A stretch of 64,000 bases of DNA from Lophium mytilinum (GCA_010093605.1 MU004203.1:24156-88155), one strand, 5' to 3'. Numbered from the stretch's first letter, positions 1-64,000 are shown. The notes: a model not told the origin generated them from the sequence alone. Numbers and translations: made by a program.

Positions 1-1957
1 ATAGTATTATAAACTATAGGTACTATATAGGCGTAATATAAATTAGTATAGAAGTTAAACTTATAAACCTTTATATTACCTATTACCTAGTAGTCTACTA
101 GGTTAGCATCTTCTAACTAGAGGGGTTAGTAATTACTTAGCTAGCTAGCGCTAGTTAGCTTTAGTAATATCTAGCTTAAGTATCTACTTCTATAGTTTTA
201 ATATAATTATAGCTAGTATAGGTTTCTAGTACTTAGGTTTCTTAAAAGACTTATAAGAACCGGCGGCGTTAAAGTATTAATAATAGTAGTCTATTATAAT
301 ATTACGGTAATTAAATATGCTTTTATATAATTTCTACTTAGGTTTAGTATTCTAGTTAGAGTAACTAGTGTATTAAATTTTATATTATAAGAGGCCTTTC
401 TTACCTATAGTAGGATTAATTATTACTTTATTAATTTATAAGTTAATAATATTATCTATATTCTATTATTTAAAACCTTCTTTATTAACCTTAATAGGGC
501 TAGGTTTATTATATATTTAACCTTTAAGCGGCTTATAAGTAACTCTATAAAGTAGCTATAGATAAAAGATATTAAATAGTCCCTTTATAGTATAAGGCAG
601 TATAAGCTTATAGGCGCTATTATTAATAACACAAGTAATTTTATAGAGTTCTAGTTACTTATAGTCTAAGAACTTATTTAGGTATTAGGTCTTAATATTA
701 CGCGCGTTAAGTATTACTTTATCCCCTATTTTAAGCTTAGGCGCGGGCTTCTACTTAAGATTTATATAGTAAGCTTAATATATCTATACCTAGATAAGCT
801 TATTTTATAAGAAGAGTCTAAGCTTATTAATTTATTTAGTAAGGGCGTTAGCTTTTTCTTAAAGTAATTTCTAGGGGCCTTTTAGTTTAATAGTATTATT
901 AGCGGGCTTAAGTTCTAAGCGTAGGTTATAATCTTTTATTACTATAAATAGTAATACGCCTATAGTAGTTTTAGCGCAGTTAGCCTTAAATTTAGTAATA
1001 GATAGAAGATCTACCTAGTTATCTTATTTATAGTTAATATAGGCGCGTAGGTATTACTTAAGTACTATATTAGTAATCTTAGTCTAGCTATCTATTTTAG
1101 AGTAAAATAATAAGGATAACTTAGGTAATATACTAATACGGGCGTAGAGGTATTTCTAGAAGTATAATATAAACTATACGCCTTAATTAGATACTATAGT
1201 ATATAGATAGCTTTTCTTATACTAGACCTATTTAATAAATACTTAAATAACTAGCTTAACTTTTATAGAATTAAGCGGGATAAACTTCCTCTTCTTAAAT
1301 AGTTAATTAACTATAACTATAATATACTTATATTATCTACTCTATTATTTATAGATAGATAGTAGTCTAATAAAGTTAACTAAGATATTATACTAGTAGT
1401 AATATAGAATTAGTAGTAGATAAAAGAGGCCTTACTTACCTTCTCTAGAGTACTTTAAATAGTAATAGGTTATATAAGCGCCTATATACTAATTAACGTC
1501 TAAGGTTATAAAAGGCTAGTAGTAGTAGTTACTTAACTTAGTATATATAAAAGTTATTTCTATATAACTAGCTAGTTTAGATTTATATATAGAGCGGATA
1601 ATAGCTATATATAATTTTAGTATAGCTAGTATATAGAGCTTCTTATAAATATAGAGAAAGTTATTAATTATATTATAGTTACTAAGTTTAATTTATAGGT
1701 AATAATTGCAATAAAATTAAGCTAGTAGTTAGCGCTTATTATAGTACTTAGCGTATTTAATTACTTATATAATAGAGTTAGCCTAAGAAGCTTTCTTAAT
1801 ATAGTATAAGATTTAGTTACTAGTAAGAATAGGTTTTAATATATTATATAGCTTAGCGTTAGAACTATATTCTTACTTAGAAGAATTATTTATCTTATCT
1901 TCTATAGAGGGCTCCGGCGTAGAATTCTTTATTTTATCTACGCGCAGCTCTAGGCGT

Positions 1958-2178
1958 TATTATAGTGTAATATAGAATTATAATAGAAAACTAGATAGTA
2001 TTAAGTATATAATAAAGTAGCTATAAGAAGAGAGAGTAGGGCGCGGAGCGCCGGCTAAGAGATAGGCGAGGCTGGCGCTAAGCGAGGTTATATAATAGTG
2101 GCACGTAATAGAGACTATATAACGCTATTACTTATAATAGAAATATATTATAATAAGAGTTATATTATAGCTATAATA
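1958..2178 (-). repeat. 3' LTR of inner Gypsy element
   Basis: 221 bp. Aligns with 10026-10246, and the differences I inspected are transitions. Adjacent to the PPT. Confidence 0.95.
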
Positions 2179-5100
2179 CTACCCCCCTCTAAAAGAAAGC
2201 TATATATATATAGCCTTTCTATTCTAGTATATATACTTACTATAAGGTAGTTCTTCTTTAGCTAATTATTTTAATAAATTATCTTATAATTATATAGAGG
2301 GCCTATTATTCTTCTAGTTTATACTAGGCGCGCGCTAAGCCTTAAATATAAGGTTAGTAATATAGTTAATCTTATATATATTACTAAGCTTTATTTACGC
2401 AGTCTATATAGTGCGGCGTTATCTAATTTATATAAATTAGTAATAGCTTAGCCGGCCGGTACTAGTTAAGTTTAGTAAGGTAGAGAATAGGCGTTATCTA
2501 TAGAGCGTTATTATAATTAGGGCAAGTAGCGGCTTCTAATATTTTAGTTTCTAGAAGGACTTATAGGGTTCTTTTACTTTTAGGTAGGCGTAGTAATAGT
2601 CTATAATAATATTATAATAGTTAGTAATACTAGTATAAAACTTCTATTAAGAATTAGCGTTCTATTTAGAGTAACCGGTATAAAGAATCTTATACTAAAG
2701 TAGGCCTTTTTAGTTTATAGCTAGGTTAAGTATAGCTTTATTAATACGTAAGTTAATAATTTTATTAACGTTCTACTACTTATAGCCTTCTTTATTAATT
2801 TTAATAAGTCTAGATTTCTTCTAGATCTAGCCCTCTAATAGCTTATATATAATATAATAAAGTAGCTATAAATAAAAGGTATTAAAGACTTTCTTTATAG
2901 TGCGCGGTAGGAATAGTTTATAAGCGGCGTTATTAATAACTCTAGTAACTTTAAATAGACTAAGCTATTTATAGTTAAGTAACTTATTTAGGCGTTAGGT
3001 CTTAATATTACAGGCATTAAGTATAACTTAGTTACTAATTTTAAACTCTATAGCCGGCTTCTATTTTTAATTAGTAAACTCTTCTTATCTAGCTTAAACC
3101 TATATTAACTTATTATAAAGAAAGAGGTAAAGATTATTTAGTTACTTAGTAAGCGCGTTAGCTTTTTCTCTTAGGGGTTTCTATAGTCCCTTAACTATAG
3201 AGTTATTAGCTAGCTTAAGTTTAGAGCACGGGTTGTATTCCTTTATAGCAATAAAGAGAGAGATACTAGTAGTTATTTTATCTAAATTAGCTTTAAACTT
3301 AGTAATAGATAGAAGATTAGCCTAGTTATTCTACTTATAATTAATATACGCGCGTAAGTACTATTTAAGTACTATATTAGCAATTTCCGTTTATCTATCT
3401 ATTTTAGAATAGAAGGTAGTAGAGAGCTTTAGCTTTATTCTAACCTAAGCGTATAGTTACTTCTAGAAGTAGAAGATAAATTAAGGGCCTTAATTAGAAA
3501 TAATTAAGTATAGGTATTCTTCTTCTTACTATATCTATTTAATAAACGCCTAGGTAATATTCTTAGCCTCTATAGAGTCTATAGTAATAAACTTTCTCTT
3601 CTTTAAGAATTAGTTAACTATAACTATAATATATTCTAGCTTACGGCCCTATTATTTATAGATTAGAAGAGGAGTAATAAAGTTAACTAAAATATAGTAC
3701 TAGTATTAGTCTAGAATAGGTAAAGGGCGGAGTAGTTCTTACTTACCTTTATAGGAGTATTTTAATCTCTTATAAGTAAGATAGGCGCTAATATATTAAT
3801 CTATATAAGAGGTTATCTATAGCTAGTAATAGTACTTATAGAGTTATATATAGATTAATATTATTCTAGTATATCTAGCGGGCTTAGGTTTATATATAGA
3901 TTAGATAATATAAGTGCATAGTTATTTAATATTTAGAATATAAAGCCGCTTATAGATATAAAGAAGGTTATTAATAACTTTATAGTTATCTAGTTCTATT
4001 TATAGATAGTAATCTTAGTAGAATTAAGTAGAGAGCTATTATTAGTTGCGGCGTTTAGTATATTTAACGGCTTATATAATAGAATTATCTTTAGAGTGCT
4101 TTTAAACCTTTTAAAGAATCTAGTTACCTATAAAAACTATTTTCTTAGATAAATTATTTAGCTTATTATCTATAGGCAGCTTCTTAGTAGTAGAATTATA
4201 TAGCTTATTTACTAGGGGTATCTTATTCTTCTTAGGGTGTTCTTATAGGCGAGCTAGGCTAGAGTTATTTATCTTATCTAGTATAGCTGCTGTTTAAGAG
4301 GCTGCAGGTGTAGTTAATTTCTTAGGGCGGCCTCTTATATAAACTTATAGTCTAGAGTTATTTAGCTTATCTAGAGTAGTAGGTAGAGGGCGTATATATA
4401 TAAATACTACTAAGTAGATATTATTATTATCTAGATAATTAAATTTACTAAAATTATATATTATTTTAGCTAATTTAATAGAAGTATATTTAAATGTGTT
4501 AGTAAGAATGTATATAAGCTTAATAGTATAATGCATTTCTAGTTTATAATTAGATAGCTTTAGTATAACTTATTTTTAATACTTATACCTATTATCTTCT
4601 AGGGCTAGCTTATTATCTAGTTATTAAGTTAGTAGATTAGGCTTCTTATTCTACTTGCCTAGTTTATATATAATCTTAAAGTTAAACTTAGCTAGAAACT
4701 TAGCCTAGTAAGCTTATTAATAATTAAGGCGCTTAGAAGTTATAAATATTTAAAGGTTCTTATAATTTAAGATAATATTAATAGGGCTATTATACTTCTA
4801 TTCTTATCTAGTAAGCTCTAGTCTCTATTCTTTAAAGGTAAGTACTATGGCAAGAAGCTCTTTATTATAGATAGTATAGTTAATCTATTATAGTATTATC
4901 TATTATAATATAAAGGCAACTAGGTAAAGTGTTCTATTAGGCTAGACCTATAATAGCACGGTAGTAGTTATATAGTTAGAGGAGTTATATTTAATCTAGG
5001 TATTATAGTTAGAGTTCTATAGTGTAAGCTATAGGGCTATATAAAAATATTCTTTAATATTATAGAACACTTTAGCTTTATTACTATTATCTAGCTATAG

Positions 5101-8100
5101 AAATTTAAAGCCTTTTTATATAGTAGAGATTAGCATTATTAGTAGAGCTATAAATATAGAGTAGTTAGCTATAAAGTATTAATAGAAATTATAGAAGCTA
5201 AGGAACGCTTATACGTCTTTAAGGTTTTATAGTATTAGCTAGTCTAGTACTATTTAGACCTTAGTTAGATCTATTTAAACTCTATTAACGCTAATAAGTA
5301 CGCTAAGATATTTAACTTTATTAATAGTAAATTTATATTTATAGATATTAAGAAACAGTTCTATATTATAGAGTTTAGTAATAACTATAAGAATATGCGC
5401 TTTATACTCTTCTAGTATATTACTATATATTAAGATATTATCTATATATACTATATAGAAGTTATTAAGGTATTTTTATAAGGTATTAGTTAAATATACT
5501 TAGAAGAAACTAGATGCGTTATATAAACTAAACGGAAGAACTATAAATTTAAATAAATTCTAATAAGTAAGAAAAGTAGTCTTATATTTATTACCTTCTT
5601 TAATATAGAGGGCGTTAAACGCGCTAATTATATCTAGTTTTATATAGTACTTAACTTTAGCTAGTAGTATAAAAGTATCTTTTACTAGCGGTAGTATATT
5701 ACAGCTCTTAATGCTAATTTTATTAAGGCTATAGTAATTAATATAGACGCGGAGTCCTCTACCTAGTTTCTTAATAACTAAAGTTAGTGCCGCGTATAAT
5801 AAGAAACTTAGTTAAATAAAACCTTTTACGCGCATCTTATTAATAAAGGCTTTAATAATAGCGGCTTAATCTCTTAAAAGGCTATATACTTTCTAGGCAG
5901 GCGGCTTAGAATTAGGGAGAACGTTAATTATATAGTCTATTAGTTAATAAGATAGAAGTTTATTAGCTTTATAAGGATTCTATACATCTACTATATAGTA
6001 TAGCTAATTAGAAAGTAGCTCCTTAATCTCTTTATTAGTAATTAGAGGTTAATTTATCTTCTTAAAGAACTTCTAGTAATTAAAAGAATTAATAGTAAAG
6101 ATATTAGCGGTAAAAGCAGCTATTTACGCATTATATAGAATATTATTAAGTTTAGTAAGGCTATATAGGGCTAGATCTATTTCTAGTATAGAGGTATAAG
6201 GCGTAGAAGAATAAGTTATAGGCTAAGGCTTTCTATATTTATATTTCTTAATCTATTACAGCTTTTCCTAATTATTATTCTAGAGTTAGATAATATAGTT
6301 CTCTTTACTATTATGCTAGAGCTTTTAATAGGCTATTATTATATTCTTTACCTTATCTAGTTCTAGGCTAAGCTTATAATACTTACTAAAGACTTCTTAA
6401 AGTACGGTATTATATATGCGCTTACCTACTTAGGTAATATTATAGTTCTTACTATTACTCTATATATATCTATATCTATCTATATATAGATAATAGTTAT
6501 AGTAGAAGTCTTTATTAAAATTAAGGGCGTGCTCGCCCTATATAATATTAGGCTTATATTTCTTAAACTATAGTATTTCTAGAATAATATTATAGCCTTT
6601 AAAGTTAGTAATATAATATTATATATTCTCTATATATACTTCTAAGAATAGTATAAGCTAGGCCTTATAGGTTATAAGTTTTATAAGTATACTATTAGCT
6701 AAGCGTAGAGGAATAGAAGTAGCTAGCGGCATTATTATTAGCTTATTAGCTTTAGCGTATAATTAAGAGATAAAGGTAAAGTAGAAGCATTCTATATTAG
6801 TAAGGCAGCGGCTATTAGTTATACTATTAGGTATATAAATTCTATACTTAAAATTTAACTACTTACTATAAGTAATATCTTAGGTAGAGTTAGTAGAATA
6901 AGCTAATAGTTAGATTTCGCCGGGCTTAGAAGGCGGCCGTTCTAATTCTTAAATGCGGGCTATAATAGTACTTAGAAAGAATTCTATATAGCTCTATCTA
7001 TAACTATAGTTAGAGTCTATATAAAACTCTCTCTCTTACTATTATTACTACTACTACTATTACTAAGAACGCTAGAAGATAAGACTTTATTAGCGTAAGT
7101 AATAATAGCTAGGTTCTCTCTATTACTATTAATAGAGATTAGGTTATTATTATTCTTATTAGTATAGTAGATTATAGAAAGCTTTAGTTTAAGGCTGTTA
7201 TTAGCTTTAAATAGGCGCTTAGTTAGCTTGCGCTTAGATAGAGGGGGGTTCTAAGCGTAAGGGCGCTTAGAGTTATTAGCTTAGTAACCCTTCTTAATAT
7301 AGTAAAAGTAGTAGCCTTTAGTGCGCAGAACCGCTATAACTATAGAAGAAAGGTAAATAGGGTAGTTATCCTAGTTCTTACTATTATTGCGAGTTAATAG
7401 TTATTATATATAGCTCTACTTAGGGCGGCAGTCTTAGTAGTTATTTAGTTAGTAATTACTTAAGTAGTTATTATAGTAGGTAGTATAGAAGCCGGGTAGT
7501 TAAGAGAGCTAGGTAGTTATATTATACTAAGTATTATTCTAAAGAAAAGCTTTAGTGCGGAATACTATAGTAATAAGTATAGGCTAGTCTTAATAGCTAT
7601 TAGCGCTGCTAAATACTTAGCCGCTAAGATCTAGGTATAGAAGGCGCTTAAGCTATTCTTTCTTAGAGGTAAAGGGCATCTAGTTCTTATTATTAATATT
7701 AGTTATCTCTTTAAAATATAGTATATATATATTCTATAACTTATAGCCCTTTATCTTTATCTTAGGGCTATAGAGGATATTATCTATATACGCAGGCTTA
7801 TTAAATATAGTAAAATATAGGTCTATATATATAAATATCTAGTTAAGAATTATAAAGTTCTTATTTAGTAAGGGCTTTTTAAACTAGGTATAGCTATAGA
7901 TAGTAGCTTCCGCGTAATTAATATAGTATAACTTAATATATTCTATCTTACTCTACTTATCTAGGTAGGCTAGGCCCTTATATTAGAAGATAGTATAGGT
8001 ATAGCTCTTCTAAGATAGGTATTAGTATTTATTACTCTTACTAGTAAATTTCTAGAAATTCTAGAATTTAGGCTTATAGTCTCTATAGAGCTATAGGTAT

Positions 8101-10025
8101 ATAAGCTAAGTTATAGTATTATTATCTATAATAGTAAAGTTATTATAATTAGTATTATTATTATTATCTCCTAAGTTATAGTTAAGGTTGCCTGCGGCGG
8201 CGGCAGTAGCGCGATATAATTAGGCGGGTACTAATACTACTATCTAGTTTACTTTTAGATTAGTATACTACTACTTATAGGTAAGGCTAAGCTCTTTAAA
8301 GTAGTTGCGCTAGGTTTATAGATAGTCTAAGTTTTATTATACTATAGTAATATCTTATTAAAGGGCTTTATTTACTAAATATACTTTAGTAAGAAGAAGG
8401 GTTTTAGCTTTATAAGCTTTATATTTAGTAGTAAACTATTAAGTATACTTAGTATATGCCTTCTTATTTTCTAATTAAAGACGCGTAATATCTTTATTTA
8501 GTTAAGTAACTTTAGCTTATAAGTATAAAATTTTAGAGTTATAAGCTTTAGCTTAGTTATAAAGGGTAGTTAGCTCTATATTATAGGCTTAGTAGTCCTC
8601 TTAAAGAGATTCTAGGTTCTACTAGAATATAGTAACTCTATAGTATATATTCTTATAATACTTAGAAACTATATTATAGAACGCTTTAGTAGAGTTAAGG
8701 TTAATATTAATAGTATTAGTAACTCTATTATAGTTAATATAGAATATAATTCCTTTAGCTATTATAGTAAAGTATAACTTTTAGTAGCTAGAGTTATAGC
8801 GTGCTAACGCTAATAGGCCTAGTATAGGTAATTCTAGATTAGGTTATAATAGTATAGCCGCGGTAGAGAGGCTCTATACTAATAGAGGTAGATTATTATT
8901 ATACTTTTTAGTGCGCTAGGCTTTCTAAGTAAATAGAAGGACTAGGCTAGCAGGAATATTATTATTTTATATATTAAGAAGGTCGCCTTAAGTAAAGTAG
9001 ACTACTTTCTAGAGGTCTATAGCTAACTAGAATTAGATATTATCTTCTTCTTTATTAAGTTTATTAAGCTTCTAGTTTAGTTATTTATTATCTTTCTTAT
9101 TAGAGGTAATATAGAACTCTTTATTCTCTAGATTAAGAGAGTAGTTACTGCGCTAGAGAATAGTAGTTAGCTAGAGGCGGCTATAGGCTATAGCTATACC
9201 TAGTCTAATAGTACTAGCCTTTAGTATATAGAGTTTACTATAAGTAGCTAGCTACTCTAGAGTAGAACTAATACTATATTAAGATAATTTACCTACCTTT
9301 TTATATAAGGCTTTAGTATATTAGGTCTCTTATTATACTTACTAAGAGTTAGAGGCTAGTATTAACTAGGTAGCCTAGCTATTAAGGGTAGAGTATAGGT
9401 TAGTATTACTACTCTTATTAGTATATATACTACTAGAGAAAGCTTCTAAATATACTATAGTATATTTACTACAACTTAGTATTATAGATAGTTAATTCTA
9501 CTTATAAAGTCTTAAATAAGAAGAAACTAGTATTAGAAGGTTGCGCTAGTTAACTATTACTAGTTAGGTAATAGTAGAGAGTATTCTAGTAGGTAGATAA
9601 TAGTCTAGATAGATAGATAGTAGTCTAGGTAGATAGATAAAGAAAAAGATTAGTATAGAAAGAAAGGTTATAGGGCCTCTATAAAAGCTAGAAAGTAGAT
9701 ATAGCTAGTATACTTCTTAGTAGCTATTCTTAGCAGCTAAGCTAATTAGTAAATAATAATAACTGCGCTAGGTTTAGTTAGTTTACGCGTATATAGATAG
9801 GGGCGTAATAGTAAGTAGATTTATAGAGCCTGCGCGTTAGTTTATATAAGTAATAGAGTATAGTATTCTTACTATAAGGCTATAGGGCCTTCTTCTATTC
9901 TAGTTTCTTATTAATAAAGGTTATAGAAATTAAATTTAGTAGCTATAGAGGTGCCGGTATATATATAGATAGATAAAAAAGAGTACTTTTAATATCTTCT
10001 AGAAGCTAGAAGGGTAGCTACTTTA

Positions 10026-10246
10026 TATTATAGTGTAATATAGAATTATAATAGAAAACTAGATAGTATTAAGTATATAATAAAGTAGCTATAAGAAGAG
10101 AAAGTAGAGTATAGAGCGCCGGCTAAGAGGTAGGTAAGGCTAGCGCTAAGTAAGGTTATATAACGGTGGCACGTAATAGAAACTATATAACGCTATTACT
10201 TATAATAGAAATATATTATAATAAGAGTTACGTTATAGCTATAATA
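10026..10246 (-). repeat. 5' LTR of inner Gypsy element
   Basis: 221 bp. Followed on the minus strand by the PBS (10025-10015) and flanked by TSD GGCGT. Confidence 0.95.
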
Positions 10247-13200
10247 GGCGTAATCTTATTTAGCGCGTATATATAACTACTAGTTAGGCTCTATTATTCT
10301 CTAGCTAGTTAAACTTACTAAGGTTATATATTATAGAGGCTAGGTCTATAATAGTATACTTAGGGGCGTTATCTATAAGAATATAAGCTAGGTTAATAGT
10401 ATAGTATATATTAGGCTTATAGTTAGTAGGCTTAAGTATAACTTACTTCTAATATTTATAGTAAGCGTTATCTTTAAAGGGCTTATTACTAGGTTATTAG
10501 GTAAGGAGATCTAGCTTATTATTAAGCTTACTAGGCTTATATATAATTTTAAAGTTAAATTCTACTAAGAACTTAGCCTATTAGGCTTAATAATAGTTAA
10601 GTTATTTAGTTATTATAAATATCTAAAGATTCTTATAATTAGAGATAATATTAATAGAACTACTATATTTCTAACCCTAGCTAGTAAGCTCTAGGCGCTA
10701 GTCTTTAAATACTAGAATAATAGTAAGTAGTTCTTTATTATAGATAGTATAATTAATCTACTATAGTATTATTCTTTATAATATAAAAGTAATAGGTTAT
10801 AGAGTGCTATCTAGTTGTATTTATAATAGCACGGCGGCAATAGTATAGTTTAAGAAGTTATACTCTACCTATATTTTATAATCTAGATTCTATAGAGCTA
10901 GCTAAGAAGCGTTTCTAAAGTATTCTTTAATATGTATAAATATATATACTTTATCTCTATTATCTTTCTAGAGGAATTTAAATAATTTTCTAGCGGATAA
11001 TATAAGTATAGAGAGAGGTGCTATAAACTTAGAATATCTAGTAATAAAATAATAATAGAAGTTATAGAAACTAAGAAAAGCCTATATATTTTTAAGGTTT
11101 CTTAGTATAGGCTAGTTTAAAACTATCTAGACTTTTATAGAATCTATCTAGATGCTATTAACTTCTATAATAACGCTAAGGTATTTAACTTTTTATATAG
11201 TAAATTTAGACTTATAAATATTAAGAAATAAGCTAGCGTCTTATAACCTTATAACTATAGATATAATATATTTCTTATAATTATCTAGGTTATTACTAAA
11301 GATAAGGACGTTATCTATATATACTATGCAGTAGTAATTAAGATTCTTACGCAGCGTATTATTAATATAAGCTTAAAATAAGCTAGGCGCGTTATAGAGC
11401 CTAAATAGAAGAACTATAAATTTAAATAGACCCTATTATATTAGAAATACTATCTTATACTTATTATCTTCCTTAATATATAGGGCGTTAAATACGCTAA
11501 TAACGTCTAGCTTAGTATAATATTTAGCTTTAGCTAGTAGAGTAAGTATATCCTTAATAAGAGGTAGTATATTATAGTTTTTAACTATAATATTATTTAG
11601 TCCTCTATAGTTAATATAGATATAAAGGCCGCCTCTAGGTTTTTTAACTATAAGTATTAAAGTAGTAAAGAATAATAAGCTTAGTTAAATAAAGCCTTTA
11701 GAGTGTATTTTATCTATAAATACTTTAATAATAGTAGCTTAATCTCTAGAGAGACTATAGACCTTCTATATAGGTAGTTTACTATTAGGCTTAAGATTAA
11801 TAGCGTAATCTATATCTTAGTAAGAGAGTAGAATATTAGTAGCTTAGGGGTTCTAGGTATTATAGAGATAGTAAAGCTAATCTAGAAGAAGTTACTTAAT
11901 TTCTATATTAGTAATAGAAGGCCTATTTATTTTATTAAAGAACTTTCTATAGTTAGCTAGGTTAATTATAAATAGATTAGAAGTAAATATAGCTTATTTC
12001 TAGGCTAGAGTATTATTTAGCTTAGTAAGCCCATAGAGAGCTAGATTATTAGCTAGAGTAGCTTTATTCTTTTAAGTATTAAGGTGGTAAAGCTTATTAA
12101 AGTCTTTATCTTATAGTTAGATAATAGCGTCTTTCTTACCTTTACGGGTAAGCTTATAATATTTAGTAAGAAAGTTATTAGCTTTATCTAGGTTAAGGCC
12201 TAGCTTATAGTAATAGTTAATAATTTTATATAAGGCGCTATTATATAGCTTTTTTCCTTTATAGGTAATATTTTAGTTATAGCTATTACTTTAAACTTAT
12301 TAGTAGCTATCTATATATAGATAGTAGCTTATATAGTAATTAAAATTAAAATCTAGTATATACTCTCCCTATATAGGGCGGGGCTTATAGCGCTTAAACT
12401 AGAGTATACTAAGAATAATATTATAGCTTTAAAGGTTAGTAATATAGTACTATAGATATTTAATATACGCTTTAAGTAATAGCGTAATTTAAGCTTTATA
12501 TATAACTATTAACGTTAAGTAGCTATTAGTAAGCTATAGTAGTATTAGTTTAGTAATTATAATAGTAATAAGCTTATAGGCTTTTATAAATATTTATAAT
12601 ATAAAGACTAAGTAGAAGTATTCTATATTAGTTAAATAGTAACTATTTACTATAGTAGCTAGCTTAGTGCTAGTACTAGAGATATAAATTCTATATTTAA
12701 AGTTAAGTTATTTACCTTAGATAACTTCTTTAGATAAGTTAATAGCGTAAATAGAGAGCTAGAGTTTATCTAGCTTAGGGGGCGGTTACTCTAGTTTATA
12801 AATATAAGTAACTAGTATACTTAGATAAATATCTACTAGACTCTAACTATAACTATAGTTAGAGTCTAGGGAAAATTCTTACTATCTAAGAAGTTACCCT
12901 GTAAGGAGTTTCCTTATATAGTATTATTATTACTACTATTATTATTAATAGTAGCTAGAGTGTTACTAACTTTAATATCTAATATAGAATTATCTATATA
13001 GAAGACTATAGATAGCTTAAGATTAAGTCCCTTCTAGAAGTAGGTAAGTTATTATTAAACTATTTCTTTAGATAAGGGGGCGCTCTTTATATAGAGTTAA
13101 TTACAGTCTAATATATAATATTCTATCTTAAGGTAGTTATAGTAGACTTTTTCTATTTATTTACTAAGTACTATAGTTACTATAGAAGGAAGATAAATAT

Positions 13201-15945
13201 AATAGGTATTACTATTATAGTTATAGCGGCGTAAGCTATTATCTAGAATAGATTATAATAGGTATATCTTAGAGTTATAGTTAAAGTCCTATTAGAAGCT
13301 ATAGTTAGACTTATTAGTAAATAGCTTATTAGTATATTTTAAGCTATTACTATTATTCTATAATAGGCCGTTAGTATATTACTATTTATAGGCGCGTTTA
13401 TACTTACTAGCAAGATATAATACTGCGCAGTTAATAGTAGTAACTAGTTCTAGCTAGAACGTGTAATTATTAGCGGCGCTAAAGACCTAAGTCTAGAGTT
13501 TAGGGGTAATAAGGCGCTTAAGCTATCCCTTTTAATTAATAAAGTCTATCTCTCTATTATTATCTATAGAAATTATTTTCTAGAATTAAAAAAGAAAAAT
13601 AGACTATTTCTTATTATACTTTATATACGCCTGCTAGCTATAGAGCTTATTATTTATAGCTATAGCCTTATCTTTAATTATAAAGTAAGGATCTATTATC
13701 TTAAATATCTCTTTAACTATTTTAAAGTTATTATTTATAGGGCGGTTCTATTAGGTGTAATTATATACTACGCTATTAGTAAATTCTACGCAGTATAATT
13801 TAATATACTTAAGCTTAGCTTATTTATTATAGAAGTCTTAAGGCTTATTATAAAAGATAGTATAGGTATAAGCTTTCTATAACTTATATTTAGACTAGTT
13901 ATTATATTCTTTAAACTTCTATAGATTATAGAACTTAGTATATAGCTAATATAAGTTTATAGTAAGTTAGGCATTTAGATTATATAAAAAGTTAGGTTAG
14001 ATAAAGTAGTTATAGTTAGGTAGCTTATTATTATTACCTTTATTAGAGAGGTAGCTATAGTTACTATAGATAGTAGTATTATCTTATTAAAAGCGTATTT
14101 AGAGTTACTACTATATAGCTTACTTATACTTCTTCTTATATTCTATACCTTAGGCGTAGAAGGTATTACACTACTATTAGTATTAATTGCGGTAAAAGAT
14201 AACCTTAGCTATCTTAGTAGTAAGGCCTTTAATCTTAATACTAAGCTTAGTAATAAAAATAGCCTAAGTGTTATTTTTCTTATACTTATCCGCCAGCTAC
14301 TTAGTAAGGTAATTACGCTTATTAGTAAAGTTAGTAGCGTTAGTATATATTTTAGCTATCTAGTAATAGAGCTTTATATATTAGTTATAGAGGTTTTTAA
14401 GTTTAACCTTATTTAACGTGCCTATATTCTATTCTTAAAGTTATATAATCTTATTATCTTTCTATTAAATAGCTACTGCTATATTTCTAATATCTTTATA
14501 CAACTTACTAAGTTCTTAGTAATAGTTAAGTAGTGCGGCGTAAATACTAATATATTTATCTTAAGCTATATTATAGAGCTCTTCTATATTATTAATAGTA
14601 ATATTAATAGATTAGCTATCTCTAGCTTAGTTAATAGTAAAGACTATACTATTATTATTATCTATAAGAAGGGACTATTAATAATTAGATAGTTAGCCGC
14701 TAGTTCTAGTAGAACTTACGCCTGCGTTAGCTATATTAGGCTATTCTTAGCTAGGGTAGATATTTAGAATTATAATAGTATTAGTAGTAGAGGTAATAAC
14801 CTAGTTCTTTAAGGTAATTAGAATTTAAAAGAAGAATAGAGTAGTTAGGTTAACTAGAAGTTTAGTAAATTAGATAGCTTAAGGTATAGATATTTTAGTA
14901 AATAACTTAAAGTTCTCTTTATCTTTACCTTAATCTACGTAGGCCTTATTATTAGTATTCTACTTAGTAGAGTTAGTAAGGTTATAATAGGCTTAGCTCT
15001 ATAGTAGGTTAGTACTAAATTAATTTAGTAGAAGGTAAATATCTAGTTCTAGATTACTAAATTTCTTAGTACGCGTAGTAAAAGCTTCTAGAGTAATAGT
15101 TAGTTAGTATTATAATACTCCTCCGCCGCCTATTTTATAGGCGGCTTTCTTTTCTTAGTAATTAAGCTTATACGCCTTTTAAGAGTTAGATATAAAAGTA
15201 GATTAAGTAGCTTATAAGTTAAAAGAGAGAGTAGAAGTATAAGTAAGAATAACTAGATACTTATTAGCTTTACTACTAGAAGGTAAATCTATAGGCTGCG
15301 CGCTTAATATAGTTATACTGCGTAGGGTTAGAGTTTTTCTACTATAGCTTAGTATAGCTAGTTTTAGAGGTATTATTTATATCTTTACTAGTAAGCGTTA
15401 GTTAACTATCTAATAGAAAGGTTAGTATAGAATAGAGAGTATAGATTCTCTATAAAAGCTTAAAAGTAGGTATACTTTTAAAAATAGCTAGCACTATTAT
15501 TACTATTCTTAGCGGCTACCTTTAATTAGTAAATAAAAATAGAATAACTACGCATAGACTAGTTAGTTGCGCGTAATAGAAGTAAGTAGATATATAGAGT
15601 CTACGCGCTAGCCTATTACTAATAGAGTATATATAGTTCTTACTCTATTATTAAAAAGTAAGTGCGCTTATATTAGTTAGTTGCGCGTAATAGTAAGTAG
15701 ATTTATAGAGCCTATATGCTAACTATAGTAGATAGGGTATATAGAGTTCTTACTATAAGATTATAGAACCTTTTTTTAAGTCTTTCTATATTAATATAGA
15801 GAGTATTAAATTTATATATTAAAATTTTAGCCTATTAAGATAGCTACTTAGTTAATTATAGGGTTACTAGTATTAGTAGATAGATAGGTAGATAAAAAGA
15901 GAGTGCTTCTAGAAACTTCTAGAAGCTAGAAGGGTAGCTACTTTA

Positions 15946-16165
15946 TATTATAGTATAATAGTAGATTATAAAAGAAGACCTAATATTAGTATATATAGAT
16001 AAAGTAGCTATAAGAGAGAAAGAAGGGCGCGGAGCGCCGGCTAAGAGGTAGGTAAGGCTAGCGCTAAGCCTAGTTATATAATAGTAATTATATACTAGAG
16101 GGTATATAATACTATTATATATATTAGAAATATATTATAATAGAAGTTATATTATAGCTATAATA
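15946..16165 (-). repeat. 5' LTR of outer Gypsy element
   Basis: 220 bp with the same termini and central gcgcggagcgccggctaagag core as the other LTRs. The U5-side segment has diverged beyond simple RIP transitions. Confidence 0.9.
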
Positions 16166-16999
16166 AGTAGTATTTCTCTAGTTAATAGTACTCTTAATAT
16201 CTATCTATATACTATTTCTTATCTATATAGTTTTTATACTTTCTATATCTACTATAGACTCTAGCTCTATCTAGCTACTTAAGCCTAACTTAATAATAGA
16301 ATAGATACCTTTTTTAATAACTATATTATAGCTATAGACTTAGTACTACTATACTACTATACTAAGAAGAAGAATAACTAATATAAATATACTATTCTAG
16401 GTACTTTCTATCTAATATATTACTTCTAGGTAATATTTATAGTACTTAGAGGCGTCTAGAAAAATATATAGTACTATACTAACTATAAGGCTATCTATAG
16501 CTATCTTAATAATCTAGAGAATAGACTAAGATTCTATCTTACTATAGTTATATAGAGATAGTATACTACCTTTACTACTAATAACTTAGCTTAGTAAGTA
16601 TAAGTTAAAAAGGGGGAAATTAAGCTAAATATACTATTTTTACCTTTTATTACTAACTATATTCTTTTTTTCTATACTTAGTCTTTTTATACCTACTTAT
16701 ACTAGCTCTAATAGTAGCCTTAGGTATTTAGTTTTAAAACCTAGTATAATACTAGCTATTTTATTATTACTATTATATATATATATATCTTTACTTAAGT
16801 AGAAGCCTTAATCTAGTAGAAGTTCTACTAATTACTATAAGCTTTAATTAAGTAGAAGTATTAAAAGTTATTAATCTAATACTTTTAGTTATATAACTTC
16901 TAGAACTACTAGTTATATATAGGCCTCTTCTATAGTATATATAGATAATGCCCCTTAAGTTAAATATAATAAGAATTTACTTTAATAGAGGATGCCTTA

Positions 17000-17263
17000 G
17001 GGGTGTTTTAGTTACTTATAGTAATAGTTAGAATTATAGTTATAGGTTACTAAGTTGCACTACGATTCTCTTTAATTAATCCGTAGCTACCTGGGTGTAG
17101 ATTGCAGCTGCGCACCATCATTAAGAAAGTTCGAATCGACATCTTCCTCGAGCCTCGAAGCTAACAGACCACACCATGATTTCTTGGAAAAGACGCTCTT
17201 GACTACTCCATGACCATGGAGTTTCTCGGAAATGTGATATCTCCGTGGTGGCGTTGTCATCAT
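17000..17263 (-). pseudogene. Possible gene 5' end running into the RIP block
   Basis: Minus-strand TATATAA at ~17340-17346 and ATG at 17263. Frame MMTTPPRRYHISEKLHGHGVVKSVFSKKSWCGLLASRLEEDVDSNFLNDGAQLQSTPR, then TAG/TAA stops begin where the sequence turns AT-rich. Confidence 0.35.
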
Positions 17264-17367
17264 CTGTTTGCAACCTGTTCCTCCTTCGTCTTGATTGAAT
17301 CTCCGAATGAAAGATTCTGCGGACTAGGACTCGGGGAGCTTATATACCTCTGGAGAACCCTCTTTTG

Positions 17368-17506
17368 CACGTGAGATTGCGTGACTTCATCGCGGCAAAG
17401 ACTCAATCACGTGCTGCTAAACGGTGCGGTAGAAGGACGCTTGTTGCCCAGCCTACAGTCATGGAGATCCGCCCAGGAGGATTCTAAGTCACGTGGCTTT
17501 CACGTG
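17368..17506. promoter_or_regulatory. Cluster of four CACGTG E-boxes (bHLH sites)
   Basis: CACGTG at 17368, 17408, 17490 and 17501, just upstream of a minus-strand TATA box. Confidence 0.5.
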
Positions 17507-18480
17507 CTCTTTGCGTTTCGAGACATCCTCAGGCATAAAAACCCCAACCAGATCGCTCCTCGATTCTCTTACTCAAGGACGCAGAGTTAGGGAGGAGTGC
17601 AAAACTGGCAGCAGAAGCCTCTGATGGGCTAGTTGGATGGTCTACTACACTGGCTTAACGAGCATAACGGCACCCGTCTTCTTCCCATGTGGAGTACAAA
17701 GAAGAGGGAAAACAGCAATGGGAAAAACTCAATGGAAAGAGGGTATGAACAGAATCTCGGGGAGCGGTATGGAGTGAGAGGCAAAGCAAATCCACCAGGC
17801 CTTGATCCAATGGAAGTGGAGGTTGCGAATCTAGTGGTGATGATGATGGCCCGCTATTTGCGGATGAGAAGACGAACATCAGTGAAAGAACGATGTGGTG
17901 TAACAGGTATGCAGTGGGAGCCGAGCATGGTGATACCGTGGGTTCGTATCAAATGTTTTCGATGCGAATCATCAAACAACATCCGGCACCCGTTCTCACT
18001 AGCTAAACCACTCCCGACATCGAAGATTTCTTTGTCTGAGGTTTGATTCCGCCATGAGGCATTTGCAATGCCGGGTTTCGTACTCATACGCATAGTTGAA
18101 GTGGTCTGCTGAACCGTAAGCGCTCCGACGCCTGCTTCTTGGTCGCTGTGTTCCTGAAGTAGTACAGGAAGGTAGATCTTAGCCGCGGCCATGCGAAACC
18201 TCTCGTTGTATTCTAGCCTCGAAGATTAAGTATCCGAAATGAGGCTGAGTCATCGAGGAAGGACGTTACCAGGTTTGGTGAAATCAGATTAGTGCGGCTT
18301 TGGGATGCTGGCATTGATCTGCGAGGTGGCTTGATGGAGTGAAAGAGAGTGCAAAGGCTACACAGGTGTGCTACAGCGGCGGAGCGGAGATAAACGCGAT
18401 TGACTGAGGGCTTAGTATTATTTACTGGGACTGGGAGTTCCTGTATCAGGCAGTCTTTCGTCAAGCCGATGCGTTAGATA

Positions 18481-19453
18481 TCATCTTCTCTTCTTGTTGT
18501 TCAATTCCCGCATCTCACCACTGGCCTTACTTCCATCCGGGAGTATTCTTTCCGTCTTTCTAATCTGCCATAGCAGAACTGGGTACGCCAGATCGCACGC
18601 AAGAGCTGTGACCCATATGAAGACGCCAAACGGGCTGAAGACATACGGAAAGCCTTCGGGCCAGAAATACCATCCAGAGACCCAAACAGCTTCTGCACCC
18701 ACAATAGAACCAATTGTCCGGGATGCCCTGCATTGAAGCCTTAGCATGAATTAGAAGAGAGAGAAAAGAGTAACGTAAGAGGTGCCTCGCAGCCAAAGCA
18801 GCTGCACAAAAGCATTCCTTGGTACCCTTCACTGAGACCCAAAGTCTCAGTTCTATTGCCAGTTAATAGAAATCAAGAACTCACCAAATCCCCCATCCCA
18901 CACCTCCCGAATGCCCCCGAACCCCGAGCTGCACCAGCGCCGCCACACTCCCATACACCTGATTAGCACCGACGCTCCAGTAAGCCAGCTCCGTCATATC
19001 CGCTTCAAGGTCACCGGAGTACCTCTTCGCCCTACCCCCTCCCACTCTTTCCTGAACCCACCACGCGGCAAAAGCATAATGGCCCCACGCCGCCAGCACC
19101 ATCATCGCCGCAAAGACCTTCCCTAGGTTCCGCGCTACGAGAGGGCTGTGTGCCCATTCCTTTCGGCCATATACTAATACCGCGTAGACGAGCGGGATGT
19201 CGAGAACTAGCCAGATTGTGAAGACGAGGCGCTCAAGACGCTCCTCGGCAATGAAGAGACCATAGACGGCTTCCCACGCGAGATTGTTGGCTAGCGCGAA
19301 AAGAGGCATGCTGTAGGTTTTGTTGCGGCTAGCAGCGCGGATGGAGAGGATGTAGCAAAGAGTCCAGCAGAAGCCGCCGATTTGGAGCAGGAGGTCGTGG
19401 GCTGGGATTAGGTATGGGGAGATGTGGGGTGGGGGATGGTCTTGGGAACCCAT
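18481..19453 (-). CDS. Pyr4/PaxB/AtmB-family integral membrane terpene cyclase (2 exons: 19453-18885, 18727-18481; 271 aa)
   Basis: Hydrophobic multi-TM protein with W..CY...R.KTYSMPLFALANNLAWE, RGHSGG....W..R.IG and a C-terminal helix Asp (CDLAYP), all family hallmarks. Intron GTGAGT..GCTAAG..CAG (18884-18728) joins the two ORFs in frame. Confidence 0.9.
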
Positions 19454-20028
19454 TCTGAGTTTAAGGAGAAGACTGAAGGGAACAGAGGAAGCCGAAGGAA
19501 ATACAGGAGGCTGAAGGGAACAGAGGGGGCTTGAGGTCTTACATAGTGGAGGACTGGTGGGGCTTGGCGCTGAGTCAGCTTCGTAATGCAGGATTTCTGA
19601 TGATACATCCAGAGATAGCTGTTCGGATATGTCAAGGGCCCTTTCGACTTTGGAGGAGCTCGAGAGTATATGTAGCTTAAAAGTTTATGTTGTGGAAGGT
19701 ACTGTTGCCTTCGATGGAGACTTGGCAGAGTATCTCTCGAAAGGGGGAAACCGAGAGAGGGAGTGTTTTCTAGCAAAATCTCCAGTGATGACACGCCCAA
19801 TTTAGTTCCCGAGGAGTATACGACCAGGATTAGTCAAGAGAAGTATCCGAGACTGAAACCCAGACTGAATACGATACCGTAAAAACTGCTTGACCTACAG
19901 GCCCAGACGCGCCTCCAAAAAAGATAGAGATGTGGAAAATAACGGAAACGGCCTTGGAAGACGAGCAACCCGATACCACCGCATCTGCATCACCATCTTT
20001 GCGTGTATATTCACACCCTTGAAGGACT

Positions 20029-20601
20029 TCAAGACGAGGCAACATGCCCCGCAGTCGCGACCCTCAAAATCTCCTTCTCCAACCCCCCAACCAGCACCAC
20101 TTCCACACCCGCATTTTCTAAAATCTTCCGCCCCTGGTTATCCCCAACGAAAGTCTCCGGCTCCTTGACTCCCACATACACCTTCCTTATCCCACCCCCT
20201 TTGCTCCGTGTCTCCACGATCCGTTCCACACAAGTCCGGTTCCCACTCAGCCTCTTTACGCACGGCTCTACAGTTGTGTATATCACCGCCCCCTCAGGCA
20301 GCACTTCCCCAACGCGCTCTTCGGGTATGTCATGTTCTGAAGCGTATTTCGAGAGGCAGCATTGTTCCGCGTGCGTGTTCCCGGGGAGCTCGAGCGTAAA
20401 TCCGGACGTAAGGATCTTATTAGAAGCGGAGTCGACTAGGAGTGCACCGACGCGGAAATTTGTAGGGAGGGGCGGGGATTCGTGAGCGTAGGAGAGGGCG
20501 AGGCGCATGTAGGAGGCATGGTCGTTCGGAGATATGCCTGTGTTGAAGTGCTGGTTGGGAGGAGGGTCGGTAGAGGAGGGTGGTGCGAGGGGAAGAGGCA
20601 T
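20029..20601 (-). CDS. RIB2: Riboflavin-pathway DRAP deaminase (stand-alone RIB2 C-terminal-type cytidine deaminase fold)
   Basis: Intact 190 aa with FRVGALL..GFTLELPGNTHAEQC and TVEPCVKRLSGNRTC zinc motifs, then VYVGVKEPETFV. Confidence 0.85.
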   Translation of the reverse strand: MPLPLAPPSSTDPPPNQHFNTGISPNDHASYMRLALSYAHESPPLPTNFRVGALLVDSASNKILTSGFTLELPGNTHAEQCCLSKYASEHDIPEERVGEVLPEGAVIYTTVEPCVKRLSGNRTCVERIVETRSKGGGIRKVYVGVKEPETFVGDNQGRKILENAGVEVVLVGGLEKEILRVATAGHVASS

Positions 20602-21113
20602 ATCTGGAGTACTACGAATTGATTAGATTCTAGAATGTAAAGGTCAACGCAGTGTAAATCAGACTACGTTTTGGCTGACAGACTAGGTACCAGCTGAGCT
20701 ACTCTAGATAGTGGCATCCAGCTTCCAAAAGAGTTGCTGATATGGTTGCAAATATGGACCTTTACTCCGTAGTGCAGAGATATTAGGTTTGCTTGGATGC
20801 TAATTTGGAAGCTGGAGACCACTGCCAGGAGTGGCCTCACTACTGAGTAGTCAGTCAGCCAGGAGGCAGTCTGATATCAGCTGTGCATCGCTTTACATCG
20901 TGGATAGACATTTCAAAACCTCTCGGGGCACCCCAAACAGTGGCAGACGAGTGGCAGACATATATCATGTATAGTAGGAACCGAAAGGCACTTACAAACT
21001 TCAGAATTGATGGAATAAGAAGCGTCACGAATGGTGGGGGTGGGGGGCGGAGGGGCGGAGGTGTATTACAGTGATTTAGGGGTAGGGGGTGGGGCCGTGC
21101 AGGCACTTCCGCA

Positions 21114-21133
21114 ACGCGTCAAGTTCGCGTCAA
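21114..21133 (+). promoter_or_regulatory. MCB-like elements (ACGCGT; CGCGTCAA twice) upstream of the J-protein gene
   Basis: acgcgtcaagttcgcgtcaa ~100 bp before the ATG, within the divergent RIB2/DnaJ intergenic region. Confidence 0.35.
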
Positions 21134-21225
21134 CCTCAACATTTTGCCCTCTTTGCACCTACAACCTCACCTTCCACCACCAACCACCCCCCTCCCACCC
21201 CCCTCCCACCCAGCAACTCGCCACA

Positions 21226-22408
21226 ATGCGTCCAATTAACAAGAAGGTCGCGCACAAAGAGGAAGTAGAGTTTGAGGAAGAAGAAGAGTATGAAGAAGAA
21301 GAGGAAGAGTATGAAGAAGAAGAAGACGAGGAGGAAGAGTCCGACGAAGAAGAAGAACTTGTCAACGAGGAGCCCCCGAAGGATGTCGATTGCTACAAGG
21401 TCCTCGGAGTAGAGAAGACAGCTACTGCAGATGAAGTGAAGAAGGCCTATCGCAAGGCAGCACTTGTGCATCATCCAGGTAAATTTATATTCTACTCTTG
21501 AGAGACGATATGAGAGCATCTATCTAGTCCCATTGTCTCGACTTCCTCGTACTAAAACTCCCCCAGACAAGGTCAAAGAAGAAGACAAGGCCGCCGCCCA
21601 CACTACCTTCCAGCGCATCGCTCTCGCCTACGCTGTCCTATCAACTCCTCACCGTCGTGCCCGCTACGATGCCACCGGCCGCACTGACGACTCCCTCTAC
21701 CCTGGCGGCGACGATGATGACGGCCCCTTCGACTGGCAATCCTTCTACCGTGCTCAATTCGAAAATGCGGTCACCGACGCCACTATCGAGAACGCCCGCA
21801 ACGGCTACGTCGGCACCGAAGAGGAGAAAGCGGATCTTCTCAAGGCATACGAGAAGGTCAAGGGCGATATGGCCAGGATCTATCAGCTCGTTATGTTCGC
21901 AGAGCCGTGGGAGGACGAGGAGAGGTTCCGGGTCATTATCGATGCGGCTATCAAGAACGAAGAGGTCACGGGTTGGAAGAGATACATGATTGAGACGCCG
22001 TACGATCGGGAGAGGCGCATTGCGAGGGCGAAGAGGATCCGGGATGGCGAGGCGAAGGAGCTAGAAGATGAGAAGGCTAAGAAGGCTAAGAAGGCGGGCG
22101 GGAAGAAGGGCGCGCAAGAATTCAAGGTGGAGGGCTTCGGCGATCTCGCGGCTATGATTCAGCAGCGACAGAAGGCGAGGAGCGGCTTCTTCGATCGACT
22201 TGAGGAGGCCTATACGCCGGCATCGCGGGGCAAGAAGCGACAGAGCGAGCCGCCGGAAGAGGCGTTCGCTGCAATGGGCGAGAGAATGAAAAAGAAGAGC
22301 AAGCAGAGCAAGCCAGATGAGGCCGAGGAAGAGTCTGAGGAGGCTGAGGAGGAGTCTGAAGAGGAGAAGCCGAGACCTCGTCGTCGCCTTGGTCGTAAGA
22401 AGACGTGA
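21226..22408 (+). CDS. DnaJ-domain protein, DNAJC9-like (2 exons: 21226-21478, 21567-22408)
   Basis: Acidic N-terminus, then a J domain [30 protein letters not shown] with HPD restored by the 88-nt intron GTAAAT..ACTAA..CAG. Followed by [25 protein letters not shown] and FFDRLEE.Y motifs typical of DNAJC9. Confidence 0.92.
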
Positions 22409-23991
22409 GTGGCTTCTGGCTGACGACTCCTTAATGATTTCATGAATGATCGGTATGGGTCTCAACTTTCAGCGTGGCGTTCGGCAGGGCATAGCATCTG
22501 GGAAGGCTGCGTGGCATTAGCATAGGTACATACCTTCCTCTAGATGAGGACACTGATACTTTTCAATTGCTCCAAATTCGGAGCTTCAATTCGAGACACT
22601 CATCACAAAGTTCCGTACGTCTTCTTGCCACTGTTTGCCGTGCTTCAAGGTATTTGAAAACTGTGAACCCGATTGCAGGCTAGTATTTTGATTGATGGGT
22701 AAACTCGCGAAGCCACCTCAGACAGCGGTAAATACGTATGCGCTGGAGCCCAAGCACCTTATTTCCATTCCTTCAGCTCTATCACTCAATTGTCCTGCAA
22801 GCAAGAGCATTTCCAAGCTGCCCAGCTGTATAGAATCCTCAGCATATAGCCGCTTTGTTCTCGTGGAACTACGAGGGTACCTCGTTTGATAACCCTTCCG
22901 TCTGGACTCCCCGACAGGCACTCCTGAGATATATAGCCTCCTCCGCCCGGTACTTACCATCTCAAACTGTTCAGATGTCACTCTTGGCAGGGCAGGTTCT
23001 CCACCCGTATATTCTGATTCTCCTGCTCTGGCTTCCCACTTCCCGAATCGAGCGCTACCCGAGTAGCTGTGGATGACACAGTACACTCCCCCTTGTGTGT
23101 CCAGAGCTCTGGCATAGCCGCGATCGATCCGGCCGTGCTTCATCCCGGCCGACCGAGAGGAGTGGGATTGGGCGTGGCCGGTGTGCCGAGTTTGGGGGTG
23201 ACTTGACGGTGCTGGGCGACATCTCAGCTAGCCCTTTGATGGACGAGAGTAAATTGGACCGTGAAATGGGTGTTTGAGGATCTAGATTGAGGATACGGTT
23301 CTGAAGAGCAAAGAAATTAGCGCGATGTTGAGGCTTGTAGGAACACGGCTAACCTGCTCGAATGGCAACATTGTTCTGCAGTCGTGGGGATCGAAACGAT
23401 GAGCTCGCCCGCTACAACTACAGGCCTGGAGACGCTCCAATGAAAGGTTCAGATTTGAGATATGGCCAAACCCACCACAGAACTCTGCTCGCGTTGCGTC
23501 GGTACTCTTGCGGTGTGTGAAGATGCATACGTCCGGCAGTCGATGTGACCTCCGGCCCACGAGGAAGATCGCCCAGTTGCGGATCGAAGCTGCTTCGGAG
23601 CTGGTTCTCGGGCGGCGGTATGGAAGCGAGCGGCTGAGTTCGGGCTTCTCTAGAGGCACTAGCTATCGAACAGGAATCTGAAGTATGGATTGCATTGCGG
23701 CTGCGGAGGTGGCGGGGGTGGAAGAGGCGGAGGAAGTGATTGAGGAAATGGGGGAAGCGATTGAGAAGATGGAGAGACGGAAGGAGGCAATTGCGCAGTG
23801 AGCAGGAATGCTCCCAGCAACACCCACAGGAGCCAGAAAACCATCCAGTGCCATCAATTGACCTGCAAATAGGGCCGTAGTAGCTATTCATGTCTGTCGC
23901 CTTGCCAATCGCGCCATAGTAGCGCCCAATCCCCACCGTGAACCTCTCACTTTACCATACCAATCCAAAAGTAAAACAAAAAGGGAAAACC

Positions 23992-24014
23992 GCACCCGGA
24001 CTCGAACCCGGTGC
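23992..24014 (-). promoter_or_regulatory. Extragenic Pol III B-box in a hairpin
   Basis: GCACC-G-GG-TTCGAGT-CC-G-GGTGC, a consensus B-box. Confidence 0.65.
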
Positions 24015-24052
24015 TCACCTACTATACTTGGGAAAAGCAAAAAAGGGCAAAA

Positions 24053-24126
24053 GGAAAGGGTCGTGCGCGAATCGACACACGACGGAAGAATAATATGATA
24101 AGAATATCTCATTAAGCTAACTTTCC
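24053..24126 (-). ncRNA. Putative unclassified Pol III small RNA (74 nt, tRNA-sized)
   Basis: TATATATA ~30 nt upstream (24159-24152). The 5' GGAAAG pairs with 3' CTTTCC. A-box-like TAGCTTAATGA and an 8-bp GTCGTGTG/CGCACGAC hairpin. Immediate TTTT-GCCC-TTTTTT terminator, and a downstream B-box GGTTCGAGTCC in a hairpin (24014-23992). Confidence 0.6.
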
Positions 24127-26155
24127 TGAGAGAAGCGACGAAAATATTTGATATATATAGGTAAGTGAGAACGGGATTCTTTATCAGTTGCCTAGGGGAT
24201 ATAGCGGGAGGGAGATTGCCGCGCGGTGGGTGAGTGCCTGGCTATATCGGTGAGTGCCATAGCAACCGGCAATGGAGCGTCGATACGCCCACACCGATGT
24301 CGGCGCAAGCGAGACTGATATGAAGGGACGAGCTGTCTGTCGCGAGTTAGCTCTGATCTATCTTGGTGTTTGAGGGATCTCTTTCTTGATAGCGAATGGG
24401 TGCGGACTCGACCCGTTCGCACACGGCATCGCACTGCTGCCTCTCTTGCAAGGCTTTCGTCGCCTCATCCCAACTCTCACAATTCCGTTGCTTCGAGACT
24501 GCTCTTCATTGATGCGCATGAAACTAGACTCGTAGTCTAGCCAAGGCGAAGTCAACAGCCATTTCTCCGTACGTTTTTCTGCTGGGATCGGTTTAAGGGG
24601 CCCGAATCTTGTATGTGACTATCGGACTGACAGCATTCCGACTCGCACCTCCAACTAACGATTGCTCGTTCTGGCCATTCTTGATTTTAACTGTTCTGTT
24701 TTGTGTTTCCATATCGAGTATCGAGGACCCACCTAGAAGTTCAATGCGCCCTTCTTATTTTTCCTCCTCAATATCTGTACAATCTCAGCATCTCGGGTGG
24801 TCTTGGTGTTGAGTAGGAACCAGACGTGTCCTTTTCTTTTTTCATCTAGGTTGTCATCTATTCTTTTCTTTCCAGACAGAGATTGCGTCATTTAAGACAG
24901 TAAAAGATATATAGGGATGTTCGCTTCTTGAGGTTTCTAGTAACCATCGTATAGCGGCTAGTCTAGATTTGTTATATCGGATCTGTTTAGGCATCGAATA
25001 GACTGCCAGGGCGAGAATTACCTCCTACAATGGGTTAGCGTCGGCATTTCCTGAGAGTGTGACTTCTCGACCTCGAACGAAACATCTATATCTTCACAAC
25101 GCTGTCTTGAGCTAGATCTAGGAGTAAAGGAGGAACACTGAAAACTTGGGTTTTGGCAATGAATCTGGGGTCCTTTTGGCCCGCTCGCCGCCTGCTGGCC
25201 GAGCCGCTCCTAACGCTGGTAACGGGCGTGCAAGAATGGAGATCCAGGGGTGCGATATCCGTGTACATGTACTCACAGTCCCCAGGAGTTGACAGCTAGG
25301 TGTGATATGACATCTTGCACACGAGTTTGAAAGGGTCTAGAGAGCAGTGACTTGTAGTCATGATGATATTCTGAAGAGGTTACGTTAAAGTATTCTATCT
25401 ACCTGTGCGTAGTGGGCTGAGTCCCAACCTGGCGGTACCGAGCCCAACAAAACGCGGTGAATATCTCTAGCCAACTGGGGTAAATTATTGTGTAGATCAC
25501 AACTGGGCTACCGTATGACTGGCCAAAGACGTGCTAGCTGGGGTACTCCTGACAGTGGCGTCGAGCAAGCAGTATTGGTTGCCGGGCATTGGGATATCCG
25601 TGTGCACTGGGCCGGAAAAACCACGAAGAAGGCCATCTAGACCCAAGTTTTCCCAGACGGGCAGCACTTCTGGGGATTTTTTGATGTCGTGGCTCTCTAA
25701 AAATGGTCAAGGAGCTGATATACGGGCCCTTATATCCTGCACATCTCATCGAGCCTAATGGAAAGGTGCTGGAAATGTAAATCTTGGATGCGTAGGCCGG
25801 TTAGCTCTGGGGTTCCTGACTCGGTATAGAAGGTATCAACTCGGTTCATGTAGAGCTTCAATACTGCATTACCAAGAAATCACATGTTTAGATAAGCTTG
25901 GGTATAAACCTAGTTGAACATACTGCTAAAACCCGATCTAGGCAAGAGAAAAGGTACCAGAAGGAGACATGTAGTGCAAGGGGAGTACAATTTATCGTAG
26001 TTTGCCCTATCAAAGCCACATGAAGAGGCACAAGATGCCTGACTTGGATCACAAGTCGCCGTAATCTACCAACATAATCCGAAAAACTAGACAAAGAAAC
26101 AAAGATGACTGCCGGCACTGATGAGAGAAACTATTACCGCGGTAGGGCCTTCAAA

Positions 26156-27385
26156 CTACTCCTCATCCAGGGTGCGATCAAGTCGAGCAATCTTGTCCCT
26201 TACTTGCCCCAATACACGAAACAAGGACTTGTTCGGGGACGTCGAATCTTTCAGACGCCGTACCAAACCGTTCACGAGGAGGTAGGCCTCCAAGATTGCT
26301 TCACAACGGCGTAGCGACCGTCCCTTGACAGAAATAACAAACGAGCGAAGTCCATCAGGGATTGAGTTCATCCCCTCGCCCAGTGTGTCCTTGTCGACGT
26401 CGAAGTCGACGGTGTTTCTGCTGCGTGGCTTGAAGCCATCCTTCTCCAGCACCACCTGTAGCGTTTTCAGTCCCGTGAAGCCCCTCTCCCGCAAGTCGTA
26501 GAACTCCCGAAGTTGTTTCCCCAAGCTGTCGTCGTACTCCCAGCGGTGAGCGTCGAGGTGGAAGGCAACCTTGTGGATGAGAGGACGAACGGCCGGCTGT
26601 GGTAGGTTGATGACCGGAATAGCTCTGTCTTCGTCGTGGCTACGGCGGTTCAAGTGGTTATGCGGGAGAACAATGTAGGTGTTATCGCCGTCCGCTGGGT
26701 AAGGGGCCCCATCTAAACGCTGTCTCGCGTTCAAGGCCGGTACTCGCACTAAAGCCGTTCGATTGTCAACCTCCCATTGTTTGAGATACTCAATCTTCGT
26801 GACTTTCTTTTGCTTCCCTCCTCGGGGTCCTTGGAAGGGGAGTTTGCGCTCTTTTAGCAGGGCGTCTAAGGCGTCAAGTGCCATGCTGTTGTAGTCGTAC
26901 TCAGGTAGTGGGCCAGGACGTACGAATTTGAACCCGGCGGGATGGACAGACTTGTCATACTGCTCGATGTAGAATGTGATGTTTCCGTAGTAGACCTGCT
27001 CGGCCTCCTCGCGAAGCTGTTTGCTCACCCTGGCCATACGTTGGATACGGGTTTGGTAGAGCGGACGGTGCAGTCCGATGATAGGGCCGTTCGTGTGGAA
27101 GAGATGGCGTAGAATATTTTGCCTGAGTTCTAGCGGAATACCCATGAGAGAGGGAGTGGCGGACATCATGCCGTCGGGAAGCGGTGGCAGGGCGAAAAAC
27201 GGGGTAGTTATGCTGGGCGTCGGGACGAAGAGACCCTCAGATGTCACCTTTCGGCGCTTTGCTGTATGCTCGTAATCGTTCGAGTTTCCCGCATATTGCT
27301 TCACCGCACCATCTGGGCCAGTTTTCATGATGATTGTGGAGTTGTCATGGGGATCGCCCTTGGAATCGACCGGATGAGACGCCAT
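26156..27385 (-). CDS. Uncharacterised F-box-like fungal protein, paralog A (with a SAP-like insert)
   Basis: Long uninterrupted ORF with first ATG at 27385. Motif PSLMGIPLELRQNILRHLF...RVSKQLREEAEQVYY...F. Collinear similarity to the next ORF. Confidence 0.75.
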   Translation of the reverse strand: MASHPVDSKGDPHDNSTIIMKTGPDGAVKQYAGNSNDYEHTAKRRKVTSEGLFVPTPSITTPFFALPPLPDGMMSATPSLMGIPLELRQNILRHLFHTNGPIIGLHRPLYQTRIQRMARVSKQLREEAEQVYYGNITFYIEQYDKSVHPAGFKFVRPGPLPEYDYNSMALDALDALLKERKLPFQGPRGGKQKKVTKIEYLKQWEVDNRTALVRVPALNARQRLDGAPYPADGDNTYIVLPHNHLNRRSHDEDRAIPVINLPQPAVRPLIHKVAFHLDAHRWEYDDSLGKQLREFYDLRERGFTGLKTLQVVLEKDGFKPRSRNTVDFDVDKDTLGEGMNSIPDGLRSFVISVKGRSLRRCEAILEAYLLVNGLVRRLKDSTSPNKSLFRVLGQVRDKIARLDRTLDEE

Positions 27386-27937
27386 ATTGGGGTTGTCGTG
27401 TGCGATTGACTGGCTGCAGGAATCTTTGGAAATGGGATACGACAAGGACCCCGGGACGTGAGGTGAAGGGAAGAGAAGCGCAAGGTGTGCGTTCGAGCTG
27501 GGGGCGAGGGTGTGTTGGGTTGGTGTCGGCAGGTTCGGGAACGGATTTAGCCAGGAAAGCTTCTCGAAGCGAGCTCTTATCAGCGGGAGTGCACAAAATC
27601 AAAAGTGAATGGGGTAGAATTTATGAGCGGCATCTTTGTGAGAGTGGACCAGGCACTCACGTCCTGGAGCCCCGCCGGGCATTAATTCACCGGTCGAAAC
27701 CTGATAGTGGATATTAGACTACCTTTTGCGGAAGCTGGTGCTTGCTGGCAGGGGACTCCTTACAGTGGTGTTCACCAAGAAAGATTGGAGTTGAAGCACT
27801 GTGGAAGACGCGGAGTGAGTAGATCACGTTATCAGACAGGTAAGGAAAATGCATGGATTGGCGATCTGTTCCAAATGGTCTTGTACTTCCTACCAACTTG
27901 GAAAGGAACATGCACCCGCAGGCCGCACTCAGAGATT

Positions 27938-29014
27938 TCAACCACCTCGTACTCCCTGTTCTCTGCACATATCCATGTAACGCCGAAGTACTGCCTCGCA
28001 GTCGCCCTGTTCCCTTTCCAACGACACGATCAGCGATCTCAGACCCTTCGGTACAACGTAAGACATGCCAAGCTCCTCCTTCTCGAGATCAACATCAATT
28101 GGAGTCGTCGTATTCTGCGCAAAGCCGCCCTCAACCAGCACCACTTGTAGTATCTTCAAGTTCGTGAAACCGTTCCTCAGTGCGAAGTAGACCCGTCCGA
28201 CAGCCGGGTCTAAGCTGTCCTTGTACTCGCTTAGACGTAACCGGACGGCGACTGCACGGAGCAGCGGTCGGATTGAGAGTTGAGGAAAGCTCAAGACCCT
28301 GGTGACTTCTGCCGCTGTATGATCGGAAGTTCGCACAATGGCCTTTTCCACTATTGTCGTGTTCCCGTCATCAGTAGGATGTGTCGTGTAGGTGAGGGGC
28401 TCGCGGCGGATGAGAGAAAGCCAACGGTCGGTTTTTCTAAGATAACGACGCATGTTGTCGCTCTGCTCAGCTGTTGTGAGTCCGTGTTGAAGACCGTGGA
28501 CCTCTCGGGGGTCGGGACGCCCATAATACTCCTCGAGCACAGGTTTGTTGTATTGCCCAATGAAAAAAGTGTTCTTCCGGTAGTAGAACGTTGTCGCCTC
28601 TTCGTAGAGTTTCTTGCTCACGCAAGCTACGCGCATGATACGGGTCTGATGGAAGGGACGCGCATGGCTACGAACAGGGCCATTCACAGTGAAGATTTCC
28701 GCCAGTATCTTCTGCCTTAGCTCCCGTGGTATTCCCATCAGGGAAGGCTTGGCCATAGTAAAGCCATGAGGCAGCGATGGTAGTGACATGACCGGATTGG
28801 GATTTGATGGTTCGTCATTTTCCTGGATCGTGCGCTTCTGCTCTAGCTGGGTCTGAAGGTCATGATCTAACAAACTGTTAATTTGTGCTTTCGAAGTAGT
28901 TATTACCATCGTAAGCTTACCAACGTGCCGATCCTCGGGTGAAAACACTTCAGTAGCTGGTACTTGCCACACCATCTCAAGTTCGGTGACGCAGCGCTGC
29001 TTTTCCTCCATCAT
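27938..29014 (-). CDS. Uncharacterised F-box-like fungal protein, paralog B (start uncertain)
   Basis: PSLMGIPRELRQKILAEIF..GP..RP.HQTRI.R.A.VSK.L.EEA...YY. Shares PQ...RPL, GFT.LK.LQVVL...GF and GLRS...S......CEA.L..Y with paralog A. Possible short 5' intron near 28875-28920. Confidence 0.72.
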   Translation of the reverse strand: MMEEKQRCVTELEMVWQVPATEVFSPEDRHVGKLTMVITTSKAQINSLLDHDLQTQLEQKRTIQENDEPSNPNPVMSLPSLPHGFTMAKPSLMGIPRELRQKILAEIFTVNGPVRSHARPFHQTRIMRVACVSKKLYEEATTFYYRKNTFFIGQYNKPVLEEYYGRPDPREVHGLQHGLTTAEQSDNMRRYLRKTDRWLSLIRREPLTYTTHPTDDGNTTIVEKAIVRTSDHTAAEVTRVLSFPQLSIRPLLRAVAVRLRLSEYKDSLDPAVGRVYFALRNGFTNLKILQVVLVEGGFAQNTTTPIDVDLEKEELGMSYVVPKGLRSLIVSLEREQGDCEAVLRRYMDMCREQGVRGG

Positions 29015-29969
29015 GTGGCGAAACGCGAGTGTTGGAGAGAGGTGGAGGTTCCAAACTCGGAGCGAGGGAACCAAACATGGACGGACTGTCGGCGGCTTAT
29101 TGGCCCCGTCATCGGACGTCTTAGGTACCCCACCAGGGAAAAAGTGGCACCTTCCAGCAATTCAACACCGTCTGAGGTGGCCCGAAGAGCTATCAGGCTC
29201 GCCAAAGTTGCCATTTCATAAAAAGTAATAGAATAATGGAGGAACTCAGACGGTGCTATACAAACCTGTATATGTACAGAGATAACAGGTGTATCTTACA
29301 GGTTCGTAGAGTCTCATTTGCTGCTGCCACGCTGTCTCACCAAGTAGATTGGCGCACCTGTCTGCCACTGTATGGGGTACCTCAGCATGTGTCCGTATAG
29401 CCCAGAACTAAGAGTTTACATCTTATTCACGGTTGAAATAATGCATTGAAGTACCACAAACGGCGGCAGACAGGTGTATCAAAGGCAGAAGAATGCTTGC
29501 GAGGTGTGCCACTTTTATTATGCCCCCGCGTGCCCCAGTGGTTCCACCTGCTCGACCATGGAATGACCATAAAAAGTACTGGATATGCGATGGGAACCAA
29601 GATTAGAGACAAAGCATATCTCAACGTCTTCACAGTATTATAAAATGATTTACAAGCCTCAAAATGTATCTAGTCCACAAGATGTTCAAATCCCCCGCGC
29701 TTCTATTAGACATGCTTCGCCAATACTACGAAGTCTCGGGGCGGGACCATGATAGCGGCGTCGGAGAAGCTCGTTGAACCTGGGACTCGAATAGCGCTTC
29801 TCGATGATGAGAATCGGGAATCAGTAAGCCCAGCTTGACCTCCGAGCAACTCTCTTCACATAAGCACGCGCAAGAACAGGATCAAGTGAAGAGCATGGAT
29901 TTGCGGTCTCTACGCTTGCAGGATGGGAATCCGGCTCCTCAGACCTCAGAGCAATCTATTCTACACATC

Positions 29970-31645
29970 AACTCCCGGCGAAGCCACCCCAGAGCTCTAT
30001 CCCATGCGACAACACGAACTCATGCTTGGCCATATTCGCTTTGCCGCCCGGGTCCTATGAAATAGCCACTGAAACCACGAGTAGTCCTGGGGGAGGAAAC
30101 GAACCCATTGACGGCACTGGAGACGGGTGCGAGGATGTTGGATAATCTCCCTGGGCCAGTCCACCAACACCAATGGTAGGCGACGGACGTGAGGTCGCCA
30201 CCTGCTGTCGATACTGGTTCTGAGCCATAGGGGGGCTCCACTCCTGTGCCTGTTGAGCTTGTGGGTCCTAGTGCATCTGAAGGCGATCGGTTGCGAGCTC
30301 GATTGTTGGATGACCTCCCTGAGCCAGTCCACTGACGCCGAGGTTGGGCGACGGACGCGAGGTTGCCACCTGCTGTTTGTACTAGTTCTGAGGCATTGGG
30401 GCGCTCCACCCTTGTGCCTGTTGGACCTGCGGATCCCAGTGCATCTGGGAGCGATCGGCTCCGAACATGTAACCACCCGTAGGAACAGGGTAGTTTCGGG
30501 GCACCTGATGCTCGAAAGCAGCATACTGGCTGCCCGAAGGGGCGTAATGGTTGATTCCTGGTTGCGAGTTTAGAATCGCTTCGGGAAGTTGGTAGTTCAG
30601 CACATCGAAGCCCGGAGGATTAAAGGGCATCAGACCCTCACGAATCTTCTTCGCGTTCTCCATCATACTGACTTTGTCGCGATCTGTGACAGATTAGTAC
30701 AGTACGGAGGCAAGGATAATAGAGACCAGCTGGCAGGGAACACATACAAGAGCCGAATCCATCTTTGTCGATGGAGGCAAGTGGAGCGTTGAAATCTTCA
30801 TTCATGACATGGAAATTGGTGGTGTATTGGAGCGGGTATCTTTGGGTCCAATGGTGCCAAGGTGGACTGTTGACGGCGGAGGAACGCTGCTGGTTTCTGT
30901 GGCGGATGCAAAGGACGCGGGATTGGCTGCCGATATCTAGGAGGGAGTGCTGTACACCTAGGATGTGTCCGTAACCAGCACGATGAAGCCACCCTTTCGA
31001 AGCGGCTGCGGAGGCGGTGAACTTCGGCTTGTGGTTCTGGATCCAAGAGTTCAAGAGCGAGATCGTGATGAAGGGAGCTTCGAAGCTTCGTTCTGAAAGG
31101 AGATGCGTCATGGTAGTGGCAAAGGCAGTGGCTGGGCCGTGATGGAACGAGTCATGGGATTGCGGACGTGGGTCGAAGGCGGACGTGGGTCGAAGGCGTA
31201 CGTGGGTCGGATGAGGACGTGGACTGAAGGAGGACGTGGGTTGGAGGCGGTCGTGGGTTGGAGGCGGTCGTAGGTTGAAGAAAGACGTGGGATGAAGGCT
31301 GTCGTGGGTTGAAGGCGGACGTGGGTTGAAGGCGGACGTGGGTTGAAGGCGGACGTGGGTTGAAGACGGAGGGCTACCGGAAGAGTTTCCGAGGCCGGCC
31401 TGAACACAAGTGTCAGCTATTCGGCTCACGAGATCTTGGAGAAGCTTCGTACCACCGGGTGATGAGAATGTCGCTTTGAAAGCACTCAGCGGCGGTTCAA
31501 TCCGAAGGTTAGAACCATGAAGTAGATGAGTGTGGAGTGACTGTACTGCGATAGTTCGCGGTTGGTGGGAAGAAGAAGGTGAAGGTTCTGGAGTAGAATT
31601 GTGGCAAGACGAGGGCCTGAGTAGTTTGGCGAGGTACCCGTCCAC
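29970..31645 (-). pseudogene. Intron-containing gene with premature TAG stops, an internal 168-nt duplication and a 17-bp minisatellite
   Basis: Intron 30747-30684 (GTATGT..ACTAAT..CAG) joins ORFs 30638-31645 and 30382-30666 in frame. In-frame TAGs at 30384-30382 and 30270-30268 correspond to CAG and TGG in the sister repeat. Confidence 0.65.
31164..31367. repeat. 17-bp minisatellite x12 (GGACGTGGGTTGAAGGC)
   Basis: Twelve contiguous units without indels, 204 bp in total. Confidence 0.95.
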
Positions 31646-34600
31646 TAGTGGCGCCGAGGAGTGACGAAATGGAGATGCTTCGCGTTGTAAGGACCCATTT
31701 CATCGGTTCCAAGGCAACGCGCTTAGCTTTGTTACACTGAAGATGCAATTACCCAGTTCCATCGGCCTTTGGCTAATTGAGAAGTATCGTACGTACCAAA
31801 CATACGCTGTTGTTCACTGAGGGAGGCAGATTTTCTTGGCACTGCTTCAAACCGGAAGTTCATAACACATTTAAAAATAATAAACTGTCAATATAGCTAC
31901 GCGATGAGGATTAAATTTTACAGTAAATCTACAGTACTAAAGCTGTGCAGCACAGTATCTCTGTAGGTGTGATTACTATGCACTGAAGAATAACCAATCT
32001 GATCCCTCCCGCTGAGAACACTCCGCCATTTATCTACCTACTATGCCTTGCCGCATGGAAGATATACAATTTCATTTCCTATCTATGCCAGAACGAATTA
32101 CAAACACATAAAGTCCAAGGATACCGGCGATGTAACGAAAAAAAGTACGTGGCTCGACGAGATCGAACTGCCCGGCGATGTAGCCGAACTTGATGTACTT
32201 TCAAACTGCAGACAGTTCGAGGCGCCTGGACAGGCGGGTAGGCTCAAGTGCTGGCCCTTTCCAGGCGTCGCCTTGGAGGTAGCTGCCTCTCTCCTTTTCT
32301 CACCGCGTTCCTCCCAGATGCATATGGACAGTCATTCGGCATCGACGCCTTCTTGATAGATGGTGTGACATCCTCGCCCTCTAATGCCTTGCGAGGGCCC
32401 AGAGTGGACAGACCTTGCTCCACAACGCGGCTGGGTGCTCCTTACCGCCGCAAGTACCGCCGTCTCCACGTCCTTTGGGGTAAGTCAGCCGGCCTACCTC
32501 CACTGTTGTATTGATTGGGTATCCTTGTTTCGGACTTGTACGAAGCGTCTTTGGAGGAAGCTACCCTTTCCTCCCTCGACCAACAGAGTATGTGGCAAAG
32601 CACATGGGGTATGGGATATCTCTTTCAGTGCCATCTCCGCACCGCCAAAAGACGACTCGCCTATGGGCTGGCCGGTGCTGACACGGCCTCGGGCTTGTGG
32701 TACGCATTTGGTAGATTCGTGGAAGAGGAGGAGGGATCGGCTTCAGGGTCAGAAGAAGGAATCGTCAGCATGCGATGGAGCTATGCTTGGCAAGTCGGTG
32801 GTGTTTCGGAACAAAACTCTGTCATTCGTTAGTATTTGTCTCTGGAACTGGTATAGTGTGCAACCGAAAAAGTGGAGTCTGACCCACTGTCATCTTGCAC
32901 CAGAGGCGCTGTTGCGTCGAAGGTATCCTGAAGTAATGGGATCTTGGTATCCTCATGCCCTACCATCATCCCATTTCGTAGGTCCGACTCTCAGTCAGAT
33001 CTTCTCTCACTTGTCATCGTCTTCTCGGAGTGGTTCGAGGGTCGAGAGGGGCATCTATCGAAGTAGCCAGAGAAAGAATGTCGAGCAATGGTACCGAAGC
33101 ACCTCGAAACTTGTCAATGAGCATGTGCTCGATCATCTGTGGCATGAGTTTCTATGATCTGGCGACCGAGCCGCTGACAAAATGCCAGAAGCCTCGCCTT
33201 CGCCCTCCTTCAACAGCAATGCCCCAGCACCAATGTAACCATCCCAATCTCGGCCTCCCAGAGACCCTTCGAGTATGTGTTGATGTGCTGTGTTTGAGAA
33301 GGTGAGGAAGCGGTATTCAACTGGGGAGACCCGTCGTCTGCCTCTGCAGTAATCTTGGAAGAGTCACACCTGCATCGAAGCCGCAGACCACGGAAGAAGG
33401 CAACCAGGCTACTCCCATCTCATTGTGTTATAAGTCCCGTTCTCATCTCGAATTTGGGGGCGAGCACGGTCGAGGAGGAGGAGGGAGGGAGGAAAGGAGG
33501 TCGGCTTCGGGGAAGTCAGGTAGGAATCGTTTGGAAATGGCGACGATATGTGCGAAGAGGCACATGAAAGTTCCCTCGTCTCTCTTGCGCAATTGTTCAG
33601 AGATTTACTTTCGACTTCGCCGTACTCGAGAAGATGAGTGCCGCTCGAAAGGAACGGAGGTCGGGTGCTCCGCAGCGAGGAAAAGATGGCCCAGTCGCCG
33701 CACTCTATCACGTCAGCATTGCCTTTGATATCCAGCGGTCTCTTTTCGTACCGAATGTGCCCAGTTCCAGCCCGTGTCGCTCTCCTGGAAACCGTGGATC
33801 GTTCGGGGAGGCTCGGAGGCTCGAAATTGGGCTTTCAGGTAGGCAGGCAGGTAAGAATTCCTAAGCGGCGGCATCGCTAAGCGGGCTGAGGCGACCTGCA
33901 ATTGTCCAAGTCGTCTCTGGTGTCAGGTATGCCACATATCTAAATCGAGTTGCGAAAGTTGAAAGCTGTAGGTCGGCCGAGGAGGGGAGATCAGCCTTCG
34001 AGAGAGGCACAGTAAGGCGCCGAACGATAGTAGTGCCTTGCTGAGGGCTGGGAGAGCTGCTATCAAGCTGATTGTCTTCTAGTATGCTAGGTTTATCAGA
34101 TCTTTGTTCCAGTTTGCCGTTCCTTGAGGTTGAAGGTCGGTCGGGGGAGAGGGGTGAGGAGTCGGACTTCAGGGCCGCCACAAGAGAATGGTTTCGGGTC
34201 AACACAGCATCGCGCTGAGGATGCTGCGAGGCCGATGCAGCGTAAGGTAGGTCAAGAGTGTCGAATCTCCGTCCCAGCTTGCCGTGCTGGAGAAGTGAGG
34301 GATGGGAGTGTCGTTGGTGGAAGAGGGGTGTCTGGCGGAGGAATTGTGCACGGTAAGAGGGCGCGGCGGCAGCACAACAACGTGGAAAAGCTTGCCGCTT
34401 TTGTATAGTAGGACTGCAGTCAGCTTATGGAATTGGGTATCATCAGGCTATATCATGGTGTTTCACTGCGAGTTCTCGTGCCTGCAGCCCAGCTCCGCAG
34501 CCTCGGGGAAGTATTTCGAGGCCCTCAATCCACACCACGCTACCACACTAAGCACTGAGGATGCCTGCCCTGTTAGAAAGCTTGCCCGCCAGTATGAGGC

Positions 34601-35889
34601 GAGTCCAACCATAGAGAGAAGCTGTACACATTCACTGAGGTACGATGCCCGCGGCCGTCTTTACACCAGCAGCCCGTCTCTGTAAGACTAGAGGCACCGT
34701 AGGGTCTTATCTTGGCCTGCACGTCTTTATCAGGCTTTCAGAAGCTACTGAAGATATCTAGGAGCTATTTCTACAAGAATGAGGTTGGTGATGGATCATG
34801 ATGCGGCCCCGAGGGCGCGAGTAGGCTTCCTCAATCGGACCGCATAACGTCTGCACCACAGCAGCTGGAGATTCCAGAATCGAATAGCACCGTGTTGAAT
34901 GTATATAGACTCTAGAATCAGAATCATGGAGTCCAGGAAGCCGTGTGGTGGTTTGCCTATCGTCGAGTCTCAGGGCACCATCTACCCTCACCCTTACGGC
35001 ACACCACATCCGCATGACGGCCTAGACCTATACAAGAAGAAAACGTAGAGATATTTAAAAGGATTTCAGATCTTCTGCGAGAATGTTGGAATGCTACGGC
35101 GTTGTGGTGGACCTCAATCCTAAGGTTTTGGCCGCCGGCAAGGCCGGCGCGACCAGCAAAATCCTACTCATCATCTTCTCGATGACGTGCCGCCACCACC
35201 ACACCTTTGTTCACTTCAGAAATAGTGCGCGATTGAGGCCAATTGCATGCTCAGTGACTTCGTCCGCAGGACTTTCAGCAAAAAATGTGGTGGTGATGCA
35301 TGCCCGCACCGTTCTCCGAAGGGCCCCAAGCGGCCTCGGTCACCAGAACGCCCACAGCTCCCAACACCACATCAATGTTGGTCTATCCGATCCGAACCCA
35401 AGCCTCTCTTTGGAATGGCATTTGAGATGTCTTTCAATGACGGGAGCTCGATGCAAGGCCACAGTAAGCCATGGCACTCGGAATTCGTTGCTCTACGCTA
35501 GGGTCTGCGCAACTCAACACCATGCCAACCTGACGATGCGCTGTGTTGGAAGCAATATGCCTGGGTATCTAAGCTTCAAGGTCGGCATAATTTCATGGAC
35601 GCAAGACTCGGAACGGCTCATGGGTGATGCAGATTGGTGGTCAAGGTCACTGCGACTCCAAGGGAGGATCTCACGATGCATATCACTTGCTTCAAAGTCA
35701 CCATGATTGAGCACAATTGTTCAAAGGCAGATGATTCATTCATCAATTGAAGACAACATTGTTTGAGACAGGCCCCATGCACGCACTGCTCCGTCCACTC
35801 CATCCAAGGGGATACATGACTGAGTGGTCCGCGCGAAGGAAAGGAAAGGAAGGGAGAGAGAAAAAAGGAAACCTGATACGGTACCACCA

Positions 35890-36304
35890 GTGTCGCTGTC
35901 GCCGTCGCCAGTCGCCGTCGCCGTTGCCGTTGCCGTGCCGGAAAGGAAAGGGAAAAGGAAAGGGAGGACGTACCTTGGAGTTGCCCACCCACCCACCGAA
36001 AAGTGAGAAGAAGTTGTTGTCGCCAGTCGCCGTCGCCGTTGCCGTGCCAAAAGAAAACAGAAAGGAAAAAGGGACGTACCTTGAAGAAGCCCACCCACCC
36101 ACCAAAAGAGTGAGAAGAAGTTGTTGTCGCCAGTCGCCGTCGCCGTGCCGTGCCATGATGCGCAAAGAGAACAAAAAGGAAAGGGGACGTACCTTGAAGA
36201 AGCCCACCCACCCACCAAAAGAGTGAGAAGAAGTTGTTGTCGCTAGTCGCCGTTGCCGTTGCCGTTGCCGTGCCAGAACATGAAAGAAAATGAGACGTAC
36301 CTGT
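35890..36304 (-). repeat. ~106-113-bp tandem repeat x4, each unit starting AG|GTACGT on the minus strand
   Basis: acgtacct at 35968, 36074, 36187 and 36295. Units share (gtcgcc/gttgcc)n tracts and a gcccacccacccacc..gtgagaagaagttgttg block. Confidence 0.92.
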
Positions 36305-38724
36305 CATGGAGGAAGTCGATGGTGAAGATGCATGGTGATGAAGGTGACCGAAGATGGTGGAGGAGAAAGGTGATGGAGAAAGGTGATCGAGGAAGATGGA
36401 TGAGGATGGTTGATGAGGAAGGTTGTTGTTGGAGGAAGGAACGAAGGCGGACCCGGCTCTTATACGAAAAACGGCAGGCGCCAATCGAGTGATGACTCAT
36501 CAGCGCTAGACAGTTTAACCGGGGGCAGTTTAATCGTGGCAGGCGCCACTGGAAGGTGCAGCGTGTGTAGCGTAGCCGGGAGCTTTAGGTGCCGTGTCAT
36601 GTGATTTTTATCTGGGGCAATGCTTTTTCGCAGTGCCCAGGCCACCAGCTATTGGGACTAGTTGCCTTCTCTGCCGTAGGGGACTCTGAAATGCATTGGA
36701 GTCAGAGGGAAGTGATAGTAATGCCTCGACCGCAAGCAGGTTGTGCTCACGTGCTCGGCCTTTTATCCCCTTATCACTGAGAAGCGTAAAAGGTACTCCT
36801 GCCAAGTATTCAAGGGGTAGCATCACAGGCCCTGGACTCGACAAGATCTAGCATGTACAATCCACGGTCTCGTGGTCTGACTGCGGCGTCGATTTGGTCG
36901 CATCACTGCGGCATTACAGTCAAGCGCCAAAGAGCGGGCTATGGCTTAAAGACGCCCGGCGGCACCCAGATACGCCAAGTAACACAATGTAGTATTTGCC
37001 GTTTTTATCTAATGCTTCCTATAATCCGAGCTATAAAGGTAATACGGCCGCGCGCCATTCTCCGAGTGGAAGAGATATTCGAGCGACGACGCATGCCCCT
37101 GTTTATCTAGAAAGACAAAAGCCCGCCGTGAGGCACCATTGTAACATGGTAGCGTTCGTGATTCCAACTGTAGCCTCACACAGCCACTGGGAAAAACCCC
37201 TAGCTATGCAACATAGATGAACGGGGCGGTGGGGTCTGTCACTGCAGAGCTACTCGTCGCCCAACCACAACCATAGCACAATGTTGGGACGGAAGCGTCG
37301 CCAAAACTGCACAGACTGTCACCAGGAGCCTGCTGATATCGTTCCCTCAAGATTGCATGACCATTGGCTAGTCTGGCTGGATAGAGAGCCGGGTTGCCAA
37401 AGTGGGACAGACTTCATTTTCAAAGCCAGCGGCTGGCCGAATCGCGGATGTCCGTCTCGCCAAAGGCTTCAGCAACACCCTCCCCTCGCCCACATCGTGT
37501 GCATCCACTCCTATCTCTTTCGCCCTCAAAGCTGCGCGTTTCTGTGCTAAGTGGTCTCGTTGCGCCCTTCGTTCCTCTGCTAGTCGCAGCGACCGCTCTG
37601 CGCAAGCTGCGTCACATCGTCTCGTTTCTCCAGCTGTCAGATCTGTTGCAAATGTAGAAAACCTTCGAATGTAGTACCTACACCGGAATCTCCACACCTC
37701 GCAAGCGATCCTACGTCTCCTCTACGTCATGTCGTCCTCCTGCCGTTCATACCATAGCCAGACACAATGGTGGAGAGCGCGGTGCAGAATCTTCAGACTG
37801 GGACGGCTTCTTCATCATCATGATGTTCGGTTTGCGTAGGCCAGGCTCTCTCTAGACTACCATGTCCCCAAAAGCATTGCTGACACACTGTGGAGCAGTA
37901 GGATTTCTGCCAAACTCATTGCGGAACTCAATTACGCCATGGGGGTCCCCACGAATTCCTCCCTCCTTCTCCTACACGAGTCATTCAGGTAACAAGGAGC
38001 CAGGTCGCATCTCAAAAGAAGACGCTCTTTTCATACGCCTTGGCCTCCATTCTCCCCTTTTCGCGACCTGCGACTAGGCCTCCAGAAGCGCGCTGCCTCT
38101 GTCCTCAGACAAAGGGATCGAAAAGCTCCCCTGGGCAAGGAGTGATGGCACAAGTTTGACCTCGTCATGAAGAAGACTGGGGACGTTGCGGGCTCAGGGG
38201 TATAGCAGTGCAGTGTCGTGAGACGCTCTGGCAAGACCGTCCTAGAGGCTCACGATGTGGCCATAGTCAAGTCCGAGAGCGGATCAATCAGGTAGTTGGC
38301 ATCATGCATAAAGAAGGCCCGTTCCAGAATCGTTCAAGATGTCTGTCTGATGCATCCGTCCCTCGAAGCTAGTAGGCTCTGACCTCGTCTTTGATGCTCG
38401 AATTATGGTCTAGGGGCGACTTCATTATGTGTTGGCTGGCCGCCGAGTAGCAAGACGAGATCTTCCAATTGAAACCTCTAGACATTACACTGACTGAGAA
38501 CTCGTAACGAGAGTCTTTTCGAGGCGTACTGGAGTGCCTCATAGCTACCCTTGCTGCTGCAGGAGTAGCGTGACTGATTGAATATTCAAAGTCACCTTTC
38601 CCCAACGGATGAAGCAACGAAAGAGCGATACCACTCTGGGGCTTATTACTGGATAGTCTGACGCTGGAGTGTAGAGTGCCTGCTGTTCGCGTTAGCGTGT
38701 AAACAACTTGGCATGGACTACAAA

Positions 38725-39100
38725 AATCTCTTGCCCTCTTCCTCCTCTTCTTCTCCCAACACCAACAAAAGCCAACGCCGCCCGCGCCCACAAGACCCAC
38801 GCCCGCGCCCAACAAGCCAAAGAAGAAGCCAAAGAAGAAGAAGATGGCCGGCCCGGCCAAGAAGAGGGCCGCTGCCCTCGCCGCCGCCCCCACTCCCCCC
38901 TCCTCCTCTCCCTCCTCCTCCTCCGCCGGCTCCTCCGGCTCCTCCACCGCCTCCACCACCTCCACCGCCCCCACCTCCACCACCTCCTCCTCCGCCTCCT
39001 CCACCGCCTCTCCCCCTCCGCCTCCCCCCGCCCCGCCCAACACCCCCACCGGCTCCCCTCCCCCTCCCTCCACCCCCGTCGCCGTCGCCACCACCTCCTA
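38725..39100 (+). repeat. C-rich low-complexity tract
   Basis: (CCT/CCA/CCG)n-like sequence, open in several frames. Coding status undetermined. Confidence 0.7.
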
Positions 39101-40880
39101 GTGTGCTCCTTATTCTGATTATGTGAGTCTTACTGCACGAAGCGTGGTCTTTTCGGCCTCGAAAAGGTAGAGAGAACTCACACTAACGATCACTTTCTCC
39201 AGTATTATGCCCTAAAGGACCCTTACTCAACATTCCTACCTTAATGTCTAATGATAATACCACCTTATTGGGTGCGGTATCCTCGGACATCAAGGCCTTC
39301 CGGCCTTGAACGCCTCCTGGTTCCTTGATCTTCATGTTCGGCAACATTACTGGATAGTTCGACTTCGTGGAGGCACGTACTTTCTTCCGGATCATTGTCG
39401 GTATCCTCGGACATCATGTCCTGTGCCGGTTCTCCCTTTCCATCGACGAGACCGTTGTCGCCTCTATCTTCTCGGACACCTTCCACTTTTGCCAGCCCGT
39501 CACCACCGTCTGAAGGCTCTCGGAGTGCCAGAATTGATCCGAACTCAATGTCAAAGACGTCAACTCTCAGGTTTCACTTCGGCACATCGGATCAGCTTAA
39601 TTCGAATGTGAGTCTCCCGCACTATTCAAGCCATCCACGTGAACTGACTGTGTCCTAGTCTCCGCCATTCGCTGCTCATCTTGCTGGTATTCTGCCACTG
39701 TCTGGAGACCTCCGAAGCCTCGCAAAAAATCGTTCTCGATGTCATGATCAGCACCACTCGCATCGTACACCAAACCTTTGCGAACTCTTTGCGCAGACTC
39801 GCCACACTCTGGGCGTCTCCAAAGCTCCACAGACGATCAGCATTCGATGTTACTGTTGCCGCAAACCAAATTGCATACACGGTGTGCGAGCTTGCGACGT
39901 TGATGCCACTGCCTGATGACCTCCGAAGCCTCGCCTTCGGTCATCACACAATGCCACGACTGGCACAGCTCAAACCACTCTTCGACGGTTCCTCCAAAGC
40001 TCCGCGGACGAGCATGGCTCCATGCTGCAGCCACTTTTCAGATTGCACCAAGGCAAGCAGAACGAGCCTGAAGTCTGATGGCATTGGCTAACAATCTACA
40101 AAGCTTCACACCCAACCGTCGTCGATGCCACAACTGGCGCCGTTCAGATTAGAGACGACGGCTCACTATCATGGAGCAGACGCTTCACTCTCTTGAAGAC
40201 AACACCTCACTTTCTTCCAGAGGACACTTCACTATCTTGGGTTGGACCAGGAGTAATGGACCGATGGCAGGCTTGTGTGTTGGTGAGCTTCACACTTTCT
40301 TGGAGTGCCTACTCGATTTCTCAGCTCAGACTTGGGTCGTGTTGGTGAGTTGTCAGAGGACAAAGATCGGCAGACTTTGGAAGAGCCTTAGAGGTGAAGG
40401 ACTCCGCGAGGCCTGGAGAGTTGCATCAGAGCGCATTGTACAAGGCAATCAGTTTTAGAGAATCGGGAAAGGCAGCCAGCAACTCGTTCACAAATCACAA
40501 TGCACCTCAAGCAACACAATTGATCCCGTGATGATTCACAATGCACATTACACCGCTCTCCGCCGGCTTTGATAGTGAATTTCTGCTCCCTGCATTACTC
40601 TATGTCCACGTGATCCTCAACGTCACACGTCCATGATAACTTTCTCCCGCTGCTCTCCCGGAACCTCAACTCCCCCACGTATTCCACCGCCCATCCGAGA
40701 CTCCATCTTCGAGCGTATCGCCCACCAACACAGATACACGAAACTGCCTTTCGAAGACACGTCTCTGCAAGCAAAGACTGCATTCCCTACCACCACCTTT
40801 CGAACCATTCTCGACTCCTTCCCACCCTCCTTCCCCACGCCGCAATACAAAGCTACACACCGGCCTCTATCGCTCTCAAC

Positions 40881-42209
40881 ATGTCCTCCTACACAAACCT
40901 CGCCGACAAAGCCACGACCGATATGAACATCGTCGCCGATGTCAAAGTTGTGGCGCAGCGCGAGAGAATCGCCGTCAAAGCCGACCTCAGCGAAGCAAAC
41001 TCCAACAAGCCGATGGACAACGGACCCATCGATCGAGTCTCCGACACCCATACTTCCTTTCACAATGCTGCAGAAGATGATCTCGGCAATCCATTCCCCG
41101 GAGAAGACGACACTACCTTGGTGGAGAAGGAAGATATAACGTCATCGGATATTTACACTGCTGGGCTGGACAAGACATTCGACAAGAATTTCGGCAGCGA
41201 AGAATTCGTGAAGTCTGCCGGGCTGAGCATAATTGCTCCACCCCGCGGACGTGCCAAATCCATCCTCCGAAGCCCTTCTTGGATCGTCACAGAAAACGAA
41301 TCAACCTCTTCGCGACCATCTGCATCGATCCCAGTCACCCCCATCGCTCGCTCGACTAGCAACGGCACGCCTTCGAAGAAACGAAAGCGAGTCTCCTTCC
41401 ACGAGTCTGCCACCGTCGTCCACATCGATCGCACGGACGTGACGGAAGTTGAACAATTGCCGGTGGACAAGTTGGGTGTCCGGAGCGGCCATTTCCTTAA
41501 ACATCAGTGCGTAGAATTGCCCGAAGAGATACGGGAGCGGGTCAAGCGTGCTAGGGACCGTTCACCACATCCTGTTCTCCAAGCACAGCGCTTGCGCGAG
41601 GAATCAACGCTATCGAATGGGGAACGGTCACTTCCAACCTCGATGGCCATAGCGCACCGAGAGACGCTTTTGGATGAAACACCTCTTGATACACCGCAAA
41701 AGCGTCGTAGGATGCGGTCACCAGCTCCCTCACCCCCCACACCGTCTTCCTTTGGCCCTTTAAAGGATGAATCCTTTACAGAAGCGTCACACAGAGGTCG
41801 ACCAAAAGGCCTGCCGAGCGACATTCGTAAGATGATAGTACCAAAGCTACAGCCACCTCGTCCGTCCAAGCGGGTAACAGACCCCAAGAAGCGTCGCGCA
41901 CAATCCGTTGTTCTGACGACTCCGGCCAAACACCCGTTCGAGGGCCCACTCGGCGTAGGGCCAGATGGCAACCCTATTGCTCCGGCCCCACTCCAGAACG
42001 CGATGAACGAGCTGCACGAGGCGCAACATACGTACGAGGAGGCCATGAAGACGCTAGAAACTGCGAAAGACATGAAGAAAAAGGCCACGGAGAGGGCCCT
42101 CAACGAGCTGAAAGTTGCGCACGAGGCGTACGGTGAGCCACAGAATGGCTTCTACTACCCTCTGCGTACGGATCTGGTTGATAATGTTGACATGAGCGAT
42201 GACGAGTAG
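40881..42209 (+). CDS. Orphan 442-aa largely disordered protein with SILK-like and RVxF motifs and a C-terminal coiled coil
   Basis: Longest ORF in the window. KSILR and KKRKRVSF motifs, many SP/TP sites, helical heptad C-terminus. Confidence 0.7.
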   Translation: MSSYTNLADKATTDMNIVADVKVVAQRERIAVKADLSEANSNKPMDNGPIDRVSDTHTSFHNAAEDDLGNPFPGEDDTTLVEKEDITSSDIYTAGLDKTFDKNFGSEEFVKSAGLSIIAPPRGRAKSILRSPSWIVTENESTSSRPSASIPVTPIARSTSNGTPSKKRKRVSFHESATVVHIDRTDVTEVEQLPVDKLGVRSGHFLKHQCVELPEEIRERVKRARDRSPHPVLQAQRLREESTLSNGERSLPTSMAIAHRETLLDETPLDTPQKRRRMRSPAPSPPTPSSFGPLKDESFTEASHRGRPKGLPSDIRKMIVPKLQPPRPSKRVTDPKKRRAQSVVLTTPAKHPFEGPLGVGPDGNPIAPAPLQNAMNELHEAQHTYEEAMKTLETAKDMKKKATERALNELKVAHEAYGEPQNGFYYPLRTDLVDNVDMSDDE

Positions 42210-42510
42210 GCGCCTCTTTGCGGTCTTTTACTTGATGTTGTTACAATTGGCGGAACATTTCCCCCCAAGATGGGTGGTATGCCGCGACTTCTGTCAAATT
42301 TACTTGAAATTGAAGATATGTGGACATTTTTAGTGGAAGAATGAGTGGTTCTTCTGTCATTTGGAACGAGTTCGAAAGACTAGGCGTTTGCTGGGACTAG
42401 GCTGCAGTATTCTCAAATTGAAGCATATTTTTCTACTGTCTGCGATGTGACATGGTGACTTGAGGAGCTCCTGGGCACTGCACGACCTTGCTATAAATGT
42501 CTATTGCAGA

Positions 42511-43130
42511 TGGTTACCGCCGTTAGAGTGACTTCAGCGTATTCAAATCTATTTGAGAGCATGTTAAGTTCTTGAGGGTGTGAATCGAAAGATCGAGATG
42601 CACAGTCGCTCGTTACCGTTGGGGGAGCTTCAACGTATCTAAATTTATTCTGGAGGATGTTAATTTCTTAAGGACATGAATTGAAAAGTTTGAAAACCAC
42701 CGTTGCTTGTCACCGTTAGAGGTGGTTCGACGCATCCAGATTTTTTAGGATGGATGTCAAATTCTTAAGAGCATAGATTGAAAAAATGAGAGATTGCGGT
42801 TGCTTGCCGCCGTTAGAGGTACTTCAACGCATTCGACATTTTGAAGGGTAAATGTAAGATCCCCAATAGCTCGAACTGAAGCAGTCAAAAAGCACAGTTG
42901 TTTACCGCCGTTAGAGGCGCCTTAGCGCACTCAATATTTTCTGACAGGATGTTAAGTTCTCGAGGGCGTGAACTCAATACACGGTAAAGTATGGTTGCTT
43001 GCCACTGTTGGAGGTACTTCAGCGCCTTTATATATTCTCTAAGAGATGTCAAGTTCCCGAGAGCTCAAATTAGGGACATTCTACAAGTGGGCGGTCCGCC
43101 CCCTTGCCGCTATCTATAGTACTTCAGCAC
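42511..43130. repeat. Degenerate ~97-bp non-coding tandem array (6 units plus a partial)
   Basis: Core TTGCTTGCCGCCGTTAGAGGTACTTCARCGCA recurs, anchored at 42520, 42616, 42713, 42810, 42908, 43005 and ~43110. Confidence 0.9.
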
Positions 43131-43349
43131 CTTATCGGCTTCAGACAGATTATTCCGAGATGTTGCTAATTTGCAGTGGACCCTGCGATCGCGGTTGAAG
43201 GGCGCCCTAAACCAGGTCACTTGCCTGCAAAACTTGGGATGACGTTGGGCAGTCTGAGATATACTCCGTGATGAGATCTACAGGGCAGGCGAGGTGAGGT
43301 CAAGGCATGCATGCAGTATGCAATACTAGACCGTAAATTTCAATATACC

Positions 43350-43735
43350 AATCCAGTACTGCTGGACTTATGTTTTGTTCGCTCAATGCAGCTGTAAGGG
43401 GTGGCCCAACTAGTAGGTGTGGAACTATCTAAAAGGTAGCCCTGACATCCACTACGTTGACCTTGACATTGATACCGCTACCGCCATCATGGACCATAAA
43501 GCTGGACACACATATTTATCACAGCTTGAGTTCTATCCTGCTCGCTCGACGCCACTGTAAGGGGTAGCTCGGCTTGCAGGTGTATAATCATTCAAAAGGT
43601 AGCCTGATATCAACTGCATCGAGCTATACGTTGTGTTTCTACTACAGTACTGGGACTATATGTCTAGCACGCAGATCAACCGCTGCATGGCTCATGTTCC
43701 GCTCACTCAATACCACTGTAAGGGGTAGCGTGGCT
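43350..43735. repeat. Degenerate ~162-bp repeat x3
   Basis: CTGTAAGGGGT at 43392, 43555 and 43716. aaaaggtagcc..tga.atc recurs in the first two units. Confidence 0.7.
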
Positions 43736-45232
43736 ACTAAGCAGCCAGTCAGTCAAGAGATAGCCTAATCTCCGCTGCTTGAAACTCAACATCATCTTGG
43801 ATCTTCAGAATACTGTGGGGGTACCCCAAGCAGTGGTGAGCGAGTGTCCGCTGAAGGTGAAGTCGTCCCGTATCGGCATCCCGTTGACGGGCCGGAGTTG
43901 GCCTAGCGCCGATCTGACGGCTCGGATTTTGCTCAACCCACACTCCATTTTTTTGACAGTCCTCTCCTCTCCGTCACCTTCGCACCAACATCGTCACCAC
44001 AACTACACATCTTACACCATCATCTGCCAATATGGCCAAAGTACTCTCAATCATCATCAGGGCTCAGCCCCCAAACCCCGCCATTCCCGCCCGCCTCGTG
44101 CCCAAACCTCAACACCGCGTGAACTTGCCACCCTCCGTGGCAGCCACTGCCACAGCGAGGCTCTCTCATGGGCCATTCAGGCCCAGCGCAGCCTTCGCCA
44201 GCTGGCCAGAGCTTGTGGGGTTGTTTGGACAGTGGTGGAAGAAGTGAGCGCGACCTGCTGGTATGTCTTTGCATCCCTTCATCGATGCGGACCGTCTCCG
44301 TGTTGACACAAGCTCTAACCCCTCATAGGCGGGAGATTCCCCACGACGTTGAACCCGACGACTGGGGCGTTCAGGTAGGTAATCTCTTCTAAGCAGACAC
44401 ATATTCCTATCACGCCCTGCCTTACTATGATGATTGACACGTACATACGACATCCGATAAGCGGCATTCCGTAAGGATTGTAGCTATGTGGATTAGAAAG
44501 TGTCGGGCGGTCTGAGTTCAATGGCTTCGTCCTCTCGCAATCAATCTCCATTTCGGCAGCACACAGTGGCTAACTGCGAGAATTTCTAGGCAGGACGGCT
44601 CGCCACCCTCCTACAACCGCCGCAAGACCGCTGGTCCCACTCGAGGCCTATCCTTGACTGAGTTCGACTCTGCCATTGAGGAGATGGAAGATCAGATGGA
44701 GGAACTCTCTGCCTACAGATGCTACAGCGAGCATGCCGTTGGTCTCGGCGCCGGCCGTCTGACAATACCTCGTTAGACTTTTCTTTCCGGTAAGAGACAA
44801 ATGGTTCTTTCTGTACTTCAAGGGCAGTTGATACTCGAAGGATGAACAACACTACTCTTGCCAGACAGCTCAACCGCTTCTCCCGTCCGTTTTGGGCCGA
44901 CGCGTCGCTGGTTGAGCATGCTGAGAACAACACATTCTGACATCGTCTCAAATCCCAAAAAGCCAGTCTTCATCTTGACTGTGCCCTTGTTAACAACCTT
45001 TCTCACCAGTCAGCGAACCTGGTGATCTATCCGCTCATGCTCCGAGCCCACGCCTCCGACGCCTTCATCACAACGAAGTTTTCCTTTCCTTAAGCATCGA
45101 CCAGCCGCTCCGCCATCTCTTCTGAGTAAGACGTGTCCCCCTCGCTCACCAGGAGTGGTCCGGGAGTCTGGATCCTCAATCAACACGTCGTTTGGGTCAT
45201 GTGCAGCCTGATGCCTTGGGGCAGGGTTGCAT

Positions 45233-45325
45233 ATACAATGTCTTGCCGCAAGCCATGGGTGGATTCGTACAACGGCATGCCGCAAGCCATGGCTGCCTGT
45301 ACAATGCCATGCCACAAGGTATGGT
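45233..45325. repeat. Short ~33-bp repeat x3 (TACAA..TGCCGCAAGCCATGG)
   Basis: Three adjacent imperfect copies. Confidence 0.65.
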
Positions 45326-46559
45326 CGGCTTCAAAGTCCGATCATGGGGGGTATGGGGCGCGGTTTTTAACTTTCATGGCCATGGGGCTGCTGTACAACT
45401 AGCTATACTATCGGCCTAAGCAAAAATAACAATACTTTCCCTCTTGAAATTAAATGTTTTTCTATATACTATGCTCGTCTGTTTGCTCTTCTATCTACTT
45501 AAAAGTAGACCCATATACCAAATTCACCTCCCTACATAGTTGTAGAGGATTCACACACTTCCTTAAGAGGATGCAAATCCTTCAATTTCTCGGCCATTAT
45601 CCCTTGCGGCAGTGAATTTCATCTATTCTCAGTAGAAAGATGCTGCTAAGACTACAACACATGCGCCTTCTTGTCCTTAGTAAGTATCGCTCTTTAAACG
45701 ACCTTACGAAGTATTATTCCTTCATCCTTTTTCTTCACCCACCTTCCACCGCCGAAGTCCATCTGCCAACTCGTCCATCTGTATCAGTCTCAGACCGCTT
45801 CGCGCTGCTTTTCACCTTGGCCTTACTATTTGCAGTTCTCGGCTCCGGCTATAGCAGACCTGACAAAAGCTGTCATCGCCAACCGACTTTGCTGGTGTAA
45901 GGGCGGGAAACGTCTTCGCATCCACCTATTTATACCTAAGAGGCTCGCATTAATAATTTCTAGGCTCCTTCTCTCCCTCGTGTAGCTCCAACTTCACCGT
46001 TCTAGTCGAAGTGAAGTCCTGCGTCACGGTCGTCTCTCGTATATGGCGCCTAGCCGATAGAAAAATGTTGCTCCGGTAAGGGGTCAGTGCTGGCCAGAAG
46101 GTGGGCCAGTGCAGCGCTGGTCGGTAGTATAGCGCCTACGTAGAATGTCTGGATAGGAACAAAAGCAGGGAAGAGCAGCATAACATCGTCCATCAGAGAT
46201 CTGGACAACCTGAAGAGTTACTGCAGAACTCATATATCACGATCCCCACCCAGGCACGTCATATCGCTTGTCTGACTCCGATTAGGTCGAACCGATGGCC
46301 CGTTCGATTATCGGAAGGGCGCGTGAGGGCAGGCAGACGGCTGATGGTTGAAAGGAGAACGAGAACTTGCGACAGCAGGCTTTTTTGCAGTACTGGAGGG
46401 GGGCGGCCAGGTAAAGCGATCTGGCTCGCACAATGAAACACAGGTGAAAGATAAAAGAGACCAAGACCGTCAGGCTTAGGGTGGCCGACGATTCTCAAGG
46501 TACTGGTGTTTTGGCGAGGGAATGGCTCGACTAGGTAGGGGCCATCGTCTTTCTGCACG

Positions 46560-47244
46560 AGAACTACCGTCTTACAGACTTATGTGCTTGTCGTTGCTCC
46601 TAGTACTTCTCGCTCCCCCTAACTGAATCCCGCTGACCGGTTCCATTCTCCCAAACCGCGGTATATGTCCAAGCTACTAGATGGGAGACTTTGATCGATG
46701 GCTCTGTCAGCGTCTAAATAACCTATGCAGTTTACTAAGCATTCGCGTTTGGTATAGCCGTCGACTAGACATGCATCAGTCTTTTTTTTCTGCTGCTGGG
46801 GCTTCTCTTTAATCGGCGGCTTGGGTTCCCTTCCTGGCCTCAAGCTCGCCCTTGCGACTGGATCTTTTAGGCTCGGGCCCCCCTTGGACTTCCTCTCATT
46901 CATCTAGACTAGCTAACCGTGCACTTCTCCGATAAGAACTAGCCTTCGATTGTTCGATAGCCGCCGTGGTAGCGGTTATAGCACCGGCGTAGTCCAACGC
47001 AGTAACTGTCTACCTCTAAAAGCTCCTCAGCCGAGCTAGAGTTGAATGCCTTCGCCTCGTACTCCTCAGGTGAGATCGACATATCCATGTTGTTGTTGCT
47101 GCTGCTGCCAGGGTCATCCGTCAGCATCTCTGGAGTTGAGACCGCTCTGATTTCTCTTCCTGGTAGAGGCTTACGCGGCGAGTACGCCTTCTTGCAGGTC
47201 TTTAAGTCGCTGGCTTCGCAACAATCTCGTGAGGTCTCCTCCAA
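46560..47244 (-). pseudogene. Decayed gene of unknown family
   Basis: ORFs 46939-47244 and 46619-46903 share one frame and are separated by TAG stops. Confidence 0.4.
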
Positions 47245-50200
47245 GGTGCCAGGACTAAGCGAACGAAGAGAGTGATATGCGACCGGAGGGTTGCAGTGTA
47301 GCGGACGAGGTGTCTGCGATGTATCAACATGGATTGCGGAATGCCTGTCGCGCGTCCAGGGACTGGGGAAAGCGGGCTCGCTCGGTATCGCGGAGGTCTA
47401 TAGGAAGAGGCCGAAAGGATTTCCGTCGTCCTGAGTAACGGTCGTATTGAGGAGAAAGCAAGGAAGCGGTAGCTTAGCGGAAGGATACCTCGGGGTACTC
47501 ATTTCGATGGGCTGTCCGATCATTCGCGGGTGGATTCCTTGTTCCCTCGGCATTTCCTGACGAATCAACCTGTACTTCATACCTGTATCAAAGTCAGTAT
47601 ATTCTGTTCAAAAATGACTTTGAGAGATCCTAAAAATACGAGCCTTCAATCTGACTAGCCCGCAGCGACACGCGTCGCGCTCTTGAAACTGGTGAAGCTG
47701 AGCGACCCAAGAGGAACGAATAGACAGCGGATTTCGACTCCCTTGCTACGGTTGATGAAGGGGGCTCGACGCTACGACTCCTGAGATGGAAGAATGTGTA
47801 TAGTCTGATGGCGCGAAGTTGGCGGCGGCCGTTCTCTCATCGTGCCCAAGAGCGCGTTGGGCCTTTTGCTGCGCAGTTGTAGCACTTCACTCCGGATGCT
47901 TGTTCGACGATAACTCAGGATAACGATTCCGCGCATACCTGTTAGAGAGTCGCTCTTCAGCCTCTCGTAAAGCGCGCAGCTGCAAACAAGAATGAAGACA
48001 ATCAGTTCCAAAGGTTGGTGATGACGTCCACTCCCCAGCTCTTCCGCACTCCAACCATGCGACAGATGATGGGAGCCATCACTAACACAACACCACAACA
48101 AGCCAAAATTCTCCAGACAAGCAGCCAAAGCAAGGATGATTTCTTCTTCGAAGCCCCAGACAAGCTGAGAAGTTCAATGAAAAAAAGTTCGCGTCGGCCC
48201 GAGGCAGTGCAATACGAGCGACACTGTGCCCCCGGACATAGGCAAGCCCAGCGGCCCAGGAGCGGTTTCCAAAGAGTGGATTAATCAGAAGGAACCCCGT
48301 AGGGCTATCCCAGCGATTAAACTGAGAAGAACCTGAGAGGATTGTTAGCAGGAGGATCAAGAAGAGTGAGAGGGAAGAGGAACTTACAGATACTACACTT
48401 GATCTAAGCCAAAAGGCACTGAGAATTTTATTAGCCAAGGTCGAAAGGAGAGGAGTGAGGTCGAAACTTACAAGAGAGCTGGAAAAAGGAGGAAGGTCGG
48501 GGGGCGGGCGGTCTTATATACCTGGCTGACAGAGAATTTGCCAGCCGCTTACTAAGCTATTGGTAAGCTGCTGCCTAGAATTTAGGAGCGTGGAATGTCG
48601 CGGAACGTGGCGGAACGTCGTTGAATGAGGTGTCTGGGGACGTGCGGTGAGCGGCCGGCCTTCGACTGTTCACGTGACTGAGCCGCCACCCCGTTCCAAG
48701 GGCAGTGTCGCTAGTAACGTGTTTGTTAGAGGGCTCTATAGGTATATGTCTTTCCAGAGTAGGTCTAATCTTCTTCACTTCTATCCCTCTATCTTCTCAC
48801 TACTATGTGGCGGTGTGAACTCCGTTTCTCCTCAGGCTCAGTAGTCATCTCTCTACAGTTGACTTTCCTCAAAAATTAGGTGATCCCGTGCACTCATCCA
48901 GCGGCCAAGTTGTGAACTAGGCTTGACTGCTTTCTTCCATCTCCGTCACTACTTCTAGATCTTTTTTATGTCTACACCATCTTCGGGCAGCTCTTACCCT
49001 ACACCGACAGCGAACCAAGCATGGAAATTCACAGAAACGTCCCGTCTACAGCAATCGATGTCTGAGGTATGTGTATACGTATCCTTCGTACTCGCTAGTT
49101 ACGGCTAAAGCTCCTACGAGAATCCACAGGGACTATTCGAAATCCCGACGGCGACCAGGAGTTGGAAAGACCGTCGCAAATGAAATGTCCCGCACCAACC
49201 TCGACCTCCCTGGCGGGGCAGACTTGGATTATCCGAGGCGATGTTTATCACGGCATCGCGGACTGTGAAAAACGTAAAGAGGGTACCTATGGAGCTGCTG
49301 GATAGGTAAGACGGAAGAAAGAATGGTTTCACATCACTCACGAGCTTCCCAAAATTCTCTAGGCCGACAAAGTCAATCTCTAGTTATATATAGGTAGTCA
49401 CAGAGATTTACTCCAGCTTTCATTGAATGGCTCAGCTTTGAGCACTCTTCAATCTTTCGAATGATGATGCCATGGCCTGAGGCCGACGGGTGGGCTATCT
49501 GGCTGCCAATAGGATACAAGTACAGCATGGGGTTTTACTCGCATCCAGGTACCACTCATTGAAGAGAACCGTGGCCCTTTGCATCCTTATTCCAGATCTT
49601 GCTCTAGCTTGCTTAGCCGGTTCGATAATAGCAAAAACTCTCAAAAGTTCCGTCGTGATCGGAACCGCCTTTGCTGCCCCTTCTAATCTAGATACTTGGA
49701 AAACGCGAGGATCTTTCTCCAAGCATCCTTGCGGTCTCCTAACTTTAGCAACTTGGAAAACAGCACAACATCCTTTTCCATCTAAGCTGGCTGACACTCC
49801 CCAGTCATCCTCGCCGGCCTCATCCCCCAAAGCGTGATCAGCTCAACCTAAAGCACCTCCCTCTACTTCTGCACCAGGTTCGGCCTCCTCGGCGTCTTAC
49901 TGGAGACAGTAACCCACCAAACCTTCTCCATCGGCTTCCAACCCCTAGTCCTTCACTACCTCGAACTCAACCGCACCTCCGTCATGCCCCGAGTAAATGG
50001 ATCCTACGGTTATCATCCCAGCTCTACCCACGCCATCGGCTGCAATGCCAGTGTTCGCTTCGAAACCTCCGCCGCCTCCTACGCTTTGCCTCCTCAAAAT
50101 GCAAGACCACCGACCTGGCTATCCTATACTTTGCCTTCCTTCGCGAACACTTCACACGGGTGTGAATGAGACCCCGCTCCGCAGCCGCCGACCCCGTTCA

Positions 50201-51587
50201 GATGGCCGGTGCCCCCTGCGAGACCTGGCAGATGAACAAGACACTCTCACTCGTGGTCGACTCTCATCTGAGTGGGTTGATCTGTACACCGACAACAGCG
50301 AGGCGTGAGGCTACTCCTGGATCCTTGCGCTGGGCCCTCGCGTCACTGATTGCTGAGGACTGGCTGCTGGCGGATGAGGGAGCGGTGGGAGAGGAGGCGG
50401 ATTCGGTCTAGGCTGGTGCTCATACTGATAACACGGCGAATGCTACTATTACGAGCCCTGTAGGTGAGGATCGCCCGGGAACTCCATGTCGAGCTCTTTG
50501 AGGCGAGCGGCGTGAATTGCAAGGAGGCGATGATTTTCCTAGACGTCAGCATTAGGTCGTTTGGTGGTATGGTCTCTGACGCTAGTAGTGCATCGGACGA
50601 AACTTCAGATTCGCTTCCTTCTTCGTCGGGTGGAGAAAGCAACAAGACTGTAGAAGAGAAGATGAGCGGTATTCTGGGTTTCTCAACCTCTAATAAATCA
50701 AGCATCAACGGCGACTTTACCTCGAAGAACGCGTTGCCAATTCCGGAGACCTATTTGAAGGGCTTACTTCGAAGACATCCAAAGGGAAAGATCTACTAGT
50801 TTGATGAGGAAGGCCGCATATCTTCGTCAGACTCGTCAGGCGAAGACAGTTCAAAGCGGGTGGGTCGACGAGGATTCGACTCTACGAACAGAAGACAATG
50901 AGCTCTGAATGGGCTTACGGGGTCAAACGTGGGCCGTCAAGAGGCTACCTGGGGAATCAACATCTGGTTGCACCCCGTGGGGACGGCGGCAACGGAGGGA
51001 GTATATGCGGCGATTGAGCGGACTGAGGTTGATAGGGTACAGTACGGCACCATCGCTGTTGATGCTTACATGCCTGAGCTAGGGTCGGATAAGGAGAAGC
51101 CGGTGGATTTTCGACCGAGGCTTTGAGGGACATGTTGGGGAGGGATACGGGGGATAAGCGAAGCAGTCCGGCTACTAAACAGGACAAGGTCTGTGGGATT
51201 AGAAGAAGATGAGTACGAACCTTTGGGAGCACGGGAGGTTAGTCCCTTCATCGGCCAATGCGTAAGGTGAACAGATGCGTACAGAGGGCTTGGATTACGA
51301 CGATGTAATATGTGGGAGCTGCATATTAGTGGTCGGTTTTTTGGTAGAGTTAATGGAAATTTCCCCATGTGCTAGGCATTAACGGTAGAATACTATGCTT
51401 ATTTCATTAATATGAATCTCTTAAGGCCCAAGCACTGCTGGCTGTGCTCCGTGAACGGCATAAGATAAAATTTGAGGTCGAAGTGGCTCCATATCTGTAT
51501 CCTGAACTATCTTAATTCCGTGAGACGCTTTTCATTATGAAGACATCTCCCTCTACAATATAAGAAGTTGCTGCCGAAATCGCTCTT

Positions 51588-52028
51588 ATGTCCAGCCCTT
51601 TGACATCCACTCCTCTTACCGCCCTCGCTAATATCGACAGTGAAGTGACGAAATCCCCACCCTCCCGACCCGCCCCAAGCTCCACCTTCACCTTCACCCT
51701 ACCCGACTCCTACCTACCTATTTATACGATAATATTCTACCCTCCTTTTACCCTTAGGGATCTGGCACCTAGGCGGGCTATGTTATGGACCAGTGTAAAG
51801 TTACTGTACTATTGTCCGAGTTGCTTGTTTCCTTGTTTGGCTTTCTGTTTCCTTGTTTGGGTTGTTGTTTGTATTTTTGCTTCTTTTTGCGCTACGCTAG
51901 GGTCTTGGGTTCGAGGCGCGGTGGGCTGGGTGTTATTTTTGTGTTTAGGGTGGAAGGGTTTTTTGGTTTTTGCTTGGGTGTTTATGTCTTATGCGGTTAG
52001 AAAACTTCTTGAACTAGTGGAAGACTAG
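51588..52028 (+). CDS. Possible small membrane protein (146 aa)
   Basis: ATG with TATAA ~30 nt upstream. S/T/P-rich N-terminus and a hydrophobic Cys-rich C-terminal half. No family recognised. Confidence 0.35.
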   Translation: MSSPLTSTPLTALANIDSEVTKSPPSRPAPSSTFTFTLPDSYLPIYTIIFYPPFTLRDLAPRRAMLWTSVKLLYYCPSCLFPCLAFCFLVWVVVCIFASFCATLGSWVRGAVGWVLFLCLGWKGFLVFAWVFMSYAVRKLLELVED

Positions 52029-52639
52029 CTAGCTTTAGTGCTGTAAGAATCTAAGGCCTTACTTCAAGTACCAAAGTAATATCTCCAGGTGCCACAGGCA
52101 ACATAAGTGTTGAATAGTTGTTCACATCGACGGGTTCATAGCTAGCATTACGATATCCCCAGCACGTAATGTTGTGACTTGATGGTGTAGAAACATCTCT
52201 TATCTCCAGTCTTACTACAGAAACTAATCCCAAATAATACGCCGACAGCCCTATAGCCCTATAGCCCTTCTCTTCTCACCACGAGCCTCGGTACTGAAGT
52301 ATGTGATCCTTGCCCATATGAGCATAGTGACAACATGCAAGGCAATTGGTCGAGCCTAGAACAGAAGGAAAGAGAACGAAGCCAATGTCAAACCAATATC
52401 AAGCCAATCTGATCCTAGGTGAGACCGCCAGTAGCCTCGGTTCCTTCCATAGCCTCTCCGCCGTTAGAGATGTGGTGTAGCGGACATGGGTGTCCATTTG
52501 GCATTTACGATGGGAGAGCCATCAATCGTATGGAGGAAGATATGTGGACCCAGTGAAGATTGAGTGAGGGCTCTGAGAATGGTGACAGCTAGTATGTAGC
52601 TTGCCTGTTTACCGGCGTTGTGGAACCATAATGGCTCAA

Positions 52640-53240
52640 TCCCGTATCGAAAGAAAGAGACCACCGTACTGGTTTCCGGTGAACTTGGCTGTGCAAAGGT
52701 TAGATGATATCTTTGAGGCCGATAGGACGTGACGTACAAAAGGCAGTGACGGCGTCCTCCAGCTTTTCGAACTGAACCACACCGGTGCCACACGAGCGAC
52801 CGTTGGCTTCGCATTGAATCTCGGCACGGCTGACCTTTCCGATAGTACTGAAGAGCTCTACCAAGTCCTCGTTGGATGTTGACCACGGGAGCTGAATGCT
52901 GTCAGTCTCTCGTGTGGAAGAGAGGAGACACGCCACTTACATTCTGGACGTAGATGACTTCACCCTCCTCGCCGCCAGAGGTTGTTCCTCATTGCCGTCT
53001 TCGGGGTGAGATTCAACGGACACCCTGGTCTGAATGGCTCAGTGAGGCCTTCGGACTGGCCCTAGGGGGTCGAGAGCGTCGGTCGGTGCGACGGTAGTCT
53101 TCGCGGTCGCCGGAGCTGCTTCGGGGGGAGTAGGATTGACGACTACGGCGTGGGGACCTAGACCGACGAAGGGCAGAGCGGGATCGCTCGCGCTGGAAAT
53201 CTTGAGCATTAGTGTTGATCGACATGATGTCGGTCAACGC
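52640..53240 (-). pseudogene. GBP2: Internally deleted Gbp2/Hrb1-like SR-RRM pseudogene
   Basis: RS-rich N-terminus (RERSRS..RSRSPRRSRQSYSPR), stops, then the last RRM VIYVQN|LPWSTSNEDLVELFSTIGKVSRAEIQCEANGRSCGTGVVQFE..|KFTGNQYGG. Retains introns 52940-52892 and 52737-52689. Confidence 0.85.
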
Positions 53241-56200
53241 GGAGGTATCGAGCAGTGGGGCCTAGCAAGTGTTAGTAGCTGATGCACCAGGACACATCAA
53301 GAACTTACTTACGTGACCACGCCGATGAAGAGCGGGCGTGCGCCCTCTGTTAAACCATAACGCAGGTGTCATAAGGGGTGGCGTCCAAGCGCGAGTCGCT
53401 GTGGAAGAAATGAAGTTTAGTTGAAGTTCTGAAGGTGAGGGGCTCTATGTTGCGGAAGTGAGGAGCTGCGCGAGCCGTAAACTTACCTGACGGTCGGTGG
53501 TCTGGCTGCTGCCATGTTGTCGGAGAGGCTGACGGAGTGGCCCTGTCTGCGGTGGGTGGCGTGAAGCTGGTCTGGTTGTGTGATGAGGTTGGTGATGGTA
53601 GGTCAGAGGGAGGACGGTGAGCTGTTGGTGGTTGAAGCGGCGGGGTGACGGCGACTTCGAGCTCGCGGCGGAAGTATTCTCCGACTCTGCCCCGTGGAGC
53701 CTAGTAGTGGATTGGCGGAGTGTTGGAACCAAGCCAGCTGCTTCACTGGGAGAGCTGTGAATTCCAGAGCAGTGAGCAGGCACGGCTAGGAGAACAAGGC
53801 TTCACTCATGGAGAGCTGTGAGGGGTAGAGGGTCACGAGGAAGCCTGTCCTCTTCCAGGTGTGTAAAGCTCTCTGAGGAACGGACCTTGAAGAGATTGGG
53901 ACCCGGCCGAAGGAGGGCTGGAGGCCTTGGTTCCCTCCATGGATCATCGACGCTAGACGTGAAAGAGAACGTCTCCTACATTGTGAGAAAAGATCTGAGA
54001 TATTGAATTTGGCCTTGCAGCGTGTGTTGCCAGCCCGGCAACATCCAGTCCGGTTGCAAATTGGCACAATTTGGATATTGAGGCTTTGATAAGAATTGCT
54101 CGAGAAAAAGAATATCACCACGGCTCTGGCAAACAAGCCTGTGACTCTCTTCGGAGCCACACAGTAGTACTATCTCCACAACTACCCAGGTTCTCAAAAC
54201 TCCTGAGCAAAATAGATTGACCATCGCTGTGTCGTATCTTGCTCCCGCATGGCAATCGGGAAGCCCATATAATGATTCAAGAGGCAGTCCATAACATGTT
54301 TCATACCGCTACCTCGATTCATACTTGCCCACATAGGTGCTATGTCCCCCTTCAACTACTACTTGGGCCCTGATCTTCTTCTCGCACAGCCGACGCTTTC
54401 CATTTTTCCCCCAATTATGCACCTACCAGCCGAGGTGTTTCTGCTGCCACATAGACCTACCCCGTTATGTCGTAGAGGATGCCATGTCTCCTGGCGCGGT
54501 CATACCGAACGCCGCACCGCTTCGTAACAAGTGTATGTGAATAAAGAGCCCGATGCGTCTCTTGTTCTAGAAATTGACGGCTGGGACGACGACGGAGCCG
54601 ACGCGGAAAGGCGCTAGGCTCTCGTGAAGAGAGAGAAGCGAAGGCGTCAAAGAAGAGCGGAGAGGGTATGGCAAATGGCGGAGATGATGCTGCGAGCCGG
54701 GAGCATAGACGCTTCATCGCCATCTCAGTCTGTGGTTTGCTACGAGTTGTTAGACCTTTCTAGCCAATAAGGCGTCTATGCCACGTATTCAATGAGCTTA
54801 CGCAGAGTCTTTACGATGTTCCGATCCTCTGTGACTGTCTACGCGGCAACTTCTCTCACGATGTCAGGAACACTCCCGGTTGGCTGTCAGGCGAGTTGTG
54901 AGGTGACTGAGAGAGCCAGCATCTGCTCGCTCAGATCTACAGTCTAAAAAGATGGAGATTCGATGCTTCTCAGGGTTTGTAATGATCAACAGATTATGTT
55001 TTCTTCAGACAGGGATAACTGTACAAAACGTTTTATCGTGAAAGCCGATGCAAGGATGTGCAATAGCACGAAGGGAATCTTACCTTATTAGAAATCATGC
55101 ATTCGAAGGACATAGCCGTCAGCGCCCTCGAATACAAGAACTTCTCCGAGTTTGTTGAGCTTCAGGTACTCGGTAGAAGTGATCAGCCGGCACAGTCTCA
55201 AAAAACGCGTACAATCAACAGCGCCTTGGTCTGTGACATACGAAGCCTCCGTGACTGTGACTCGGATTGGGCTAGCTGGTCTTTCCTCTCCGTACCGGAA
55301 GCCGGCCGGTCGTGTGCTTCGCCGGATGACTGCATGGGCTCTCGGTCGTGGTATGCGGCCGTGAGGTCCTCGCTGTCGCACTTGCTCTTCAAGAATAGTA
55401 TCTCCGTAGTCTCCTTGGTGCGTGGCATCCTTGAAACCGAAGATGAACGGTTCATGGAAAGCCTCGAGAGGGGACGAGGGGCTCAGCGTTGGGTGGAAGA
55501 GAGGAGACACTACCCAACCTTACGGCATGCGACCTGGAAGCCAGCCGCAAGTGAAAGAGAGATTGATGTTGGGTAGAGCTGCGAGACACGCGGCGCAGAT
55601 CAAACGAACCGGTCGGGGAAAGGCTTCGACAGAATGACTGCGAAGGCATCATTAGCAATAGTTGGTCCTTAACGCAGCGATGCAATGGAGTTGGGATCCT
55701 GTAGAGTTTGACGCCGGACCTGCCGTGGCCGTACCTACATGATCTTGTCCCAGACACATGGGAACTTGGAGGCTTGTGAATGTCGACTCGCCATGACCTT
55801 GCTGCGACTGCAAGTGAATCCGGTGACCTAGCATCTCAATTCAGTCTCGGTAAGCTCAGTCCAATGAGCCACCAGAAGCAACTGAGAGCCGTGAAGACGT
55901 GTTCGACAGTCGAGGAAGGGTGTAATATCGAGGAAGACACGGGAGTATTTTTCTTTTTGTTGCTGGTCGCGCGGCTAAGACGACAATCTGGACGCTCATT
56001 TGGGGCGTCAGTATACTCGGCGTCGGTGTAGACATCTCCCTCTACCCTTGAGTCATCTGGGGGGATGCTGTAGCTCATTGCGTCCGTCATATTGAAAACT
56101 CTAATTCCAGCATTGTCGTTAGCTTCTCCAGCTATCCTCTTCATGGTGCGCTCGTCCACGACGATGTGAAGTTGAGCTGCTTCTGGCGTTCTTGGCTCAA

Positions 56201-58875
56201 TATTGAGAGTGGTCTCAAGCTTCTTTTGCTACGTCTTCTCTCTTCCTTTTTGACCTCAAGCACCTGATCGTTGAGCATGTCAGTGTGGGATCCATCACAG
56301 TTGCGGTCTGATCGGAGATGGCTTGCTTCAAAGGATGGAGCGAGGGATTCCTTGTCGAGTAAATTTCAGTTGTGAGTCAGATTGCCAGTCGGTGCCCGAA
56401 CGTTACGCTCAAGATGGAGCCGTAAGATCTCCTGGTATCTTGTGCGTCCCGAGGAAGGCCATGGCTCACTACAGTCGGCGGAGCTGGCAGAGCGAACCGC
56501 GTTCGATGCCAGGCAGTTCCATCAGTCCCATCAGCTCCTCATCTTCCCTTCCAGTATGTCTGGTCCGGGCCTCCTGCTATGATGCCCCCATCGTGTTTTG
56601 TCCTCCTGCGACCCGCCATTTCTGGGAGCTTTCCAACAAAAGTCTTTATCTTTGACACACACACGGCTCGCAGGGAAGATTCCCAACCGAGGAGGATTGT
56701 AGGATCGTTCCAGATTGCGGTAGATTGTACCAGAAGTGTCCTAAGCATTCCCACTCACCAGGGTCGCCATTCCCTCTCCCGATCGCATCAAGCTTTAGTT
56801 GTAGCTGACAGGCAACACATTGAAGCGCCACCATAGCAGAATTTTGTTCTCGCCGGCCCACGAGAGATCTTGACTAACCTGTCTGCCCGGCACGGACATC
56901 TTCCACTGTCGTGTTCGGTCTGACCGGCCGTGTGCTAGTAGTTTTGAAAGTTCGAGGGAGGATGAAGAGGCTAAGTTTGGAGCGGTTGACTTCGACATAG
57001 GCGGGCCGGTGTCTGAAATTGCGTAGTACGCCTCGGGTAAGGTAGGTGGGAAGGGAATGGTTTTCTAGGACTATTCCAGCTCTGTCTGTCTCAATCAGCT
57101 AAGTGCTACATGGAAAGGGTCTAAGTTACAAACCTGAAGTCCATCAACGTCTTCTGTACCAACAAGAGAGATGCAAGGAAGCCTCCAAAGGTAGCTTACC
57201 ATAACTGTCTAGTACTTTGTTCCACGGCGATTCCGTCATAGGTATGGATCCCAGACCGGAGGGTTGTTCGCGTCAAAATGAGACTACTGCGGCAGCACGA
57301 GTGCGATGGCAGACGGTTCTTCTCCATATCCCGATCCTCTGCCAGGCCAGCGGTGCGGCGAATGAATGCTGCAGATATTGAAGGTTTCTGTTCCCTTCTC
57401 CCAGCTATTTCTTCCAGAATGAAGGGCCCGCAAACAACCCGGTGGTGTCTCTGGGAGTCATCCCACCAACTTAAGGACACCATCATCTCCCCCACCGTGC
57501 CCGTGAGAAATATCCTGCTGCCTGGGTAGCCTCGCCGTATCTCTCTGGCCTCCGCATGAACCGGTAGGAAGAGAGGCTGAGTTCAAGGGGACCTTCGGAG
57601 TGCCGTTCACAACGCGGCTCCAATTCGCGCTCCTGGAGTGGTTCCGTCAAGACGAAGAGCACCCACCGCACCTGCTGGCCGGGTTCCACGGAAGCTTAGG
57701 AAGAAGTAGGTAGCTGCTTTGGTTGCAGATGACGCCGCTGTCATGGTGGAAGAGCAGAGAGCAGTCCCTGGGAGGAATGATGCCCTCACGATGAGAGATG
57801 AACGACGAGGCCGTGCCGCTCTAGGGAACTTGTCAGTTACTGGCCGCATAATGGAGAGGAGTGGTAGGCAGACCAATCTTCCGGCAGCAATTATCCTTTT
57901 GGTGTCGAGAGAGGCGGTTTCTGGTGTGCGACGAGGAACAGACGAGTTCCATCTCTCATCTCACGTCGCAGTGCGAAGCATACATCCATCGTAGTTGTTC
58001 CTCCTCCTCTTCAGCTGAAATCCCGCGTGCTCTCCAATCTGTTATTCTGCCAGTGCCTGCTTTGCCGACATTGTTGGCCAAGCACCGCCCTCTGCGCATC
58101 GGACTGAGTTGGCAGGGCCATGACCGTCGGGCTAAGGGGAGCTCAACACTTCTCTCGGCGATGGACAGCAATTGCTTGTCGAGGCGTTTGGAGTGGCGTC
58201 TGTCCGCAGATGAAGAGATGGCCGCGCGTGGTTACAACCGCGAGACCTTCGAGTCCAGTGTCCATCGTGAGAGCCTCTACGGCTGAACCTACGGTAGAGT
58301 GTAAGATGTAGAGCAGAGCGGAGGATGATTAAGCTGAAGGAGTTGCTGCCGTCGTGGATGCATGCGTTGTGCCCTGCTCCGCTGCGCGGTCGTAGTCGCA
58401 TCTTGCATAGCCTCTTCGAACAAAGAAAGACGAACTCAGCTGGTGGATGGGTAAACAGTGGCATAGACATAGACAGGACTCTTCTGTGTGAGACTCCGCA
58501 ACGGAAGGCATCAGGGCTGCTAGGCGTGGGACTGTACCAGCGCGGACGCGTCTTGGACGCGCTCAACACCATAACAAAGCTTCAAGAACACCACGAAGCA
58601 ACAGCAAGACATCAGATCACATCAAGATGGGAAGAGGCAGAAGCAGAGGAAGGGAAAGATTGTTTGTTTCTTCTTCAAGGTCCCGCACAAGGCGAGAGGC
58701 TCAATGAAAAAAAGGTGGTGACTAGGTCACAAGAGAGTTCATTGAAGGTAATCTGCCTATCCGAAGACAAGCCATCGACCATCGCTGAAGCTGAAGACTC
58801 CGAAGAGACTTTGAAGATAGGCCGCCCCAAGAGAGAGAAGAAGATCCGGTCCAGTAGGAGGAGAACAGATTGAAG

Positions 58876-58968
58876 AAGTTTGTCGAAGTCGCCATCACCA
58901 GTCGCCGTCGCCTTTACCTTGCCGCGCCGTGCGGAAACAAACAAAACTGGGAGGAGTGACGTACCTTC
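58876..58968 (-). repeat. Dispersed single copy of the 36-kb repeat unit
   Basis: Minus strand reads AAG|GTACGT, pyrimidine tract, gcacggc..ggcgacggcgactgg..gacaaacttcttc. acgtac at 58959. Confidence 0.7.
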
Positions 58969-60266
58969 AATGCACAAACAGGTGAAATCCCCGAAGGGAG
59001 GTGGATAGGCGGTCTCGCATGCGCTCCATACCTAGAGCCACCTGAAGAGGAGAAAGAAAGAGATGAAGAGGAGAAAAAACTGATCTGAAGAGTGTGTTGA
59101 AGGAGAGTTGGTTGGGGGGTCGGAGGTCCTTATATAGTGGAAGATTCCTGCGAACCGCTAAGCGAGATCACGCCTTGGCACGTCCATGGAAAGTCGTGGA
59201 AACTGGCGGAAGGCTGCAGGTGAGGTGCCGGGCTGCTACAGGCGGGGCGCCGGGTGGCTACGTGCCAGGGTCCGTGCGTAGAGGCGCCGGATAGTGAAGT
59301 ACAGCAACTACTGGCATGGGAAAGGGCAATGACGGGCTCGGACAGGGCAAAGGATTGGCAAGCTACATGGTTAGCTAATGGGAGTGACGTATGACGATTC
59401 CTTTGTATAGCAGCAGGGTAGTATCTACGCATGCTATGAAAGCTCTCCATCTGTAGATCGGTTGAGACGAAACCACTCTTCAGCTCCTAGCTCGAATCGA
59501 GGTTGTAATGGCAGAGAAGTATCCTTCATAGGCCAAAGCGGCATGTAAATCATTACATATGTCACTCTTTAAAGATAATTTTACGGATGTTATAGTGGTG
59601 TGAACGATGTCAATCCACTGACGCGCCACACGGGAGCGCGTCACGACCCGAGGAGTAGCCGGTGGGCATAGAGTTGAAGCATCCCCTATTACCATAGGAG
59701 GTTCAATTTTGCAATGCGGAGGCTATTATGAACTGTTCAAAGTAGGGTCGAATGTGTGCTTGTGTCTAGATAGTTTACCCAAAGAGATTAGACTCAGTGA
59801 GGGAGGGCTATTGGATACATGGGACACCGCGCTCCGAGCAGCAAACTGTGAATTGATGATGTCGTAGTATTATGACCACATAAGCAGCTGAGACGCGTTG
59901 AGGCCCAGACTAAATGACATTGGCATTGAATGCGATCGAATGATCTTTGGGAGTAGCCTAGCTCACTGAGGGACGAATACCAGATAGCGTCAGAACAGCA
60001 CCGCCCATCAACACCCCAGCAAAGAACCCGGTCTGAGAAACGCTGGTGGAGTACCGAAAAGCTTCAGGTATTTGCACTGGCCTCTAGCATAAGGATATTG
60101 GGCTTGAATCCGGTCGCTGAGGCTCGGGTGATGCGCGATTACAAGCAGCTCGCCGGTTCCCTTGATTTGGCCCGAATTTCCACAATACGGTAACACAACA
60201 TAACGAGGCGGGTTAGCTGAGTTGCCGGAGTTGCTATAAGTACCAAAGAAGCCAATCTGGAAGCAT

Positions 60267-61475
60267 ATGAGTCGAGATCTATTAACTGAGGCAGGGGCGT
60301 TGGCAGCGAAGATGCTGTGCGTGCTGCTCAGGGCCGACACGAGCCATCAACAACGCGTCTTGAACACAAGACGCGAAGCATCAAAGGATCATCCTCCTCT
60401 ACCTGAGCGTTCACATCGAGTACTTCACCATCACTACCTCGAAGTCTCGTTCACTGCGCAAGAAACTCCACGAATCCCGTCTTCACCACCCTCAGCTGTA
60501 TAGCAAGTCCGAGACTGCCACATCTGCTACCAGTCCTTTTGCGAAAATACCAAAGGCCCGTCTATTTGGCATGCTTTGTCACATACTCGGCCTAAATTCT
60601 CGCTATTTCACATTAGACAAATGGTGCTACCTCTTCAGAAGTATCATCACGTTCTCATTGCCTTAAACAACCGCTCCACCTCCAACTACCGAGCTAATGG
60701 GAACAACATACCAGCATACTCTACACACCTCAAGCTTAGGCAGAGAGAATCACTCCCGCTCTATCATCACCGCGCAGCCCCAATCCACAACCTCGATGTC
60801 TTCCCCAGGAAAGGATATGGGGGTCTGCGAATTCAGACGGTTTTTCTAGAGATATAACTCCAACAATAGGTCACCCGAGATATAGGGGGAAATCCCCTTG
60901 CGTATTGCCCTCCTTAGTCCATGGGGATGCCTCCTCCACCTTCTACTTCCGAGACCAAAGATATGAAGCTACCAAGAACACCACCAATAGCACTCAAATC
61001 TGCGTCCAGCATGCCGCTGAACGAGCCACTACTCATAGCATTCGCTGTCGAGCCAGTTGACACCACGAAAGACGTCCACTCCAACATTACGAATGACGTG
61101 AGGTACGTCCCGCTACCCCTGGCGGTCCTCCTAAGTCCTGGCAGCTGGGTTGTGACTTCGAGCCGGAAGACAAACTCGGAGGCGTGGTCGTGTCTCGATA
61201 AAAAGGCGAGGAATGTCAAAGAAAGTGATGTTGCGGACTAGTAGTAGTAAGACGAATTGGAGGAAAGAGTGAATTGTGCTCTGTGGGGAAGACAGCTTTG
61301 TCCGTATCGTCAAGAATCCTCCGATCTATCCCGGCACATCTCAGCGGTGCTCGACTTCGCGTCAACGTCTCCTGTCTGGAAGGAGGTCTTGCCATCTTGG
61401 CGGATAGGGAAGCAATTTCGCTCTGAGTTGGTGAGCCCGGATTGTGCAGAGGCGAAATCGCGACAATGCTTGTAG
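60267..61475 (+). pseudogene. RIP-type pseudogene with C2H2 zinc-finger-like motifs
   Basis: Four ORFs (60267, 60576, 60921, 61257) lie in one frame, broken only by TAG/TAA. CHICYQSF..WHALSH at ~60516-60584 and LCPY....DLSRHI at ~61297-61340. Confidence 0.6.
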
Positions 61476-63611
61476 AAAAGGGAGGCGTTGCATCTTTTGC
61501 ACAGCACGATGCTAGTATCTTGGGCGTGAGAATACCATGCTAGAAGTATGTCGGCGCGTTCAAAGTGTTTGATGCTGATCAAAACGCTCCAATCCATACC
61601 TTTCATAACAGTAAGACATAAGACTCTCCTAGGAGATAAAAGGTGCATATCCTATTTAAGTCACTTCGAGGGTGGGAAGTAAACTTGCTGACTACTCGAT
61701 ATTGTCAACGTGCTGCCATAAAGGTAGCACATCAAATTACTTCGGAATGTCGCGGTTTGGAAGGGTAGATGCATAAATGAAGACTGCATTCCCTTCGCTC
61801 CTTTCCCGTCTCTTATTCCGCATCGAGTATAAGGTGTCCACCTTCTTGCTGTAGCCAAGTTCTTAGCCATCTTTACAAAGCCAGGCAAAATCAATAAATC
61901 AGGATATACCTAACTAGAGCGATTCAGAGCCTTTCTATCGGCCCGTCCTTCCGTTGCCTAGGGCGCCAGGTTATTGAAAAAATCAAGGACAATGCTCCGA
62001 GTGATTGTATAGAAGAAAGTCGTCTTTACCTGGATACTGTCTATGATGTCGCTTTGGGGCCGCAAAGCCCGAGTTGACGAGACAACACCGAGCAGGCTAA
62101 CGTGATCGGCCTGAGTCTTGTTTCCATGGGAAAGGCCCGGCATCGCCGGCGACGCAGACCTTCCTGATTATCTTGCAGCTTGCCTGGGAGCAGAAACCTC
62201 TCAAGCTATCATTCTTGGGAAGCATCTTCACTGTCCACCGCTCAGAATATGGCCATCATTGGGGTAATAGAGCGGTATGTCTCGTGTAGTCCGTGCCAGG
62301 GACCATGCCAAACCTGCTGAGGGAGCTATTGCGCATGCGGCGGGTTGGCGGACTTCATTCGACAGCCGCCAGATGGCCTATAGTGCATATCTCCTCAACT
62401 GATGCCACAGTCGACTGCGCAGGATGGCGCCTCAGATGTCGGTATGAGGGCATCAAAGCAACCGGAAGTCTATGAGAGGTCTTATTCAGCATGTTTGAGC
62501 GACTCGTACAGCTTGCAGGGCGTGAGATCCGGCTTGAACACCTTGATGTTGCGATAACAAGGCGGGTGTCCTGGGCAGTGTCTTTATAGGTTGGGTATCT
62601 AAGGAAAGCATCACTTCGCCTCCAACGAAGGTCCAAGCATCGCGCGGTCGAAGAGGACTTGGGGGGAGGCCCGAGCAGAAGCCTTCATCTGCATGGGAAC
62701 TAGACGGGCAGCGGAGAGGGCGAAGGAGGAGGAAAGAATGGTTCTATGGCGGGCGGTCTCGATCCGGCTTGATGTGAAGGGCGGCGTGTAGGAGGGGACG
62801 GGCGTGAAGTGATGGAAATGGCACTCCCCGTAACTCATCGCATTCATCCTCCCGGTTTAGTGCGTAGGGTTTTTGGAAAGAGTGACGAGAGGAGTGGCGA
62901 ACGGGTTCGTGTAAGCGGTAGAGATGGGCCCGTAGAACGATGGCTGGTTTCATTGTCAGCGAGTCTCTTGTAAATTTGGCGTTGGGGAGGAGAGGACTTT
63001 TGTCAACTATGACCGTTACCATTTGGAATGGGTCGAACGTGATTTCCAGACTTCCGATGCAATCTACCGATGCGCTGTTCGTGATCGCTCCGGAATCATT
63101 GTCTTGGTAGCATCTATATCGAGAGTTTTGTGGATGATGCGCGCTGGTGACATGAGGTAATTCGCGCGAGAATTTGCCCGGGGTTTTGAATTTGGCTGAC
63201 GGAACAACCACCGACAAGAACGTACGGACCCTCATCATCGGAGCGTTCTAGAACTCAAAAGGACACTCTGGGTAGATCGCCAAAGGGAACATACAGATTG
63301 TAGACGAAGTGTCCGCTCTAAGTTCAGCGGCTTCACAAAGAATACCCAGACATCTGGGGAATGGGGGAGACGCTCTTACGTCATTGAGCCTTGTTGCTCA
63401 TGAGATGATCGCCTCAGCCATGGGGCTGGCTCTTTTTTTACAAGTCCTTGAAAAAGCTGAGCCGACATGCGCGACCGTCAGTGACCTGTTCTGAGGGTGA
63501 AGATATGCCGGAGTGTACAACATGTAGTGATTCAGTTTACAATGAAGACTGAACTGCCATCACCATGTGCGAAGCCTAGCAAAAAGAATCTGCGAAAAAT
63601 AAAGGGCTGCC

Positions 63612-63633
63612 GCTGGCGGGCTCGAACGCCAGC
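63612..63633 (-). promoter_or_regulatory. Downstream B-box hairpin of the U6 gene
   Basis: GCTGGCG-TTCGAGCC-CGCCAGC, ~20 nt past the T8 terminator. Confidence 0.8.
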
Positions 63634-63655
63634 TAGTGAAAGAAAAAGGGCAAAA

Positions 63656-63805
63656 AAAATTTTGAAGCTACTCTTTGATAAAGCGTGTCATCCTTAGTGC
63701 AGGGGCCATGCTAATCTGGAAGATGTTAGTTTTGAAGCTGAGTGTTGGGGGGTGGGGTGGTACACCTTCTCTGTGTTGTTTCAAATTGACCAAATGCCCG
63801 AAGGC
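63656..63805 (-). ncRNA. U6: U6 spliceosomal snRNA with a 50-nt spliceosomal intron (exons 63805-63766 and 63715-~63656)
   Basis: GCCTTCGGGC-ATTTGGTCAATTTGAAACAACACAGAGAAG | intron | ATTAGCATGGCCCCTGCACTAAGGATGACACGC...TTTTTTTT. Intron is GT..ACTAAC..CAG. TATATA at 63835-63830. Confidence 0.96.
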
Positions 63806-64000
63806 GAAGTGCGTTAAATTTATACCAAATATATAGGCTCTATTGGCGAAATTGCTTTCACATGTGACCAGCCACCAGCCACCAGCAACTAGACTACTAC
63901 GCCACACCGTCAATGTCACAGTTTCTCCGTATGTTCATCGGCGCTAATGTCTACATTATCGCATACTTGTTGTTCCTCCATCTCACCCAGCTTTTGTTGT

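Follow-up and report, generated by a model that had tools for sequence, protein, structure and literature searches.

We report that the minus strand of the 64-kb window (the whole stretch of DNA analysed here, with positions counted from its first letter) carries a locus that is best classed as a putative, as yet unproven, stand-alone Pol III small-RNA gene with an SNR6-type promoter. With a probability that we put at roughly 0.6, the locus is a Pol III gene of the SNR6 type that makes a small RNA under selection and probably derives from a tRNA gene. The parts of the locus are the following:

24161-24151, minus strand: upstream TATA element CCTATATATAT, read from the sequence
24126-24053, minus strand: predicted 74-nt RNA body, from the sequence and its fold
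24119-24109, minus strand: A-box-like block, RNA positions 8-18, in the same place as in tRNA genes
24052-24033, minus strand: terminator region T4-GCCC-T6-GC-T4, read from the sequence, with T4 at 24052-24049, GCCC at 24048-24045, T6 at 24044-24039 and a further T4 at 24036-24033
24008-23998, minus strand: extragenic B box GGTTCGAGTCC, forming the loop and upper stem of a hairpin

Counted from G1 of the body (24126), the first C of CCTATATATAT is 35 nt and the TATA core 33-25 nt upstream, with a spacer of about 25 nt separating CCTATATATAT from the 74-nt body. The A-box-like block fits 7 of the 9 specified positions of what we take to be the tRNA A-box consensus. In tRNA genes the A box begins at +8 (PMC5356446). 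Three T-runs stand directly 3′ of the folded body, the first of them being only T4, and more are found beyond the B-box hairpin, where T4-CCC-T5-G-T4 occupies 23989-23973. About 19 bases lie between the last T4 of the terminator region and the B-box hairpin (24014-23992), which consists of 8 bp with one G.G mismatch and a 7-nt loop and has a predicted energy of -12.7 kcal/mol. The original prediction had listed a TATA element, a 74-nt string, T-runs and a B box, and all of these were found where it had placed them; its distance of about 35 nt to the downstream B box was roughly right as well, the box starting 45 nt past the last base of the body and 30 nt past the T6.

For 3.7 kb around the candidate no gene is recognisable, and this stretch has the following borders:

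21440-22405, plus strand: DNAJC9-like gene
26159-27598, minus strand: ORF of no family

A comparison of 11 flanking ORFs from the 22.7-24.6 kb interval with Pfam gave no match. A block with a GC content of 26-28% fills 1-17.5 kb of the window and ends about 6.5 kb from the candidate, and a U2 gene is also present in the window (Rfam, 83.6 bits). At 24398-24421, 280 nt upstream of the candidate, there is a T-arm-like hairpin with a one-mismatch B box. The window has 13 such one-mismatch boxes where 9.7 would be expected, which is chance level, and neither ARAGORN nor Rfam detects a second small-RNA gene in 24300-24960.

The same order of parts had been claimed for a U6 gene near 63.7 kb, and this gene is confirmed by Rfam (RF00026, 58.9 bits, 63805-63656, minus strand), with its TATA element, terminator and B-box hairpin in place:

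63837-63618, minus strand: U6 gene, whole unit from TATA to B box, by Rfam and motif reading
63837-63829, minus strand: U6 TATA element CCTATATAT, 32 nt before the Rfam-aligned start
63765-63716, minus strand: mRNA-type intron of U6, 50 nt
63628-63618, minus strand: U6 B-box hairpin, 14 nt beyond the T8-GCCC-T5 terminator

The distance from TATA to start is alike in the two genes, being 35 nt in the candidate and 32 nt in U6. Alignment of the two loci is confined to CCTATATAT and the 13-mer TTTTGCCCTTTTT, their flanks being otherwise unalignable, so the candidate did not arise by copying the U6 locus and exchanging the body. A duplication of the U6 flanks is ruled out too, because the common sequence amounts to the TATA 9-mer and the 13-mer alone.

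Within the 64 kb the exact 13-mer TTTTGCCCTTTTT occurs twice, at the candidate and U6 loci only, and with up to one mismatch it gives 3 matches against 0.13 expected, a count that none of 100 shuffles reaches. GTTCGAGNCC likewise occurs only at these two loci (2 occurrences against 0.41 expected, with 5 of 100 shuffles reaching 2), and the exact B-box pattern GGTTCGANNCC is found once, at the candidate, against an expectation of 0.22. The string CCTATATAT is non-specific, as the window contains 7 matches to it, mainly within the AT-rich block. The parts do stand in an SNR6-like order, and this arrangement is statistically unusual. As for the terminator string said to be shared with U6, it does exist as the exact 13-mer found at both loci and nowhere else in the window. 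Its GCCC, however, is altered in a related fungus, in which two C are replaced by T (24045 and 24046, minus strand) and the T-run becomes longer. Therefore, the shared 13-mer is not itself constrained and carries little weight, and the identity of the TTTTGCCCTTTTT string is probably of little meaning.

The RNA was compared with known families. At the gathering thresholds of Rfam 15 there is no match at the candidate locus. At E<=10, the 751 nt around the locus yield nothing credible, the plus-strand snoR30 match at E 7.9 being at chance level, and the 96 nt around the body match only a pair of unrelated families, with E values of 3.5 and 7.3. ARAGORN reports 0 tRNA genes in the whole 64-kb window, and 0 genes at the locus itself at the default and 80% thresholds in both the standard and the mitochondrial modes. 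Because neither Rfam nor ARAGORN recognises it, the RNA is not a tRNA, U6, Y, vault or snoRNA, and it belongs to no known family as judged by Rfam 15 and ARAGORN. Searches with Rfam and with a tRNA finder (tRNAscan-SE) had been proposed as checks with the original prediction, whose view that this is not a canonical tRNA stands: the RNA has no D-stem, no anticodon arm of 5 bp and 7 nt, and no tRNA call from either program.

Several other identities were tried and rejected. The tRNA-Stop(tta) that ARAGORN gives at its 60% threshold is a forced cloverleaf ignoring the 9-bp hairpin, and the tRNA-Lys given at the 80% threshold with introns allowed is spurious, its 'intron' containing the T-runs. 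A tRNA gene split by an mRNA-type intron is rejected, as the 74 nt contain no GT with an AG behind it at intron distance, and so is U6 identity, as Rfam places U6 only at 63656-63805. A SINE or other mobile Pol III repeat is rejected on the single copy in 64 kb, the unbroken contigs and the flanks shared with the relative; no second copy or paralogue of the candidate was found within the 64-kb window. No C/D or ACA box, in what we take to be their consensus forms, was read in the candidate RNA. A possible pairing with the 18S rRNA 3′-end, through a split 13-nt complement at RNA positions 13-18 and 37-43, is not significant, the complement being present also in 929 of 20000 dinucleotide shuffles (4.6%) and its target motif having been picked post hoc. 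The literature searched contained no published description of such an RNA, and the main text of two fungal ncRNA screens holds nothing of this size and layout (PMC8216456; PMC5640933).

Although no family claims it, the 74-mer is predicted to fold far better than expected from its composition. Its minimum free energy is -22.9 kcal/mol (z -4.63), which is equalled by 0 of 200 shuffles, and the 88 nt including the U-rich tail reach a z of -5.2. The plus strand folds worse (-18.0 kcal/mol, z -2.82), because three G.U pairs exist only in the minus-strand RNA. The predicted fold is Y-shaped, a closing stem of 6 bp carrying two hairpins:

RNA positions 1-6 with 69-74: closing stem, 6 bp
RNA positions 13-36 (24114-24091): hairpin 1, AU-rich, 10 bp, with an A.A mismatch and a UUCU loop
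RNA positions 44-67 (24083-24060): hairpin 2, GC-rich, 9 bp including two G.U, with a 6-nt loop

Hairpin 2 contains a decayed sequence resembling a B box and T-loop, and in the relative this sequence is nearer to the B-box core, so that the B box may have moved from one species to the other. The 3′ hairpin had been described as T-arm-like, but its real stem has 9 bp and a 6-nt loop and is not the 5-bp, 7-nt T arm.

Evidence on conservation comes from three runs compared over 23300-24900, namely two probable source runs (X1 and X2) and an air-metagenome DNA run (X3), which contains a relative and shares 9% of words. The relative is about 92% identical over 23304-24652, in two contigs at depth 2, the first covering 23304-23960 with 50 differences in 657 nt and the second 23966-24652 with 55 differences in 687 nt; beyond both contig ends its DNA is unlike the window. 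No match to 23300-24900 came from a further run, X4, possibly of RNA, an outcome without bearing on expression. A single unbroken contig spans the locus in each of the two source runs, and the relative aligns through both flanks; the locus is orthologous in the relative and appears to be single-copy. A pattern scan of metagenomes for homologues gave 13 matches, of which 0 were alike outside the pattern positions.

Among the 97 substitutions in the relative, 40 are listed, all of them within 24030-24525, and since their density of 8.1% equals the contig-wide rate, we take the list to be complete for this range; the segment with the downstream B box, 23966-24029, falls outside it. None of the 40 listed substitutions falls in 24047-24139, the interval holding the entire RNA, which corresponds to a hypergeometric P of 1.7e-4 for the 93 nt and of 1.2e-3 for the 74 nt alone (40 listed substitutions in 496 nt); a nearby stretch of about 66 nt, 24422-24486, is likewise without listed substitutions. 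The body itself shows a single listed difference, two paired indels in the tip of hairpin 2: a base is missing at 24076 and another is inserted after 24071. Together they keep the 74-nt length and the predicted fold (-21.4 against -22.9 kcal/mol) and leave the lower 7 bp of the hairpin intact. The TATA element CCTATATATAT is unchanged too, the nearest listed changes being at 24162 and 24140 (-14). Since the lack of change extends over the whole body instead of being confined to the promoter blocks, what has been selected is probably the RNA itself, and a body without listed substitution in a relative that has diverged by about 8% argues for function. Of the conservation looked for after the original prediction, the synteny and the unchanged body were thus found and stem covariation was not: no compensatory base change is seen in the stems with the one near-identical homologue compared, so that the structure is not proven.

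These data bear first on the possibility that the locus is a decaying tRNA relic, kept as a DNA element that binds TFIIIC and TFIIIB and acts on chromatin or neighbouring genes, any RNA being a weak by-product without function. The A-box-like block at the tRNA position, the T-loop-like sequence in hairpin 2 and the consensus B box outside the gene would all agree with such a relic, as would the end of the AT-rich block about 6.5 kb away. The yeast ZOD1 and YGR033C loci, which are tRNA-derived and weakly transcribed, and the ETC sites, which bind TFIIIC only, provide precedents (PMC5356446). The second T-arm-like hairpin with its one-mismatch B box might be counted in favour as well, but boxes of this quality are no more frequent in the window than chance predicts. 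A role at the DNA level would, however, constrain the boxes only, whereas the whole body is without a listed substitution while the relative does have changes in the spacers that adjoin the TATA element and terminator; moreover, the fold lies far beyond that of shuffles and is better on the transcribed strand. We therefore regard a bound relic as unlikely.

A chance juxtaposition of functionless motifs, or a mobile or duplicated Pol III-like unit of young age, would have to account for motifs that are jointly rare, a fold with a z of -4.6, a body without listed substitution at the same locus in the relative and the lack of a second copy in the window, and is considered highly improbable. Somewhat less remote, though still quite improbable, is a Pol II core promoter followed by the folded 5′-leader or cis-regulatory structure of an unannotated minus-strand transcript (23950 and below). 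Here CCTATATAT would be the common promoter-like string that its 7 matches in the window indicate, pyrimidine-rich tracts are usual near the start sites of fungal Pol II promoters, and the homology to the relative extends downstream to 23304. Yet the T-runs after the structure and the hairpin fit the need of Pol III and the U6 gene, a consensus B box stands within 50 nt where about 0.22 are expected per 64 kb, no Pfam match occurs in the 6 minus-strand ORFs of 22.7-23.95 kb, and the downstream DNA is at background divergence (50 differences in 657 nt). Taken together, a selected RNA product is favoured over a TFIIIC-bound relic, a Pol II leader and chance, ranked in this order, because the entire body, and not the boxes alone, is conserved.

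The original claim of a functional small RNA holds in so far as the body is conserved in one relative and matches no family; Pol III transcription, the RNA ends, the tRNA ancestry and the mode of action are what we infer from the sequence. For the favoured selected RNA, we propose that TFIIIC would bind to the downstream B box and to the A-box-like block at +8, and that TFIIIB would sit on the TATA element, which would fix the Pol III start at or just before G24126. Stopping in the T4 and T6 runs would then release the 74-nt body with a short U tail. A short U tail on Pol III transcripts is the form that is bound by the La protein. The gene may have arisen from a tRNA-gene ancestor that lost its cloverleaf and would now rely on external promoter parts. 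Such descent is suggested, weakly, by the A-box-like block at the tRNA position together with the T-loop-like sequence in hairpin 2; against it, the cloverleaf of ARAGORN is forced and appears only at the 60% threshold. In tRNA genes, transcription starts 10-12 nt before the mature end (PMC5356446), and compared with these the A box of the candidate would stand closer to its predicted start, at +8 to +11.

With regard to the mode of action, the closing stem could stack on hairpin 2 to give a helix resembling that of an acceptor and T arm, which leads to a low-confidence guess that the product might be a stable protein-bound RNA, serving as a tRNA mimic or as a decoy for a tRNA-handling factor. 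In its fullest and more doubtful form, which we offer only tentatively, the proposal would be that a Dothideomycete turned a tRNA gene into a selected small RNA, which lost the cloverleaf and the internal B box, gained a U6-style external promoter, belongs to a lineage-specific set of SNR6-type orphan Pol III genes and works in trans on a tRNA-handling protein, as a scaffold or decoy resembling a tRNA.

To our knowledge, the fungal Pol III transcriptome outside budding yeast is barely charted beyond tRNAs, 5S, U6, RNase P/MRP and SRP RNAs. If the preferred reading is true, the locus would add a small RNA to those of filamentous fungi, would represent a natural case of promoter re-wiring, with an extragenic B box in place of an internal one, and would point to an unusual course of Pol III gene evolution in the lineage. 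Guide RNAs could then also be expressed in such fungi from its compact native Pol III promoter and terminator.

Among known systems, the bacterial and animal Y RNAs and the vault RNAs resemble the candidate as small Pol III-type RNAs with paired ends. The likeness to them drawn in the original prediction was not upheld, since no Rfam Y_RNA or Vault match is found at E<=10 in the 96-nt stretch, and the candidate shows no long Ro-binding stem, which we take to be a feature of Y RNAs. Some Y RNAs are described as carrying a tRNA-like module. Canonical tRNA genes share with the candidate the length, the 6-bp terminal stem, the A-box position and the U-run terminator, whereas the candidate differs from them in having neither cloverleaf nor D-stem nor 5-bp/7-nt anticodon arm, and a 3′ hairpin of 9 bp with a 6-nt loop.

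The closest promoter counterpart considered here is the yeast U6 gene SNR6, which has an upstream TATA element, an intragenic A box and a B box in the 3′ trailer (PMC5356446). The candidate resembles it in the TATA about 30 nt upstream, the early A-box-like block, the T-run terminator and the consensus B box that follows. However, its product is without U6 similarity, the gene is just 74 nt, and 30-45 nt separate the terminator from the B box, a much shorter distance than in SNR6, with the box enclosed in a hairpin. As a stand-alone Pol III-type small RNA gene without family or function, the candidate is also comparable to RNA170 of S. cerevisiae, an orphan Pol III transcript of unknown function (PMC5356446), although the two are not expected to be related in sequence, and transcription has been shown for RNA170 while the candidate is known from DNA sequence. 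Finally, budding yeast has tRNA-derived Pol III loci, ZOD1 from tRNA-Ile and the YGR033C locus from tRNA-Arg (PMC5356446), which the candidate resembles in its tRNA size, its A-box-like block at +8, its T-loop-like 3′ hairpin and in being unrecognisable as a tRNA. Unlike them, it has no parent tRNA that can be named and it possesses a TATA element and an extragenic B box, while the conservation of its whole body in the relative suggests a selected RNA rather than a relic.

The relative represented by contigs in the air-metagenome DNA run X3 can be aligned solely across a 1.35-kb block (23304-24652), where its identity is about 92%, and past either end of this block the DNA is dissimilar. The block holds the candidate Pol III-type gene, and further features of the window are the following.

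21440-22405, plus strand: ORF encoding a DNAJC9 HTH domain (E 1.4e-22) plus part of a J domain
24398-24421, minus strand: second T-arm-like hairpin, including a one-mismatch B box
48183-48429, minus strand: U2 snRNA gene (Rfam, 83.6 bits)
63656-63805, minus strand: U6 snRNA gene, split by an mRNA-type intron

Directly upstream of the candidate's TATA element, the complementary plus strand reads AG/GTAAGT (24161-24169), a perfect 5′ splice-site consensus. This match is probably due to chance, because base 24162 within it differs in the relative.

The one-mismatch B box of the second hairpin, GGGTCGAGTCC (24414-24404, minus strand), is separated from the candidate, on its upstream side, by about 280 nt. 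The window contains 13 B boxes with one mismatch versus 9.7 expected, which is chance level, and neither tRNA nor Rfam calls were obtained near the hairpin. Inside the aligned block, 24422-24486 (66 nt) is another stretch free of substitutions among those listed (40 of 97, all within 24030-24525).

The recognisable gene closest to the candidate is the DNAJC9-type ORF. Farther away, positions 1-17500 have a GC content of 26-28% with TA-rich repeats throughout, and beyond a boundary near 17.5 kb it is 50-55%; this AT-rich block looks like a RIP-type AT isochore.

The U6 gene, which shares the candidate's promoter plan, is interrupted in the catalytic-core region by a 50-nt intron (63765-63716, minus strand) with a GT start, an ACTAAC branch site (63730-63725) and a CAG end, and the 7-bp hairpin immediately beyond its terminator contains its B box. 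The U2 gene, at 247 nt, is longer than the 192-position Rfam model.
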